A program made the position numbers and the translations under genes. Below are positions 1 through 64,000 of a stretch of DNA of 64,000 nucleotides, one piece after another (within the stretch, counting starts at the first letter, position 1; every line of letters starts with the position of its first letter). Source of the stretch: Bdellovibrionales bacterium (GTDB lineage: Bacteria; Bdellovibrionota; Bdellovibrionia; Bdellovibrionales; UBA1609); assembly GCA_965203095.1 (NCBI GenBank), contig OZ241877.1:512001-576000 (forward strand), read 5' to 3'. The notes beneath the pieces were generated by a model that saw nothing but the letters and a program-made list of their open reading frames with translations, did not search any database and was not told where the DNA came from.

Positions 1-91
1 TATTCTATCTGACATTTGAGCACTTTAAACAAAACTTATTTTTTAAAAAAAGTTGAGGCAGGAAAGCCAAGTTTCTCAATATCAAAATAAT

Positions 92-1063
92 TTAATCAAT
101 CAGGTCATATTTTCGTAAAAGTTCAAGGTGTTCCTCATCTGAAGTGACAGCGTCCAGTTCTTCCTGAAATTTTCTGCTTATCTCTGCATCACGGGCATCC
201 TTCTCTTCTACAAAGTGATTCAGATCATTAAATATTACATCTAACTCATCGTAAGCTTTTTTAATAATCGGAATTATTTCCTCCTCAAGTAAATCATTAT
301 ACTCTTGACAATCCGGCAAAGCATCCCTGCAAGATCTTTTGTTTAAAAGGGAGAGCCTCTCCCCCTCTAATGGCAAAAGGGCTTGGGCGGAATCTTTTAA
401 CACCTGACAAGCTGATTGATAAAACCGGTAGAGCTCTTCTATAAAATAATCTTTCATTGGTAGGGAGAGGCAACGGTTGGCATGCTCAATGGTTTTTTCC
501 AAACTGTCCTCAGTATATAAATTGTAAGTGGGGTAAGTGTTTAAATTCCTCTCCCCATTGTAATTAGGAGATTGCATTAAATATAAATTATAAATGCCTT
601 CAGCTCCTGATCCAAACTTATCAAAGTAAGTCATAGGGACCTGATAATGGGAGTTCAGCTCCATCTGGTCTGTTTGCTCATGCCAGAGCAGGACAGTATC
701 AAAATTTTGGCCATTAAATCGAGGATAGTCAAAAGTCCCTTCAATTAAAGATATTACCCGGAGATAAGCCACTATAGTTTCATTCAATTGCTCATAATCC
801 CTTGTTCCATAATTCCATTGGTGTTGAATGTATTTGGCCATATAAAAAGCACCAGGGATATAGCCTTGATTGTCCAGATCTTGAATAAAAGCTAAAGCCT
901 TTTCTTTACCCCCGTTAAAGATAAGGCAATGAGCATAATTCATCATATCAGCTTTAGATTCCGGAGAATAATGATATTCTTCCTCCCATTCCTGACAAGC
1001 CGGATTGGCATAAGCATTTAAAGTGAACCCTATCATCATAAAAATCAATATTCTAAAAAACAT
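92..1063 (-). CDS. Secreted hypothetical protein, tandem-array copy 1
   Basis: 323-aa ORF; signal-peptide-like N-terminus (..LNAYA); AAGGAGG RBS; highly similar to four neighbouring ORFs; a weak Sel1-like segment (QGYIPGAFYMAKY). Confidence 0.85.
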   Translation of the reverse strand: MFFRILIFMMIGFTLNAYANPACQEWEEEYHYSPESKADMMNYAHCLIFNGGKEKALAFIQDLDNQGYIPGAFYMAKYIQHQWNYGTRDYEQLNETIVAYLRVISLIEGTFDYPRFNGQNFDTVLLWHEQTDQMELNSHYQVPMTYFDKFGSGAEGIYNLYLMQSPNYNGERNLNTYPTYNLYTEDSLEKTIEHANRCLSLPMKDYFIEELYRFYQSACQVLKDSAQALLPLEGERLSLLNKRSCRDALPDCQEYNDLLEEEIIPIIKKAYDELDVIFNDLNHFVEEKDARDAEISRKFQEELDAVTSDEEHLELLRKYDLID

Positions 1064-1098
1064 AAATCCTCCTTATTTTTATGCTTTAATATGAGACA

Positions 1099-1127
1099 TT
1101 TATAACTAAAAACAGGCTAAAAGTCAA
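1099..1127 (-). promoter_or_regulatory. sigma70-type promoter TTGACT-N17-TATAAA, repeated upstream of every array copy
   Basis: Reverse complement of tttataactaaaaacaggctaaaagtcaa; near-identical copies near 2190, 3305, 4383 and 5465. Confidence 0.7.
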
Positions 1128-1184
1128 GTTTTAACCTGCTGAACCTTTAAACAAAACCTGTTTTTTTAAAAAAAGATTGAACTT

Positions 1185-2144
1185 CTATGAGATTTCACAA
1201 GTAAATTCATCAGTTAGGATTATTCCCTGCTCATCAAAAAGTCTTTGTCTTCTTTCAAGTTCTGCCTCTAAGCAAGCATCCTTCTTTTCTAAAAAGCGAC
1301 TCAGATCGTCAAATATCACATCCAATTCATCGTAAGCTTGATGAACAATTGAAGTCATTCTTCCATCAGCCAAGTCATTATACTCTTGACAGTCAGGCAA
1401 AGTATCCCTGCAAGACCTTTTGTTTAAAAGGGATAGCCTTTCCCTCTCTAATGGCAAAAGGGCTTGGGCAGAATCTTTTAATACCTGACAGGCCGATTGA
1501 TAAAACTGGTAGACCTCCTCTATAAAATAATCTTTCATCGGTAGGGAAAGGCAACGGTTGGCATGCTCAATGGTTTTTTCCAAACTGTCCTCAGTATATA
1601 AATTGTAAGTGGGGGAAGTGTTTAAATTCCTCTCCCCATTGTAATTAGAGGATTGCATTAAATATAAATTATAAATGCCTGTAGCTCCTTCTATAAACTT
1701 ATCGAAGTAAGATACAGCAACTTGATAATGGGAGTTCAGTTCTATACTGTCTGTTTGCTCATACCAAAGCAGAGCACCATCAAAGCCCTGACTACTAAAC
1801 ATGGGGTAATCAAAAGCCCCTTCAATTAAAGATATTACCCGGAGATAAGCCATTATAATTTCATCTAAACGATCATAATCCCTTGTTCCAAAATTCCATT
1901 CGTTATGAATGTATTTGGCCATATAAAAAGCCCCAGGGATATAGCCTCGATTGTCCAGGTCTTGAATAAAAACTAAAGCCTTTTCTTTATCCCCGTTAAA
2001 GATAAGGCAATGAGCATAATTCATAGAAGTAGCATTATGTTCCGGATGAGCATGATATGCTTGCTCTACTACCGAACAAGATGGATTGGCATAAGCATTT
2101 AAAGTAAAAATCATCATCATCAAAGTTAAAAGCTTTAAAAACAT
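1185..2144 (-). CDS. Secreted hypothetical protein, tandem-array copy 2
   Basis: 319-aa paralogue with own RBS and promoter. Confidence 0.85.
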   Translation of the reverse strand: MFLKLLTLMMMIFTLNAYANPSCSVVEQAYHAHPEHNATSMNYAHCLIFNGDKEKALVFIQDLDNRGYIPGAFYMAKYIHNEWNFGTRDYDRLDEIIMAYLRVISLIEGAFDYPMFSSQGFDGALLWYEQTDSIELNSHYQVAVSYFDKFIEGATGIYNLYLMQSSNYNGERNLNTSPTYNLYTEDSLEKTIEHANRCLSLPMKDYFIEEVYQFYQSACQVLKDSAQALLPLERERLSLLNKRSCRDTLPDCQEYNDLADGRMTSIVHQAYDELDVIFDDLSRFLEKKDACLEAELERRQRLFDEQGIILTDEFTCEIS

Positions 2145-2295
2145 AAATCCTCCTTATTTTTATGCTTTAATATGAATATGAAACATTTATAACTAAAAAT
2201 AGGCTAAAAGTCAAGTTTTAACCTGCTGAACCTTTAAACAAAACCTGTTTTTTAAAAAAACTGAGGCAAGCCAAAGTTCTCAATATCAAAATAAT

Positions 2296-3267
2296 TTAAT
2301 CAATCAGGTCATATTTTCGTAAAAGTTCAAGGTGTTCCTCATCTGAAGTGACAGCGTCCAGTTCTTCCTGAAATTTTCTGCTTATCTCTGCATCACGGGC
2401 TTCCTTCTCTTCAAAAAAGCGATTCAGATCGTCAAATATTATATCCAATTCATCATGAGTTTCTCCAATAATCGGAAACATTTTCTCTTTAACCAATTCA
2501 TCATACTCTTGACAATTCGGCAAAGCACTCCTGCAAGACCTTTTGTTTAAAAGGGAGAGCCTCTCCCCCTCTAATGGCAAAAGGGCTTGGGCAGAATCTT
2601 TTAATACCTGACAGGCTGATTGATAAAACCGGTAGGCTTCCTCTATAAAATAATCTTTCATCGGTAGGGAAAGGCAACGGTTGGCATGCTCAATGGTTTT
2701 TTCCAAACTGTCCTCAGTATATAAATTGTAAGCGGGGTAAGTGTTTAAATCCCTCTCCCCACTGTAATTAGAAGATTGCATTAAATATAAATTATAAATA
2801 CCTGCCGCTCCTTTTTTAAACTTATGAAAGTAAGTCATAGGGACCCGATAATGAGAACTCAGCTCCATCTGGTCTTTTCTCTCATGCCAGAGCAGGACAG
2901 TATCAAAATTTTGGCCATTAAATCGGGGATAGTCATAAGTCCCTTCAATTAAAGATATTACCCGGAGATAAGCCACTATAGTTTCATTTAAACGCTCATA
3001 ATCCCTTGTTCCATAATTCCATCTGTGCTGAATGTATTTGGCCATATAAAAAACCCCAGGAATATAACCTTGTCTGTCAAGCTGTTGGATAAAAGCTAAA
3101 GCCTTTTCTTTATCCCCGTTAAAGATAAGGCAACGGGCATAACCCATAACATCCGGGAGATAATCTGGAGAATAATGATATTCTTCCTCCCATTCCCGAC
3201 AGGCTGGGTTTGCATAAGCATTTAAAGTAAAAATCATCATCATCAAGGTTAAGAACTTTAAAAACAT
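2296..3267 (-). CDS. Secreted hypothetical protein, tandem-array copy 3
   Basis: 323-aa paralogue; C-terminus shared with copy 1. Confidence 0.85.
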   Translation of the reverse strand: MFLKFLTLMMMIFTLNAYANPACREWEEEYHYSPDYLPDVMGYARCLIFNGDKEKALAFIQQLDRQGYIPGVFYMAKYIQHRWNYGTRDYERLNETIVAYLRVISLIEGTYDYPRFNGQNFDTVLLWHERKDQMELSSHYRVPMTYFHKFKKGAAGIYNLYLMQSSNYSGERDLNTYPAYNLYTEDSLEKTIEHANRCLSLPMKDYFIEEAYRFYQSACQVLKDSAQALLPLEGERLSLLNKRSCRSALPNCQEYDELVKEKMFPIIGETHDELDIIFDDLNRFFEEKEARDAEISRKFQEELDAVTSDEEHLELLRKYDLID

Positions 3268-3384
3268 AAATCCTCCTTATTTTTATGCTTTAATATGAAA
3301 CATTTATAACTAAAAACAGGCTAAAAGTCAAGTTTTAACCTACTGAACCTTTAAACAAAACTTATTTTTAAAAAAAACGAATTT

Positions 3385-4344
3385 CTATGATATATCACAA
3401 GTAAATTCATCAGTTACGATTATTCCCTGCTCATCAAAAAGTCTTTGTCTTCTTTCAAGTTCTGCCTCTAAGCAAGCATCCTTCTTTTCTAAAAAGTGAT
3501 TCAGATCATTAAATATTACATCTAACTCATCGTAAGCTTTTTTAATAATCGGAATTATTTCCTCCTCAAGTAAATCATTATACTCTTGACAATCCGGCAA
3601 AGCATCCCTGCAAGATCTTTTGTTTAAAAGGGATAGCCTCTCCCCCTCTAATGGCAAAAGGGCTTGGGCGGAATCTTTTAACACCTGGCAGGCCGATTGA
3701 TAAAACCTATAGACCTCCTCTATAAAATAATCTTTCATCGGTAGGGAAAGGCAACGGTTGGCATGTTCAATGGTTTTTTCCAAACTGTCCTCAGTATATA
3801 AATTGTAAGTGGGGTAAGTGTTTAAATTCCTCTCCCCATTGTAATTAGGAGATTGCATTAAATATAAATTATAAATGCCTTCAGCTCCTGATCCAAACTT
3901 ATCAAAGTAAGTCATAGGGACCTGATAATGGGAGTTCAGTTCTATACTGTCTGTTTGCTCATACCAAAGCAGAGCACCATCAAAGCCCTGACTACTAAAC
4001 ATGGGGTAATCAAAAGCCCCTTCAATTAAAGATATTACCCGGAGATAAGCCACTATAGTTTCATCTAAACGATCATAATCCCTTGTTCCATAATTCCATT
4101 CGTTATGAATGTATTTGGCCATATAAAAAGCCCCAGGGATATAGCCTTGTCTGTCAAGCTGTTGGATAAAACCCAAAGCTTTTTCTTTATCTCCTTCAGA
4201 AATGAGGCAAAAAGCATAACCCATAACATCCGGGAGATAATCTGGGGAATGATGATATTCTTCCTCCCATTCCTGACAAGCCGTATTGGCATAAGCATTT
4301 AAAGTAAAAATCATCATCATCAAAGTTAAGAACTTAAAAAACAT
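3385..4344 (-). CDS. Secreted hypothetical protein, tandem-array copy 4
   Basis: 319-aa paralogue; mosaic of segments found in copies 3, 2 and 1. Confidence 0.85.
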   Translation of the reverse strand: MFFKFLTLMMMIFTLNAYANTACQEWEEEYHHSPDYLPDVMGYAFCLISEGDKEKALGFIQQLDRQGYIPGAFYMAKYIHNEWNYGTRDYDRLDETIVAYLRVISLIEGAFDYPMFSSQGFDGALLWYEQTDSIELNSHYQVPMTYFDKFGSGAEGIYNLYLMQSPNYNGERNLNTYPTYNLYTEDSLEKTIEHANRCLSLPMKDYFIEEVYRFYQSACQVLKDSAQALLPLEGERLSLLNKRSCRDALPDCQEYNDLLEEEIIPIIKKAYDELDVIFNDLNHFLEKKDACLEAELERRQRLFDEQGIIVTDEFTCDIS

Positions 4345-4461
4345 AAATCCTCCTTATTTTTATGCCTCAATATGAAACATTTATAACTAAAAACAGGCTA
4401 AAAGTCAAGTTTTAACCTACTGAACCTTTAAACAAAACTTGTTTTTTAAAAAAACGAATTT

Positions 4462-5421
4462 CTATGATATATCACAAGTAAATTCATCAGTTAGGATTAT
4501 TCCCTGCTCATCAAAAAGTCTTTGTCTTCTTTCAAGTTCTGCCTCTAAGCAAGCATCCTTCTTTTCTAAAAAGTGATTCAGATCATTAAATATTACATCC
4601 AATTTATTAAGAGTTCTATTGACAATAGGGACCATCTCCCCTTGGAGAAGATCATTATATTCCTCACAGTTAGTCAAGTCCCCTTGGCAAGATCTTTTGT
4701 TTAAAAAGGATAGCCTCTCCCCCTCTAATGGCAGAAGGGCTTGGGCAGAATCTTTTAATACCTGACAGGCTGATTGATAAAACCGGTAGACCTCTTCTAT
4801 AAAATAATCTTTCATCGGTAGGGAAAGGCAACGGTTGGCATGTTCAATGGTTTTTTCCAAACTGTCCTCAGTATATAAATTGTAAGTGGGGTAAGTGTTT
4901 AAATCCCTCCCTCCACTATAATTAGGAGATTGCATTAAATATAAATTATGAGCACCGTTAGCCCCTTTTGTAAATTTATTGAAATAAGACACAGAGACAT
5001 TATAATAGGAGCTCAACTCCATACTGTCTGTTTGCTCATACCAGAGCAGAGCACCATCAAAATTTTGGCCATTAAATTGGGGATAGTCATAAGCCCTTTC
5101 AATTAAAGAGATTACCCGGAGATAAGCCACTATAGTCTCATTTAAACGATCATAATCTCTTGTTTCAAAAGTCCCTCCAGTTTGAATGTGTTTGGCCATA
5201 TAAAAAGCCCCAGGGATATAGCCTCGATTGTCCAGGTCTTGAATAAAAACTAAAGCCTTTTCTTTATCCCCGTTAAAGATAAGGCAATGAGCATAATTCA
5301 TAGAAGTAGCATTATGTTCCGGATGAGCATGATATGCTTGCTCTACTACCGAACAAGATGGATTGGCATAAGCATTTAAAGTAAAAATCATCATCATCAA
5401 AGTTAAAAGCTTTAAAAACAT
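4462..5421 (-). CDS. Secreted hypothetical protein, tandem-array copy 5
   Basis: 319-aa paralogue; N-terminal ~77 aa identical to copy 2. Confidence 0.85.
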   Translation of the reverse strand: MFLKLLTLMMMIFTLNAYANPSCSVVEQAYHAHPEHNATSMNYAHCLIFNGDKEKALVFIQDLDNRGYIPGAFYMAKHIQTGGTFETRDYDRLNETIVAYLRVISLIERAYDYPQFNGQNFDGALLWYEQTDSMELSSYYNVSVSYFNKFTKGANGAHNLYLMQSPNYSGGRDLNTYPTYNLYTEDSLEKTIEHANRCLSLPMKDYFIEEVYRFYQSACQVLKDSAQALLPLEGERLSFLNKRSCQGDLTNCEEYNDLLQGEMVPIVNRTLNKLDVIFNDLNHFLEKKDACLEAELERRQRLFDEQGIILTDEFTCDIS

Positions 5422-5624
5422 AAATCCTCCTTATTTTTATGCTTTAATATGAATATGAAACATTTATAACTAAAAATAGGCTAAAAGTCAAGTTTTAGCC
5501 TACTGAACCTTTAAACAAAACCTGTTTTTTAAAAAAACTGTTTAAAGATTGAACAGTTTTTTAATTAAATAATTTTCCTGAAATTATAGCATGAACAAAA
5601 CTTTAGTGTTGAGAGCCAGGATAT

Positions 5625-5676
5625 CTGGATTCCCGTTTTCACGGGAGCTAAAAAGCTTGGGGAGCTTTTGGGCAAA
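5625..5676. repeat. REP-like palindrome (GGATTCCCG..CGGGA family) with adjoining hairpin
   Basis: ctggattcccgttttcacgggagctaaaaagcttggggagcttttgggcaaa; similar to copies near 38670-38715 and 48894-48945. Confidence 0.75.
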
Positions 5677-6074
5677 GAAATTAAATAGTCGTCCGTGAAA
5701 AAGTCTCAGTTAGTCCTTCTCATTCTCTGCTTTTACAGGGGCAAGCTTTTCAATTGCTTTTGCCTAAAGGCCGTCCCATGAGGGTCCAAGGTATTGCCGT
5801 CCCGAAATGCTGTGGCCTTTGGGCAAATAAACTAAAAAGTCCTCTGTAAACTATTGCACAAGCAAAATCCCTGGTGAGGGGCCAAGGTATTTTTTGCTCA
5901 AAATGGGATAGCCTTTAGATAAAGAAACTAAAAAATAGTGCTTTTAGATAAAAAAATAAAAAAAAGCTTGAGATTTTTTCTCAAACTGTTAGGATGTAAG
6001 TCCGTTTAAGTCTTAAGTAAATCTCAAAGAGGTGGCTGAAAATGACTTCAAAACATAAAAACAGGGAGGAAAAC

Positions 6075-8423
6075 ATGAAACTCAATATAAAAAAAACCGT
6101 ATTTTTATTTCCCCTTATTTTGATGGGGATCGGGGGCTTATCTTTTTGGGCTAGTAATGCCAACAATAACAGCAATCCCTTTGGATCTGGAGGTAGTGAT
6201 CACTCTCCCACAACAAGTAGTCGTAATATAAGCAATCAATACCAAAGTTTTGTGGATACAGAGTTGAGCGAACATTTTGGTCAAATTGCCCATCCTCAAG
6301 CGGGGCGATCCAGTTATTATTTTAATGCTCACCTTCCGGCAAGTGTGGCCTTTCAAAAAGCTTGCCCAAATAATTACAATTCTTTTAGAACAGCTATGTT
6401 GAATTACAATAAGGCAAGATCTGTGGAGAACCAAAAAACATCGGAGCGAAGCATCCGCAATTCCAGAAACAGCTGTGCTGGAACTATTTTTGATAGTTTC
6501 AACAATATTTATCAGTTGGCAATGAGTCCCTCTATCCAAAGGTTTAAATCTGTTTCTGAAGTGCGAGCAGATATGACAGCTCCATCAGCTCTTCAAAATT
6601 TATGGCCACCTTTTTCAGAATGGGATAAATTTTATGCTGAATGTGTCGAAAAAGCCCAGGGAGCCTTTTATGGGCATGGAAGAACAAGCCGTTATCCAGG
6701 CCAAGCCTCACTTCGTGACTTCGGTTCCAAATTATCCGAGTTAAAACAAGCCGGCTGTTTTGAACAGCAAGAAAAATTCACATCCTTTTTTGAATCTTTA
6801 GATGAATTGTATAAAAAAGCAGAACAATCCTGCCGGGACCCTCAAAGACCTTGTATCGCTACTCTATCATCTAAAATAAATCTCAATTCAGAAAACTCTT
6901 TATTTAAAACCTGCCTATCTCAAACAAAAGAGGTGGAGAGTTGTTGTGCTGGGGCGGGTTGTGAGTATTTTTCCAATGAGGAAGTGATGAGTAAATACAA
7001 CTCCCAAGTCCAACCTTTTTTATCCACTGGAAACAATACTGCGGGAAACACTGCTGGCAGTGGTAATATGTGCCAAGCAAATAGCCCTGCATTTCAAAGG
7101 TCAAAGTCTGGTATTTTGTCTCAGTTAAATGATATATGCAAGGATTCTACCGATAAATGTGCTGAAAACTGTTTGTCCGAGTTAGAAGATTTTAAAAGAG
7201 ATTTTCTTTCTTGTTTTGCCCTTCATAGTGTGGAGGCTATGGCTATGCACGAAGGAGAGCTTGTAAGTAGCTCTGGGAGAGCTTATCAACAAAGTAGCTC
7301 CCAGTGTGAACAACCTTTAAAAAAACTGAGGCTTGAGTTCAGTAAGGCAGTGGCACAAGTTTGGCCTTTGTCTGATAGGAAGGATATTAGCTTGGCCCTA
7401 TCATCAGAGGCTTTGTCATCGTCAAAAAGTCCTTTTTTGTCGGCTTGTGATAAACCCTATAATGATTTAAAAACTTCAGAGTCTATGAGGTTAGCTAAGG
7501 TGGGTGGTATATTCCAGCAATCTTGTTCGGCCTTAGGGGGAGGTTCTTTTACTCAGGCCAATAATCTTCCTACTTCTACTACTCCAGGTTCTTCAGGAGG
7601 AGAGGATACTTCTTCAGGAACGGATAATTCTAATAACAGATATCCGAGTTCAGTTTCTGCTTCAGGTGCTTTGCCTTCTGGTCCTGTTGTTCAGGAGAAT
7701 ACTGTTGAGGGTTCTAATAGTAAAGAGCATGATGAGGAGATTGCTTTATTGTTGGAAGAAGGGGTTTTAACAGAGGAGCAACTTAAGATTTATCATCCGG
7801 AGGATATTAAGAATATTAAGGAGTATGCTCGAGAGCAAAGGGCTAAGAGGTTTGATCCTTTAGGTGGTTGGGCTCAAGGGACGAGGAGTGTGAATCCTTT
7901 GGTTAAGGGGGCTACGGCTCGGAGGCTTGAGAGGCAAGCGAAGGAGCGGAGGAGAAGAATAGCGAATGAGAATATATCGGAGAAGTTTAACAGGTGGATA
8001 GATGAGGCTCCTGATAGGATTGAGGATTTTAAGAGTGCGATTTCTGCGGCGAAGGAGAAGGCAGTGGAGCGTCGTGATGATGTTTGGAGGTTTGTGGATC
8101 GGACTTATGAGGATGTGACCGGTGGTAAGGAGTTTCCTTTTCCTCCACCTTTGAGGTTGAGGGATTGTATTCCTATGAACATTCAGCCAAAGGCGAATAT
8201 ATTGACATTACATGAGTATTTGGTGAGGGAGGTGGTTTGTAAGAGGAAGCTTGTTGAGTGTAGGAAGGATTTGCCGGAGGTGGATTGGGAGGCCAGAGGT
8301 TTGGATTTAAGCAAGCTTAAGGAACACACTCCGTTTAAGATTACGGATCGCCGTTGTCCTAATTACAAGGAGGAGTTAAGAGATGTGGATAGAATGTCTA
8401 TCGACCCTGTTCAAGATGAATAA
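6075..8423 (+). CDS. Large Cys-rich secreted/membrane-anchored hypothetical protein
   Basis: Long ORF; GGAGG RBS precedes ATG at 6075 (ORF track starts 6042); hydrophobic N-terminus, many paired Cys, Ser/Gly/Thr linker. Confidence 0.8.
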   Translation: MKLNIKKTVFLFPLILMGIGGLSFWASNANNNSNPFGSGGSDHSPTTSSRNISNQYQSFVDTELSEHFGQIAHPQAGRSSYYFNAHLPASVAFQKACPNNYNSFRTAMLNYNKARSVENQKTSERSIRNSRNSCAGTIFDSFNNIYQLAMSPSIQRFKSVSEVRADMTAPSALQNLWPPFSEWDKFYAECVEKAQGAFYGHGRTSRYPGQASLRDFGSKLSELKQAGCFEQQEKFTSFFESLDELYKKAEQSCRDPQRPCIATLSSKINLNSENSLFKTCLSQTKEVESCCAGAGCEYFSNEEVMSKYNSQVQPFLSTGNNTAGNTAGSGNMCQANSPAFQRSKSGILSQLNDICKDSTDKCAENCLSELEDFKRDFLSCFALHSVEAMAMHEGELVSSSGRAYQQSSSQCEQPLKKLRLEFSKAVAQVWPLSDRKDISLALSSEALSSSKSPFLSACDKPYNDLKTSESMRLAKVGGIFQQSCSALGGGSFTQANNLPTSTTPGSSGGEDTSSGTDNSNNRYPSSVSASGALPSGPVVQENTVEGSNSKEHDEEIALLLEEGVLTEEQLKIYHPEDIKNIKEYAREQRAKRFDPLGGWAQGTRSVNPLVKGATARRLERQAKERRRRIANENISEKFNRWIDEAPDRIEDFKSAISAAKEKAVERRDDVWRFVDRTYEDVTGGKEFPFPPPLRLRDCIPMNIQPKANILTLHEYLVREVVCKRKLVECRKDLPEVDWEARGLDLSKLKEHTPFKITDRRCPNYKEELRDVDRMSIDPVQDE

Positions 8424-8521
8424 ACTTAAAAGTATTTATCAATAAAATCATAAACTAATGAACTTAAGAAATAAATTGAAAAGTCCTTTTTGGAAACACC
8501 ACTTATCTTTAAATTAAAATC

Positions 8522-9178
8522 ATGGTCCAAATTAAACTTTTTGGCCTCAGTTCGCAAGGGCTTCCCATTATCAGTTATGAGTGGGGGTCTCAAGGCCCTG
8601 TAATTCTCATCTTAGGAGGAGTTCACGGGGATGAACCAGAGGGAAATTACATTGCCTTGGGTCTTTTAAAAAAATGGCTGGTAAAATTCCCTTATAAACT
8701 ACGCGTTCATCTTGTTCCCTGTTTTAATGTGGAGGGTTCTCTTTTGGCCCAAAGGACAAATGCCAATGCAGTGGATTTGAATCGCAATCTTCCAACAAAA
8801 AATTGGACCAATAAATACGAAAAAAAAAGATACTGCCCCGGCCCTAAAGCCAATAGCGAAACAGAAAACCAAGCACTGGTAAAATGGCTGAACCAAAAAT
8901 CACCTCAACTTATTATTTCCCTTCACTCATGGAATCCAATGATCAACACTAACGGAGACTGTCAACCAGAGGCAGGAATTTTGGCTCAAGCTACAGGATA
9001 CAAACTAACGGATGATATTGGCTACCCCACTCCGGGAAGTTTGGGAGACTACTGCGGGAAAGAAAAAGACATTCCCGTCATCACTTATGAGGCCGAACGG
9101 GGAGGGACTATCAAAGAGGCTCTGCAATTTCATGTTCCCGCTATTGAAAAGGCCCTTTTCGCCAGTGAAAACCGCTAA
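8522..9178 (+). CDS. mpaA: Murein peptide amidase A-like M14 zinc carboxypeptidase
   Basis: GGVHGDE (HxxE), DLNRN, ISLH, GYPTPGSLG and ITYE motifs. Confidence 0.75.
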   Translation: MVQIKLFGLSSQGLPIISYEWGSQGPVILILGGVHGDEPEGNYIALGLLKKWLVKFPYKLRVHLVPCFNVEGSLLAQRTNANAVDLNRNLPTKNWTNKYEKKRYCPGPKANSETENQALVKWLNQKSPQLIISLHSWNPMINTNGDCQPEAGILAQATGYKLTDDIGYPTPGSLGDYCGKEKDIPVITYEAERGGTIKEALQFHVPAIEKALFASENR

Positions 9179-9974
9179 GCCCCCTTTTTTTGTGAGCATC
9201 CCTCATAGTGGGACTCAAATTCCCTTAGAGGCCAAATGGCTAAAAAATATTTCTCCATCTATTTTGATGAGTGATGTAGATCGTTTTGTGGATGATCTTT
9301 ACCACCCGGCATTGTCAGCATTTAAAATCCCTTCTGTTATTTTTAAATGGCATCGCTACGCTTTAGATGCCAATCGCTTGGCAACAGATATATCCCCTTT
9401 AACCGTTAAAGGAGCTCAACAAAAACCAAAAAATTCTAAGGAAAAAAGCCCTTCCGATATTCATTGGCACAAAAGCTCTAAAGGAGATCTTTTGATAACT
9501 GATCCTTTGCCTAAGGAGTTGAGCCTCCGTTTGATTCAAAATTATTTTGAGCCTTTTCATCAAAAAATTCAGCAGATGATAGATCGTTTAAAATCAACTA
9601 AGGCTAAGGTGTATCTTTTAGACCTGCACAGCATGCCCTCTAAGGGTTTAGCTTTTCATAGAGATCCTGGGGAACGGAGAAAACAAATTGTGATTGGAGA
9701 CCGCAACAACCATTCCTGCTCTTCATCTTTTAGAGATTTAATTATTACTGCTTATGAACAAGCAGGGTTTGAACTGTCCCTCAACTGGCCTTATAAGGGT
9801 GGGGCGATCACTCAAAAATATGGCCGTCCGGATAAAGGGCAAGAAGTTTTACAAGTGGAGTTGAATCGCCAGCTTTATATGGATGAAAAAAGCGGGAAAA
9901 AAAGCCCTCACTACCAACAAGTCCAAAATCAATTAAAACAGGCCATAGCTTTTATTTTTCAAAACTTGAAATAA
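9165..9974 (+). CDS. N-formylglutamate amidohydrolase family
   Basis: SIPHSG, DANR, DLHSMP, YKGG, QVELNRQLY motifs; probable GTG start at 9165 overlapping the upstream stop. Confidence 0.8.
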   Translation: MKTAKPPFFVSIPHSGTQIPLEAKWLKNISPSILMSDVDRFVDDLYHPALSAFKIPSVIFKWHRYALDANRLATDISPLTVKGAQQKPKNSKEKSPSDIHWHKSSKGDLLITDPLPKELSLRLIQNYFEPFHQKIQQMIDRLKSTKAKVYLLDLHSMPSKGLAFHRDPGERRKQIVIGDRNNHSCSSSFRDLIITAYEQAGFELSLNWPYKGGAITQKYGRPDKGQEVLQVELNRQLYMDEKSGKKSPHYQQVQNQLKQAIAFIFQNLK

Positions 9975-10201
9975 AATCCCATTCAAACTTATTAAAATGG
10001 CTGGAATAGGCCAAAATCCCTGTTAAAAAATAAACCAACAGAGTTTTTATGCAGAGCGTAATTCCCCACCAACAAATAAAACGCAGTGCGACAAAATCCT
10101 TTAAAAAAAGATAGAAATCACTTTATCCCTTGACAATCCTTTTTCCTTCCCTTTAGTTTGAGCTTGGTTTTTTTAAAAAAAGAAGAATAAGGAGTTGTAT
10201 C

Positions 10202-10672
10202 ATGATGGGAGTTAACAAAGTCACATTGTTAGGGAACTTAGGGGCTGACCCTGAAGCAAAAAAAACAGCCTCTGGGCAAAGCATTACACTTTTCAACATG
10301 GCCACCAGCAATTTTTGGACTAACCGGGAAGGGCAAAGGCAGGAACATACAGAGTGGCATCGTATTGTGGTTTGGGGCAAACTGGCTGAAACATGTGCAG
10401 AATATCTTTTTAAGGGGAAAAAGGTTTATGTTGAGGGCCGATTGCAAACCCGCTCTTGGGAAGACGAGAAAAACCAAAAAAGATATATGACGGAAATTGT
10501 GGCCTCTCAAGTCCTATTCCTTGGCGGAAGTCAGGAGAGAAACCAAGACAGATCTTATGACAAAAACAGAGAATCTTCCCCTTACAATAAAGAGCCTGCT
10601 TTTGGAGAATCTTCTTCTGATAAAACTGATAATGATGAAAAAACAGCTCCAAATGATGACATTCCTTTTTAA
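10202..10672 (+). CDS. ssb: Single-stranded DNA-binding protein
   Basis: VNKVTLLGNLGADPE, TEWHRIV, acidic C-terminal DDIPF. Confidence 0.97.
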   Translation: MMGVNKVTLLGNLGADPEAKKTASGQSITLFNMATSNFWTNREGQRQEHTEWHRIVVWGKLAETCAEYLFKGKKVYVEGRLQTRSWEDEKNQKRYMTEIVASQVLFLGGSQERNQDRSYDKNRESSPYNKEPAFGESSSDKTDNDEKTAPNDDIPF

Positions 10673-10869
10673 TTGATTTGTGGAATTTTTTTAATATCAG
10701 TCAAGATTTAAGTTTTCGCAAAATCTTCCTTCACAGCATCAAATATTTTCAACCTCAGAGAGTGAAGCCTTATCTTTTAACCAAAGATATGATATCTAAG
10801 ATAAAATGGAAATATACCCTCTACAACATTAAAACAAGACAACTGAATTTATGGAGGAAACCTAATAAA

Positions 10870-12282
10870 ATGAAAATAAAATCGCCTAAAACTTCTAAAA
10901 CTTCAAGCCAAAACAGTATACAAAGTTTAAAGGCTATTTTGGATCCTCAGCAAATCAGTGAAGATCCTCAAGATATTGCTCAATACGGGAAGGACTGGCT
11001 CAAACAATGGAAGGGCCGGGGTTCTGCTGTGCTTTTTCCAAAAAAAACTCAAGATATTATTCGTATTGTCCAGTGGGCCAGAGAACATAAATGCCCACTC
11101 GTCCCTTCTGGAGGTCGAACCGGTTTGAGTGGAGGGGCAGTGGCCATTAAAAAAGAGTTTGTGGTCTCTTTTGATAAAATGAATCGGATTTTGGATTTTA
11201 ACCCTTTTGAACAAACTGTCTGTGTGGAATCGGGTTGTGTCACACAAAAAATTCAAGACTTTGCGAGAGAGAAAGGACTTTTTTTTCCCATATCTTTTGC
11301 TTCCGAAGGCTCTTCACAAATTGGAGGCAACATTGCAACCAATGTGGGAGGGGTTCATGTCATTCGCTATGGGAATATGAGAAATCGCGTTTTAGGTATT
11401 GAGGTGGTCACCGGCCGAGGGGAACTTTTAAAGTTAGGACGAGGGCTAATTAAAAATGCCGTGGGCTATAGTTTAAAAGATCTTTTTATTGGGAGTGAAG
11501 GCCTTTTGGGCTTTATTACAAAAGCGGTTTTATCTCTCATCCCAGCTCCAGAATCCTCTTTTGTTTTTTTAGTCGTTTTGGACAAGCCAGAAGATCTGTT
11601 AGCTCTGTTTCAAAAATTTAAGGAGAAAACTCAGCCATTGGCCTTTGAGTTTTGGACTGAAACAGCCTTAAAACATGTTTTGTCTCATGGGATGAACTAT
11701 CCTCTTTCTCAAAGAGGGCTTTTTTACACCTTAATTGAAGTGGAGAAAAAAGATCGGGAAAAAGCTCTCTTTATTTTTGAGCAAGCCCTTGAAAAAGGAA
11801 TTGTCAAAGACGGAACTTTAAGCCAAAACCCTACTCAATCCAAAGAGCTTTGGAAGTTGAGGGAGAGCATTAGTGAATCTATATCCTCATTTTGCCCTTA
11901 TAAAAATGACATTAGTGTTCGCCTCTCTCAACTATTGGATTTTTTAAAAGATCTGGAAAAACTTTTAAATAAAAAATACCCGGATTTTGAAGTAGTCCTC
12001 TTTGGTCATCTTGGAGATGGCAACCTGCATATCAATATTTTACAGCCAAAAAATTTATCGCACGAAAATTTTTTAAACCAATGCGAACAAGTGAATGACT
12101 TTTTGTTTGAGTTGGTCGGGAAATACCAAGGATCCATTTCCGCAGAGCATGGTGTGGGCTTACTTAAAAAACCTTATCTTAAATACTCCCGATCTTCAGA
12201 AGAGATAACCATTATGAAAGAGATTAAAAAAGTTTTTGATCCCGATAATATTTTAAACCCTGGAAAAATGTTTGATCTTTAA
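10870..12282 (+). CDS. FAD-binding oxidoreductase (GlcD/D-2-hydroxyglutarate dehydrogenase-like)
   Basis: PSGGRTGLSGGA, GHLGDGNLH, SAEHGVG, LNPGK motifs; GGAGG RBS supports ATG 10870 rather than the longer ORF start. Confidence 0.88.
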   Translation: MKIKSPKTSKTSSQNSIQSLKAILDPQQISEDPQDIAQYGKDWLKQWKGRGSAVLFPKKTQDIIRIVQWAREHKCPLVPSGGRTGLSGGAVAIKKEFVVSFDKMNRILDFNPFEQTVCVESGCVTQKIQDFAREKGLFFPISFASEGSSQIGGNIATNVGGVHVIRYGNMRNRVLGIEVVTGRGELLKLGRGLIKNAVGYSLKDLFIGSEGLLGFITKAVLSLIPAPESSFVFLVVLDKPEDLLALFQKFKEKTQPLAFEFWTETALKHVLSHGMNYPLSQRGLFYTLIEVEKKDREKALFIFEQALEKGIVKDGTLSQNPTQSKELWKLRESISESISSFCPYKNDISVRLSQLLDFLKDLEKLLNKKYPDFEVVLFGHLGDGNLHINILQPKNLSHENFLNQCEQVNDFLFELVGKYQGSISAEHGVGLLKKPYLKYSRSSEEITIMKEIKKVFDPDNILNPGKMFDL

Positions 12283-12300
12283 ATCTTTTTTTGCAAATAC

Positions 12301-12409
12301 TACTGTCATTCCAAATACTACTGTCATTCCCGTAAAAACGGGAATCCATATATCTTGTTTTGCGAGGAAAAAAGGGATTCCTGGATTCCCGCTCAAGGCG
12401 AGAATAACT
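12301..12409. repeat. Pair of REP-like palindromes between convergent genes
   Basis: gtcattcccgtaaaaacgggaatcca and inverted ctggattcccgctcaaggcgagaataac. Confidence 0.8.
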
Positions 12410-13079
12410 CTTTTAAAAATTGAATCATCTCCTCCCAGGAGGCTTTGTCGGCCTCTTCATTATAAGCTAAGGGGAGTTTAAACTTTTTTCCATTTTCTGT
12501 CGCTTGAGGATTAGTGAACCCATGAAGAGCATGAGGATAGTTTACAAAGCGATAGTCCGCTTGAGCCTGATCCATTTCCTCCTTAAACTTTTGAATTTGC
12601 TCTTTAGAAACAAAAGAGTCGGCCTCGCCATTAAGAACAAGTATCCGGGCAGAAATGTTTTTTTTAGCTAAAGAACTATCCCTCTCTAAGCCACCATGAA
12701 AGCTCACAAGCCCTTGAATATCTAACCCCGCACGGGCCATGTTTAAAGAAAGAGTCCCCCCCATACAATAACCCAAAGCAACGGTTTGACTTTTAATTAT
12801 TGATTTTAAACTTTTCATTTCATTTAAAAAATGATTTAATTTTTTTAATGTGGAATCCATGTTGGAAAAAAGCTTTTGCATAGCCGTTCCTGCTGAATCC
12901 GCCTCCTCAGTTGTCCAACCCTCCCCGTAAAGATCCGGGGCCATCACAATATAGCCCTCTTTTGCCAGTTGTTTGGCCTTATTTTTAATATTTTCTGTAA
13001 GACCCCAAAACTCATGAAGCATTAAAACCCCCGGATAAGACCCTGCACCCATAGGCTGAGCCAAAAAGGATTTTGACAT
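12393..13079 (-). CDS. Dienelactone hydrolase family protein
   Basis: HEFWGL, GYCMGG nucleophile, HGF motif; AAGGGG RBS supports start 13079 (ORF extends to 13124). Confidence 0.88.
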   Translation of the reverse strand: MSKSFLAQPMGAGSYPGVLMLHEFWGLTENIKNKAKQLAKEGYIVMAPDLYGEGWTTEEADSAGTAMQKLFSNMDSTLKKLNHFLNEMKSLKSIIKSQTVALGYCMGGTLSLNMARAGLDIQGLVSFHGGLERDSSLAKKNISARILVLNGEADSFVSKEQIQKFKEEMDQAQADYRFVNYPHALHGFTNPQATENGKKFKLPLAYNEEADKASWEEMIQFLKELFSP

Positions 13080-13432
13080 TTTATCCCCTTGTTTTATATG
13101 AAAATTAGCTGTTCTCCATGACATTTTCCCCTCCTGTAATTTTTCCTCTTTATATATTGTTCTCTCACATATTGCAACAACATAATTAACTTTTCAAAGC
13201 TTGCCTCCGTTTACAGAGCTTTTTTCCAGTAAAAACCTACAAAAATCCCCTGAACGGCACCCCCTTCAATAAAAGATTGACTTATGCTCAAAAAAAAGGT
13301 CCAATAGGCATTGTGTTAGATTTTTTGCAAGAATTGGCTTTTATTAAACAAACCCTTATCAAACAAAAAGTTGTTTTTTAACGGGGTTTTTTGGACACAT
13401 ACAAAAATATATAAAAATATTCTATAATAAAA

Positions 13433-14662
13433 ATGTCTAAAACTCTATTAAAAAATTTAAGAAAAAGATTCCCACAAATTGCCTTTATGGATCACCAGGG
13501 AGAAATTTACTTAGACAGTGCTTCCACCACTTTAAAAATGGATTTAGTTTTAAGTGTTTTGCAAGATATTTACACCACTTCTGTATCCAATGTTCATAGG
13601 GGAGATCATGAACTGAGCCTGAAAGCTACAGAGAGGTATGAAAAGGCTCGCTCCTCAGTAGCCAAGTTTATAGGGGCTGTAGCTCCTTCTGAAATTATTT
13701 TTACAAGAAACTCCACAGAGGGTCTTAATCTTCTGGCGGAAAGCTTAAGCGAAAGTTTGCACCCTGGGGATGAAATCCTTGTAAGTGCTATGGAGCATCA
13801 CTCCAACTTCCTCCCTTGGCAAAGCCTATCTCAAAGACTCAATGTCCAGCTGAAAATAGCCCCTGTAGATCAACAAGGAGCTTTAGACTGGCCTATTTTT
13901 AAAAAACTACTGAGTCGGAAAACAAAAATTTTATCCCTCAGCCATGTTTCCAATGTGACGGGGTTAATAAACCCTTTAGAAAAGATCATTCCCTTAGCAC
14001 GAAAGCAGAGTCAGGCAAAAATAATTATTGACTCGGCTCAATCCGCCTCTTTTTTGCCTATTGATGTTAAAAAAATGGACTGTGATTTTTTGGTTTTTTC
14101 AGGGCATAAGATTTTTTCTCCCGCAGGCATTGGTGTTCTTTATGGTAAAAGCTCTTGTTTAAAAAATCTGCCCCCTTATCAAAAAGGAGGAGGGGCTATT
14201 TTTAAAGTGACAGCAAAAAAAACGGATTGGGCCAACATTCCCTATAAGTTTGAGGCCGGCACCCCTTTTATTGAAGGGGCATGTGCTTTAGCTGAAGTCC
14301 TGTCTTTTTTAAAAAAAGGGGCCGGATTTGAAAATTTTTTTAAATGGGAAAGAGATCTGCTCTCTCAAGCAGAAGAGGCTTTATCCCAGATCCCTGGCCT
14401 TTACATTGTGGGGCCAAAAAACAATCGATCCAATATTTTGTCTTTTACTGTTGCAGGCATTCCCTCTCCGGATCTGTCCTTTATTTTAGCAAAACAAAAG
14501 CTGGCTCTTAGAGCAGGCCATCACTGTTGCATGCCATTAATGGATTCTTTAGGCTTAAAGTCCGGAACTGTAAGGGCCTCCTTTTCCATCTACAATCGGG
14601 AAGAGGATATTCAAGCTTTAAAAAAAGGAGTCATAAAAGCTTTGGAAATTTTAAGATCTTAA
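13433..14662 (+). CDS. sufS: SufS-family cysteine desulfurase
   Basis: YLDSAST, SNVHRG, MEHHSN, FSGHK (PLP Lys), RAGHHC. Confidence 0.88.
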   Translation: MSKTLLKNLRKRFPQIAFMDHQGEIYLDSASTTLKMDLVLSVLQDIYTTSVSNVHRGDHELSLKATERYEKARSSVAKFIGAVAPSEIIFTRNSTEGLNLLAESLSESLHPGDEILVSAMEHHSNFLPWQSLSQRLNVQLKIAPVDQQGALDWPIFKKLLSRKTKILSLSHVSNVTGLINPLEKIIPLARKQSQAKIIIDSAQSASFLPIDVKKMDCDFLVFSGHKIFSPAGIGVLYGKSSCLKNLPPYQKGGGAIFKVTAKKTDWANIPYKFEAGTPFIEGACALAEVLSFLKKGAGFENFFKWERDLLSQAEEALSQIPGLYIVGPKNNRSNILSFTVAGIPSPDLSFILAKQKLALRAGHHCCMPLMDSLGLKSGTVRASFSIYNREEDIQALKKGVIKALEILRS

Positions 14663-14758
14663 GCCTCAAAAATTTAAATAAAGCTTTTCAAAATCATTTT
14701 TTGTGCTATACTGGCTAAAGCTATTGTAAGGGAGAGCACAAAAATCAGGAGGATAATA

Positions 14759-15340
14759 TTGAGTAAAACCAGCCTTTCTTCAAAAGATATTTTGGTTCGT
14801 GTGTTAAAGACACCTAACCCTTTGGCCATAAAATTGGTCATGAATTTCCCTGTGAAAAGGGAGGGAAAAGCCTCTTTTACAAAAAAAGAACAGCTTTCCC
14901 ACATTCCTCTGCTTTTAAACCTTTTTAACATTCCGGGGATCCAACAAATTCATGTATTTGAGAATCAAATCAGTTTGAGCCATGAGGGAGGAGTGAGTTT
15001 TGAAGAGATAGGGGAACAGGCAGAAAAAATCATAAAACATTTTGGGGCGAGTCATAATGCGGATTTTCCCTCCCCTACGGAGGAAAAGAAAAAAAGCTCC
15101 AGCTCACTCTCTAAAATCCATCGTTTAGCGGAAGAGGTTTTGGATCGAAGTATTCGCCCGGGCCTTCAAGCCGATGGCGGAGATCTGGAAATTGTATCTT
15201 TTAAAGGCAATAGGGTGGAAATAGCCTACCAAGGAGCTTGTGGTGGTTGCCCCAGCTCTTATATGGGGACTTTAGACGCTATTGAAAACATACTTCGCTA
15301 TGAGTTGAAAAATGATAAAATAGAAGTCTACCCTGTGTAG
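14759..15340 (+). CDS. NifU/Nfu-family Fe-S scaffold protein
   Basis: N-terminal TPNP motif; C-terminal IRPGLQADGGD and GACGGCPSS (CxxC). Confidence 0.88.
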   Translation: MSKTSLSSKDILVRVLKTPNPLAIKLVMNFPVKREGKASFTKKEQLSHIPLLLNLFNIPGIQQIHVFENQISLSHEGGVSFEEIGEQAEKIIKHFGASHNADFPSPTEEKKKSSSSLSKIHRLAEEVLDRSIRPGLQADGGDLEIVSFKGNRVEIAYQGACGGCPSSYMGTLDAIENILRYELKNDKIEVYPV

Positions 15341-15371
15341 GGTTATTTATACTTCTCATAAAATTAAAGTT

Positions 15372-16079
15372 ATGAACTTGTTTTCCTCTAAACCATGGTT
15401 TTCTGATCCGCGAGTGCAAGCTTTTTTAAACAAGATTCTATTTGTCAAAAAAACAATAGAGCCTTCCCATTTTTATTTAAGGACTGCTTTTTTTATCCTT
15501 CTTGTAGTATGGGGATTGAGCTTTTTTGACGAAAACGATTTTGAGAAAAATCCTTACGGGGCTATGGACTCCTTTTGGCATCGTATCCATTTGCCTTTTC
15601 ATGAGGCTGGGCATTTGATTTTTAATTGGGGTGAATTTATGAATGCTTTTGGCGGGACCCTCATGCAATGCCTTGTTCCTATAGTGATTATGGTTTATTT
15701 TATCCGGCAGAAGGATAATTTTTCCGCCTCTTTTGGCTTGTGGTGGTTAGGCCAAAGCCTTTTAGATATTGCCCCTTACATTTACGATGCTCATGATCAA
15801 AAATTGATTCTTCTTGGAGGAGGCACAGGAAGAGATATGCCAGGTTCGCATGATTGGCATTATCTTTTGAGTGCGATCAATCGTTTAGATAGCTATGCTC
15901 AGCTGGCCTCTTCTACGGTCCGGATGGGAAAGCTCATCCTTTGCCTTTCTTTTATATGGGGCGGGATCGTTTTATATAGGCAATTCCTCATACTAAAAGA
16001 TCAGAGATTTAAAAAACCCTTAGAGGGGGAAGAGGAGCACTCTCAAGCAGGATTTTTCAAACAAAATTGGTATAAATAG
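15372..16079 (+). CDS. Membrane protein with HExxH motif (M50-like metallopeptidase)
   Basis: Several hydrophobic helices, FHEAGH, HDW motif. Confidence 0.6.
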   Translation: MNLFSSKPWFSDPRVQAFLNKILFVKKTIEPSHFYLRTAFFILLVVWGLSFFDENDFEKNPYGAMDSFWHRIHLPFHEAGHLIFNWGEFMNAFGGTLMQCLVPIVIMVYFIRQKDNFSASFGLWWLGQSLLDIAPYIYDAHDQKLILLGGGTGRDMPGSHDWHYLLSAINRLDSYAQLASSTVRMGKLILCLSFIWGGIVLYRQFLILKDQRFKKPLEGEEEHSQAGFFKQNWYK

Positions 16080-16085
16080 TCGCCC

Positions 16086-16613
16086 ATGAAAAAAAATTAC
16101 AATACCCCTTTACAACAAATGTATTTATCTGAAGTTTTAGGTGTAAGCCATTACCTTTGTCCGGAAGATATTTATTCGCTCCGATCTTTAAAAGGTCCTC
16201 TTCCCTGCTCTGTTCTCATCGTGTTGTTTCAAACCAGTTCTCCTTCTCAAAAAAAATTACTTAAAAAAATTATGGCGAGCATAAATGTTTTTGAATACAG
16301 TTTGCTGGAAATAAAAAATGACGCGGTTTTAAGTTTATTGTTCTCTAAAAAATGGGCAGACTTTATATGTTTTTTTGGAGGAAAAGACTTAATTAAAGAG
16401 GGTTTTTTAATTAAAAAAAATAACCAGCTACTTTTAGCTAATCAAAATAAGATAGAAGCAGAATTAAAAAAACCTACTTCTTTTTTACAAGTTTGTGCCT
16501 TAGAGGAGTTGGAGGGAGTGGGCACAGAAGTTAATAAAAACAAACACAAAACCTGGACCTTGCTGAAACAATGTCGACAAAATTTTTCCAAAAAAACAAT
16601 TCTATATTATTAA
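16086..16613 (+). CDS. Hypothetical protein
   Basis: 175-aa ORF in operon position. Confidence 0.65.
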   Translation: MKKNYNTPLQQMYLSEVLGVSHYLCPEDIYSLRSLKGPLPCSVLIVLFQTSSPSQKKLLKKIMASINVFEYSLLEIKNDAVLSLLFSKKWADFICFFGGKDLIKEGFLIKKNNQLLLANQNKIEAELKKPTSFLQVCALEELEGVGTEVNKNKHKTWTLLKQCRQNFSKKTILYY

Positions 16614-16632
16614 GAGCTGATCTCCGATAAAA

Positions 16633-17415
16633 TTATAAAAACTCTTTCAATAACTGGATAAAAATTTGCAACTGCTCAAAGTTAAGCCAATGCCCGCTCT
16701 CTTTTACCTCTTTCCCAATAATTTGTGGGTTAAGTTTTAAACTTTTTTCAAAATCGGATCGCAAAAAGTGTGTAGAATGTTCCCCTCTCAAAATAAGAAT
16801 GGGAATTTTTAAACGGCTTAATATAGAGGGATAATTCGCCCGTCTCACATCAGGCAAGAGTTTTAAAAGCCCCTCACGATCAAATAGGAATCGAACAGGG
16901 CCTTTTGCTGGATTATTCAAACTGGCCATTAGGAAATCAGCCATTGAACGGGAAAAAAGCCCCTTGGCCACAGCTTTTTTAAAAAAATCTCTACCTTGTC
17001 GCCGATGGGGGAACGAATCAGGAAGTTTAAAAAGAATGTCCTCTATTTGTTTTCCAGCAGAAGCCAAGGGCCAGGGAGAACTATCCACAATAACTATTTT
17101 TTGCACCCGATCAGGAAATTTTTTTGCAAAAAGAAGTGCAACATAACCTCCAAGAGAATGTCCTACAAGACTAACCCTTGGCCAATTTAAAAAATCCAAC
17201 ATATTTTTTAAATCCAAAGCCAACTGTTTCACAGTGTAAGGCTCACTGTGAAAAGACCGCCCATGGCCCCTTTGATCATAAAGTAAACTTTTATGTTTAG
17301 GCTTAAGAGCATGGCTTGCACTATAAAAGTTTCTCCAAAAGCCCAAAATCCCATGAATAAAAACAAGAGGAGTGCCTTTTTCCCCAATCTGCCGGTAATA
17401 AAATTTATCTTCCAT
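16633..17415 (-). CDS. Alpha/beta hydrolase (YbfF-like esterase)
   Basis: IHGILG, DQRGHG, GHSLGG nucleophile, SGHW. Confidence 0.88.
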   Translation of the reverse strand: MEDKFYYRQIGEKGTPLVFIHGILGFWRNFYSASHALKPKHKSLLYDQRGHGRSFHSEPYTVKQLALDLKNMLDFLNWPRVSLVGHSLGGYVALLFAKKFPDRVQKIVIVDSSPWPLASAGKQIEDILFKLPDSFPHRRQGRDFFKKAVAKGLFSRSMADFLMASLNNPAKGPVRFLFDREGLLKLLPDVRRANYPSILSRLKIPILILRGEHSTHFLRSDFEKSLKLNPQIIGKEVKESGHWLNFEQLQIFIQLLKEFL

Positions 17416-17578
17416 ATTTTTAAACCTTATACCTCACAAATTCATCTCATCTTTTAAGTGATAAGGATCTCACAGGATAACTTCCTAAAGAGAATCTATA
17501 TTTTTCTTTGCTCAAGTCTATACCACTACATTTTTAAAAAAACAACAAAAACCAGGTTGCAATTCGAAATCAAGCAGA

Positions 17579-20329
17579 TTATTTAATCTTTAAAATCTTA
17601 TTTATAATTTTATGAACTTTCTGACCAGTTTCATCTTGTGAAATAGCAAACCGCCAAGCTCCGTTTTCCTCATCTTGATTAACAGCTTTAACCCATGTCT
17701 TCATATAATTCCACTTGGATTCATCTTTTGGCTTTTCGACTCCTTTAACTTCAAGAATAAGATGGCTTTTGTCTGAGAGACGAACAATAAAATCAGGAAT
17801 ATAACTATGTAAAGCTCCATTATGAACATATTTTATTTCAAAACCCAGGTGATCATTTTTTGCCCAAGCTTTAACATGTGGATTTCTGTCCAACTCTCTG
17901 GCATGAGCCAATTCCCAAGCACTATCCACAACACATCTGTTAATGTGTGTTTTTTTAAATATATCTGTTTTTTTACCAGTCCGCCATTGTAAAACTTCTT
18001 TTGTTGATCGGTATTTTGGATTTTTATAAAGAAGAGAAATATCCTCTTGATTCTGATGGTTAATAGCAGAAAAAACTTTTCTCACAATTTGCTCCATCCC
18101 CATCATAATAGCAATTTTCTTTTTTATTTCATTTTCTTGAAAAGATTTGGGCTTTATTTGAAATTTATCAGAATTTAAAAATTCCTCCACAATTTGGATC
18201 AGTTGAGAGAAAGCACAATCTTTATTTATTTTGCTTTTCCAATTGGGATTTATTTGATCATAAACATTGGAGGCAACAGTAAATAAAAGGCTTTGCATGC
18301 GAACATTTTTGTCTTTGATAAGCTTTTCCAGATCTATGGTTTTTATTTGTTCATAACTTGGCTGACCGTTAATTTCAGGAGCTAAATCGGCAATTTTTCT
18401 AACTTTAGATATTTCTAAAGGCTTTATTTTCTCAAAATCTACTGTCAAAACTGGTTTTAGCTCAAAATCAATCCTTTCCACATTAGGCCAAGTGATTTTA
18501 TATTTTTCTTTTTCCGGATCAGGAAAAATAGCAAGCTTTGGGGAGGCCGGACGGGGATCGCCTCCTTGAACCTCCTCTTGTGGAATAAAAGAAAAGGGAA
18601 TGCCAAAAATATTTACATATTCCGGATCAAAAAAACCTTTTTCATTTAGCTCATAAGAAGTTCGCCTTAGTCCTCGGCCCACAACTTGCTCGCATAACAG
18701 CTGACTGGAAAAGGCTCTCAAACCCATAATATGAGTCACAGTCTGACAATTCCAACCTTCAGTGAGCATAGCAACAGAAATAATATGCCTTAACTGCTCT
18801 CCCGGCTTTCCCTCTTGACCGGCAGTGTTGACTTTTTCCCGTAGCTCTTTCATTTTTTTGTCTTTGTCTTCAATAAAATCCAGATCAGAATAAATAAGGG
18901 CAGTTGTTTCCTCTTTACAAAGCTCTGGAATGACAATTCTTTTTTTCTCAAACATATATTTTACTCTGTCGGCTGTCTCTTTTCTGTTTACAGCTGAAAT
19001 CATCACCGGAGGAGTGGGCATTTTTTCCTTTTGCCAATGTGTTAAAGTTTTTTCCCAATCATGAGCCAAAAGCAAATAGCCATTTCTCACTAACTCAGGA
19101 AGTATCTCTGTCGGCTGAGATCCCTTTCTGTTTAAGTTGGACTTAACATCCTCATCATTGTAAATATGATAAAGTTTTGATCTATAACTTTCAGGATCTA
19201 TGGGGCCATCATCCCGGACCACAAAGCGAGGAGTCTTTGTCAAACCCGACTCCACAGCATCCATTAAGCCAAAATCGCTAACTATCCAATCAAACAGGTC
19301 CTCCTTATAAGAGGCTTTGCCTTTTGTGCCAGAAGGAGCAAAGGGAGTAGCTGAAAAATCAAGGCAAGTTAATATACCGTTTACTTTATGGATTCGGTCC
19401 AGCCCTTGGACCCAACAAGTGGCTCTTTCTTTCTCATTTTTATCAATGCCTTTTTGTTTTTCCTCGCTTCTATGTCTCCAAGCATGATGAGCTTCATCGT
19501 TAATAATGAGAATATTTTTTGCTTGAGCCATATCGCATAAAACATCTTTGATATAAACTCTGTCGCTTTTTGGCCCTCTTTTATCGACAGTTTTTTTCTT
19601 TAGCAAAGCCTCCTCACTATCCCACATAAGAGTATGCCAGTTTTCAATAAGGACTTTCCCTTGTCTTAATAGAGGAAATAGATCATAAGGAATAATTTTT
19701 TTCTCTTCATAATAATTATTTTTGTCTTTAAAATCTAAAACAGAGAGACGATTCTTAACAGTTAAATTGGGAGCAACAATAAACACATGTTTTGAAAAGC
19801 GAGTGTCTTTAGGGTAAGAGACTTTATTTAAAACCTGCCAAGCAATGCTCATAGCCATTACATAAGTTTTGCCTGTGCCGGTGGCCATTTTCGTGCAAAG
19901 TCTTTCAAAACTCCCTCCGTCTTTTGGAATTTCAATGCCTGTTGATTCCGAGGCATGAGCCTCTTTAAGCCAAATCAAAGTTTCTATAGCTTCTTTTTGA
20001 CAAAAGAAAAACTCAAAATCCCGTCCATCCGCGTTTTTGCTATTCCAAAACTTCAACAGGCTTTTTGTGATTCCTGTCACTCCCGGATAGCCCTTGTCTC
20101 GCCATGATTTCACTCTAAGGCGGATCTTATTTGCTAAGGGAAGTTCAATAAAATCTCCAACCTCTTGGTATTTTTTGCTCTGGGAGGCAATCACATAACC
20201 AGCGGGCCTTCGTCCCGCTTTTATAAAATGCTTGCCTTTAGTTTTATCAAAATCCCAATGTTGTTCTGGTTCTTCAAAAGGGGAGTTTATAATTAGCCTG
20301 TCAATTTTTTCTTTAAAAATTGTTTTCAT
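17579..20329 (-). CDS. Type III restriction enzyme, Res subunit
   Basis: MATGTGKT, DEAH, QVVGRGLRR helicase motifs; C-terminal YIPDF..LEVKG nuclease. Confidence 0.9.
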   Translation of the reverse strand: MKTIFKEKIDRLIINSPFEEPEQHWDFDKTKGKHFIKAGRRPAGYVIASQSKKYQEVGDFIELPLANKIRLRVKSWRDKGYPGVTGITKSLLKFWNSKNADGRDFEFFFCQKEAIETLIWLKEAHASESTGIEIPKDGGSFERLCTKMATGTGKTYVMAMSIAWQVLNKVSYPKDTRFSKHVFIVAPNLTVKNRLSVLDFKDKNNYYEEKKIIPYDLFPLLRQGKVLIENWHTLMWDSEEALLKKKTVDKRGPKSDRVYIKDVLCDMAQAKNILIINDEAHHAWRHRSEEKQKGIDKNEKERATCWVQGLDRIHKVNGILTCLDFSATPFAPSGTKGKASYKEDLFDWIVSDFGLMDAVESGLTKTPRFVVRDDGPIDPESYRSKLYHIYNDEDVKSNLNRKGSQPTEILPELVRNGYLLLAHDWEKTLTHWQKEKMPTPPVMISAVNRKETADRVKYMFEKKRIVIPELCKEETTALIYSDLDFIEDKDKKMKELREKVNTAGQEGKPGEQLRHIISVAMLTEGWNCQTVTHIMGLRAFSSQLLCEQVVGRGLRRTSYELNEKGFFDPEYVNIFGIPFSFIPQEEVQGGDPRPASPKLAIFPDPEKEKYKITWPNVERIDFELKPVLTVDFEKIKPLEISKVRKIADLAPEINGQPSYEQIKTIDLEKLIKDKNVRMQSLLFTVASNVYDQINPNWKSKINKDCAFSQLIQIVEEFLNSDKFQIKPKSFQENEIKKKIAIMMGMEQIVRKVFSAINHQNQEDISLLYKNPKYRSTKEVLQWRTGKKTDIFKKTHINRCVVDSAWELAHARELDRNPHVKAWAKNDHLGFEIKYVHNGALHSYIPDFIVRLSDKSHLILEVKGVEKPKDESKWNYMKTWVKAVNQDEENGAWRFAISQDETGQKVHKIINKILKIK

Positions 20330-20386
20330 TTAGTTTGTTCCTTTGCTGTTTATTTTAAATTTAGTTGTTCTGATTTTGTTATTCTT

Positions 20387-21169
20387 TTAACTGGCCAACC
20401 TCTTAATATCCTTTACTCCTTCTTGATTAAAATCAGTTAGATTTGGGTATTGTTTGTCTGAGTTTCTGGTAAGATATATAAGCTCTCTATTGCCTAAATT
20501 CTGCATATCCTTATGCACTGCCAAACTAATAAATAAAAGTTCTGCTTTTTTAAATTCCAATAAAGCAATAGCTGTGTCTTTTGCTTTGTTGCTTTCAAGA
20601 ATCCCAAATACATAGAACTTTCGGGTTTTCCAGTTTAAAGACCAATCTACTTTAAAGACAGAAGTTTCTTTTTCCTCTTGATTATCTGAAAGAGGAGTCA
20701 CATCAGGCTGTGGATTAAATTCTTCCAGTTCTTTTAAAACAAAGTTTTGCAAGTCTTTATAAAAAGTGGATTTAGCTGTCTCTCTGCTCCAATAATCCAT
20801 ACTACAAACTTTTTGTGCACAACCTGCAAACTGAAAAACACTCTCATAAATTTTATCGACAGGAGCATCTAAATAAAGATTTCCATTGTCATTTTGAACG
20901 CCATTGTTAAACAAGATGCTATTAAAGATTTTTTTCTTTGAGATGGTGTTCAGCTCATAGCTGTAAGAGAGACGCTGTCCAGCCATGCCAAAATCGCATA
21001 TCCGAACATATCCAGCCCCTTTAGGGCTTTCCTGCAAATAAATATCCACCATATCCCCATCCTCATGCAAGATAGGAATTGTCAGCTGGTATTTGCCTGG
21101 GCGACGCTCGTAAACACTAAAGCTTGGCCGGACTTTGTTTAATATGTTTAATATGTTTTTAATGTTCAT
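20387..21169 (-). CDS. DUF1828-like hypothetical protein
   Basis: P..HEDGD.VDIYL...RICDFG pattern recalled from the DUF1828 family; overlaps upstream gene stop. Confidence 0.6.
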   Translation of the reverse strand: MNIKNILNILNKVRPSFSVYERRPGKYQLTIPILHEDGDMVDIYLQESPKGAGYVRICDFGMAGQRLSYSYELNTISKKKIFNSILFNNGVQNDNGNLYLDAPVDKIYESVFQFAGCAQKVCSMDYWSRETAKSTFYKDLQNFVLKELEEFNPQPDVTPLSDNQEEKETSVFKVDWSLNWKTRKFYVFGILESNKAKDTAIALLEFKKAELLFISLAVHKDMQNLGNRELIYLTRNSDKQYPNLTDFNQEGVKDIKRLAS

Positions 21170-21719
21170 TAAAAAGATCTCCTTGCTCTAATTCAGAAAA
21201 ATAACTTTGCCAGTTAGTTATATTTATATCTTTAAAAAAAACCAAAAGCCCCTCTTCTAAGCTGTTATATTTTTTGGTCATTTCCAGATTTGTTGGTTTA
21301 GGATTTGAACTATTGGAATTTATATCTTCTTCTTTCATTTTGTGAATATGTGGCATAGGATGATGGCTTTTTCTCCTCTTTTTTTTGTTGTTTTCCACTG
21401 TCTCTGAATCATGAGGCCCATTATAGCGAACAATATTCAAACTCTTTTGGAACTTTGAAGATTTATACACTAAACCGATAGAAAAATTCTCTATAAAATG
21501 CTGGTTTTGCCGGATAAAAACCTCAAATTCTATTATTTTTTTTAAATCCTTGGCCTTTTGCATTTTGACACCTTGCAATTTGTTTAGTATGCTTCTCTCT
21601 GCACTTACAATTAGTTTACATCTTTTATACCCATTTTCTGTCTTATATCCTTTCTGTGGTTCTTTCTTATAAATTTTTTTTGGAATTTCTATTAAATTTT
21701 TAATTTCTTTGTTTGTCAT
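21159..21719 (-). CDS. Hypothetical protein with RYNGxH...HxH motif
   Basis: 186-aa ORF translationally coupled to the next gene. Confidence 0.7.
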   Translation of the reverse strand: MTNKEIKNLIEIPKKIYKKEPQKGYKTENGYKRCKLIVSAERSILNKLQGVKMQKAKDLKKIIEFEVFIRQNQHFIENFSIGLVYKSSKFQKSLNIVRYNGPHDSETVENNKKKRRKSHHPMPHIHKMKEEDINSNSSNPKPTNLEMTKKYNSLEEGLLVFFKDINITNWQSYFSELEQGDLFNEH

Positions 21720-21858
21720 TTTTTGCTTTCTCCATAATATATTTTATCATATAACTTTTCTATTTTGGTTTAAAATTTTACAGACTTAAGTCCAAATTAT
21801 ACCCATTATGACATTCCTCAAAAATGGCTAAAAAAGCTCTTCCTTTTGGGTATAAACA

Positions 21859-24321
21859 TCATGCCACTTTTTTTTGAGCTTTAGGAAAATCTAAAATTTT
21901 TAAAGATTCAATTCCTCTGTCGTCAATAATTTTGACAGCAATTTTCTTATTTTTTCCCTGTTTAAAGGGAAGGGATTCTGTTCCTCTGTATTTTTCTATC
22001 AAATTCATATTTATTTCTGATTTTAAACTCTTGGCTAATTTTGCCCAACCGTCCCTTTTCCCAGACATAGGGAAAAACACCTGTCTTGGGAAAACCGCTC
22101 TTTCATCATAGTCTGTATCTAAAAGCCACATGGCAATTTTACTTTTCCCTCCTGATTCGATCTTTCCTGATGAAGGGTTATAATAATCCCAACCATAAAC
22201 TTCTGCAACATACTCATCTTTATTTTTTCCAGATCTATTGTTTATTTCCACATCAGGAGAGCCAATAAGCCAAAAACTATCATCAGCAGTTTTCTTTTTT
22301 AAATCGGCAGTTTGTAAGTCCATATTCATTTGAATTTGAACAGTTTTTAAGCTTTTTGAACCGTATTCATTGATAAGTTTTGAGGCTTCCGGGTCAAAGT
22401 GAAAAGAGGCAAAAACCAAAACATCCGGTTTTTCTTCTTTTGTTTCTATTTCTTTTAACGCTAATTCCACATGTCTTTTATCTAAAGGGGAATGCTCCGG
22501 TCCAAAAGATATTACCACTTTTCTTGGATTTTTTGTTTCCCCTTCTGCATGAAGATATTTAAAACCGGAGAGCTTTTCCAGCCGGACAAAATTCATATCG
22601 GTTGCTATTCCCTTTTTTCCTCTAATTCCTGATTTTCTCACTTCCTCTAACCATTCATATTTGAAAAAAATTTTCTCTTGCCCTATAGCTTGCACAATTT
22701 GAGAGGGAACAGCCTCCACTGTGAAAGGGCCGGTCACTCTGGCTTTTTTGTTATCCTTAAGAGGCTGATCGTAAAGAACTTCTTCTGTTGGAGGTTCATT
22801 ATTGGCAATAGATCCCAAAGTGATATGAGGAACCGTTTTATATTGAAACCCTGAGCTTATGCCTTCATCTTGGTTTTTTAATTTGTAATAGTCAAATACT
22901 GAGGTCATAAGTCTTTGTTTAGCCAAAGTGATAGCTACTCGCGAAGTATCACAAGTAATCCAACGCCTACCCCATTTTTCCGCCACATAAGCTGTTGTGC
23001 CACTCCCACAAGTCGGATCAAAAACAATATCCCCTGGATCTGTTGTCATAAGGATACAGCGTTGAATAGGAATAGTACTTGTCTGAACAGCATAAGTTTT
23101 TTCTCTTGAAAAAGTAGAAATTATTGTCCCTGTCCATATACTATCATATTCAGTATAATTAAAATCATCTTCATATCTTTTCCAGTATTTATTTTTAATA
23201 AGTCTTTTTTCTCTGTTTAAATTCTTAATTTGTCTTTCTGTTAAATGACTTTTTAACTGTGCAATCTTATATCTTTTATTTGAGTTATTATCATGTTTAT
23301 TAAAAATATTTAATATCTCCGCATTGGTCCTAGAACGATATAGTCTTCTAAATTTGATATGGGTTGTTTTTCCATACCATATCAAACAATCATATAGTCT
23401 TTGTATTCGATTAGCATTTTGGTTCGTCGCGGTTTTGAACAAAATTAAACTTATAAAATTCTCTTTTCCAAAAACTTCATCCATTAAGTTGCGAATCAAA
23501 TGCACATTTTCATCAGAAATTTGCACAAAACAAGAGCCACTTTCCGTCAATAGTTCCTTTGCTAAAAAAAGTCTATCCCTTATGTATGTCAAATAAGAAT
23601 GGATGCCAAGCTCCCAAGTGTCGCGAAAAGCTTTTAGCATTTCCGGTTCTGCTGTTAAATCTTCATCTTTATCCGTATTTTTATTTACATTTTTTTTGTT
23701 TGTAAAAGGCTGAAAATTAGAACCATAATTTTTTCCATAAGGAGGATCTATGTAAATACATTGGATTTTACCGGCCATAGCCTCTTTTTGAAGTAGAGAG
23801 TTCATCACCAAAAGAGAGTCCCCGGCAATCAAACGATTGCTCCAATTTTTATCGTGTTGGTAAAAATCTATGGCCTCATTTTCAGGAATAATCTGTTCTT
23901 TTTTAAAAAGAGACAGTTGCTCGTAATTTACAGAGTTTGTTTTTCTCACTCTTTCTACGATAGCTCTGGAATCTATCTTCTCGTGGGTGTGTAGTGAAAC
24001 TGTGGGAACTTCAAAAGAACCTCGCTCTGCCTTGCCGGTCCAGTTTAAATAAGGCTCTTGTTTCTTTTTTAATTTTTTAAGTGCAAGCTTAGCCTCTTCT
24101 GCTGAGCCGGAAAGCCCTTGGTCAATAATCTTTTCAATTTTTGCTCTTTTAGGGTCAAATTGGAGTTCTGGTGAAAGATGCTCGTCAAAAACATACTTTT
24201 TCTTTTCGGCTTTAAGTGGTTCTGTTTTATTGCTGACAAGGCCAACGGAAGGATTGTTTTTCCGTTTTTTCTTATCGTGTTTAATTTGTGTAATATCAAT
24301 TTTTCTTACTGATTTCTCCAT
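21859..24321 (-). CDS. Type III R-M Mod subunit (N6-adenine methyltransferase)
   Basis: DPPYG and FDPTCGSGTT motifs flanking an AT-rich target-recognition region; co-oriented with Res. Confidence 0.92.
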   Translation of the reverse strand: MEKSVRKIDITQIKHDKKKRKNNPSVGLVSNKTEPLKAEKKKYVFDEHLSPELQFDPKRAKIEKIIDQGLSGSAEEAKLALKKLKKKQEPYLNWTGKAERGSFEVPTVSLHTHEKIDSRAIVERVRKTNSVNYEQLSLFKKEQIIPENEAIDFYQHDKNWSNRLIAGDSLLVMNSLLQKEAMAGKIQCIYIDPPYGKNYGSNFQPFTNKKNVNKNTDKDEDLTAEPEMLKAFRDTWELGIHSYLTYIRDRLFLAKELLTESGSCFVQISDENVHLIRNLMDEVFGKENFISLILFKTATNQNANRIQRLYDCLIWYGKTTHIKFRRLYRSRTNAEILNIFNKHDNNSNKRYKIAQLKSHLTERQIKNLNREKRLIKNKYWKRYEDDFNYTEYDSIWTGTIISTFSREKTYAVQTSTIPIQRCILMTTDPGDIVFDPTCGSGTTAYVAEKWGRRWITCDTSRVAITLAKQRLMTSVFDYYKLKNQDEGISSGFQYKTVPHITLGSIANNEPPTEEVLYDQPLKDNKKARVTGPFTVEAVPSQIVQAIGQEKIFFKYEWLEEVRKSGIRGKKGIATDMNFVRLEKLSGFKYLHAEGETKNPRKVVISFGPEHSPLDKRHVELALKEIETKEEKPDVLVFASFHFDPEASKLINEYGSKSLKTVQIQMNMDLQTADLKKKTADDSFWLIGSPDVEINNRSGKNKDEYVAEVYGWDYYNPSSGKIESGGKSKIAMWLLDTDYDERAVFPRQVFFPMSGKRDGWAKLAKSLKSEINMNLIEKYRGTESLPFKQGKNKKIAVKIIDDRGIESLKILDFPKAQKKVA

Positions 24322-24707
24322 TAGAGTCTCCTTGACTTTGAATTTAAAATCGGAATATTCTGTAATAAACTTTAATAAATTTTATAAGCATAAAGTCTTG
24401 TTTTATTCAGGATTAACCTTAATTTGGAATTATTGAACTGATTTTCTAAGGTTCTTATCGTAAAAAAACGATAAACAGGACTAATGTCAAGTTTTATTTA
24501 TTTAAAAATCGTTTTATTATTAAAGCTTTATCAGGACTTTATAATGTCATCAAAAAATAAGGCAACATTTTTTTTGGCAAAATAAAGTTTGACATTATGA
24601 AGAACCACTTTTGCAGGAGGCAATTATACTGATTCTATTTGAAATCTCTACTTAAAAACAGAATAGAGAAAGCAGGATTTTTTAAATAAAATCGGGATAA
24701 AATATCT

Positions 24708-27700
24708 ATGAAAAAACATTCTGATTTGACTTTTATCACCAATGAGAAAGATCAAAATCTTTTAGATAGGTTTAGGGTTCTCATTCGGGATACAGAGTTT
24801 TTTGATGTTCTTGTGGGGTATTTTTACAGTAGTGGCTTTCAGGCCATTTATAAGTCTTTAGAGAAGACACAAAAAATCCGCATTCTGATAGGTATCCACA
24901 CTGATAAAAAGATTGTGGATTTAATTCAGCATGCGGAGGAGCAACTATCCCATGCTGTAGCAAAAGAGCAATTTTCCAAAAAACTGATTCAGGAAATGGA
25001 ACATTCCTCCGACACAAAGGAAGTTTATGAAGGGGTCATGAAGTTTATAAAATGGCTGAGATCGGGAAAGCTTGAAATAAGAGCTTACCCCAGCCGGAAT
25101 CTTCATGCCAAGTTGTATATTATGTCCTTTACTAAAGGAGATAGAGACCGGGGACGGGTTATCACAGGCTCCAGCAATTTTACAAAGGCTGGATTAACTG
25201 ACAATTTAGAGTTTAATGTGGAGCTTAAAAACTTTTCCGACCATGATTTTGCACTTCAAAAATTTAATGAATTGTGGCAGGATGCTGTAGATATTCAAGA
25301 GACTTACCTTAAAACCATTCAAAAGAAAACTTGGTTTAATGATAAAATTAGCCCTTATGAGCTTTATCTTAAGTTTTTATATGAGCATTTTAAAGAGGAT
25401 TTAAAATCCACGGACGAAGCCTCTTTCCCATACCTACCTCAAAATTTTAAACAGTTAGAATACCAAACCCAGGCTGTTCGAAATGCCAAGAGGATTTTAG
25501 AAGAGTATGGCGGGGTTTTTCTCTCTGATGTAGTGGGGCTGGGGAAAACTTATATGTCCGCCATGTTGGCCAAACAGCTGGATGGTTTATCAATAGTTTT
25601 GGCTCCTCCCTCTCTTTTAGATAAATCAAACCCTGGCTCCTGGCGAAATGTATTTTTAGATTTTCATGTTCCAGCAGAATTTGAATCCCTTGGTAAATTA
25701 GACAAAGTAATATCCAGCGAGACAGACAAATACAAAAATGTTTTTATAGACGAAGCCCATCGTTTTAGGAACGAAACTAATATTACTTATGAAAATCTGG
25801 CCAAGATTTGCCGAGGGAAAAAAGTTATATTGGTGACAGCTACCCCTCTCAACAACAAACCTAAGGATATTTTAAGCCAAATCAAGCTATTTCAACCGGG
25901 CAAAAAAAGCACAATACCCAATGTCTCTAACTTGGAGCTGTTTTTCAAACAATTGGAGGAAAAAACAAAAAAACTAAATAAAAAGGAAAACTATGCAAAG
26001 TATGTAAAAGCCACAAAGGAGAATGCTAAAAAAATCCGGGAATCTGTTTTAAAATACCTTATGGTCCGTAGAACCAGAACAGAGATTGAAAAATATTTTG
26101 CCGGTGATTTAAAAAATCAAAAAATTAAATTTCCTGAAGTGAAAAACCCAGAGCCGTTATATTACCAATTCAACAAACATGAAAGTGAGGTTTTTTATAA
26201 AACCATTAAGCTTATTGGCAAACAGCTCAAATACGCCCGTTATATGCCTTTAACTTATTATAAAGGGGAAAAGCAGTTGGATTTGATTATCCAATCCCAA
26301 AAAAACCTTGGGGGTTTTATGAAAACTCTGTTAGTAAAAAGGTTGGAGAGCAGTTTTTATGCTTTCCGAAACTCTATTCGCCGATTTATCCAATCATATC
26401 AATTATTTTTAAAAGAGTTTGAGGCTGGAAATGTTTATATCAGTAAGGATTATTCCAAAAAAATTTTTGAGCTTTTGAACAGTGATAATGAAGAGGCTGT
26501 TCAAAAACTAATAGATGAGGACAAAGCAAAAAAATATTCTTCAAAAGATTTTAATGAGCAACTTAAAAAAGACTTAAAAAGTGATCTTAAAATTTTGCAG
26601 GAGATAAAATCCCTTTGGCAAGAGGTAAAACGCGATCCAAAACTTTTGGCTTTTATAGAGGCCCTTTCTAAACCTCCGGCTTTAGTCCGCAAAAATAAAA
26701 ATGTTATTGTTCGAAAACCTCTTGAAGTTTGCCTAAAAACAGCTCAGAACTTAAACAAATTTTCAGCTTTAAAAAACAAAAATAATAAACTGATTGTATT
26801 TACAGAATCTAAGGAGACAGCAGAGTATCTTGAGGAAAAGCTGAATAAAAAATTTCCCAATGAGGTTTTGGTTTTTACCGGATCAAGTGCTACCTCTATC
26901 CGGGAGAGTATCATCCAAAATTTTGATCCCAGGGCCTTTCTTCCAAAAAATGATTACAGAATATTGATCGCAACAGATGTTTTGTCGGAAGGAGTAAATC
27001 TCCATCGCTCCAATGCAGTTGTAAATTATGATATTCCTTGGAACCCTACCCGCCTTATGCAAAGGGTGGGAAGAGTAAATCGTGTAGATACTCCATTTAG
27101 TGAAATTCATACTTTTAATTTTTTCCCCACGGAGCAGTCCAATGACATTATTAAACTGGAAGAAACAGCTAAGGCCAAGATAGAGGCTTTTATCAATTTG
27201 CTTGGGGCAGATGCCCGGCTTTTAACAGAAGAGGAAGCCCCGGAAAGCCATGAGCTGTTTGGTCGTCTCAGCTCTAAAAAAACTATTACTGGGGAGGATG
27301 AGGAAGAGGAAAGTGAACTAAAGTATTTAAAAATTATAGAGGACATTCGGAACAAAGATCCCGATTTATTCAATAAAATAAAACAACTCCCTAAAAAAGC
27401 CCGAACAGCCAAAAAATCTAAAACAAAAATATCAGGGCTTTTAACTTATTTTAGAAAGGGCAAACTGAACAAATTTTGCATTGCAGGAGAGGAGAGTAAG
27501 GAGTTGGATTTTATGAGTTCTGCAAAGCTTTTGGAATCTAAAAAAACCACTCCAATAGAAAATTTACCAGAGGATTTTTTTTCTTTGTTAGAAAAAAATA
27601 AGAAGAAGTTTTCCTCTCTCACTTCAGAAGAAAATGATTCGTTGCCCTCCCAATCGGGTAGGGACATGGATTCAAAGCTACTCCAAACTTTAAGAATCAT

Positions 27701-27986
27701 TCAACAGGATTTGAGGCAATTTACGGAAGAACAAGAAGTTTATTTTAAAAAAATCCTACTGAGGATTGAAGAGGGGGCTTTGCCCAAGAAGACTGTGAAA
27801 AAAACTCTTAAGGTTATTACAAAAGAGATAAAAGCCTCTTCCGGCCAGCCAGAGCCTTTAAAAATACTGGTTCTTTTACAAAAAAATATCTCTGATGAAT
27901 TGTTGAAAGGGCATATTTCAGAAAGCTCCACTGCCACGGATGACCCTCGCGAAGTGATTCTATCAGAATATTTAATTGGAGAATAA
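24708..27986 (+). CDS. PLD-nuclease/SNF2-type helicase fusion associated with R-M
   Basis: HAKLY...GSSNFT PLD motif; DVVGLGKT, DEAH, QRVGRVNR helicase motifs. Confidence 0.88.
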   Translation: MKKHSDLTFITNEKDQNLLDRFRVLIRDTEFFDVLVGYFYSSGFQAIYKSLEKTQKIRILIGIHTDKKIVDLIQHAEEQLSHAVAKEQFSKKLIQEMEHSSDTKEVYEGVMKFIKWLRSGKLEIRAYPSRNLHAKLYIMSFTKGDRDRGRVITGSSNFTKAGLTDNLEFNVELKNFSDHDFALQKFNELWQDAVDIQETYLKTIQKKTWFNDKISPYELYLKFLYEHFKEDLKSTDEASFPYLPQNFKQLEYQTQAVRNAKRILEEYGGVFLSDVVGLGKTYMSAMLAKQLDGLSIVLAPPSLLDKSNPGSWRNVFLDFHVPAEFESLGKLDKVISSETDKYKNVFIDEAHRFRNETNITYENLAKICRGKKVILVTATPLNNKPKDILSQIKLFQPGKKSTIPNVSNLELFFKQLEEKTKKLNKKENYAKYVKATKENAKKIRESVLKYLMVRRTRTEIEKYFAGDLKNQKIKFPEVKNPEPLYYQFNKHESEVFYKTIKLIGKQLKYARYMPLTYYKGEKQLDLIIQSQKNLGGFMKTLLVKRLESSFYAFRNSIRRFIQSYQLFLKEFEAGNVYISKDYSKKIFELLNSDNEEAVQKLIDEDKAKKYSSKDFNEQLKKDLKSDLKILQEIKSLWQEVKRDPKLLAFIEALSKPPALVRKNKNVIVRKPLEVCLKTAQNLNKFSALKNKNNKLIVFTESKETAEYLEEKLNKKFPNEVLVFTGSSATSIRESIIQNFDPRAFLPKNDYRILIATDVLSEGVNLHRSNAVVNYDIPWNPTRLMQRVGRVNRVDTPFSEIHTFNFFPTEQSNDIIKLEETAKAKIEAFINLLGADARLLTEEEAPESHELFGRLSSKKTITGEDEEEESELKYLKIIEDIRNKDPDLFNKIKQLPKKARTAKKSKTKISGLLTYFRKGKLNKFCIAGEESKELDFMSSAKLLESKKTTPIENLPEDFFSLLEKNKKKFSSLTSEENDSLPSQSGRDMDSKLLQTLRIIQQDLRQFTEEQEVYFKKILLRIEEGALPKKTVKKTLKVITKEIKASSGQPEPLKILVLLQKNISDELLKGHISESSTATDDPREVILSEYLIGE

Positions 27987-28007
27987 AACAACAAAAAGGA
28001 GGATAAT

Positions 28008-28502
28008 ATGAAAAAAGAAATTCTTATCTACCAATCAAAAAGCGGAAAGATTGAGTTCCGGGGTGAACTCAAAAAAGACACCATCTGGGGAACACAAAAA
28101 CAAATTGCTCAGCTTTTTGGAACTAAAAGACCTGCTATTACAAAGCATTTGAAAAATATTTTTAACAGCCAGGAACTGAGAGAAAAATCAGTTAGTTCCA
28201 TTTTGGAACATACTGCTGAAGACGGTAAAGTATACCGGACAAAATACTATAACTTAGATGCTATACTATCTGTTGGTTATCGTGTCAATTCCAAACAAGC
28301 CACACAATTTCGTATATGGGCTACAAAAACTTTAAAGCATCATCTTTTGGAAGGATACACGATAAACAAAAAACAGTTGGTTAAAAATTACCAGAAGTTT
28401 CAAAAAACACTTAAAAGCATAAAAGCCCTTTTACCAGTAGATAAATCTCTTCCAGCAGGAGAAGCTTTAGAACTTGTAAGTGCCTTTGCCAATACTTGGT
28501 GA
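28008..28502 (+). CDS. RhuM-family protein, probably truncated
   Basis: TQKQIAQLF, YNLDAILSVGYRVNS, ATQFRIWAT; strong AGGAGG RBS. Confidence 0.8.
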   Translation: MKKEILIYQSKSGKIEFRGELKKDTIWGTQKQIAQLFGTKRPAITKHLKNIFNSQELREKSVSSILEHTAEDGKVYRTKYYNLDAILSVGYRVNSKQATQFRIWATKTLKHHLLEGYTINKKQLVKNYQKFQKTLKSIKALLPVDKSLPAGEALELVSAFANTW

Positions 28503-28508
28503 TAAAAA

Positions 28509-31500
28509 ATGAGAGAAGAGCAAGCGAGAAGATTAGTTAAAGACAGTTTTGAAAAGCCTTTTGATAGAGGGAAATTTTGTCTTTTAGTTAAAAATCTTCT
28601 AAATAACATGGATGAGACAAAACCCTTTCCCCGTCCTCTGGGAGGCTCTCTTATTTCTAAAGGTTTTCGGGATCATATCAAAACTTTAGATCGGGTCGGG
28701 CAATATAAAGATACGGACGGGAAAATTATTGACATTCTTATTGTTTGCTTAAAAAAAGAGACTTCTTTAGATCGAGCCAGAGCAAAACAGAGAAATTACA
28801 TTGCAAAATATCTTAAAGAGGATCGTAGAGGGCAATTTAAAGACGGTGCTCTTGTTGCTTTTATTTCCCCTGGTGAGGAGGATTGGCGGTTTTCCTTTAT
28901 AAAAATAGATTACAAGTTTGATGAAAAGGGAAAGATAAAGGATGAGCTGACTCCTGCTCGCCGTTACTCCTTTCTTGTGGGAAAAAACGAAGCCAGCCAC
29001 ACGGCCCAAAGCTCTCTTATTTCGCTATTGCAAAAAGATGACAAAAATCCCTCCATTAAGGATTTAGAACAAGCTTTTTCCGTTGAAAGAGTGACAAAGG
29101 AGTTTTTTGAAAAATACCGAGAGCTTTTTCATAAACTAAAAGAGTCTTTAGATAAAATCATCAATGAAGACAAAAAAATAAAAAAGGATTTTTCGAGCAA
29201 GGGAATCTATTCTGCTGATTTTGCTAAAAAACTTTTAGGTCAAATTGTGTTTTTGTATTTTCTTCAGAAAAAAGGATGGTTTGGTGTGGAGAGAGGGAAG
29301 GATTGGGGAACCGGCTCAAAACATTTTTTGCGAGAACTTTTTAATAAACATTCTCAAAAACCAGTCATTCCCGCCTTGAGCGGGAATCCAGAAACCAAAC
29401 AATTCTTTAACAACATACTGGAACCTCTTTTTTATGAGGCTTTAGGCCTGAGGCATGAAAAAGATTATTACAGCCGGTTTGATTGCCGGATTCCTTTTTT
29501 AAATGGAGGTTTGTTTGAGCCTCTTAAAGCTTATGATTGGGTAAATACTGATATTTTACTCCCGGACAGTCTTTTTTCCAACAAAAACAAAACCAAAGAG
29601 GGCGATATTGGGGACGGCATATTGGACATTTTTGACCGTTACAATTTTACAGTCAATGAAGATGAGCCTTTAGAAAAAGAAGTCGCCATTGATCCGGAAA
29701 TGTTAGGCAAAGTGTTTGAGAATCTTTTAGAAGTGAGGGACCGTAAATCCAAAGGAACATACTACACTCCGCGAGAGATTGTTCATTACATGTGCCAAGA
29801 GAGTTTAATCAATTATCTCTTTTTTGCCCTGTCCCAGCAAGTTCCTGTCCCTGCTCTCCAACCCTCCTCTCCTTCTCACTCCGTCTTTCCTACAAAGCCC
29901 GCCGTTCCCAAAAAGCTCGTCGTTCCCGCGAAAGCGGGAACCCATACCCACTCTGTTCTTTCCAAAAACCCCGTCGTTCCCATGCAAACAGGAATACAAA
30001 GATCCGACATCGAAATTTTCATAAAGATCAGCGACTCCTCTCTTGAGCATGATACTGTTTACCAGGAGAAACAACTGGAAAAAGCACTAAAGGGAAAAAC
30101 AAAAACTACAAGTCGTTATGACAAATCCAAATTGCCAAAAGCGATTATTGAAAATGCTTTTTTAATAGATAGAGCATTGGCTGATATAAGAATATGCGAT
30201 CCGGCAGTGGGTTCCGGTGCTTTTCCTGTGGGGATGATGAATGAAGTTGTCCGTGCCCGCAATGTCCTCACCCCCTTTATAAAATCTCCCGCGAAAGCAG
30301 GAATCCATACCCTCCCTGACAAGGGGGGCCAGGGGGGTTTAAGAAGCCCTTACCACTTCAAACGGCATGCGATTGAACACTCCTTATATGGTGTGGATAT
30401 TGATCCCAGTGCCATAGAGATTGCCAAACTCCGCCTCTGGCTTTCCCTTGTGGTTGATGAGGAAGATCGAGATAAAATTCAACCACTGCCTAACTTAGAT
30501 TATAAAATGCTTTGTGGCCATTCCCTCTTAGGAATAGAAGAGATAGAAAAAGATCTGTTTAATATGAAACAATTTAATGAGTTAGAAAAACTAAAACTAC
30601 TTTATTTTAATGAAACTTCTGCCAGAAAAAAACAAAAGTTCAAACAGGAAATTGAGCAGTTTATAGATAAAATCACTGACGGTAAAAAAATATTTGACTT
30701 TGAAATTTACTTTTCTGAAGTTTTTCAAGAAAAACAAGGCTTTGATATAGTTATCGCCAACCCCCCTTATGTTAAGGAGGGAGTTAATAAATCCGCCTTT
30801 GATGGTTTAAGAAAATCCCTTTATTATCAAGGAAAAATGGATCTCTGGTATTTATTTGCCTGCAAGAGCATTGATATATCCCGGCCAGGTTCAGGAGTTA
30901 TTGCTTTTATTGCTCAAAATAATTGGGTCACCAGTCATGGGGCTAAAAAAATGCGAAACAAAGTGATAAAAGATTCTCAAATCTTAAGCTTGCTTGATTT
31001 TGGAGATTTTAAAGTATTTTCAGCTGGGATACAAACAATGGTAATGCTTTTCCAGAAAAATAATTTTATGGAAGAATACAGTTTTGACTACAGAAGGCTC
31101 AGTGGGAAAAATCTTAAAACCAAAGATATGATTTCTCTCCTTAATAAAGAGCAAAATCAAAATGCAGAATATTTATCCTCTAAAATTCAAAGAGAAAAAT
31201 TGAAAAATAAAAATTTAAATTTCAGCAATTCTAAAGTTGAAAGTATCCTCAATAAAATGCTGTCTCAGGTTGGTTTTCAATTAAAAGATAAAGAGGTAGG
31301 AAAAGCTATAGAATATAATATCGATACTCTAAAGAAAAAACACATGGCCAGTCTTTATTTAACAGATCGAGAAGTAGCTCAGGGTGCTGTTTTTCCTCAA
31401 GATTTTGTTAATAAAAAAAGCAAAGCAAAATTAAAAAAAGCTCAATTTAAAGTGGGTGATGGTGTATTTGTTCTCAGCGATAAAGAAAAAAATAACATCC

Positions 31501-32219
31501 CTCTCACAAAAAAAGAATTGAGCTTGATAAAGCCTTACTATACCACAAAAGAATTGTTTCGCTGGTTTGGAGATCCTAAAAATAAACAATGGGTAATATA
31601 CACAGATTCCAGTTTTAAAGATAAAAGCAAAATGAAAGAATATCCCAATATAAAAAAACATTTGGATCAGTTTAAAAAAATTATTACTTCCGACAACAAA
31701 CCTTATGGCCTTCACAGATCCAGAAGAGAATCTTTTTTTAAGGGTGAGAAAATAATAGCTGTTAGAAAATGCACTATCCCCACCTTTTCTTATATTGATT
31801 TTGACAGCTATGTTTCTGCAACATTTTATGTTATACAAAGTTCCCGGCTCAACTTAAAATATTTGACTGCCCTTTTTAATTCCAAACTAATAGCCTTTTG
31901 GCTCCGCCACAAAGGCAAAATGCAAGGGAACAACTATCAAATAGATAAAGAACCTATTATGTCCATTCCTTTAATGAATCCTCCTGCAACAGTTCAAAAA
32001 CCTATAATTGATCTGGTGGATAAAATTCTAAATGTCGGACAATTTAAAAAAGGCACAAAAGCAGAGGATTATTTAAAAGATCCTGCAAAGCAAGCCAAAG
32101 TTCAACAATACGAAAAACAAATTGACCAATTGGTTTATAAACTTTACAATCTCACTCCCTCTGAAATAAAAATCATAGAAAATTCATTAAGTGATCAGTA
32201 TAAGTTGAGTTATTTATAG
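28509..32219 (+). CDS. Type IIG (Eco57I-like) restriction-modification enzyme with TaqI-like TRD
   Basis: FLNGGLF, GTYYTP, DPAVGSGAF, NPPY motifs; C-terminal IDQLVYKLY; contains in-frame repeat insertions. Confidence 0.88.
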   Translation: MREEQARRLVKDSFEKPFDRGKFCLLVKNLLNNMDETKPFPRPLGGSLISKGFRDHIKTLDRVGQYKDTDGKIIDILIVCLKKETSLDRARAKQRNYIAKYLKEDRRGQFKDGALVAFISPGEEDWRFSFIKIDYKFDEKGKIKDELTPARRYSFLVGKNEASHTAQSSLISLLQKDDKNPSIKDLEQAFSVERVTKEFFEKYRELFHKLKESLDKIINEDKKIKKDFSSKGIYSADFAKKLLGQIVFLYFLQKKGWFGVERGKDWGTGSKHFLRELFNKHSQKPVIPALSGNPETKQFFNNILEPLFYEALGLRHEKDYYSRFDCRIPFLNGGLFEPLKAYDWVNTDILLPDSLFSNKNKTKEGDIGDGILDIFDRYNFTVNEDEPLEKEVAIDPEMLGKVFENLLEVRDRKSKGTYYTPREIVHYMCQESLINYLFFALSQQVPVPALQPSSPSHSVFPTKPAVPKKLVVPAKAGTHTHSVLSKNPVVPMQTGIQRSDIEIFIKISDSSLEHDTVYQEKQLEKALKGKTKTTSRYDKSKLPKAIIENAFLIDRALADIRICDPAVGSGAFPVGMMNEVVRARNVLTPFIKSPAKAGIHTLPDKGGQGGLRSPYHFKRHAIEHSLYGVDIDPSAIEIAKLRLWLSLVVDEEDRDKIQPLPNLDYKMLCGHSLLGIEEIEKDLFNMKQFNELEKLKLLYFNETSARKKQKFKQEIEQFIDKITDGKKIFDFEIYFSEVFQEKQGFDIVIANPPYVKEGVNKSAFDGLRKSLYYQGKMDLWYLFACKSIDISRPGSGVIAFIAQNNWVTSHGAKKMRNKVIKDSQILSLLDFGDFKVFSAGIQTMVMLFQKNNFMEEYSFDYRRLSGKNLKTKDMISLLNKEQNQNAEYLSSKIQREKLKNKNLNFSNSKVESILNKMLSQVGFQLKDKEVGKAIEYNIDTLKKKHMASLYLTDREVAQGAVFPQDFVNKKSKAKLKKAQFKVGDGVFVLSDKEKNNIPLTKKELSLIKPYYTTKELFRWFGDPKNKQWVIYTDSSFKDKSKMKEYPNIKKHLDQFKKIITSDNKPYGLHRSRRESFFKGEKIIAVRKCTIPTFSYIDFDSYVSATFYVIQSSRLNLKYLTALFNSKLIAFWLRHKGKMQGNNYQIDKEPIMSIPLMNPPATVQKPIIDLVDKILNVGQFKKGTKAEDYLKDPAKQAKVQQYEKQIDQLVYKLYNLTPSEIKIIENSLSDQYKLSYL

Positions 32220-32220
32220 T

Positions 32221-32871
32221 TCAAGAAAAGGCTTTGGGTTTAAATTCTGGTTTATTGATTAAACTGGCACTATCTCCCACAGCCTTTATCACAAATAAAC
32301 CCTCTCTCTCCGATAAAACATGAGCCTTGCCCTCACTTTTTAAATAAGCTACAGCTCCATATAAAGTGTCGGCCTTAAATTTTGGAAAATAAGATTTAAA
32401 ATCTTGTAAATTGGATAAAAAATGATGAAGGTCTTTTGGGGCTAAAACTGTTTTCACCTCCACAATCACTACTTCCTTCCCATTGGCTACAATAATGTCA
32501 AACTCTGTCTTTTTTTGAACAGTGCCGTCTTTATTCGTCAACTGTGCCTCCACATTGGGTAAGGTTTGATTTACTTGGATCCCCCTTTCCCTTAATAAAT
32601 GAACCAGTTTTCCCTTAACCAAGGATTCCACTAAGTGACCCCATCGTTTATTAAAACGACCACCCACTTTTTGTATCATACGATCTGTTCTTTCCTGTTG
32701 GGCTTGAAATCTTTCTTGTCTCTCTTTCAGTGCCTGCATTTCCTTTTCTGCCACTTTTTGACGAGCTTGCCACTCTTTTTGACGAACTGAGATATCTCTT
32801 AAGTTTTTTTGTGTCTCTCGGACAAGCTTCCAAACTTCATCTAAATCAGGAAAAGTGGGTTTATTACTCAT
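32221..32871 (-). CDS. Coiled-coil plus PD-(D/E)XK-fold protein
   Basis: N-terminal coiled coil; WGHLVE...EFDII...VEVK; AGGAG RBS. Confidence 0.75.
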   Translation of the reverse strand: MSNKPTFPDLDEVWKLVRETQKNLRDISVRQKEWQARQKVAEKEMQALKERQERFQAQQERTDRMIQKVGGRFNKRWGHLVESLVKGKLVHLLRERGIQVNQTLPNVEAQLTNKDGTVQKKTEFDIIVANGKEVVIVEVKTVLAPKDLHHFLSNLQDFKSYFPKFKADTLYGAVAYLKSEGKAHVLSEREGLFVIKAVGDSASLINKPEFKPKAFS

Positions 32872-33019
32872 TATATTCCTCCTTTAGACTATTCATTATA
32901 CTGACAAATTTTAAAAAAGCAATCCTATTTTTTTAAAATGGCTAAAAACTGGTATGAAGGAAAAAAGTGGCTCTTTTTAAGGTGTGATTTAACACTAACT
33001 TTAAAAAGGAGGAGTATTA

Positions 33020-34243
33020 TCAAGGAGAAGGCTGGGAAGTAGGCTCACCCCTGCTATCCATTTCCCTGGATAAAGCCAAGACCCCCAGTTTAGCGATCCA
33101 ACTATAGACATTTTCCATAACTAAACCCTGGATTTTAATTTCTAAATCGCTCATGCAGAGCCGGCGGAATACCGCACCGGGGCTGTTCAAATTGGCTTTA
33201 TGATCTTTTGTCTTATGGCTCCTTAAAAAGCCACCAGCCACTTGGCAACCAATCATATATATCACTGGTTCTGCATTGCCAGAACGCTGAAGTGTTGTAG
33301 GGATTCCCTCTTGAATAATGATTTCTTTTACTACTGCTTCCCCCTTAGAGGCACTCATTTTTTTGCGAGCTTTCCAGCTGAATCGTTCAAAACTCTCTGG
33401 ATCTTTAATAGCCATAACTCCAAGTCCATAAGTGCCAGAGTTATTTTTTAAAAACAAATAAGGTTCTTCAAAAGGGTCTTCCTTTTTTTGCCGGCTTTTT
33501 AACTTTTGCAGGCCAGCTTTCAATCTGGATTTGAGATTTAAAACATTTTCTTGAGATTTCATATCAAAAGGGGAAAAAAGCTCTGTCTCTATTTTTAATC
33601 GCCAAGGCTCTATACCTAATAATCCCGCAAACTCCTCCGCCAATAAGTTGTATTCCTTAAAAAACCGGTGTTTTTTCCGGAAAAGCCAGCCCATTTTTAT
33701 CGGAGGCTTGTATTCTCTATCCAAGGGCAAGTCATATTGGTCGGAAAAGTCATTATTACTAATTACCACCCCCTCTTTTTTTATTGAGTGCAAAAGCTGG
33801 AGAAAAAGCTCTCTCCCGCTGGCGGTCACTATTTTTTGAGGGGATAAAATTTTCTTTCCGGGAACACAAACTGTCACCGGAAAGCCCGCCTGCTCGATAA
33901 GAGATTTTATAACTAAAATATTGTCCCAATAATAGAGGTTTCGGGTGTGCTCTTCAGCTAAAAGGAGGATGTGCTTTGTTGAGGAATGGCTTTCCCTTAA
34001 ATGGATTTTAATAAGCTCACTGGTTCTTTTTTGATCCTCTTCACAAATATTATTAAACCCAGCGGGAAAAACATTGGCGTCCACACAAGCCACTTTAAGT
34101 TGAGATTCTCTTATATCAAAACTGGAGTAAAAAGGGAGTTTATAACCTTTGGATTTGTCTAAAAGCCAGTTTTCCGCCTCTGTTAATTTGTCGATAATTT
34201 TTTGATGAATCAAATGACGAAAAGGAAGAGTTGATGTTTTCAT
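33020..34243 (-). CDS. gshA: Glutamate--cysteine ligase (ATP-grasp-type GshA)
   Basis: PFYSSFDIR, VDANVFPAGFNN, GTYGLG, IIQEG, AEPVIY, NLNSPG motifs. Confidence 0.85.
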   Translation of the reverse strand: MKTSTLPFRHLIHQKIIDKLTEAENWLLDKSKGYKLPFYSSFDIRESQLKVACVDANVFPAGFNNICEEDQKRTSELIKIHLRESHSSTKHILLLAEEHTRNLYYWDNILVIKSLIEQAGFPVTVCVPGKKILSPQKIVTASGRELFLQLLHSIKKEGVVISNNDFSDQYDLPLDREYKPPIKMGWLFRKKHRFFKEYNLLAEEFAGLLGIEPWRLKIETELFSPFDMKSQENVLNLKSRLKAGLQKLKSRQKKEDPFEEPYLFLKNNSGTYGLGVMAIKDPESFERFSWKARKKMSASKGEAVVKEIIIQEGIPTTLQRSGNAEPVIYMIGCQVAGGFLRSHKTKDHKANLNSPGAVFRRLCMSDLEIKIQGLVMENVYSWIAKLGVLALSREMDSRGEPTSQPSP

Positions 34244-34280
34244 ATTTATAGTTGGGTTTTCACGATAAAACCATATCCTG

Positions 34281-35213
34281 TTATTGGGTAGATAAAAGCT
34301 TTATAGCTTTTTTTGATTTTTGGCTATAAAAAATTTCCAACTTTTTTAAATTTTCCCTTTGAATCCATGCATTAGCTGAAAGCAAAGCCTCTGTTAAAGG
34401 ACCTTTATATTTTGCCTTGTTTTTGACCCTTGAAATGGCAAAAAACAGTTTATCAAATAAAAGATACAACTCTTTTATGGCAAGCTCATCCTTATTTTCA
34501 ACTGGAATAAATAAGGCTTGTAAAAGGAACAGTTGGTGATAGGGGAAGGCTCTTAAAAAAGCTGAAGGTGGGAACTGATCTTTTTTGGCATAAGAGCGAC
34601 CCATAAGATAAAATGTCCGGCGGATTTCATGGTTCAGTTCTTCTTCTGTGGAAAAGGCGGATCGGGATTGTAGGATTTTATCTAAAGCCAGGGTTTTGTA
34701 TCTCTCTGCCTGAGGGATTTTGCCCAACCCCGCCTGAGCAATAGCCTGCCGTGCCGGATAAATGGCATTCCGCAAAAGCCAAGGCCCATCATCTAATTTT
34801 TTTTGAGCGGATTTTAAAGATAAAAAAGCCTGCTTTATATCTCCTAAACACTCGTAAGCATAGCTCTGTTCCATAAGCCCTCTCACTTCGAGCTGGGCGG
34901 GACTACCCCTTTGCCTCAAAAATTTTTGATGATATTTAAGCGATTTTTCACACTGGCCAGCCTCTTTATACGCCACTCCCGCATTAAATAACATAAGAGC
35001 TTTGCTTGTGGGATCTTTAACGGAGCGAGCCAGTTTATCGTATATTATAGCTCCTTTTAAAAATTCCTGATTTTTTATAAACGAAAGGGCTTTTTCACTT
35101 TGAGCTATATGTTGAGGGCTGAGGGCGGGATGAGTTTTTTTGTCAGTTGTGGTGCAATGTAAGATACAGCACAGGCTGAAAAGGCTGAAAAAAAAATGTA
35201 AATTTTTCAACAT
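34281..35213 (-). CDS. TPR-containing putative lipoprotein
   Basis: Lipobox-like ILHC; TPR-like LFNAGVAYKEAGQCEKS. Confidence 0.65.
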   Translation of the reverse strand: MLKNLHFFFSLFSLCCILHCTTTDKKTHPALSPQHIAQSEKALSFIKNQEFLKGAIIYDKLARSVKDPTSKALMLFNAGVAYKEAGQCEKSLKYHQKFLRQRGSPAQLEVRGLMEQSYAYECLGDIKQAFLSLKSAQKKLDDGPWLLRNAIYPARQAIAQAGLGKIPQAERYKTLALDKILQSRSAFSTEEELNHEIRRTFYLMGRSYAKKDQFPPSAFLRAFPYHQLFLLQALFIPVENKDELAIKELYLLFDKLFFAISRVKNKAKYKGPLTEALLSANAWIQRENLKKLEIFYSQKSKKAIKLLSTQ

Positions 35214-35357
35214 GCTTGCTATTTTGCCTTTTTATCCCTTAAAAAACAAGAGCAGAAATAAAAAGCTTATTTTTTTTGATTCTCTTTTCTTGAACAGGGA
35301 TAGCTTATGTTATAAAAGGATAGGGTTTTTTACAGGAGACTAAAAAGAGAGGCTTTT

Positions 35358-36623
35358 ATGCAAGTAATAGAGGAAAAGGGCTTAAAACGGAAGATAGAGT
35401 TTACTGTCCCTCTTGAAGAGGTCAATGCGGGTTTTTTAAAAAGCTATCAGCAAATACAAAAAACCGCTCGTATGCCTGGATTTCGACAAGGTAAAGTTCC
35501 CTTAAAAACCTTAGAGAGGAATTACAAAAATCAGGCGTATCAAAAAACTATAGAGAGCTTATTTCACTCATTTTATCCTATAGCTTTAAATCAGCTTTCC
35601 CTCCGGCCGGCCGGACCGCCACAACTCTTGAATGTGGATCTCCGGGAAGGGCAGGCTTGTAAATTTCTTTTGGAGATAGAGATTCACCCTCAAGTGGGCC
35701 TAAAAGGTTTAGAGAGTTTGCATTGTGCCCCTTTTAAGAGTCAAATTAAAGAGGAAGATGTGGATTCTGCTTTAAAGAGATTGAGGGAATCTTTTGCTGA
35801 GTGGGCCGACACTACTGGGGAGGGGCCACTAAAAAAAGCTGATTTTTGTGATATTCAGTTGGAGGCTTTTTCGTTATCGGGGGAGAGAAAGTTAGAGCCT
35901 ACTTCCCTTATGTTGGAGGCGGGAAAAAACTTCATAGCCCCCGGCTTTGATAAACATTTAATAGGGCTTAAACTGAAGGAAAAGCGAGAGTTTGATTTTT
36001 TATTTCCGGAAGATCATCCTCATACAAAAGTTGCGGGTCAAAAATTGCGGGTTTCTGCCTGTTTAATAGGGTTTAAAAATAAAGTTTTACCTAATTTAAA
36101 GTCTTTGGCTGAAAAATTGAGTTTAAAAACTGTGGAGGAATTGCGGGATAAGATTAAAAAAGACATACAAAAGCTTGAGAATCAAAAATATCAAGAAAAA
36201 CTGGAACAAGATATCCTCCAGCAGATAATAGAAAAAAACCCCTTAGATCTCCCTGAAGTTTTGATCCGGCAGGAAGTGCAAAGGCTTAAAGACATAGTGA
36301 AACAACAATGGGATCAAAAATCACCCGGCCAGTCATCCGCTTTTTTGAAAGATAAGGAACCGGAGTTTGAAAAATCAGCTAAAAAAAATCTTCATATAAG
36401 CTATCTTGTTCAACAGCTCATTCAGGATATGGAAATTAAAGTATCTGAAGAAGAGATTAAACAATCCCTAAAAAAAACCTTTCCGGAGACTCCATTAGAG
36501 AATGTGAAGGCTCAGCTAAAGCAGGAACAATCTTGGGATAGTTGGATCTTTAATCTCAAAAAGAAAAAGGCCTTAGGCCAGCTCATTCACCGGGCACAAA
36601 ACAAAACTTTAATAATACCCTAA
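35358..36623 (+). CDS. tig: Trigger factor
   Basis: PGFRQGKVP ribosome-binding signature; FKBP-like FIAPGFD..LIG..FPEDH. Confidence 0.92.
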   Translation: MQVIEEKGLKRKIEFTVPLEEVNAGFLKSYQQIQKTARMPGFRQGKVPLKTLERNYKNQAYQKTIESLFHSFYPIALNQLSLRPAGPPQLLNVDLREGQACKFLLEIEIHPQVGLKGLESLHCAPFKSQIKEEDVDSALKRLRESFAEWADTTGEGPLKKADFCDIQLEAFSLSGERKLEPTSLMLEAGKNFIAPGFDKHLIGLKLKEKREFDFLFPEDHPHTKVAGQKLRVSACLIGFKNKVLPNLKSLAEKLSLKTVEELRDKIKKDIQKLENQKYQEKLEQDILQQIIEKNPLDLPEVLIRQEVQRLKDIVKQQWDQKSPGQSSAFLKDKEPEFEKSAKKNLHISYLVQQLIQDMEIKVSEEEIKQSLKKTFPETPLENVKAQLKQEQSWDSWIFNLKKKKALGQLIHRAQNKTLIIP

Positions 36624-37115
36624 ACTTTTTAGAGTGAGCCAGCTCATCCAAGCCATAAAAAGTGTGACGGAAAAGGGAATACTGTGGAACTGGATCCCTT
36701 TGGTGGTTCGATTAGTGAATAAATAATATAAGTTGAGAAAAAACTTTTTAAGTTGCCCATCCAAAGTGATTTTAACCAATCCCAGGAGTAAAGCCCATGG
36801 TAAAGAGTAGATAAAAATACGGAGAAAATCCAACCAACTCAAAGTGAAAGCCAAAACAACTAAAAGCTTGAGGTCTCCTCCCCCAATGGCTCGAAGTAAA
36901 GCCAGAGGGACTGCCACAAGCAAGGCCAATCCTGCAGACAGGCCCCCATCTATTAGACCTTGAGATCCTTTGAGCACAAAAACCGCTAAAATAGCTATAA
37001 ATAACAGAACCAAAATGAGCTTGTTGTGAATTTTTCGGGAACGGAGATCATCAATGCTGGCAATAAATAAAATCAGGCCAGAGAGGAAAAATACCGGCTC
37101 TAAATTAAAGATCAT
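36609..37115 (-). CDS. A24 family prepilin peptidase (TadV/CpaA-like)
   Basis: DDLRSRKIHN and GGGDLKL aspartate motifs; adjacent to Flp pilins. Confidence 0.88.
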   Translation of the reverse strand: MIFNLEPVFFLSGLILFIASIDDLRSRKIHNKLILVLLFIAILAVFVLKGSQGLIDGGLSAGLALLVAVPLALLRAIGGGDLKLLVVLAFTLSWLDFLRIFIYSLPWALLLGLVKITLDGQLKKFFLNLYYLFTNRTTKGIQFHSIPFSVTLFMAWMSWLTLKSLGYY

Positions 37116-37130
37116 TATCTGCTTTATTTA

Positions 37131-37319
37131 TTAAGGGGTTTGCCAATTGGACCCGGCCTCGGCCCTAAAAGCTTCGCCAGTTTCTAAATGATCTTCTACT
37201 ATTTTTGCCAGAAAGGGCGAGCCTTTTTGAAACATCGCAACAGGTCCATTACCTATAGAAAAAGCTCCGGCAAGGATCATAGCCGAAACAACAAGCAGAA
37301 GCAAATATTCAACAACCAT
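37131..37319 (-). CDS. Flp-like pilin lacking an obvious leader
   Basis: MVVEYLLLLVV Flp-type EY motif plus hydrophobic helix; AAGGAG RBS. Confidence 0.65.
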   Translation of the reverse strand: MVVEYLLLLVVSAMILAGAFSIGNGPVAMFQKGSPFLAKIVEDHLETGEAFRAEAGSNWQTP

Positions 37320-37418
37320 TATGAAACTCCTTGTTTAAGAGAGCTTATTTAAAAAGATAGCTCTCAAAAAACTTATCGGTTAAAAGCATAAAAAAATCAA
37401 GCCATTATGTGAATTTTT

Positions 37419-37700
37419 TTATGGCTTAGCTAAAAGCTGATCCAGCTTGGCTTCTATACTGTCTATCTTTTTTACCAGTTGATTTTGTCCAACTTCTATA
37501 CTGTCTATCCTTTTTACCAGTTGATTTTGTCCAACTTCTAAATTGTCTATCCTTTTTGCCAGATGAGCTATATCCTTTTTCATTGGTTCTATTTTTGCAT
37601 TTAAAAGAAAGTTCATAAAAAAAGCAAAAAAAGCAAAGACTAAAGAGAATGAGGCCACAACAGAAATAACCGTTGTGACGACAAGTTGTAAAGGTTTCAT
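37419..37700 (-). CDS. Small membrane-anchored coiled-coil protein with 14-aa repeats
   Basis: N-terminal TM helix; 42-nt tandem repeats 37452-37562; AGGAGG RBS; TTGACT-N17-AATAAT promoter. Confidence 0.75.
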   Translation of the reverse strand: MKPLQLVVTTVISVVASFSLVFAFFAFFMNFLLNAKIEPMKKDIAHLAKRIDNLEVGQNQLVKRIDSIEVGQNQLVKKIDSIEAKLDQLLAKP

Positions 37701-37901
37701 TTTACCTCCTTTTGTTAACCGATTGACTCTATTATTGATTCATTGAGGCCAAAAGTCAATATTTTTTGATATTAGGGGCTATAATTTGCATGAATACATT
37801 AGTCGCTTGTGAAAAAGCCCAGTGTTTATATAGTTCTCAGCTGGTTTTACTCAAAAAACAACTTTTTTTGACTGAGTTTTAGCCTTGTGCTATAATGGGT
37901 T

Positions 37902-38259
37902 TATGAACTGGTCAGTTATATTAGATCTTTTTGATCAGGCTGTTCCTGTGGGAGTTGTGGCTATAATAGTTTTTCAAGCAGTCATGAGTCGGGATATGAA
38001 GCATATTAGAAAGGATTTAGATAATCATGTCACAGATACAAACAAAAAGATTGAAAATCTTGATAATAAGTTTGATAAAAAATTTGAAGGATTGGGTAGC
38101 AAGTTTGATAAAAAATTTGAAGGACTGGATAGCAAGTTTGATAAAAAATTTGAAGGATTGGGTAGCAAATTTGATAAAAAATTTGAAGGACTGGATAGCA
38201 AATTTGATAAAAAATTTGATAAACTTGAATCTAAAATAGATCAAATTTTAAGGAAATAG
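37902..38259 (+). CDS. Membrane-anchored coiled-coil protein with KFDKKFEGL(G/D)S repeats (Bdr-like)
   Basis: TM helix then 11-aa repeats; TTGACT..TATAAT promoter immediately upstream. Confidence 0.75.
38068..38219 (+). repeat. 33-nt tandem repeat x4.6, alternating variants
   Basis: aagtttgataaaaaatttgaagga(ttgggt/ctggat)agc units start at 38068, 38101, 38134, 38167, 38200. Confidence 0.95.
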
Positions 38260-38330
38260 CTGAAAACTTAGTAAAGGCTAACCGAAAAGCCCACAGGCTT
38301 TTTTTATGAGTCTATTAGAAAGGTGCTGGG

Positions 38331-38531
38331 CTGAGAGGCTGGGAAAAAATTCACGCAGCACTTTTCCACCATCTTTGGAGCGATGAGTCTGGCCAAGGAG
38401 CTATGGAGTATATCCTTATGCTCACAGTGGTTGCTGGTATCATTTTCATATTCAAAGGTAGAATTTCAGACATAGTAAATGAGCTTGTCGATAAATCAAA
38501 GGACAAAATGGGTAATGCTTTAGATCAATGA
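38331..38531 (+). CDS. Second Flp pilin cassette (not in ORF track; no canonical start for the leader)
   Basis: Hand translation ..LFHHLWSDESGQGAMEYILMLTVVAGIIFIFKGRISDIVNELVDKSKDKMGNALDQ*; in-frame TAG at 38316; only a CTG at 38331 could start the leader. Confidence 0.7.
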   Translation: MRGWEKIHAALFHHLWSDESGQGAMEYILMLTVVAGIIFIFKGRISDIVNELVDKSKDKMGNALDQ

Positions 38532-39022
38532 CCATAATTATAAAAACTAATGGGTTATTTAAAGTTTGATGGTAGGCACTGACTCTATAAACCGAACTCT
38601 CATAATAAGCTTGTAATGAGTAAAGGGAAATCTCAAATCATACTGAGTCGTCCGTGAAAAACTTTGCTAAAAAGTCCCCCAGACTTTTTAGCTCCCGTGC
38701 AAACGGGAATCCATACACCTTGTTTTGTAGGAAGAACCCCGTATTTCACTATGTCCAGCTTTCCTGGATTCCCGCTTAAGGCGGGAATGACTGGGATATT
38801 GCCTCACAGCTGAATAGAGCTATAAAACTTGTCAGGATAGTTATTGAGTTTGGACACTGTCTATAGCACCCCTAAGTTTGCCCTCTGTCTGTGTAGTGAG
38901 ATTTCCAACTGCCTCCAGTATTGGTTTTTTAAAAGCTATTACTATAGCCCCAACTACAACCAGCATAAGGATATACTCCATAGCTCCTTGGCCAGACTCA
39001 TCGCTCCAAAGATGGTGGAAAA
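38362..39022. repeat. Perfect 61-bp inverted repeat (38362-38422 / 38962-39022) shared by two Flp genes
   Basis: ttttccaccatctttggagcgatgagtctggccaaggagctatggagtatatccttatgct and its exact reverse complement. Confidence 0.92.
38672..38791. repeat. REP-like palindrome pair
   Basis: gctcccgtgcaaacgggaatcca and ctggattcccgcttaaggcgggaatgac. Confidence 0.8.
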
Positions 39023-39044
39023 ATTTTTTTATTGATTTTTTCAT
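38841..39044 (-). CDS. Flp family type IVb pilin
   Basis: Leader ending ESG then QGAMEY Flp motif and hydrophobic helix; AAGGAGG RBS. Confidence 0.88.
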   Translation of the reverse strand: MKKSIKKFFHHLWSDESGQGAMEYILMLVVVGAIVIAFKKPILEAVGNLTTQTEGKLRGAIDSVQTQ

Positions 39045-39065
39045 AAAAACCTCCTTTTGATAGTC

Positions 39066-39092
39066 TTATCGGTTGTAAGTCCAAAAAACTTA
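39066..39092 (-). promoter_or_regulatory. sigma28 (FliA)-like promoter TAAG-N15-ACCGATAA
   Basis: Reverse complement of ttatcggttgtaagtccaaaaaactta directly upstream of the flp RBS; second ACCGATAA upstream of 37319. Confidence 0.55.
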
Positions 39093-39371
39093 AGTAGAAA
39101 AATGAATTTTTTAAAAAAAATAATTAAGCACAAAAACTTATGCTAATCATAAGATTTTTAAATACCTCTTTTAAAATCAACATTTCTTGGCCCAAAAGCT
39201 CAAAATTATAGCCTTAGCTGTCCATTTAAAGAGCTTTTTCAGCCATAAAGACGAGAAAATGCCCTCCCCCCTATCTTTCTAAAAAAAACTTTTTTCTCTA
39301 AAAAAAAAGAATTTTTTTCACTTTCAGGCCAAAATTTGACTTATCGGACACGATTTTATAACTTGTCGCCG

Positions 39372-40661
39372 ATGCCCACAATAGATAAATTTTCTTCGCT
39401 CACGGTAGAATCCTCAGCAGGGGTTCAGGATTTTGATATGGGCTATCTGCTGTTTACCAGCGGAAGTCTTAAAAAAAGCCTGCCTTACCTCTATAAATCC
39501 ATGCAGGCTTTTTTAAAGAAAAAGGAGTTCTCCCATTACTTTTCCTGTTATTTTCTATTATTGCAGGCATTAGGGGAAATGGAGGAAAAAAACGAGGCCA
39601 GGGCCCTCTCTAAGGAAGTGGAAAACACCTGCAAAACCCACAAACTCGGGACAAAGCCTCTCTCGCTTTCTCTTTCAGCTTATTACAATATATATGAAGG
39701 CCATTTTGACTTGGCCAAAACACAGTTGAACTCGGCCTTAAAAACAGCTTTTGACCGTCACGATCACTATCTCAAAAAAAATGATCGCACCCGGCAATAC
39801 GCCCTTCGGTTTGATATTATGATCTGCCTGTATATTTATAGCGTTTTTTACTTGGAGACTAAAGATTATAGCAACTGCTCTCAAGAGATAAAAAATTTAC
39901 AGGCCCTTTTAAAAGATTATAGCCAACTCCAAAAAAATGTGGAGTTAGAGCATTCCCGGACAGACGATTCTCAAAGGTTAAAAGTTGGCCATTACATTTT
40001 ACAAACTTTAAAAAACAATGCTCAAAACCTCCAAAGATTGCGGTTGGGCACAAAGTTTATAGAGGCCCTTGTAGAGCTGAGGCACGGTAAAAATTACAGG
40101 CAAGCCGACCGGCTTTTATGGGAGCTTTATGAAGAGGCCAATAAAACAAACAATAATTTTTTTATACCTTATATTTTGTGCTCTATGGCATGGTGTCATG
40201 TCCAACAAGACAACAAAAAACAGGCTCAAGTTTTTTTTAATTTGGCCAAAAAAAATGTCAGTGAGGAGAGAAAGCTCCTCATCCGCTACATGGATCAATT
40301 AGAGCAGGAAGAGAAGTTTAACGATGTTCAAAACGAGAGCTATGACCTCATTTTTGACAGTAAGGATCATATTGTGGTGGAAAAGCAAAAAGGCTGTATT
40401 GAAATGAAAAATCAATTTATCCTAATGGATCTGCTCAAGCTTTTTTTGTCCACCCCAGGGCTTTCCTATTCTAAAGAGAAAATCATCAAAATAATATGGA
40501 AACAGGATTACATTTCGGAAGTGCACGATAACAAAATTTATGTGACGATAAAAAGGCTGAGGGAAATAATTGAGGTGGATTCCTGCAAACCCCGTTATAT
40601 ACTTAGGAATAGTGCTGGATATTACTTTTCAAAACAAGCTAAAATTTTGGTTAAATCCTAA
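39372..40661 (+). CDS. TPR-like plus C-terminal OmpR-type winged-helix transcriptional regulator
   Basis: C-terminal YSKEKII..IW...IYVTIKRLRE...PRYI...GY; helical N-terminus; start uncertain (39336 or 39372). Confidence 0.8.
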   Translation: MPTIDKFSSLTVESSAGVQDFDMGYLLFTSGSLKKSLPYLYKSMQAFLKKKEFSHYFSCYFLLLQALGEMEEKNEARALSKEVENTCKTHKLGTKPLSLSLSAYYNIYEGHFDLAKTQLNSALKTAFDRHDHYLKKNDRTRQYALRFDIMICLYIYSVFYLETKDYSNCSQEIKNLQALLKDYSQLQKNVELEHSRTDDSQRLKVGHYILQTLKNNAQNLQRLRLGTKFIEALVELRHGKNYRQADRLLWELYEEANKTNNNFFIPYILCSMAWCHVQQDNKKQAQVFFNLAKKNVSEERKLLIRYMDQLEQEEKFNDVQNESYDLIFDSKDHIVVEKQKGCIEMKNQFILMDLLKLFLSTPGLSYSKEKIIKIIWKQDYISEVHDNKIYVTIKRLREIIEVDSCKPRYILRNSAGYYFSKQAKILVKS

Positions 40662-40793
40662 ACAGAAGGCTCAAGTTTGGACAAATAGATTTATTTTGGA
40701 TCCCAATAAAAAATGATTGACAAGAGGACTTAAATTTGTTTGTTTTGTTAAAAAGAATTTTGTTCTAAATTACTAAAGCAGGAGGTTTTCACT

Positions 40794-41444
40794 ATGCAAA
40801 AAGTTTTATTTCTTATGGTTCTGATGTTGTCCTGTCCCTTTCACAGCCAAGGACTGGATAATGTAGATGTAATGGACAAACCCGTTTATGCTTTTGCTTT
40901 TCATAAGCTCAATGGGTCCACTCCAGAAATTTATGAAATTCAGGCTATATCTCAAAACTCAAGTTATTATGGTTTTCATTTAAGCGAAAACTCTATAGAT
41001 TTTGACTGGATACAAAAGCCCCCTATCCAAGCTCTCGATAATGATTCCAACTATATTTGGTATTGTCTCCCTATTTATGATTTACAGCCTTCCGATTGGC
41101 GAGCCGTTCAAACCCACTCCCTTTTAATTTTAGATCTAAAAACTGGAGATGGCATTAAAAAGGTGGGGACCCCACCTGTGCCCTTGCCTCTACCAGCACC
41201 TCGCCCAATGGTGATGTCTTACAGTGTTTATCCATCAATAGGTGATGATAGTGAGTATGTTTACTCCATTACAAAAGAGCTGGAAGATAGGGGCCAAACT
41301 ATAGTTTCTGAAACTATTTTTATTGATTTAGAGGACTGGATGAGCGACATAGATCAGTGGATGATAGATAATCCTGCAGGTGACTATCTTAAAAGTCAGT
41401 TTGAGCATTGTGTGTATCATATTTCGAATAATTTTTTTGATTAA
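40794..41444 (+). CDS. Secreted hypothetical protein
   Basis: Signal-peptide-like N-terminus; AGGAGG RBS. Confidence 0.75.
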   Translation: MQKVLFLMVLMLSCPFHSQGLDNVDVMDKPVYAFAFHKLNGSTPEIYEIQAISQNSSYYGFHLSENSIDFDWIQKPPIQALDNDSNYIWYCLPIYDLQPSDWRAVQTHSLLILDLKTGDGIKKVGTPPVPLPLPAPRPMVMSYSVYPSIGDDSEYVYSITKELEDRGQTIVSETIFIDLEDWMSDIDQWMIDNPAGDYLKSQFEHCVYHISNNFFD

Positions 41445-41481
41445 ATATACCGTTTAGTTTTACAATTTCACGATTTTTTGG

Positions 41482-41514
41482 TATTTCCCCCTTTAGTAGA
41501 AAAAGGGGGAAATA
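41482..41514. terminator. Intrinsic terminator-like hairpin
   Basis: tatttcccccttt-agtagaa-aaagggggaaata perfect stem. Confidence 0.6.
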
Positions 41515-41561
41515 GTAGTTTTCGCGTATTGGCAGTTGTGTGCTGATACGAGGGATAAATT

Positions 41562-41637
41562 AGGAGGTTAGCTCAGCTGGTAGAGCGCCACCCTTACAAG
41601 GTGGATGTCGTCGGTTCGAATCCGGCACCTCCTACCA
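41562..41637 (+). tRNA. tRNA-Val (TAC)
   Basis: Cloverleaf: AGGAGGT/ACCTCCT acceptor, CCACC-CTTACAA-GGTGG anticodon arm, TTCGAAT T-loop, encoded CCA. Confidence 0.95.
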
Positions 41638-41751
41638 TTTCTTTTTGACAAAAGTTTACCATTCCCTTCATAGACAAGATAATTTGTCCTTGCTATTATT
41701 AAAAATGTTTGAAAAACAAGCTTTAAAGTGTAATGAAGCAAATATAAAATT

Positions 41752-43065
41752 ATGAGCACAAAAAATCAGATGGCAAAAATTTTATCTCTTTGCCGGAGTC
41801 GAGGGTTTTTGTTTCCCTCCAGTGAAATTTACGGTGGGCTTAATTCCTGTTGGGATTATGGCCCTTTAGGTGCTCAGTTAAAAAATAATATCAAAAAACT
41901 TTGGTGGGAAAACATGACTCGCCGGCCCGATGTGGTGGGTTTAGATTCCAGTATTTTTATGCACCCGGAAACATGGTCAGCCTCTGGCCATTTAGAAAGC
42001 TTTGTGGATCCTCTATCCGACTGTCGGGATTGCAAACAGAGGTTTCGTTTAGATTCAGGAATAAGCCAATGCCCTCATTGTGGCTCAAAAAATTTTACAA
42101 CAGCTCGAAATTTTAATCTCATGTTCAAAAGTTTTATAGGCCCTGTGGAAGGGGAAGGTGCCACCATTTATTTACGCCCTGAAACCGCTCAGGGCATTTA
42201 TGTCAATTTTTTAAATATTCAAAAAAGCATGAGGCTCAAAATCCCCTTTGGTGTGGCACAAATCGGCAAAGCTTTCCGGAATGAAATCACCCCTTCCCAT
42301 TTCATTTTCCGAATGCGGGAATTTGAGCAGATGGAAATGCAATTTTTTATCCCTCCCTCTGATGGCGATAAATGGTTTGAATATTGGCGAGAGGAGAGGA
42401 AAGCTCAACTTTTAAGCCTGGGTTTAAAAGATTCAGAGTTGCATTTTAAGCCTCACCCATCAGAGGAATTGGCCCATTATGCGAAAAAAGCAGAAGATAT
42501 TGAGTTTGATTTTTTTATGGGGCGAAAAGAGTTAGAGGGTTTGCATCATCGTGGGGATTTTGATCTCTCTCGTCATCAAAAGTTTTCCGGCAAAAAGTTA
42601 GAATATTTTGATCCAGAACAAAATTTATCTTATCTCCCTCATGTGATTGAAAGCTCTATTGGTTGTGATCGTTTGCTTTTAGCCCTTTTGTGCTCTGCTT
42701 ATGCAGAAGAGACAGTTAAAAATGAAATGCGAAAATTTTTAAAATTTAAACCCCAGTTAGCCCCTGTTCAAGTAGCCATTTTACCTCTTTCTAAAAAAGA
42801 AGGACTAATGGATATAGGAGGTAAAATCCAAAAAGAGCTGAAAAATCTTTGGTTTGTGGAATATGATATTTCCGGAAGCATTGGGAAACGATACCGCCGT
42901 CAGGATGAAATTGGAACTCCTTTTTGTGTGACAATAGATTTTGAGAGTCTTGAGGATCAAAAAGTGACAGTAAGAGATCGGGACAATATGAATCAAGAGC
43001 GGATCCTCATAGAATCTTTAGCTCATTTTTTAAAAGAAAAATTTGACAGGACAAAAATCTTTTGA
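41752..43065 (+). CDS. glyQS: Glycine--tRNA ligase (homodimeric type)
   Basis: SSEIYGG, LRPETAQG, FRNEITP, REFEQME, SIGKRYRRQDEIGTP. Confidence 0.95.
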   Translation: MSTKNQMAKILSLCRSRGFLFPSSEIYGGLNSCWDYGPLGAQLKNNIKKLWWENMTRRPDVVGLDSSIFMHPETWSASGHLESFVDPLSDCRDCKQRFRLDSGISQCPHCGSKNFTTARNFNLMFKSFIGPVEGEGATIYLRPETAQGIYVNFLNIQKSMRLKIPFGVAQIGKAFRNEITPSHFIFRMREFEQMEMQFFIPPSDGDKWFEYWREERKAQLLSLGLKDSELHFKPHPSEELAHYAKKAEDIEFDFFMGRKELEGLHHRGDFDLSRHQKFSGKKLEYFDPEQNLSYLPHVIESSIGCDRLLLALLCSAYAEETVKNEMRKFLKFKPQLAPVQVAILPLSKKEGLMDIGGKIQKELKNLWFVEYDISGSIGKRYRRQDEIGTPFCVTIDFESLEDQKVTVRDRDNMNQERILIESLAHFLKEKFDRTKIF

Positions 43066-43085
43066 TAAAAATTAAAAATGACTAA

Positions 43086-43162
<77 letters not shown>

Positions 43163-43240
43163 AAAATTATAAAAAGCTCTGGAGCTGGCAATTTTTGTTT
43201 CTAAAATTTAATCATCCATTTTTTTAACCCAGGTTAAATT

Positions 43241-45622
43241 TTGAGCTATCATCACCAACAGATAGAAAAAAAATGGCAAGAGAGATGGCAGTCCTCTAAA
43301 ATCTTTCACTGCCAAAAAGATCTCAGTAAGCCCAAGTTTTATGCTCTCAATATGTTTCCTTATCCTTCCGGTGCTGGGCTTCATATAGGCCACTTGGCCT
43401 CTTACACTCCTACCGAAGTGGTGGCTCGTTTTAAAAAGGCTCAAGGATTTAATGTTTTGCATCCTATGGGTTATGATGCTTTTGGCTTGCCGGCAGAACA
43501 GTATGCCATTCAAACGGGAATACACCCTGAAGAAACCACAAAAAAAGCCATTGAGAATTTTCGCCGGCAGTTAAAATCCTTTGGCTACAGTTTTGACTGG
43601 AGTCGTGAGATCTCCACTTGTGATCCCTCTTATTATAAATGGACTCAATATTTGTTTAAAATTTTTTTTAAAAGAAAGTTGGCTTATCAAGCTCCCTCAG
43701 CTGTAAATTGGTGTCCTGCCCTTCGCACAGTTTTGGCTAATGAGGAGGTTGTTGATGGGAAAAGCGAACGGGGCGGGCATGAAGTGTTCCGGGTTTTAAG
43801 AAAGCAATGGTTAATTAAAATCACGGCTTACTCTGAAAGCTTGATAAAAGATTTAGATGAAGTGGATTGGCCGGAAAGCTCAAAAACAGCTCAAAAAAAT
43901 TGGATTGGGAAAAGCGAGGGTGCTCTGATTGATTTCCGAGTTAAAAATTCGGGAAAATCCTTTTCTGTTTGGACTACCCGGCCGGACACTCTTTTTGGTG
44001 TATCTTATATGGTTTTAGCACCAGAACATCCTCTTGTGCCTCAAATCACAACAAAAGCTCAAAAAAACACAGTGACTGATTATCAAAAACAGTGCCAGTC
44101 GCAAAGTGAGACTCAAAGAAAAAGTGGGCAAAACAAAACCGGAGTTTGGACCGGAGCCTTCGCCAAACACCCCATTACTCAAGAGGATCTGCCAATATGG
44201 ATCTCCGATTATGTTTTAATGGATTATGGAACAGGGGCCATTATGGCTGTTCCCGCTCATGATGAAAGGGATTATGGTTTTGCCCAGCATTTTAATTTAA
44301 AAATTCTTCCTGTAATAGAGAGCGAAAATCTCCCGTTTGAAGGGGATGGGCCTCATATCCATTCTGAACACAAAGATATTAGCTTGAACGGCCTTAACAA
44401 AAAATCCGCTATAGAAAAAATGATCAACTATCTTGAAAAAACAAAAAAAGGACAAAGGCAAATTCAATACAAATTAAGAGATTGGCTTTTTAGCCGGCAA
44501 AGGTATTGGGGCGAGCCTTTTCCCATTGTCAAAAATAAGTATGGGGAACACAAAGCCGTCCCGGATGAGGAGTTGCCTGTCCTTCTCCCCCCAGTGGCGG
44601 ATTATGAACCTTCGGAAAAGGGAGAACCCCCCTTAGCTCGTTCCAAAGATTTTGTGAAAGATAAAAAAGGCAATTTAAGGGAGACAGACACCATGCCCGG
44701 CTCTGCCGGTTCCTCATGGTATTTTTTAAGATATACGGATCCGCAAAACCACAAAGCCCCTTTTGGTTTTGAAGAGCAAAAATACTGGATGCCTGTAGAT
44801 CTTTATGTGGGGGGGAGCGAGCACAATGTAGGCCACCTGCTTTATGCTCGGCTTTGGCAAAAAGTTTTGTTTGATGAAGGGCTGGTCTCTCATAAAGAGC
44901 CTTTTAAAAAGTTGGTTCATCAAGGGACTATTTTAGGGGAAGACGGTTTTAGAATGTCCAAATCCAGAGGCAATGGGGTCAATCCGGATGAGTTAAGGCA
45001 AAAATATGGAGCCGACAGCTTAAGGCTTTATATATGTTTTTTAGGTCCTTTTGATAAAGACAAACCTTGGTCGGCTAAGGGCATTGAAGGCTCACGGAGG
45101 TTTTTGGATCGTTTTTGGCGATGGGCAAAAGAGAGCCAAAACAAAAAAGAAAAATGGCCCCCCGGTTTAAGTGCCTTATCCCATCAAACCATAAAAAAAG
45201 TGACAGAGGATATTGAGAGTATGAATTTTAATACCGCCATTTCCGCCCTGATGATTTGGCTTAATGAAATTTACAAATTAAAAATAAAAAACGAAAGCTG
45301 GGCCAAAATATTTGCTCAACTCCTTATGCCTTTTGCTCCTCATTTAGCAGAGGAAGTTTGGGAGCTTTTAGGGGGGGAGAGTTTTGTCTCTCTGGCACCT
45401 TGGCCAGATTATAAATTAGAAATGGCTCAAACAAAAAAAGAGAGCATTGGTGTTCAAGTGGCTGGGAAAACTCGTGGATCTATTGAGATCTCCTCTAATG
45501 AAGATAAGGAGAGTGCCATTCAAAAAGCTTTACAAATCCCCTCTGTTCAAAAACAAATTCAAGGTAAAAAAATCAAAAAATGCATTTATAAAAAAGGCAA
45601 AATTTTAAATCTTATTGTCTAA
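43241..45622 (+). CDS. leuS: Leucine--tRNA ligase
   Basis: MFPYPSG, HIGH, TTRPDT, SRQRYWG, RMSKS (KMSKS) motifs; TTG start. Confidence 0.96.
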   Translation: MSYHHQQIEKKWQERWQSSKIFHCQKDLSKPKFYALNMFPYPSGAGLHIGHLASYTPTEVVARFKKAQGFNVLHPMGYDAFGLPAEQYAIQTGIHPEETTKKAIENFRRQLKSFGYSFDWSREISTCDPSYYKWTQYLFKIFFKRKLAYQAPSAVNWCPALRTVLANEEVVDGKSERGGHEVFRVLRKQWLIKITAYSESLIKDLDEVDWPESSKTAQKNWIGKSEGALIDFRVKNSGKSFSVWTTRPDTLFGVSYMVLAPEHPLVPQITTKAQKNTVTDYQKQCQSQSETQRKSGQNKTGVWTGAFAKHPITQEDLPIWISDYVLMDYGTGAIMAVPAHDERDYGFAQHFNLKILPVIESENLPFEGDGPHIHSEHKDISLNGLNKKSAIEKMINYLEKTKKGQRQIQYKLRDWLFSRQRYWGEPFPIVKNKYGEHKAVPDEELPVLLPPVADYEPSEKGEPPLARSKDFVKDKKGNLRETDTMPGSAGSSWYFLRYTDPQNHKAPFGFEEQKYWMPVDLYVGGSEHNVGHLLYARLWQKVLFDEGLVSHKEPFKKLVHQGTILGEDGFRMSKSRGNGVNPDELRQKYGADSLRLYICFLGPFDKDKPWSAKGIEGSRRFLDRFWRWAKESQNKKEKWPPGLSALSHQTIKKVTEDIESMNFNTAISALMIWLNEIYKLKIKNESWAKIFAQLLMPFAPHLAEEVWELLGGESFVSLAPWPDYKLEMAQTKKESIGVQVAGKTRGSIEISSNEDKESAIQKALQIPSVQKQIQGKKIKKCIYKKGKILNLIV

Positions 45623-45772
45623 AACCTCAGCTCAAAAAAAACTAAATTGCACCCCCCTCCCTCTTGACTTGGCTTCATGTGGATATTTTGTATGTGAAAA
45701 CTTATATTCTTCTAAGTGGTATGATAAATTAAGCTCTGCAACTTTTAAACTTAACAAAAAGGAGATCAAACT

Positions 45773-45937
45773 ATGATTATAATTGAACAACTTTTTAATA
45801 AAAAAAGCAAAAAAAAGATTTTTCAGTCAGCCCAAAATGTCCAATTCGCTTATAAGAATTTTAAAACCAAAGCAAAGATGGAAGAGCTAACAGGGCTATT
45901 AAAAAAAAGATTCTTTGACATGGTTAGATACAGATAA
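45773..45937 (+). CDS. 54-aa ORF, probable N-terminal piece of the downstream recombinase
   Basis: AAAAGGAG RBS; MIIIEQLFNKKSKKKIFQSAQNVQFAYKNFKTKAKMEELTGLLKKRFFDMVRYR*; overlaps the recombinase frame after an A8 tract. Confidence 0.55.
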   Translation: MIIIEQLFNKKSKKKIFQSAQNVQFAYKNFKTKAKMEELTGLLKKRFFDMVRYR

Positions 45938-46913
45938 ATCGGAAATGTCTTTTTCTGATTGTTTTCAGCAATACCTGAAAGGAGGGATTCCCTCTCTAAA
46001 AAAATCTACCAGACAGGCTTACGAGACCCGCTGGAAATATTTTACAACAGGCCCCCTTCCGCATGTTAAAATGAAAGAGTTTAAGGCTCAAACTGTTTAT
46101 AATTGGATGAATTGGCTGAAAGCCCATCCGACAGCAAAAAACAAAAGCAGAAAGACATTTGCTCAAGAGTTAAAAACTCTTAAAATAATTTTGCATTGGC
46201 ATCGCAATTTTGTAGATGAGAATTTTAATGTTCCCATCACTAAAAAACACAAACAGCTTTGCTATTATAAAACGGTTCCACCAAAAAGGCCGGACTACTA
46301 TGCTAAGCCAGAGGAGCTGAGAGAATTTATCTGCTGGCTTAGGGATAATAGAAAAAATCCCATGTATTGGAGGTTGGCCTTGTTTATGGTCTTAACAGGG
46401 GCAAGGGTAGGCGAGGCTTGCGGGCTTTGTTGGAGTGCAGTGGATTTTAAAAGAGGCCATGCCAGAGTGATGAGACAAATGGCTTGGGAGCAAAAAAGCA
46501 AAAGGCCCTATTTAGAGGAAACAACAAAGACTTCCGCCTCTGCCCGTATTTTGTTATTGCCTGATGAGCTGTTGAGGCTTTTAAAGGCAATGAGGGCGGA
46601 AAGCTCGAATAAAACAGGTTTGCTCTTCACCGATCGAAGGGGCAAAGCTGTAAAATACAATGCCATTCAATCTTCTTTTAATGCGGGTTTTATGGCCTTA
46701 GGTTTAACTTGGCGATCGACTCATATTTTAAGGCATTCCTACGCCACAATCGCTTTAATAGCCACTAAAGATTTGTCTGCTGTTCAGGCAAGCCTTGGAC
46801 ATACTTCCAGCCGTATGACAGAAAGGTATGCTAAAGTCATAGCCTTACTTGACAGAAAAACAGCGGAAAAAACAGCCAAGGTTCTGGACATTTTTAGCAA
46901 ATTATCAAAGTGA
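45915..46913 (+). CDS. Tyrosine recombinase/integrase
   Basis: Intact catalytic set: TGARVGE (R), KT (K), HILRH (HxxR), LGH (H), RYA (Y). Confidence 0.92.
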   Translation: MTWLDTDKSEMSFSDCFQQYLKGGIPSLKKSTRQAYETRWKYFTTGPLPHVKMKEFKAQTVYNWMNWLKAHPTAKNKSRKTFAQELKTLKIILHWHRNFVDENFNVPITKKHKQLCYYKTVPPKRPDYYAKPEELREFICWLRDNRKNPMYWRLALFMVLTGARVGEACGLCWSAVDFKRGHARVMRQMAWEQKSKRPYLEETTKTSASARILLLPDELLRLLKAMRAESSNKTGLLFTDRRGKAVKYNAIQSSFNAGFMALGLTWRSTHILRHSYATIALIATKDLSAVQASLGHTSSRMTERYAKVIALLDRKTAEKTAKVLDIFSKLSK

Positions 46914-47179
46914 TGAACTTATACTGATCTTGTTTGAAAATTCCTGCTTTCTCTACTCTGTTTTGACCGGAAATCTCAAATGTAATCAGTATAATTTTTC
47001 CCAGGAACTCCGGACTTTCCGCCGACCTAATCCTTCCCCTTGGCATAGTCCTTTCTTTGAGAGTGAGAATCCTTAACTCCCTGCTCTCATAAAAACGAGA
47101 GGTCCTTTTGAAAGTGAATTTTAATAGATTTTTTAAAATGTGTGCGAAAAACTACCGCAATTCACTCAAAAAGTCTTCT

Positions 47180-47529
47180 AAATGGTGGATACTACCAAGA
47201 TTAACCTTAAATGCTCTGAAGTTCTATTATTGAGCTATTTTGTTGGAATTGTCAAAAAAATTTTTTAAAAATTTCTCAAGAAAAAGATTTTAAGGGAGGA
47301 TTCAGGTAAAAAAGCCTATAAATAAAGGCTTTTTGCCCACTTCCCGGCCTTCCCGACTTTTATCCTTATGAGACATTTATTCTACCTTTAGACCTAAAAA
47401 GAGGCTTAGCAGGCACTAAAAATCTTAAGGAAGGCTTTTTGGACTTAAACCCGCTCAATCTAAAAAAGCCTTTGTTTTCAAGGTTTTTGAGCCTTTCATT
47501 TTTAACAATCTTGGTAGGAAATACCATTT
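47180..47529. promoter_or_regulatory. Putative invertible promoter switch for the pilin gene
   Basis: Inverted repeats 47180-47202 / 47507-47529 (perfect 11-bp core CTACCAAGATT plus outer AAATGGT); internal TTGACA-N18-AATAAT on the minus strand at 47226-47255. Confidence 0.7.
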
Positions 47530-47590
47530 TCCGAAAAAGATTTGAGCTTAAAGGCTTTGGAAAAACTTAAAACACATAAGGAGATAAATT

Positions 47591-48256
47591 ATGGAAAACA
47601 TAAAAACTTTTTTTAAAAGGCTTTTCTCTGCCTTCACAAAAGAGAGAAAAAACACTTTAGGCTTTTCCCTTGTGGAGCTATTGGTAGTCGTGGCTATCAT
47701 TGGAATTTTAGCCGCCGTGGCTGTGCCAGCTTATAACAAATATCGTGCCAATGCCGCCCAGGGAGCAATCACAGGCTCACTTCAGGCAATGGGTAAAGAC
47801 TTTGTGAATTGTCTTGCGACAAACACATGGGCTAATTGTGACTCTTTAACAGAACTGGGGGGGACTTGCCCAAATTGCATGTCTGGCACAGACGGAACAG
47901 ATGATTTTTGCCTTGATACAGAAAAAGAAGTCGCTGGGACAACATATATGGGTTGCGTAAGTGTTTCTGGTTCTGGGTTGCCTGTTATAGTGGGGAACTG
48001 GCCAAGCCTTTGCTCTGGTATTACCGTGAGTTATGGTTGCACCACGGTAGGATCTTTGACTAATCCAACAAACACATGTGCTGATTTAAATTGTATGAAT
48101 ACAGCCACAGCTCCGGTAGGGGCGGCTTGCACGGCAGGGATAGTCGCCGGGGCAATGGCCATCCAACATAATTGCACGGATACCACGGACGCCAATGCTT
48201 TAACTAATTCAATGGCCGCGGGAAGTTGTGGCATGACGACAGGGGAATGCTCTTAA
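47591..48256 (+). CDS. Type IVa pilin-like protein, Cys-rich
   Basis: Class III signal G|FSLVELLVVVAIIGILAAVAVPAY; 14 Cys in the globular part; AAGGAG RBS. Confidence 0.9.
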   Translation: MENIKTFFKRLFSAFTKERKNTLGFSLVELLVVVAIIGILAAVAVPAYNKYRANAAQGAITGSLQAMGKDFVNCLATNTWANCDSLTELGGTCPNCMSGTDGTDDFCLDTEKEVAGTTYMGCVSVSGSGLPVIVGNWPSLCSGITVSYGCTTVGSLTNPTNTCADLNCMNTATAPVGAACTAGIVAGAMAIQHNCTDTTDANALTNSMAAGSCGMTTGECS

Positions 48257-48287
48257 GGAGTATATTGCTGATTTAAGTTTAACTATG

Positions 48288-48315
48288 AGGGGGAGTTTTA
48301 TACTCCCCTTTATTT
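48288..48315 (+). terminator. Intrinsic terminator after pilin
   Basis: aggggagt-tttat-actcccct followed by ttattt. Confidence 0.65.
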
Positions 48316-48332
48316 CCTAAAGGATAATAAAA

Positions 48333-48596
48333 ATGAGTTTAAAAGATATAGCTAAGAGAGCACAAAAAGCACAGAGAGATAAAGATAGAGAGAATTTATC
48401 AAAAGCTATTTTAGATTGTTATAAATACCTTAATAAAGAATATCCAGGGGAATACTTTGGAGCAGTTAAAATTGATAATAAACTTGGGATTAGAAAAGAA
48501 AGGGGGCATAGTTCTGGCACACATAGCATTATAAAAAGATTAAAAGAGGATGGTTTTTTAGAGCAAAAGCGGGGGTTTAGGATAAAAAATGACTGA
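48333..48596 (+). CDS. Small basic hypothetical protein (possible winged helix), paralogue A
   Basis: GEYFGAVKIDNKL...L.EDGFLEQKRGFRIK shared pattern with next ORF. Confidence 0.7.
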   Translation: MSLKDIAKRAQKAQRDKDRENLSKAILDCYKYLNKEYPGEYFGAVKIDNKLGIRKERGHSSGTHSIIKRLKEDGFLEQKRGFRIKND

Positions 48597-48813
48597 AAAT
48601 AAAACAAAAAAAAGAGAGATGATAAAGGACTTTTATAAGGATTTTCATAAAAAGCATCTGGGGAAATACATTGGAGCATATAAAATTGATGACAGGCTTA
48701 GTTTTGATCCGGGTCATAACAATTTTCCCACACATGACATTTTATTGGAATTGGTAAAAGAGGGATATTTGAAGCAAAACAAAGGTTCAGGGTTTAGGTT
48801 AAAAAAGAAATGA
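48589..48813 (+). CDS. Small basic hypothetical protein, paralogue B
   Basis: GKYIGAYKIDDRL...LVKEGYLKQNKGSGFRLK; overlaps upstream stop. Confidence 0.7.
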   Translation: MTENKTKKREMIKDFYKDFHKKHLGKYIGAYKIDDRLSFDPGHNNFPTHDILLELVKEGYLKQNKGSGFRLKKK

Positions 48814-48852
48814 CTGAAAAACAAAAAATAGCTGGTGTGATTTTTGGCAAGG

Positions 48853-49002
48853 TTCGCGGGAATGACTGGGTTCACGGAAAAGACAAAGTTGGAATGGATT
48901 CCCGTTTTCACGGGAGCCCAAAAGTCCGGGGGACTTTTGGGCAAATTCACGAGAATGACTTGGTTCACGAGAGCTAAAAAGTCCGGGAGACTTTTAGGTA
49001 AA
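48853..49002. repeat. Cluster of REP-like fragments
   Basis: gcgggaatgac, ggattcccgttttcacggga, cacgagaatgac and two aaaagtccgg..gactttt hairpins. Confidence 0.75.
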
Positions 49003-49055
49003 TTCTTTGGACAACAGAGGCAAACTTTTTCACAGGCAGGCAAATAGGTTAAAAG

Positions 49056-49493
49056 ATGACTGAAAAACAAAAAATAGCTGGTGCGATATTTGGAATTGCC
49101 ATAATTGCCTCTGTGGGCTTTGGCTGGAAACACTTTTTAAGTGCTAATGCATGCGATCACTATGGCAATGAGATTAAACGGCTTTTAGACGATCAGGACA
49201 ATCTTTTATTTACTTATGGTTTTTTTGCGGAACACACTTTAACAGAGGATAGACAAAAAGACTTCAAAAGATTGATTGAAGTAAAAGAGCCACTTGTCCG
49301 GGTCACAGTGGAGCACTTTTCAAAAACCTGCCGGTCCTCTCTTAGGAAAAGTGAGCTTATCGCTTTCCTTAAAACTTATGAGATTTATCTTGTGACTAAA
49401 CAAGCTTTCTTTAAACAAAGCCAGCGGTCGGGCTTTGATTGGATAAGAGATACCTTTCCCTTTGATCCTAAAATCTACAAAAACATAGATTAA
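49056..49493 (+). CDS. Hypothetical membrane-anchored protein
   Basis: N-terminal hydrophobic helix, 145 aa. Confidence 0.7.
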   Translation: MTEKQKIAGAIFGIAIIASVGFGWKHFLSANACDHYGNEIKRLLDDQDNLLFTYGFFAEHTLTEDRQKDFKRLIEVKEPLVRVTVEHFSKTCRSSLRKSELIAFLKTYEIYLVTKQAFFKQSQRSGFDWIRDTFPFDPKIYKNID

Positions 49494-49540
49494 CTTCATG
49501 AAACTTTTAGTGATTATGAACTCAATTAAATTTTAATTTT

Positions 49541-50494
49541 CTATTTTTGTAGTTGAGTAGGAGGTTTCACAAGAACACCTTGAACCTTTGCCCATGTCTT
49601 ATTCGCAGATCGTATCATTTTAACTCCTGTTGTATTCTCAAAAAACAATGTTATCAGATGATATGCTGTTAATACAGATTCTTGTAATTCACTATCATCT
49701 TCCAGAGCTTTCACCTTAAAATCATATTCACTCAATTTATTTTTTATTTGTGTAAAACCAATTGGACGACCATGGTTCAAATGTTTCACATTTATAAAAA
49801 AATCAGCGACTTGTTGAGCTTTTTTCTCATCTTTTAACATATATTTTGTTAACCATTCTTGAACCATTATTTTAGAGTAATTTAATGATTTTTTAGCTTC
49901 TTCAAGCAGACCTAAACCTAAGGATGATAAAATCGGTATCCATATTTGCATATTATTTGGATTTTGCTCAAAATCTTTCTTAGCTGTTTCAAACTGACTT
50001 ACAATAGAATGAGCTGATATTTGACGATTTTCTGAAAGAACAAACTGAGGATCAATAGGCCCCAAAAAAGAATGTTTGCCCATTATAATTTGATCTGATC
50101 CCAGAGCTATCATTGTTCCTGCTGACATAGCATAGGTAGGCACAATGACTTCTATATAGTGAAATTTTTCTCTTAAATATTTTACAATAGATTCCGTAGC
50201 GGTTGGAAGACCTCCTGGTGTGTGCAAAATCAAGGTTAATCCTTTAGAACAATCTAATCCCCGTATAATACTCATAAAACCATTTATGTCCTCTTTATTG
50301 ATAAGAGTAAGTGTAGGAATATTCCTTGGAGCAATTTTTTGCAAAAAAGCTGATGAGTATACAATAACAGCCCTGTTATTACAGAGCTTTGAAATTTGAT
50401 TTATATAATTTTTAAATTTAGACTCAAACCAGCTCTGTTTAGAGTGTTGATTAACAGGTGTAAACTCATTCAATAATTCTTCCCAAGATGGCAT
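49541..50494 (-). CDS. SDH/ClpP-like (S49-related) serine protease
   Basis: LHTPGG, AMSAGTMIAL, LGPIDPQ, HGRPI motifs. Confidence 0.85.
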   Translation of the reverse strand: MPSWEELLNEFTPVNQHSKQSWFESKFKNYINQISKLCNNRAVIVYSSAFLQKIAPRNIPTLTLINKEDINGFMSIIRGLDCSKGLTLILHTPGGLPTATESIVKYLREKFHYIEVIVPTYAMSAGTMIALGSDQIIMGKHSFLGPIDPQFVLSENRQISAHSIVSQFETAKKDFEQNPNNMQIWIPILSSLGLGLLEEAKKSLNYSKIMVQEWLTKYMLKDEKKAQQVADFFINVKHLNHGRPIGFTQIKNKLSEYDFKVKALEDDSELQESVLTAYHLITLFFENTTGVKMIRSANKTWAKVQGVLVKPPTQLQK

Positions 50495-50497
50495 AAA

Positions 50498-50677
50498 TCA
50501 GTAGTCGGTCAAGATTTGTCTTGTTGGAATATTTTTAGAGAGTTGTTGAGTTAATTCTGTTAAATTAGATATTTTTGTTGTTTCAATATATTTTATATAT
50601 TTTTTTTCTTCAGATTTATAAAATTCTTTCCAATCTGAGATTTTTTTTGAAGATTTTTTTTCTTTATTTCTTTCCAT
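50498..50677 (-). CDS. 59-aa hypothetical protein upstream of the SDH protease
   Basis: Hand translation MERNKEKKSSKKISDWKEFYKSEEKKYIKYIETTKISNLTELTQQLSKNIPTRQILTDY*; stop is 3 nt before the protease ATG. Confidence 0.5.
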   Translation of the reverse strand: MERNKEKKSSKKISDWKEFYKSEEKKYIKYIETTKISNLTELTQQLSKNIPTRQILTDY

Positions 50678-50916
50678 AGAATGACTTAACTATAATTTTA
50701 TAGCTTTTTTTAGATAATTAGTCAACTCTTTTTAAGAAAATAGCCTAAAATCCAACAAAATCACGAACTACATCCTTTTTTTGAGGACTTGTGACTCGTA
50801 AGCCTTTCAGAAAAAATCAGATTGAAAACCCCGTCTTTAGCACAGAAAAACAGGCGAGCTTTGTTTTTTCCCTTAAAAAGCTAAAGGATTTGACGCATTG
50901 CTCCGATAAATGGAGT

Positions 50917-53900
50917 ATGAAATCAGACTTCAAAAGTTTTCTTCAAATCATTCGTAAAAAAGCCAAAAATGAAAGGGAAAAAGGAGCTTTTTTTGAAAGA
51001 GCCATAAGGGATTTTCTACGAGAATCCCCTGAATATTCTTTTGAAAATGTATGGCTATGGCCTAACTGGCCAGACTTAAAAAAACACAGTTTTTCAAAAA
51101 AAGACTTAGGCATTGATCTTGTAGCTCGTGAAAAAGAAACCGGAACATTTTGGGCCATCCAATGCAAATGCTTTGATGAAAACCACCAAGTGAATAAAGC
51201 AGATATAGACAGTTTTTTCGCTCATTCAGGGAAAAATCCCTTTAAAGTTCGTCTTATTGTCACAACTACAAATAATTGGGGGGCTAATGCTGAAGAGTCT
51301 TTACGAAACCAGACAAAGGAATGCAAAGTTTTAGATTTGCATGGTTTGCAAACAGCTAATTTTGAATGGAGTTTTCAAAAAGTAAAACGAAAAACAGAAC
51401 AAAAATATTTAAGAGATCATCAAAAAGAGGCCGTCCGCAAATCAGCTGAGCATTTTAAAAAAGAAAAAAGAGGAAAGCTCATAATGGCCTGTGGGACGGG
51501 CAAGACTTTTGCTTCTCTCCGGGTTGTAGAAAGGATCACTCCAAAAAACGCAAATGTTTTATTTCTTGCTCCTTCCATTTCTCTTATATCTCAAACCTTA
51601 AGAGAATACGCTTGGCAGAGGAAATCAGCTCAAAGATACCTTGCCGTTTGTTCCGATACAAAAGCCGGAAAAGATACAGACGGCTATGATGTAAATGATT
51701 TGCAAATATCCCCAACCACTGATCCGAAAAAAATTGCTAAGAGGCTGAAGATCAAATCGAGACAAAGAACTATTGTTTTTTCCACCTACCAATCTCTTAA
51801 ACAAATAAAAAAAGCTCAAAAACTTGGGGCACCGGTTTTTGATCTTGTTGTTTGTGACGAAGCCCACAGGACAACTGGAGTTGAAGCCGGGGAAGAAAAA
51901 AACGGGAAGAACACAGGCAATTATTTTACCAGAATAAATGATGAAGATTATTTGAAAGCCAAAAAGCGACTTTATATGACCGCCACACCTAAAATTTATA
52001 GTGAAAGAATCAAAAGCAAGGCCAAAAAACATGATGTAGAGATTCACTCTATGGATGATGAAGCTGTTTTTGGAAAGGAGATTTACAGATTGGATTTTTC
52101 CTCCGCTATTGAGAAAAAACTGTTGGCCGATTACAAAGTGATCATTTTATCCATTGACGAACAATATATGAGCGACAATATTCAGGAAATACTAAAAGGC
52201 ACTGAGCTTAACTTAGATGATGCCTCCCGTTTGGTGGGTTGCTACAAAGCCTTGCGGGATCAAGGGGATAAAAAACAGGGGTTAAAGTTAGGCCGGGCTG
52301 TAGGCTTTTTGAACACAATCAAAGCGAGTAAAGATGTCAAACAGGAATTTCAAAAAGTTGTGAAAGCCTTAGATGAATATAAAAATGATGGTTTTACTTG
52401 TGAGACAGAGCATATTGACGGAACAGACAGCTCTATTGTTAGAAACAAAAAATTAGACTGGCTAAAAGAAGATGCTGGCAAAACAGAAAGAAAAGAGAAG
52501 ATATGCCGGATTTTATTCAATTCCAAATGTCTTACAGAGGGGGTGGATGTTCCCAGTCTTGATGCTGTGATGTTTTTGCATGCAAGAAAATCCCAAGTGG
52601 ATGTCGTGCAGGCAGTGGGCCGTATAATGAGAAAGTTGGAAGGCAAACAATATGGCTATGTGATTTTGCCAGTAGTGATTCCTACAGGGAAATCCCCGGA
52701 ACAAGCTTTAAATGATAATGAAACTTATAAAGTAGTTTGGCAGGTTTTAAATGCTTTAAGGTCTCACGATTCAAAATTTAATGCCTTGATAAATAACTTG
52801 GAGTTGAATGAAAACAAGCCAGATAAAATTAAAGTTATAGGCATTGGTTATGGAAGTGAGAAGGAAAGAAAAGAAGTTGAGGAGAAGACAAATCCTCAAA
52901 TCCAACTCAACCTCCAATACAGTATTGAGGAGATAGAGGATAAAATTTACGCCAAAATTGTTGAAAAATGCGGAGACAGAGTCTATGAAGAAAAATGGAC
53001 TAAGGAGATTGAAAAGGCTTGTAAGACCATCTCCGTCCGGATAAAAAGCCTTTTAAAGACAAAGCCTCAAATCAATAAGGAATTTCAAACTTACTATAAA
53101 GGGCTTAAGTCCTGTATCAATGAGGACATTAAGGAGGAGCAGGCTGTCTCTATGATTTCAGAGCATCTGATTACTCGTCCCGCTTTTGATAAGATTTTTG
53201 AGAATTACAAGTTTTCTGAAAACAATCCTGTTTCTAAAACCATGAAAAAAGTTTTGTCTCGTTTGGATGAATATGGCTTTAGCAATGAGTTAAAAGACCT
53301 TGAAAAGTTTTATCAAGGGATAAGTGGCCGGATAGAGGGAATTGACAACTCCGCCTCCCGACAAAAATTCATTAAAGAGCTTTATGAAAATTTTATAAAA
53401 ACTGCTTTTCCTAAAACAGCTGAAAAATTAGGCGTGGCTTATACCCCGGTGGAGATCGTGGATTTTATATTAAGGTCTGCTGATGAAATTTTAAAAGATG
53501 AGTTCGGTAAAAAATTAACTAATAAGGGAGTGCATGTCATAGATCCTTTTGTGGGGACGGGGACTTTCCTCAATAGGTTAATTCAAATGAACCCGGTTAT
53601 AGAAAAAAAAGATCTCCCCCGAAAGTTCAAACATGAACTTCATGCCAATGATATTTTGCTCCTGCCTTATTATGTGGCCTCTATTAACATTGAGGAGGCT
53701 TATCATTCTCGAATAGGAGGGAATCAATACAGGCCCTTTCCAAGGATAACATTGTCAGACATTTTTAACCGTAAGGAACGAGATAAACAACTTTCTCTTT
53801 CTCCTTATTTTCAGGAAAACAAAAAGAGAATAAAACAACAGCAAGAAGTGGATCTTCAGGTCATTATAGGGAATCCTCCATATTCCTCCGGCCAAAGGAA

Positions 53901-55710
53901 CGAAAATGACGCCAATAAAAACACAGTTTACCCAAAACTCCATAAAAGGATTGAGGATACCTATGTTAAAGAGTCATCAGCTCAGCTAAATACAGCCCTT
54001 TATGATTCCTATATCAAAGCCATTCGCTGGGCCACAGATGAGATTCAGGATAAAGGAGGTATTATTGGTTTTGTTCATAATGCCTCTCTTGTAAGCCAAA
54101 GGAGCACTGCTGGACTCAGGAGATCCCTTATAAAAGAGTTTGACTCCATTTACTGCTTTAACTTAAGAGGCAACCAAAGAACAAAAGGGGAGCTTTCAAA
54201 AAAAGAAGGAGGCAAAGTTTTTGGAGGTAGTTCCCGAACTCCTATAGCCATCACTTTCCTTATAAAAAATCCAAAGAAACGGAGAGAAAAAGCCACAATC
54301 AAATATCTTGATATTGGCGACTACCTCAGCCGTGAGGACAAGTTAGAAAAAGTTAAGAGCTTTGGTTGTATTAAAGGCATAGGGAAGGAATGGAAAACCA
54401 TAACACCGGACAAATATGGGGACTGGATCAACCAGCGGGATGAATCCTTTTATCAATTTATGCCTATTGGGGATAAAAAGTCCGGCAATCAAAATGCTAT
54501 TTTTAGTTTGTATAGCTGTGGAGTGGCCACCAGTAGAGATACTTGGGTTTATAACTTCAGTAAAGATCAAGTCCAAAAGAATATGAAAAAAATGATTCAA
54601 TTTTATAATCAGGAATTAGCACGCTTAAAGGATAAAACACTGGACAAAAAAACTATTGATAAATTTATCAATCGGGATGATAAAAAAATAAAATGGTCTT
54701 ATAGGATTAAAGAAAAATTTTGTAGAGAAAAACGAGCTATATTTGATCAAAAATTACTTAGATGTTCCAGCTATAGACCATTTATGAAATCATTAGTTTA
54801 TTTTGATCGAGATTTCAATGAGAGACAATCTCAATTACCAAAAATTTTCCCAAAAGAGACAACAAAAAATAAAATGATCTGTATAAGTGGGGTTGGAGCG
54901 AATAAATTTTCAGTTTTAATAACAGATGTTGTGCCCTGTGGAGATTATTTGAATAAAACCCAATGCTTCCCTCTCTATCGTTTTGATAATGATTTTGACA
55001 CTTCTCAAAAAAGCCTTCTGAACCAGAGCAAGCCCTCCTACAGCATTACCGACTCTGCCCTTAATCGTTTTAAAAATCATTACAAAAGAGATAAAGTTTT
55101 GGGAAAATCCTCAAACACCATTACCAAAGAGAATATTTTTTATTATATTTATGGCCTCCTCCATTCAGAGGACTACCGGCAGAAATACCAGTCCAACCTA
55201 AGTAAAGATCTCCCTCGTATTCCATTAGTTCCGGAGTTTCAAGAGTTTTCCCACATTGGCCGAAAGCTTGCCGATCTGCACTTAAACTATGAACACCAAT
55301 CACCTCCTAAAGGTGTCAAAATCTTAAATTCTGGCCAAGAGATAAATATGTTTCAATTAAAAAACTCCTCAGAGGACTTGAAAGTTAAAAAAATGAAGAT
55401 GAACAAAAAAGACAAATCTAAAATCCAATTTAACGATCGCATCACTATTTCAAACATCCCGCCAGAGGCTTGGGAATACAAAATCAACGGCTATTCTGCT
55501 CCCAAATGGATTGTAGAAAGATACCAATACAAGAAGGACAAAAAAACAGACTTAGTAAATGACCCCAATAGCTATTCAGATGACCCGGCTTATATCTTGA
55601 AACTGCTCCTCAGTATAATAACAGTTTCCTTAAAAACCCGGGAGCTTGTTCAAAGCCTCCCTTCCATTGATTTTGACAGCCTCATCTCCTCCATAAATAA
55701 AGCTGGATAA
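50917..55710 (+). CDS. Type ISP restriction-modification enzyme (LlaBIII/LlaGI-like)
   Basis: Mrr-like GIDLV..IQCK; MACGTGKT, DEAH, QAVGRIMR helicase; DPFVGTGTF and NPPY MTase; probable ATG at 50917. Confidence 0.92.
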   Translation: MKSDFKSFLQIIRKKAKNEREKGAFFERAIRDFLRESPEYSFENVWLWPNWPDLKKHSFSKKDLGIDLVAREKETGTFWAIQCKCFDENHQVNKADIDSFFAHSGKNPFKVRLIVTTTNNWGANAEESLRNQTKECKVLDLHGLQTANFEWSFQKVKRKTEQKYLRDHQKEAVRKSAEHFKKEKRGKLIMACGTGKTFASLRVVERITPKNANVLFLAPSISLISQTLREYAWQRKSAQRYLAVCSDTKAGKDTDGYDVNDLQISPTTDPKKIAKRLKIKSRQRTIVFSTYQSLKQIKKAQKLGAPVFDLVVCDEAHRTTGVEAGEEKNGKNTGNYFTRINDEDYLKAKKRLYMTATPKIYSERIKSKAKKHDVEIHSMDDEAVFGKEIYRLDFSSAIEKKLLADYKVIILSIDEQYMSDNIQEILKGTELNLDDASRLVGCYKALRDQGDKKQGLKLGRAVGFLNTIKASKDVKQEFQKVVKALDEYKNDGFTCETEHIDGTDSSIVRNKKLDWLKEDAGKTERKEKICRILFNSKCLTEGVDVPSLDAVMFLHARKSQVDVVQAVGRIMRKLEGKQYGYVILPVVIPTGKSPEQALNDNETYKVVWQVLNALRSHDSKFNALINNLELNENKPDKIKVIGIGYGSEKERKEVEEKTNPQIQLNLQYSIEEIEDKIYAKIVEKCGDRVYEEKWTKEIEKACKTISVRIKSLLKTKPQINKEFQTYYKGLKSCINEDIKEEQAVSMISEHLITRPAFDKIFENYKFSENNPVSKTMKKVLSRLDEYGFSNELKDLEKFYQGISGRIEGIDNSASRQKFIKELYENFIKTAFPKTAEKLGVAYTPVEIVDFILRSADEILKDEFGKKLTNKGVHVIDPFVGTGTFLNRLIQMNPVIEKKDLPRKFKHELHANDILLLPYYVASINIEEAYHSRIGGNQYRPFPRITLSDIFNRKERDKQLSLSPYFQENKKRIKQQQEVDLQVIIGNPPYSSGQRNENDANKNTVYPKLHKRIEDTYVKESSAQLNTALYDSYIKAIRWATDEIQDKGGIIGFVHNASLVSQRSTAGLRRSLIKEFDSIYCFNLRGNQRTKGELSKKEGGKVFGGSSRTPIAITFLIKNPKKRREKATIKYLDIGDYLSREDKLEKVKSFGCIKGIGKEWKTITPDKYGDWINQRDESFYQFMPIGDKKSGNQNAIFSLYSCGVATSRDTWVYNFSKDQVQKNMKKMIQFYNQELARLKDKTLDKKTIDKFINRDDKKIKWSYRIKEKFCREKRAIFDQKLLRCSSYRPFMKSLVYFDRDFNERQSQLPKIFPKETTKNKMICISGVGANKFSVLITDVVPCGDYLNKTQCFPLYRFDNDFDTSQKSLLNQSKPSYSITDSALNRFKNHYKRDKVLGKSSNTITKENIFYYIYGLLHSEDYRQKYQSNLSKDLPRIPLVPEFQEFSHIGRKLADLHLNYEHQSPPKGVKILNSGQEINMFQLKNSSEDLKVKKMKMNKKDKSKIQFNDRITISNIPPEAWEYKINGYSAPKWIVERYQYKKDKKTDLVNDPNSYSDDPAYILKLLLSIITVSLKTRELVQSLPSIDFDSLISSINKAG

Positions 55711-55774
55711 ACCAAAATTTTTGGAAAATAATAGTTTTTGCCAAAAGAATGATATGATTTTCAATTCCCATTTT

Positions 55775-58345
55775 TTAATCATTATGTGATATGGAGTTCT
55801 GCCTATTTTTAAATTCTTCTATCCAGTCTTTAAGTTTTTTAAAATCTTTTTCCAGTTCTTCAGGAGATGGCATTTTATGAGATGTTTCAGCAGAGGGAAA
55901 GTGCATGAATTTTGAATATTTGGTCATTAAATCATCCAGCAGATCGCAATCCTTTTGATTGATTTTAGAAAGTTTGGAGATTTTTTTTGTGTGAATATCT
56001 TTTCTATGTCTTTTTATTATGTCTAAAAGCAAAACATTTTCGATTGTTTTTTCAATAACAATTCTAAAATCACTGCATAAAGTTTTTGCTTTTTCATTAT
56101 AAGAGCTATAACCTTCCTCTTTAAAAATTTTCTTGACTGAGAATAGTTTTTCAATTAAAGAATTTAAAGCATTTTTTGGTTTTTGAGCAAAGAGGGGAGT
56201 ATTCCTTGGCTCACCAGATCCCCAAGGTTCTGTTTCAATATATAAGGGATCTAATTTTATGTTTTCTTTGTCACAAGAATCCTCAATCAGTCCAAGAAAA
56301 GAGAGCCTGTGTGTAAAAATGATCACTTGCCTTTCTTTAGAAAGCTCTACGAGGCGATTAGCGACTGCCTCTTCAAAATCTTGATCCAATGAAGATATTG
56401 GATCATCAAAAACAAATGGATATGAGCTACTTTTTCCTTTTAGATCAGCAAGAAAAGCTGATAGAGCGACAATACGATTTTCTCCTTCACTAAGAACAGA
56501 TTCTGTTTTTACAGAATTTGAATTTAATCCTTCTAAACGGATTTGATGCAAGGATTTCCCCTTTGTGACTCTTGATTTGACAAGCTTAACTTTTATTTTA
56601 TCGGCTTTCAGTTTCTTTAATTCAGCATTGAATCTGTTAATAAAATCTTGAGTAATCAATTTTTCTGAAAGTTTGCTTTTTTGTTTTGAAAGTGCTGTTG
56701 TATCTGTCAATTTTTTAGCTGATTCAAGTAATTTAATACTTTTCAATCTATTTATCTCTTTTTTTATGGATTTTCTATTTTGAGAAAGCCATTGTTTTGC
56801 CTGTAAATCTTGTTTTTTAGAGATCAATTCTTTTCTATCAATGTTGTGGGCAATTTCATCATATTTTTCTGCCTCTTTTTCATTCTTCTCAAGTGTTGCT
56901 TCTACTCCAACTTTCCAGTTTTCAATAGAAGGAAGAGGAGATAATGAGTTATGACTATTGAGAATGATAAGTTTTTCTTTTCTTTTATTTAATTCAGTAT
57001 AAAAATTATCTAATTCTTCTCTGCCTGATTGTAAACCAGCCGCATCCATTTTAGTTGTAAGAATACTTTTATTTGGTATTTGTGGAAGGTTTTTTATAGA
57101 TTCATCTAATAATTCTTTTATATTTGTTAACTCCTGTTGAGATTTTTCCTTTACAAATTCTTCAAAAGATAGAAGTCTGCTTTGAGCTTTATCATCTAAT
57201 TTTTGTTGGCATAGGACACAATGAACATTGTTAGCCGGGAAAGGTTGTCCTTTATAAGCTTCTTGCTCTGAATATTCTCTTGCATGTTTCCATAACCGTT
57301 TCCATACTTCGCTACCGACTCCTGAAAGAATCGATTTTTCAGATATTTGTTTTGTTGCAACTTCAGAAGTCTTTTTTGCTTCAGCATATTTTTCTTTAAA
57401 GCTGTTTATTGTGTCACATTTTTCGTCTGAAAAACTATCTCTAAGATCGTTTGATTCACTTATCAACTTTTTTATGTAGTTATTTTGTTTTCTGATGGTT
57501 TCGGCTTTTTTTGCAGGATCCGGCTGGGCAAATCTTTCTTGAAGTTTGGTTAATTCTTCTTGATTTTTATTTGTCCAAAGACAATAACTATTCAGTTCCT
57601 GTTCTGTTAAATTTTCTGATAATTCTTTATACCATTTTGCACTTTTTGTGGTATTGTATTCAGATGGGCATGCAGGAAGCTTGGAAGGGTGCTTTTCTAT
57701 TTCAGTTTGTATTTTTGATGAAATGTTATCACAAACGCCAACAAGTTTAGAAAAAAATAATAATATTTCTGGCTCATAAGCTGTTTCGTTTTCACTTGTG
57801 ACATAAGCTTTTCCGCATTCAGAATCAAAAATATTCACACAATTTAAATCATCTATAATTCCAAAGGCTGGATTCCATTCTATTGTTTGTGGACTATTGT
57901 CTTTTAGATATTCAATACTGCAACTCTGTTTGGGCTGATTGTTCTTGAATACATTTGTTAAAAGAGGGGATGGGGGTTTTGTTCCACAAACTTTTTTTAA
58001 AATTCTTACATAGCCTGATTTTCCAGATCTGTTTGAGCCATATATAACTGTTAGATTTCCTTCTCCAAATTTCAATGGGTTTTTAGGGGATAAGTTATTG
58101 ATCCCTTTAATATGTCCAATAGATTTTATTTTTATTTTATTGCCAGACTTTTTGTCATTCAATAGCTGATCCATAGATATAGTGCCACTTAATGTATCTG
58201 GTTGCCCTTTAGCTGTATTTAAACAGTTCTTATAGAGGCATTCATAATCTTCATCATGGAGCGAACCCTTTTCTATGAGACGCACAGTCGCTTCTTGAAG
58301 CCAAATATGTTTTTTTCTAAACCATTCTTCTAATTCTTGTCTCAT
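55775..58345 (-). CDS. Rad50/RloC-like ABC ATPase with zinc hook
   Basis: Walker A GSNRSGKS, central CVLC hook in coiled coil, LSEGE signature, FDDPISSLD Walker B, IFTH. Confidence 0.8.
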   Translation of the reverse strand: MRQELEEWFRKKHIWLQEATVRLIEKGSLHDEDYECLYKNCLNTAKGQPDTLSGTISMDQLLNDKKSGNKIKIKSIGHIKGINNLSPKNPLKFGEGNLTVIYGSNRSGKSGYVRILKKVCGTKPPSPLLTNVFKNNQPKQSCSIEYLKDNSPQTIEWNPAFGIIDDLNCVNIFDSECGKAYVTSENETAYEPEILLFFSKLVGVCDNISSKIQTEIEKHPSKLPACPSEYNTTKSAKWYKELSENLTEQELNSYCLWTNKNQEELTKLQERFAQPDPAKKAETIRKQNNYIKKLISESNDLRDSFSDEKCDTINSFKEKYAEAKKTSEVATKQISEKSILSGVGSEVWKRLWKHAREYSEQEAYKGQPFPANNVHCVLCQQKLDDKAQSRLLSFEEFVKEKSQQELTNIKELLDESIKNLPQIPNKSILTTKMDAAGLQSGREELDNFYTELNKRKEKLIILNSHNSLSPLPSIENWKVGVEATLEKNEKEAEKYDEIAHNIDRKELISKKQDLQAKQWLSQNRKSIKKEINRLKSIKLLESAKKLTDTTALSKQKSKLSEKLITQDFINRFNAELKKLKADKIKVKLVKSRVTKGKSLHQIRLEGLNSNSVKTESVLSEGENRIVALSAFLADLKGKSSSYPFVFDDPISSLDQDFEEAVANRLVELSKERQVIIFTHRLSFLGLIEDSCDKENIKLDPLYIETEPWGSGEPRNTPLFAQKPKNALNSLIEKLFSVKKIFKEEGYSSYNEKAKTLCSDFRIVIEKTIENVLLLDIIKRHRKDIHTKKISKLSKINQKDCDLLDDLMTKYSKFMHFPSAETSHKMPSPEELEKDFKKLKDWIEEFKNRQNSISHND

Positions 58346-58664
58346 AATTTATTTTATCTTATAGTTGGTTCAATTTCTTGTTTTTTCCACCAGGTGTTTT
58401 ATCTCTAAATTTTATTCCTTGGATTTTTTATGAAATCCAGAAATCTAAATATGAGGTCATTTGCCGAAAAAGCAAGGTCTAATACCGATTTTTTTGAAAA
58501 TAAAATCTCACTGCGGAGAACAGAAACTTAAAGAAAGTTTATGTTAAAAAAGCTCCTCAAGCTTTTTTATATTAAAAATCTTGAGAAAAAGGCTCTTAAA
58601 TACCTATAAACTTTGTTTATTTATCCGAGAACATACTGATATTTTTAACAAGGTTCATGGCATT

Positions 58665-59642
58665 TTAAGAACCGTTTTTTAGTTTTTTTATTGCTTTTTC
58701 AGAAAGCCCTGTCACTTTGGAAATAAAAGAAATATTTGCTTTCTCTTTCAGCATATTTAAAACAAGCTCTCTGTCTCTTGCTTGTCGGCCTTCCCAACGA
58801 CCCTTCTCTTTAATAATTTCCCAAACATCTTGCATAAGCCCTCCTTGTTTTAATATCCCTTCGGATATAAGCAGTTTTTCCGCCCTTTCCCAAACTTTTA
58901 AATCCAATCCCGTATTGTCTCTTAAATACTCCAATATCCTTAACTCTACAGTCTTTCTCTCCTTCCCCTTCAAATCCTTCAATATCTCCTCAAACTCAGC
59001 ATAAACATCTCTTACCTTTAATGGAGTTATTTTCTTCTTTAAACTCCATACATCAGACAATAATTTTATTACACTATAACCCTTAAATTCCCCAGCCTTA
59101 AGGGCTTTTTGAATTTTCGGGTCTCGCGTGTTTATTATCTTCGGTTCGTAGTTTAACATATTTTTTCGGGATTCCATAGGAATTTTTTTAAAAAAAGAAC
59201 CAAAATCCTCTTCTTGGAGAGATTTTTTCCATTTAAGAGGCTGTTCCCCGTGATAAAACAGCGAAGAGATTATAGGCTGAGGATAGCCTTTTTGTTGGAT
59301 GCTATGTTTTCTACCCAATACTTGATAGTCTAAAAGCTGGCTAAACAGGTTTTTATCATAATGGCTTTTGTGTTCTAAGAGAATAAAGATTTGGACTCTG
59401 TTTTTTGGATAATTTTTAAAAGGGAGGGAGAAGATAAGATCTGCTCTTTTGGCCTCAAAGGTGTCTTTTTCTATTCTCAACTGGTTTAAATTGTAGGCTC
59501 TAAGTTCTTTTTTTGAGAAAATAAGTTTCAATAGTCCTTTAGCAAGCTCTATATTAGAGTAAAACAGTTTGAAGAAGTTATCGTGACTGAGTTTTGGTTT
59601 CTTGCTTTGGACTTGAGATTTGTTCTTTTGGTATTTTTCCAT
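58665..59642 (-). CDS. Rpn family recombination-promoting nuclease (Transposase_31)
   Basis: HDNFFK, RADLIFSL, LLEHKS, LFYHG, C-terminal ISKVTGLS. Confidence 0.88.
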   Translation of the reverse strand: MEKYQKNKSQVQSKKPKLSHDNFFKLFYSNIELAKGLLKLIFSKKELRAYNLNQLRIEKDTFEAKRADLIFSLPFKNYPKNRVQIFILLEHKSHYDKNLFSQLLDYQVLGRKHSIQQKGYPQPIISSLFYHGEQPLKWKKSLQEEDFGSFFKKIPMESRKNMLNYEPKIINTRDPKIQKALKAGEFKGYSVIKLLSDVWSLKKKITPLKVRDVYAEFEEILKDLKGKERKTVELRILEYLRDNTGLDLKVWERAEKLLISEGILKQGGLMQDVWEIIKEKGRWEGRQARDRELVLNMLKEKANISFISKVTGLSEKAIKKLKNGS

Positions 59643-59759
59643 AAAAAATCCTTTATAGTTGGTTTTTTAAAAGCCTCACAAGCTTTTAAGCTTAAAACAG
59701 TTTAAATGAAAATACAAGCTGTTTTTTTGACTGCCTTTTTGAGAGCCAATTATCAAAGG

Positions 59760-59925
59760 GAAAGTGAATTTTTAGTAGATTTTTTTTAAATGTGTTGCGA
59801 AAAACTGCCACAATCCATTCAAAGCTCTTTTAAACTGAAGGGCTGAAAACCCTTAAAACAAAAGCTTTTTTAGATTGAACGGGTTTTAAGTCCAAAGCTT
59901 TCCTTAAGATTTTTAGTGCTTGCCG
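59760..59925. repeat. Degenerate copy of the switch junction in the opposite orientation
   Basis: 59760-59834 is a direct copy of 47110-47182; 59836-59919 is an inverted copy of 47414-47498. Confidence 0.8.
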
Positions 59926-59992
59926 AGTGGACTGAGGGAAAAAAGTGGACTCTTTTTAAAATGTGATTTAACACTAACTTTAAAAAGGAGGA

Positions 59993-60352
59993 ATGATGAA
60001 AAAGCCAATAGAAGATTTGAAAAATAAAATTTACAATATTTATAACGAGCGACAGGATAAAAACTGGGATGGCTATGGAGCAGAGCCTTTAAAATTTCTA
60101 CCTCAATCATTAAAGTTTGCTGAAAGTTTGTTTTCTGAGTCGAGGCTATTGGTGGAATCTGTAGATATTATTCCTGAAAATGACGGTTGTCTTTGTTTTG
60201 AATGGTATAAATCCGATGAAAAGTTTATCAGTGTCTCAGTAAAAGGTGAAAAACTGATATATAATTATGAAATTTATGGTGAGAAAAGTTGTGGCGAAAC
60301 AAATTTTTATGGAAAAAAAAGCATAATTGAAAAAATAAAACAAGTTGCTTAA
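59993..60352 (+). CDS. Hypothetical protein with NWDGYGA motif
   Basis: AAGGAGG RBS; NWDGYGAEP...PENDG...FEW pattern. Confidence 0.75.
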   Translation: MMKKPIEDLKNKIYNIYNERQDKNWDGYGAEPLKFLPQSLKFAESLFSESRLLVESVDIIPENDGCLCFEWYKSDEKFISVSVKGEKLIYNYEIYGEKSCGETNFYGKKSIIEKIKQVA

Positions 60353-60401
60353 AAATTGTTTGTTTTTTAAAAACTTGTAAATAGATTTTTTTTGAAGATT
60401 A

Positions 60402-60578
60402 GCTTTATCCCGTTTATCAGTGAAGTTTCAACCTACTAAAGGGACGGGAAAGAGAGTGGAAAGAGATAGAGTCAGCAAACTTAGCATGATCTGCTTTATG
60501 TGATATAGAGTTTTGCTTTTTTTAAAATGGATTTGGTATATCCTCTCGACTTCCTAAAGGGCGAACTCAGGATAAAGC
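60402..60578 (-). ncRNA. Probable 6S RNA
   Basis: ~177-nt intergenic element closed by GCTTTATCC/GGATAAAGC; CCTGAGTTCG 5' arm, GAAGT/ACTTC inner stem, CATGC apical motif and GTAGGTTGAA resemble 6S RNAs. Confidence 0.5.
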
Positions 60579-60629
60579 ATTTTGTAAATTTTTCACAGTG
60601 AGAAAGCCTGTTTCCCCAGTGGCTACAGT

Positions 60630-60815
60630 TCAGGGTTCTTTTTTCTCAAAGATCAAAATTAAATCTGTAAGTTTTTTAGCTTTGGCTTTAAGGACAAGCT
60701 TTTTCTCTGTGGCAATATCCTCTTTATTGTCTATCACCCATAAAAGCTTTTTTCTCTGTGTCTTTAGAATTTTAATGACAGAGTCCAAATCCTCTTTACT
60801 AATCTCTATTTTCAT
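60630..60815 (-). CDS. Small hypothetical protein
   Basis: 61-aa ORF starting 3 nt after the ggt stop. Confidence 0.55.
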   Translation of the reverse strand: MKIEISKEDLDSVIKILKTQRKKLLWVIDNKEDIATEKKLVLKAKAKKLTDLILIFEKKEP

Positions 60816-60818
60816 TTT

Positions 60819-62447
60819 TTAAAGTCCCCCAGTGGAGCCTTCCCTACGGTTTTCTACAGCCCCTTGCAGACGGCCTTCAGGAGTTCGAGCCACAGCAAAA
60901 ATTTGAGCAATATAATTCTTAAATTGAATTTTATGCCCTCTCAATTTTAAACCTGTAAGTAGTTCCGGGGAAAATCTTTTATCCTCAACAAAAAGATCCC
61001 GAGGTAAAAACTGATGGTGTAACCGTGGAGCTTGAACCGCTTGTTCTATATCTAATTTATTAACCAAATGCCGGTAAAGGCTTTGTAAAACGCCGTTAAT
61101 GATCATCGGCCCTCCTGCTCCTCCTATAACCATGACTGTCTGTTTGTTTTTCTCAACTATCACTGGAGTCATAGAGCTGAGGGGCCTTTTCCCCCCTTGA
61201 ACGGAATTGCTTTTCCCCTGAAACAAGCCAAACATATTGGGCTGTCCTAAAAGGGTTGTAAAGTCATCCATCTGATTGTTCAAAACTATCCCATACTTGG
61301 GGCTGACAATGCCTGAGCCATAAAAGCCGTTGAGAGTGAGGGTCATAGCCACAGCATTTCCCTGAGAGTCTATCAAGGAGATATGGGTGGTCTCCTCTGG
61401 TTCTTTAGGTGGGGCTAACCGTCTCACTTTTTTTAAAGAAATACCTTGGTTCATAGTTTTTAAATTTTCATCGGAAAGCCAGCCATCCGTTGGTATTTTT
61501 GAAAAATCTGGATCTCCCATTAAGGAGCGAGGCCAAAAGGCTCGGCTCATAATTTCTGCTAAAAGATGCATTTCATCCTCACTATAAAGTGGTTTTTTAA
61601 ATACTTTTTGCCTCTCTATAAACTTAAGGGCACGCGACAAAATAATCCCCCCGGAGCTGGGCAGTGGCATGCTATAGACCTCATAGCCTCTAAAAGAAAC
61701 AGATACCGGCTCAAGCCACCGAACACGGTATTGCTTGAGATCTTTTTTTGTTAAAACTCCCTTTTGCTGTTGGACCGCTAAAACCACATCTTGCCCTAAA
61801 GGCCCTTCATAAAAAGCTTTTCGCCCTGTTTTTTTTAGCAGTTTGAGGGCCTTGGCCCACTTTTTTTGTTTAAAAATTTCATTCGGTTTGTAAGCACTTC
61901 TGCCGGACTTTAAAAAAATCTTTTTCCCAAAAGAATCCCACTTCCCTTTTGATTTTTCATTGATACGGATCCAATCGCCGGAAACAGGAAAGCCCTTTTC
62001 CGCTAAAACAATGGCGGGCTGAATCACCTGAGACCAAGACAAACGGCCATACTTTTTATGCAATTCAAATAATCCGGCCACAAAGCCCGGAACTCCAACT
62101 GAAGCTCCCCCCTTGCGGGAAGATAATCGGCTCTTTTCAAAAAAATCAGGCGACATTTTGCCCGGAGCTGTTTCACGAAAATCCAAAGCCTTGATAGAAG
62201 ATTTCAGTTTGACTAAGGCAAAGCCACCCGATCCCAGGGAAACATAATAGGGATGAGTGACAGTTAAAGACAGTGCCACTGCCACTGCCATATCCACAAC
62301 ATTTCCTCCTTGCCGAAAGAGGCTTTTGGCCACAATAGGGGAATGAGGGGAAGGGCCGGAAACTACAAACTTCGCCCCTTCAAAAGGAAGGGCTAAAGAA
62401 ACTTTAGCCCAAAACAGAACAACAAAACAAATAAAACATCTTTTCAT
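60819..62447 (-). CDS. ggt: Gamma-glutamyltransferase
   Basis: GGNVVD, DFRETAP, ETTHIS (catalytic Thr), LNNQMDDF, RPLSSMTP. Confidence 0.93.
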   Translation of the reverse strand: MKRCFICFVVLFWAKVSLALPFEGAKFVVSGPSPHSPIVAKSLFRQGGNVVDMAVAVALSLTVTHPYYVSLGSGGFALVKLKSSIKALDFRETAPGKMSPDFFEKSRLSSRKGGASVGVPGFVAGLFELHKKYGRLSWSQVIQPAIVLAEKGFPVSGDWIRINEKSKGKWDSFGKKIFLKSGRSAYKPNEIFKQKKWAKALKLLKKTGRKAFYEGPLGQDVVLAVQQQKGVLTKKDLKQYRVRWLEPVSVSFRGYEVYSMPLPSSGGIILSRALKFIERQKVFKKPLYSEDEMHLLAEIMSRAFWPRSLMGDPDFSKIPTDGWLSDENLKTMNQGISLKKVRRLAPPKEPEETTHISLIDSQGNAVAMTLTLNGFYGSGIVSPKYGIVLNNQMDDFTTLLGQPNMFGLFQGKSNSVQGGKRPLSSMTPVIVEKNKQTVMVIGGAGGPMIINGVLQSLYRHLVNKLDIEQAVQAPRLHHQFLPRDLFVEDKRFSPELLTGLKLRGHKIQFKNYIAQIFAVARTPEGRLQGAVENRREGSTGGL

Positions 62448-62553
62448 ATAATTTTTTACTCCCTGTTAATTTAAGATTTTCTTTCCTTAACGGCAAGAAA
62501 ATCTTTTGCCAGCAGGTTAATTTTTAACAAAAGACTACTACTTATCAAGAGGC

Positions 62554-63270
62554 TTATTTCCTGAACATGATTTCAGACCAGTCAGAACGGCCACAATACT
62601 CCCTACTATTTGAGTCGGCTGGCTGAACAAAATGAACAGTATCCTCCTCGTCAAAATAATATCTAATACTTCTACGGCCCGAAGGTGGGTTTGGCTGTGG
62701 ACCACAAGCTGTAGTGGCTGAAAAAGAATCCATCCAAAAAGTCATTTGGTCTCCCTCTGCCTGATACCTCCCTTCAAGACCCATCTGGCAAATGCCTTTA
62801 GAACCTGGCCTAAACTCCTCGGCCTCCGCAATTTTTTCTTCTATTCTCTTTAATTCCTGTTCTCTGGAACTTCGCCATTCTTCATAGAGTCTTCGTTTCG
62901 CGGATGGAGTGCACTCATCTATCTCTCCCGTTTCATCAAAAACTCCCCCTGGCTGTCTACAAGCTTCTTCATGAGTCTCTTCAAATTGCCTTATATTAAA
63001 ATTATCTCTCCTCTCTTTTAATCCTTCTAAATATTCTTCAAACTCTTCTTCCTCATTGGGGTCGGGGACTTCTATATAGCTATGTTGAAATGAGCCATCA
63101 CTTCTAAAAACCATTTCCTGTAGGGAACCCTCCACCGGAACCAGCTTCCCGTTGTCTTCACACTGCCGGCCGGTAAGCTCCCATGAGCCAATAAAACTGG
63201 CACTTTGCCCCCATGCCGAAACACCCGAAACACACAGGGCACTTATAAAAAATAACATTACATATTTCAT
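62554..63270 (-). CDS. Secreted hypothetical protein (lipocalin-like N-terminus)
   Basis: Signal peptide; FIGSWEL and F..DGSF motifs; AAGGAGG RBS. Confidence 0.7.
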   Translation of the reverse strand: MKYVMLFFISALCVSGVSAWGQSASFIGSWELTGRQCEDNGKLVPVEGSLQEMVFRSDGSFQHSYIEVPDPNEEEEFEEYLEGLKERRDNFNIRQFEETHEEACRQPGGVFDETGEIDECTPSAKRRLYEEWRSSREQELKRIEEKIAEAEEFRPGSKGICQMGLEGRYQAEGDQMTFWMDSFSATTACGPQPNPPSGRRSIRYYFDEEDTVHFVQPADSNSREYCGRSDWSEIMFRK

Positions 63271-63384
63271 ATTTTTACCTCCTTATTTTAAGATTTAACC
63301 AATCCAGCTAAGCATATAAAAAAATTAAAATCAAGGATATATTAAGGCTAAAGACTAAAGGATAGACTATTTAGCCTTATGGAG

Positions 63385-63699
63385 TTATTTTTCGTGAAGA
63401 CGAATGATATTATCTATCATCCGCTCCGCATCTTGAGGGCAGGCGGACTCTTGCCGGATTTTTATCCTGCTCTTGTAATTTAAAATGGCTTTTTCCCTCA
63501 GATCGGCACTTCCGTATTTATCGGAATTTTGGATAATTCGAAATAGCCTTTCTTTTTTTGCCTCTAAGTCTGAAAGATTAGCTGTTCCTTGGCAAAGGGG
63601 CTTTTGGTATTCCCCTGAGCCTACAGAACTTGTTGAGGACGGAGCACAGGAAAGAACCAAAAAACAGGAGAGAAATAAAAGCAGGTAATGAGCACTCAT
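63385..63699 (-). CDS. Putative lipoprotein
   Basis: Hydrophobic leader with lipobox VLSC. Confidence 0.65.
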   Translation of the reverse strand: MSAHYLLLFLSCFLVLSCAPSSTSSVGSGEYQKPLCQGTANLSDLEAKKERLFRIIQNSDKYGSADLREKAILNYKSRIKIRQESACPQDAERMIDNIIRLHEK

Positions 63700-63806
63700 A
63701 ATTAAAAGTAAAGCTTATGTTAAAAACATCTGTCAAGCTCAAATCTCTGATTTTTAATGTGATATTAGATGGACAGCGAGCTAAAAAATAAGATAAAAAT
63801 ACGGAT

Positions 63807-64000
63807 GTGGAAAAGTCTCAAATAGCCACTCTTTATTCTGAACCACTCATTCAGCTCATTGAGCAGGCCCATGGCCTTCATAAAAAGCATTTTAAGCCCT
63901 CTTTGGTTCAGGCCAATAAGCTTTTATCCATAAAAACAGGAGGCTGTCCGGAAGATTGTGCTTACTGCTCTCAGTCCGCCCGCTACAAAACAGCTATCCA
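63807..64000 (+). CDS. bioB: Biotin synthase, 5' part (runs off the window)
   Basis: Hand translation ..QANKLLSIKTGGCPEDCAYCSQSARYKT with radical-SAM CxxxCxxC; probable GTG start. Confidence 0.9.
   Translation, partial: MEKSQIATLYSEPLIQLIEQAHGLHKKHFKPSLVQANKLLSIKTGGCPEDCAYCSQSARYKTAI

Follow-up and report, generated by a model that had tools for sequence, protein, structure and literature searches.

The window analysed here, a 64,000-nucleotide (64-kb) stretch of contig OZ241877.1 from a Bdellovibrionales bacterium, contains a tyrosine recombinase gene and a type IV pilin gene on one strand. The recombinase gene is followed by 266 nt, an inverted repeat, a 304-nt segment carrying a predicted promoter, a second inverted repeat, 61 nt and the pilin gene. 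The left repeat (IRL, 47180-47202, AAATGGTGGATACTACCAAGATT), the putative invertible segment (47203..47506) and the right repeat (IRR, 47507-47529, AATCTTGGTAGGAAATACCATTT) make up a non-coding element of ~350 bp, in which the promoter currently points away from the pilin. The initial annotation read this arrangement as an invertible promoter switch (inverton) captured in its OFF orientation.

The recombinase gene (45915..46913, plus strand), which ends 266 nt from IRL, is one of three PF00589 genes in the genome; the other two are probably a XerC/D pair, and there is one serine recombinase; this small number of candidates, one of them so close to IRL, was counted in favor of an inverton. Its product, of 332 amino acids from TTG at 45915 or 322 from ATG at 45945, has core-binding and catalytic domains, scores 78.2 bits against PF00589 (threshold 27.1) and, when aligned to the integrase 3nkh, contains the R, HxxR and Y motifs (GARVGE, HILRHS, GHT and RY). 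A decayed N-terminal (arm-type) remnant (45773..45937, plus strand), a 54-codon open reading frame with a good ribosome-binding site (RBS), lies out of frame with it, with the junction between the frames at an A8 run (45901-45908). In the homolog from genome G001, the counterpart of the remnant frame is residues 1-39 (14/39), and that of the next frame, from 45906 on, is residues 53-383. Against homologs, the N-terminal domain is 22-37% identical and the remainder 50-71% identical without gaps, a ratio of 0.40-0.66 compared with a mean of 0.88 (minimum 0.65) in 66 homolog pairs; the alignment with the G001 island integrase runs ungapped over 331 amino acids at 70% identity. Judged by these alignments, the recombinase has kept a conserved catalytic part. 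The remnant, on the other hand, has lost its conserved motifs and has a 4-residue gap and a frame-shift. We counted this uneven decay, with the N-terminus lost and the rest conserved, in favor of an inverton. The closest ortholog in the protein database (P0025, 86%), which comes from outside the 109 genomes of the family, begins at the same internal Met. Counted against an inverton were the poor translation signals at both 45915 and 45945 and the frame-shift after the native start.

Although the identification of the gene as a tyrosine recombinase held up, its likening to FimB and FimE did not: the FimB/FimE-type model NF007371 gave 17.2 bits against a cut-off of 222 (E 0.0028), over residues 229-307 only. 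By sequence comparison, the protein is a derivative of the tRNA-island integrase family and is not FimB/FimE-like. The full-length proteins closest to it are ordinary island integrases that adjoin an excisionase-like HTH_17 gene, and one adjoins a tRNA, which was counted against an inverton; the G001 locus has both an excisionase-like gene and a tRNA, and the locus on contig C26 of genome G011 has an excisionase-like gene. Such island-integrase features are missing here, where only 150 nt separate leuS from the start of the remnant and the nearest tRNA (Met, 43086-43162) lies beyond leuS as seen from the recombinase.

The pilin gene (47591..48256, plus strand) is an intact open reading frame of 221 codons for a Cys-rich type IV pilin, preceded by the RBS AAGGAG, and its intactness was counted in favor of an inverton. 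As initially annotated, the product is a type IV pilin: it matches PF07963 (N_methyl) with 31.7 bits (threshold 21.2) and TIGR02532 with 26.3 bits (threshold 16.3), and its N-terminus has the G/FxxxE motif followed by a hydrophobic helix (LG/FSLVELLVVVAIIG). The pilin belongs to a family that is multi-copy in two genera. A full-length paralog with 49% identity lies 1.1 Mb away (G000:C1:1703514); no partial copy of the pilin C-terminus was detected near the locus, and the search of the genome returned the gene itself and this one full-length paralog.

The repeats were re-found as first described. IRL and IRR (pair I3) are complementary at 19 of 23 positions (83%) and share a perfect 11-bp core, which occurs at only two sites in the 1.8-Mb genome, namely IRL and IRR, once on each strand. 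The four mismatches fall in one central 5-nt patch, and the 18 flanking positions are perfect; by our own post hoc count, such clustering has a chance of ~1%, and it was counted in favor of an inverton. However, the central 5-7 nt differ between the repeats, which a canonical crossover region would not tolerate, and this was counted against. Of 200 dinucleotide shuffles of 46914-47590, 5 yielded a 23-nt window that was complementary at 19 or more positions, and there are 55 pairs of like quality (an exact 11-mer, at least 19/23, 100-800 nt apart) genome-wide, or ~0.02 expected per 677 bp. Because of these two counts, the quality of the repeat is moderately rare and by itself only suggestive of a switch; its position carries the weight. 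A REP/MITE-like palindromic element (46919..46999; pair I1), which has 40 further matches in the genome at 78-99% identity and at which contigs break, is outside the switch.

The predicted promoter, sigma-70-like and on the minus strand (47226..47255), was likewise confirmed in its positions, spacing and direction. TTGACA (47255-47250) is separated by 18 nt from AATAAT (47231-47226), the match to consensus scores 11/12, and an A/T-rich tract lies upstream. With its -10 element 24 nt from the left repeat, it faces IRL and reads away from the pilin; were the segment flipped, the -35 element would stand 132-137 nt before the pilin ATG. This is the sole exact TTGACA-N15-20-AATAAT in the 64-kb window, and at least one such pattern was present in 17 of 100 shuffles. 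As assembled, the highest-scoring promoter-like site on the plus strand ahead of the pilin reaches only 8/12, and a sigma-54 consensus scan found no site on that strand at 47380-47590 (20 in the window versus 26.5 expected); both results were counted in favor of an inverton. The -10 variant CAATAATAG recurs, as had been noted, near the 37700 gene (37729-37737, minus strand), with TTGACT 17 nt upstream and an RBS and ATG just downstream; the window holds four copies versus 0.81 expected. The segment also contains a palindromic hairpin of an A-run and a T-run (47307..47335; D1, I19), terminator-like in both directions, which would be upstream of the promoter once the segment is flipped. At the Rfam gathering threshold nothing in the whole window passed except two tRNAs, and at E<=1 the other matches in 46850-47650 and 59600-60050 had 17-30 bits against cut-offs of 50-100.

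Two further regions of the same genome can be aligned to the element. Module L (47101..47179, plus strand), which forms the left flank of the switch, matches a paralog at 59760-59835 (86% over 64 nt), and module Y (47400..47506, plus strand), at the segment's right inner end, matches an inverted one at 59829-59925 (87% over 98 nt). At this second site (locus B, 59760..59925, plus strand), which is flanked by a YhgA-like gene on the minus strand and a gene for a 119-amino-acid protein on the plus strand, L' and inverted Y' are joined directly, without the ~28 nt that hold the inverted repeat. The alignment to locus B is collinear with the flipped form of the segment (score 145, versus 80 as assembled), and the homology ends no more than 3 nt from both repeat boundaries. 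The region upstream of the paralogous pilin, consisting of hairpin, UP-TTGACAATT and leader, is also collinear with the flipped form only, with a score of 21 versus 13 as assembled; the null is 7.4 (sd 3.0), and a score of 21 was reached in 0 of 500 shuffles. A 25-nt block around TTGACAATT is common to the two, the paralog has TTGACA at -142, and the spacings agree closely: 65 nt in the flipped form versus 64 nt in the paralog, which has a similar hairpin, from hairpin to promoter, and ~128 versus 133 nt from promoter to ATG. The alignment also places an IRR-like sequence at the equivalent position in the paralogous leader. Upstream of 18 pilin homologs in relatives, promoter position is not conserved.

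Matching the flipped form alone, locus B and the paralogous upstream region indicate that the segment has clearly been turned around at least once, exactly at these repeats. Since both comparisons fit the flipped form, the present state is best described as "promoter-off", and the OFF orientation proposed in the initial annotation was thereby borne out: the assembled form uncouples the promoter from the pilin. On the other hand, locus B lacks the repeat, and thus IRL is possibly derived rather than an old recombination site, a point counted against an inverton.

We consider it plausible, with a confidence somewhat below even, that the element is a fimS-like inverton, a promoter cassette for the type IV pilin gene at 47591-48256. 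Flipping to the ON form would give the order L, repeat, inverted Y, hairpin, UP-TTGACA-18-AATAAT, repeat, the 61-nt leader and the pilin, and the promoter would read across IRR into the pilin gene. In the assembled, OFF form, its transcripts would run to the left, antisense, in the direction of the recombinase gene. The strands would be exchanged inside the perfect 11-bp core, which may be compared to the 9-bp repeats of fimS. The enzyme would be the adjacent tyrosine recombinase, an island integrase minus its arm-binding N-terminal domain that has kept the core-binding and catalytic domains. We infer that it flips the segment, that flipping is reversible and still occurring, and that the promoter drives the pilin.

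In E. coli, the fimS element of type 1 fimbriae is a ~300-bp segment that carries the promoter of the fibre subunit between short inverted repeats; it is acted on by FimB and FimE, the recombinase gene or genes lie upstream on the same strand, and the OFF form reads towards the recombinase. The layout at our locus (recombinase, repeat, promoter segment, repeat, pilin) bears out the fimS architecture claimed for it, with an upstream same-strand recombinase and a ~300-bp promoter segment between short inverted repeats; the claimed family of the invertase, at 17 bits, is what fell away. The differences are that the enzyme here is a 322-332-amino-acid integrase derivative with a core-binding domain rather than a ~200-amino-acid FimB/E-type protein, that the 23-nt repeats here share an 11-bp core, and that the gene under control codes for a type IV pilin instead of a chaperone-usher fimbria; switching here is a prediction. 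Context for fimS is provided in a review (PMC11868660). Invertons in general, as in the PhaseFinder and DeepInverton surveys (PMC11602134; see also PMC11892184), likewise combine a repeat-flanked promoter with an adjacent surface-structure gene and site-specific recombinase. The surveyed cases are supported by sequencing reads or by a trained classifier, whereas a single orientation is seen here; the word "Bdellovibrio" occurs zero times in the main text of PMC11602134.

Inversion is also linked to type IV pilins in other ways. In genome G011, from a related genus, a member of the same integrase family (50% identical; locus L029) lies inside a 2,365-nt segment bounded by a 195-nt inverted repeat (35 nt perfect) that connects a pilin gene with a C-terminal pilin cassette lacking a promoter. 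This layout is shufflon-like and therefore links the integrase family to pilin inversion elsewhere, which was counted in favor of an inverton. The likeness extends to the place beside a type IV pilin and the inverted repeats; however, in G011 the repeats are inside the pilin coding sequence, the recombinase is full length and within the segment, and inversion exchanges C-terminal domains instead of turning a promoter ON or OFF. The classical shufflon is that of R64 Rci. Repeats inside the pilin coding sequence with promoterless C-terminal cassettes, which define a shufflon, were found in G011 and not at our locus. Marrs et al. reportedly described in 1988 a pilin inversion by Piv in Moraxella bovis/lacunata; there too, the choice of type IV pilin, or whether the cell makes one at all, depends on DNA inversion. 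Piv belongs to another recombinase class and acts on pilin coding segments, with no promoter-only cassette involved.

The initial annotation had also proposed comparing the locus in related genomes, and there the same switch was found in none of the 108 others of the family. A DNA search with 47090-47600 across the 109 genomes gave, outside our genome (G000), only AT-rich matches of 22-60 nt. At 14 of 14 loci with integrase homologs, the repeat motif was absent with up to 5 mismatches allowed, which was counted against an inverton, and similarity to L and Y amounted to just short, weak matches. A search of metagenome and genome collections with the exact pattern AAATGGT-N5-CTACCAAGATT did not find the switch; its 38 matches (22 metagenome and 16 genome loci) were single copies in unrelated organisms with no similarity beyond the pattern, and we rejected them as chance matches. 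That neither the family genomes nor these collections yielded the switch was counted against an inverton. Contigs from runs X1, X2 and X3, which come from one sample with depth 7-24, have only the reference orientation across both repeats, in a single 678-nt contig (46967-47644) with 0 differences, and no strand-changing joints are listed among the contigs of four runs (2 samples, 1 study). Same-strand "skips" in X2 and X3 (depth ~2, sides of 21-56 nt) were put down to repeats or to other organisms. Because contigs drop rare variants and a minority form is possible, this result speaks only weakly against switching. Thus, of the reversible phase variation initially suggested, past inversion stands on the paralogs, and ongoing switching did not find support, as only the reference orientation was seen in the contigs of three runs.

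Nearly as likely as an active inverton is a one-off inversion, now a fossil: a single flip that became fixed and silenced one pilin of a multi-copy family, beside a decaying integrase with no role in it. The flip could have gone via the short repeats or via an event of the staggered-break type in which the leader was copied in inverted form to give IRL. Taken as outgroups, locus B, where L' meets inverted Y' without a repeat, and the paralogous pilin leader with its IRR-like sequence suggest that IRR is ancestral and IRL derived. The single orientation in the contigs of all four runs fits a fixed state, as do the frame-shift of the integrase and its lack of an excisionase gene or tRNA; truncated island integrases recur, with ~10 among the 120 homologs listed having 320-332 amino acids, and homolog P0053 has an unrelated N-terminus. 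The abundance of like-quality repeat pairs (55) and the presence of other pilin genes in the genome also suit a fossil. However, the pilin open reading frame, its RBS, the perfect -35 and the good -10 are all intact despite 4/23 differences between the repeats, the mismatches are clustered rather than scattered, and the catalytic part of the recombinase (70%, ungapped, over 331 amino acids), unlike its N-terminus, is undecayed.

The same similarities could, with low probability, be island-end remnants: L, the repeats and Y would be att leftovers of two related decayed islands after leuS, and the resemblance between the two loci would be that of related att arms rather than of a switch. The region from leuS to 62.5 kb varies in content among congeners, homologs of the 62.5-63.7 kb genes (G007) and of the YhgA-like gene (G002) lie ~10 kb from leuS, and there is defence-type cargo (a Type ISP R-M enzyme, an SDH protease and the YhgA-like nuclease). 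The G001 att site, at a tRNA 3' end, lies ~100 nt past the integrase stop; an att remnant would therefore be expected downstream of the present integrase. However, no tRNA fragment longer than 14 nt is present in 46900-47620 or 59640-60000: the longest match of the 38 genomic tRNAs to the switch and locus B is 14 nt with 1 mismatch (E 0.056), and "...CCACCA"-type matches of 7-8 nt inside the repeats are not significant. The absence of L and Y from the 14 integrase-homolog loci weakens the att explanation further, and it leaves unexplained both the inversion of Y relative to L exactly at the repeats and the flipped-form match to the paralogous pilin promoter region. Less probable still is a chance repeat with a chance promoter-like site and no inversion ever. 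An equal or better repeat did arise in 5/200 shuffles, the region is AT-rich (35% G+C) with 31 inverted-repeat pairs, and promoter-like sites are not enriched in it (9 versus 6.3 expected); however, the breakpoints of locus B homology on both repeat boundaries and the collinearity with the paralog make coincidence very unlikely, and thus the chance reading is close to refuted.

A fossil inversion would make the locus a case of ordinary pilin-family turnover within a defence-island region that varies. With an active switch, one of several type IV pilins would be made in only part of the population. Pili in the Bdellovibrionales-like lineage are believed to serve in attachment to prey and in adsorption of phages, and an active switch would amount to bet-hedging that bears on contact with prey or host and on escape from phages in an uncultured organism of this kind; our literature search found no paper describing promoter inversion in such a lineage. 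More speculatively, and on balance doubtful, variation of type IV pili may have drawn repeatedly on one island-integrase family, here as an arm-less promoter invertase and in the sister genus as a full-length copy that would shuffle pilin C-terminal domains. The decayed arm domain next to a conserved catalytic part would exemplify the path from mobile-element integrase to host regulator. Should the recruitment be real, these small-genome Bdellovibrionales-like bacteria would have a phase-variable pilus and would present the domestication of an integrase into an invertase at an intermediate stage.

The intergenic region between the tyrosine-recombinase gene (stop at 46913; PF00589) and the type IV pilin gene (start at 47591) contains two 23-nt inverted-repeat arms, at 47180-47202 (IRL) and 47507-47529 (IRR), with 304 nt between them. 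As the initial annotation described, the arms are complementary at 19 of 23 positions and share a perfect 11-bp core, CTACCAAGATT, for which a search of the whole 1.8-Mb genome found no other site. The minus-strand promoter-like site reported inside the segment, TTGACA-18-AATAAT (47255-47226), was likewise confirmed; with a score of 11/12, it is the top promoter-like site in a 3-kb scan and the sole exact instance of its pattern within the 64-kb window. In the assembled orientation, the highest plus-strand promoter-like score ahead of the pilin is 8/12, and no sigma-54-like site was found there. The repeat pair is only moderately unusual: when the intergenic region was dinucleotide-shuffled 200 times, five shuffles yielded a 23-nt window with at least 19 complementary bases, and the real genome has 55 pairs that are just as good at distances of 100-800 nt. 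The repeat by itself is insufficient to claim a switch. The −10 variant CAATAATAG is also present, as initially noted, in the promoter of the 37700 gene (TTGACT-17-CAATAATAG, followed by an RBS and ATG). Its sites in the window are 33927, 37729, 39555, and 47224 (4 versus 0.81 expected), and the 1.78-Mb main contig C1 carries 37 copies, three of them with TTGAC at −35 distance. The TTGAC-spaced copies and the excess in the window suggest that this sequence may be a favoured extended −10 of the organism.

A whole-genome search with the intergenic DNA as query revealed a second locus, B (59760-59925), where a copy of the left flank of the switch (of 47110-47170, 86%) runs directly into a copy of the segment's right inner end (47409-47505, 87%) in reverse complement. 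When 47203-47506 is turned in silico, the switch locus (locus A) becomes collinear with locus B from 47109 to about 47400, and the alignment score is 145, versus 80 as assembled. The sole large gap in the flipped alignment (~28 nt) coincides exactly with the hybrid repeat, so that each homology breakpoint lies 3 nt or less from its repeat boundary. The genome's one full-length pilin paralog (C1:1703514, 49% identity) is preceded, in order, by an A/T-flanked hairpin, a block TTTTTAAAAAA..TTGACAATT at −142, and a leader with an IRR-like sequence. Flipped locus A has the same elements with order and spacing kept: the hairpin-to-promoter distance is 65 nt versus 64 nt in the paralog, and the promoter block lies about 128 nt from the ATG versus 133 nt. 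Global alignment of the invertible part with the region upstream of the paralog gives a score of 21 for the flipped form and 13 for the assembled one (shuffle null 7.4 ± 3.0; 0/500 attain 21). Taken as two independent outgroups, locus B and the paralogous pilin region indicate that the flipped arrangement, with the promoter aimed at the pilin, is ancestral. On these comparisons, the assembled state is the predicted OFF state, as the initial annotation had it, and it is close to certain that an inversion happened at these repeats.

The left-flank (47101-47179) and right-inner-end (47400-47506) modules form a ~175-nt sequence with two genomic copies, 86-87% identical, in which no Rfam match, tRNA remnant, or clear promoter was found. 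At locus B, the modules have a YhgA-like (Transposase_31) gene on one side and a 119-aa gene on the other. The paralogous pilin (C1 about 1703060-1704170, beyond the window) has directly ahead of it a paralog of the YhgA-like gene 58665-59642, so pilin and YhgA-like genes occur together twice in the genome.

The recombinase (PF00589, 78 bits) has catalytic motifs that align with solved integrases; it is not a FimB/FimE-type invertase (NF007371, 17 bits versus a cut-off of 222). The genome has only three PF00589 genes, the other two of which we take to be the Xer pair, and one serine recombinase. Relatives are abundant in the bacterial family, with up to 23 matches per genome, and database homologs come from sources named "Bdellovibrionales bacterium," "Bdellovibrionaceae," and "Oligoflexia." The nearest full-length homologs (387-389 aa) belong to two related genomes, G001 (71%) and G011 (65%), and each is preceded by a small HTH gene; the one in G001 is a Pfam HTH_17 gene, taken to be an excisionase. 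The G001 integrase gene lies ~100 nt from a tRNA gene, a feature of a classical island integrase, whereas the window locus has neither an excisionase gene nor an adjacent tRNA, and the end of leuS lies 150 nt upstream of it. In the window protein, the first 50 residues are in a different frame (ORF 45773-45937, good RBS). The two frames join at an A8 run, and the frame-shift may be a homopolymer assembly error. The N-terminal part lacks motifs conserved in 12 homologs, and its identity to homologs is 22-37%, versus 50-71% for the remainder; the ratio, 0.40-0.66, compares with a mean of 0.88 (minimum 0.65) in 66 homolog pairs. Judged by these identities, decay is uneven along the protein. The catalytic part aligns gaplessly with G001 over 331 residues, and the closest database ortholog (P0025; 86%, 2.16-Mb contig) has its annotated start at the same internal methionine. 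This pattern fits, but does not establish, an enzyme that has lost its arm-binding domain yet is still selected. Shortened forms are recurrent in the integrase family, and the N-terminus of another database homolog, P0053, is unrelated.

Of the 14 loci retrieved around integrase homologs, one (G011 contig C29, in a related genus) has a pilin nearby. There, a 195-nt inverted repeat (75% overall, 35 nt perfect) delimits a 2365-nt segment that contains a full-length integrase homolog (50% identity). The repeat connects a complete pilin gene with a promoterless pilin C-terminal cassette, 45% identical as protein. This layout, with the repeat within the pilin gene and the cassette, is shufflon-like, and its repeats do not resemble those of the switch; it offers a precedent within the integrase family for a link to pilin inversion. 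At this locus (4000-7607), the inverted repeat encloses the pilin 5′ end, the integrase homolog, and two small genes resembling HicAB by eye.

Evidence on present orientation came from assembled contigs of public runs. Nine runs, none of them on record as RNA, cover part of the stretch, and X1-X4 were compared over 46300-48300. Three runs (X1-X3) of one sample, possibly the source, each gave one 678-nt contig (46967-47644; 0 differences, depth 7-24) that spans both repeats, has the segment in the reference orientation, and ends away from them, at a multi-copy REP-like element and the conserved pilin N-terminus. No strand-changing joints were listed in this interval, where a rare orientation would vanish in assembly; a sizeable minority orientation is argued against, because a contig break at the repeats would then be expected. 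In a run of a second sample (X4), an inner 254-nt piece (47234-47487; 0 differences, depth 10) assembled alone with neither flank; it breaks off 31 nt and 19 nt inward of the repeats. An 80-nt palindromic REP/MITE-like element (46919-46999; ~40 further genomic copies, 78-99% identity) immediately follows the recombinase stop, and contigs of all runs break in it. Comparison with relatives, which had been proposed, found the locus absent from 108 other family genomes (only 22-60-nt AT-rich matches). A degenerate repeat pattern gave only 38 single chance hits in two large collections, and the repeat motif is absent at the integrase-homolog loci.

The region after leuS (45623-62500) is variable between congeners and contains defence-type genes. 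Their products are an SDH-type ClpP-like protease (49541-50494), a Type ISP restriction-modification enzyme of 1639 aa (50791-55710), and a protein of 856 aa with no Pfam match (55775-58345). Two adjoining small paralogous genes (48333-48813; 87 and 74 aa, no Pfam match) lie just past the pilin. Elsewhere in the window, a 79-nt inverted repeat (38362-38440 and 38944-39022, 90%) has a right arm spanning the start of a small minus-strand gene (38841-39044) with a G-x4-EY motif, which is typical of Flp-type pilins; the left arm may mark where a second copy, convergent with it, starts. By appearance, the membrane protein encoded at 36609-37115 is a candidate prepilin peptidase.

An active, recombinase-driven switch is, in our judgment, a reading with slightly less than an even chance. 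On the one hand, it is favoured by conservation of the neighbouring recombinase, albeit without the arm domain, by the intact pilin ORF and consensus promoter, by the confinement of all four repeat mismatches to one central patch with 18 flanking positions perfect, and by the G011 precedent. On the other hand, a single orientation was observed, the recombinase has a frame-shift, weak start signals, and island-integrase ancestry, the repeat motif is missing at homolog loci, and the centres of IRL and IRR differ. In addition, locus B lacks IRL and the paralog leader has an IRR-like sequence, so IRL may have arisen only as a side effect when the segment inverted once. We consider a fossil inversion less probable than an active switch but still a serious contender. 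Island-end remnants are an improbable explanation, and pure chance is more improbable still.

The observation as first described is thus confirmed, and its fimS-like interpretation is partly supported: the functional design, shared with fimS and invertons in general, and a past inversion stand; Fim-type membership does not, and the X1-X3 contigs show the reference orientation only. In the known type IV pilin inversion systems, Moraxella Piv and the R64 shufflon, the coding sequence is inverted. The literature describes invertons as widespread (PMC11602134; review PMC11868660), and the review cites Moraxella Piv as a type IV pilin inversion (PMC11868660). Our search found no literature on phase variation by DNA inversion in Bdellovibrio-like bacteria, and survey supplements could list cases. 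If real, the switch described here would be an inverton whose recombinase derives from an integrase and whose controlled gene encodes a type IV pilin.
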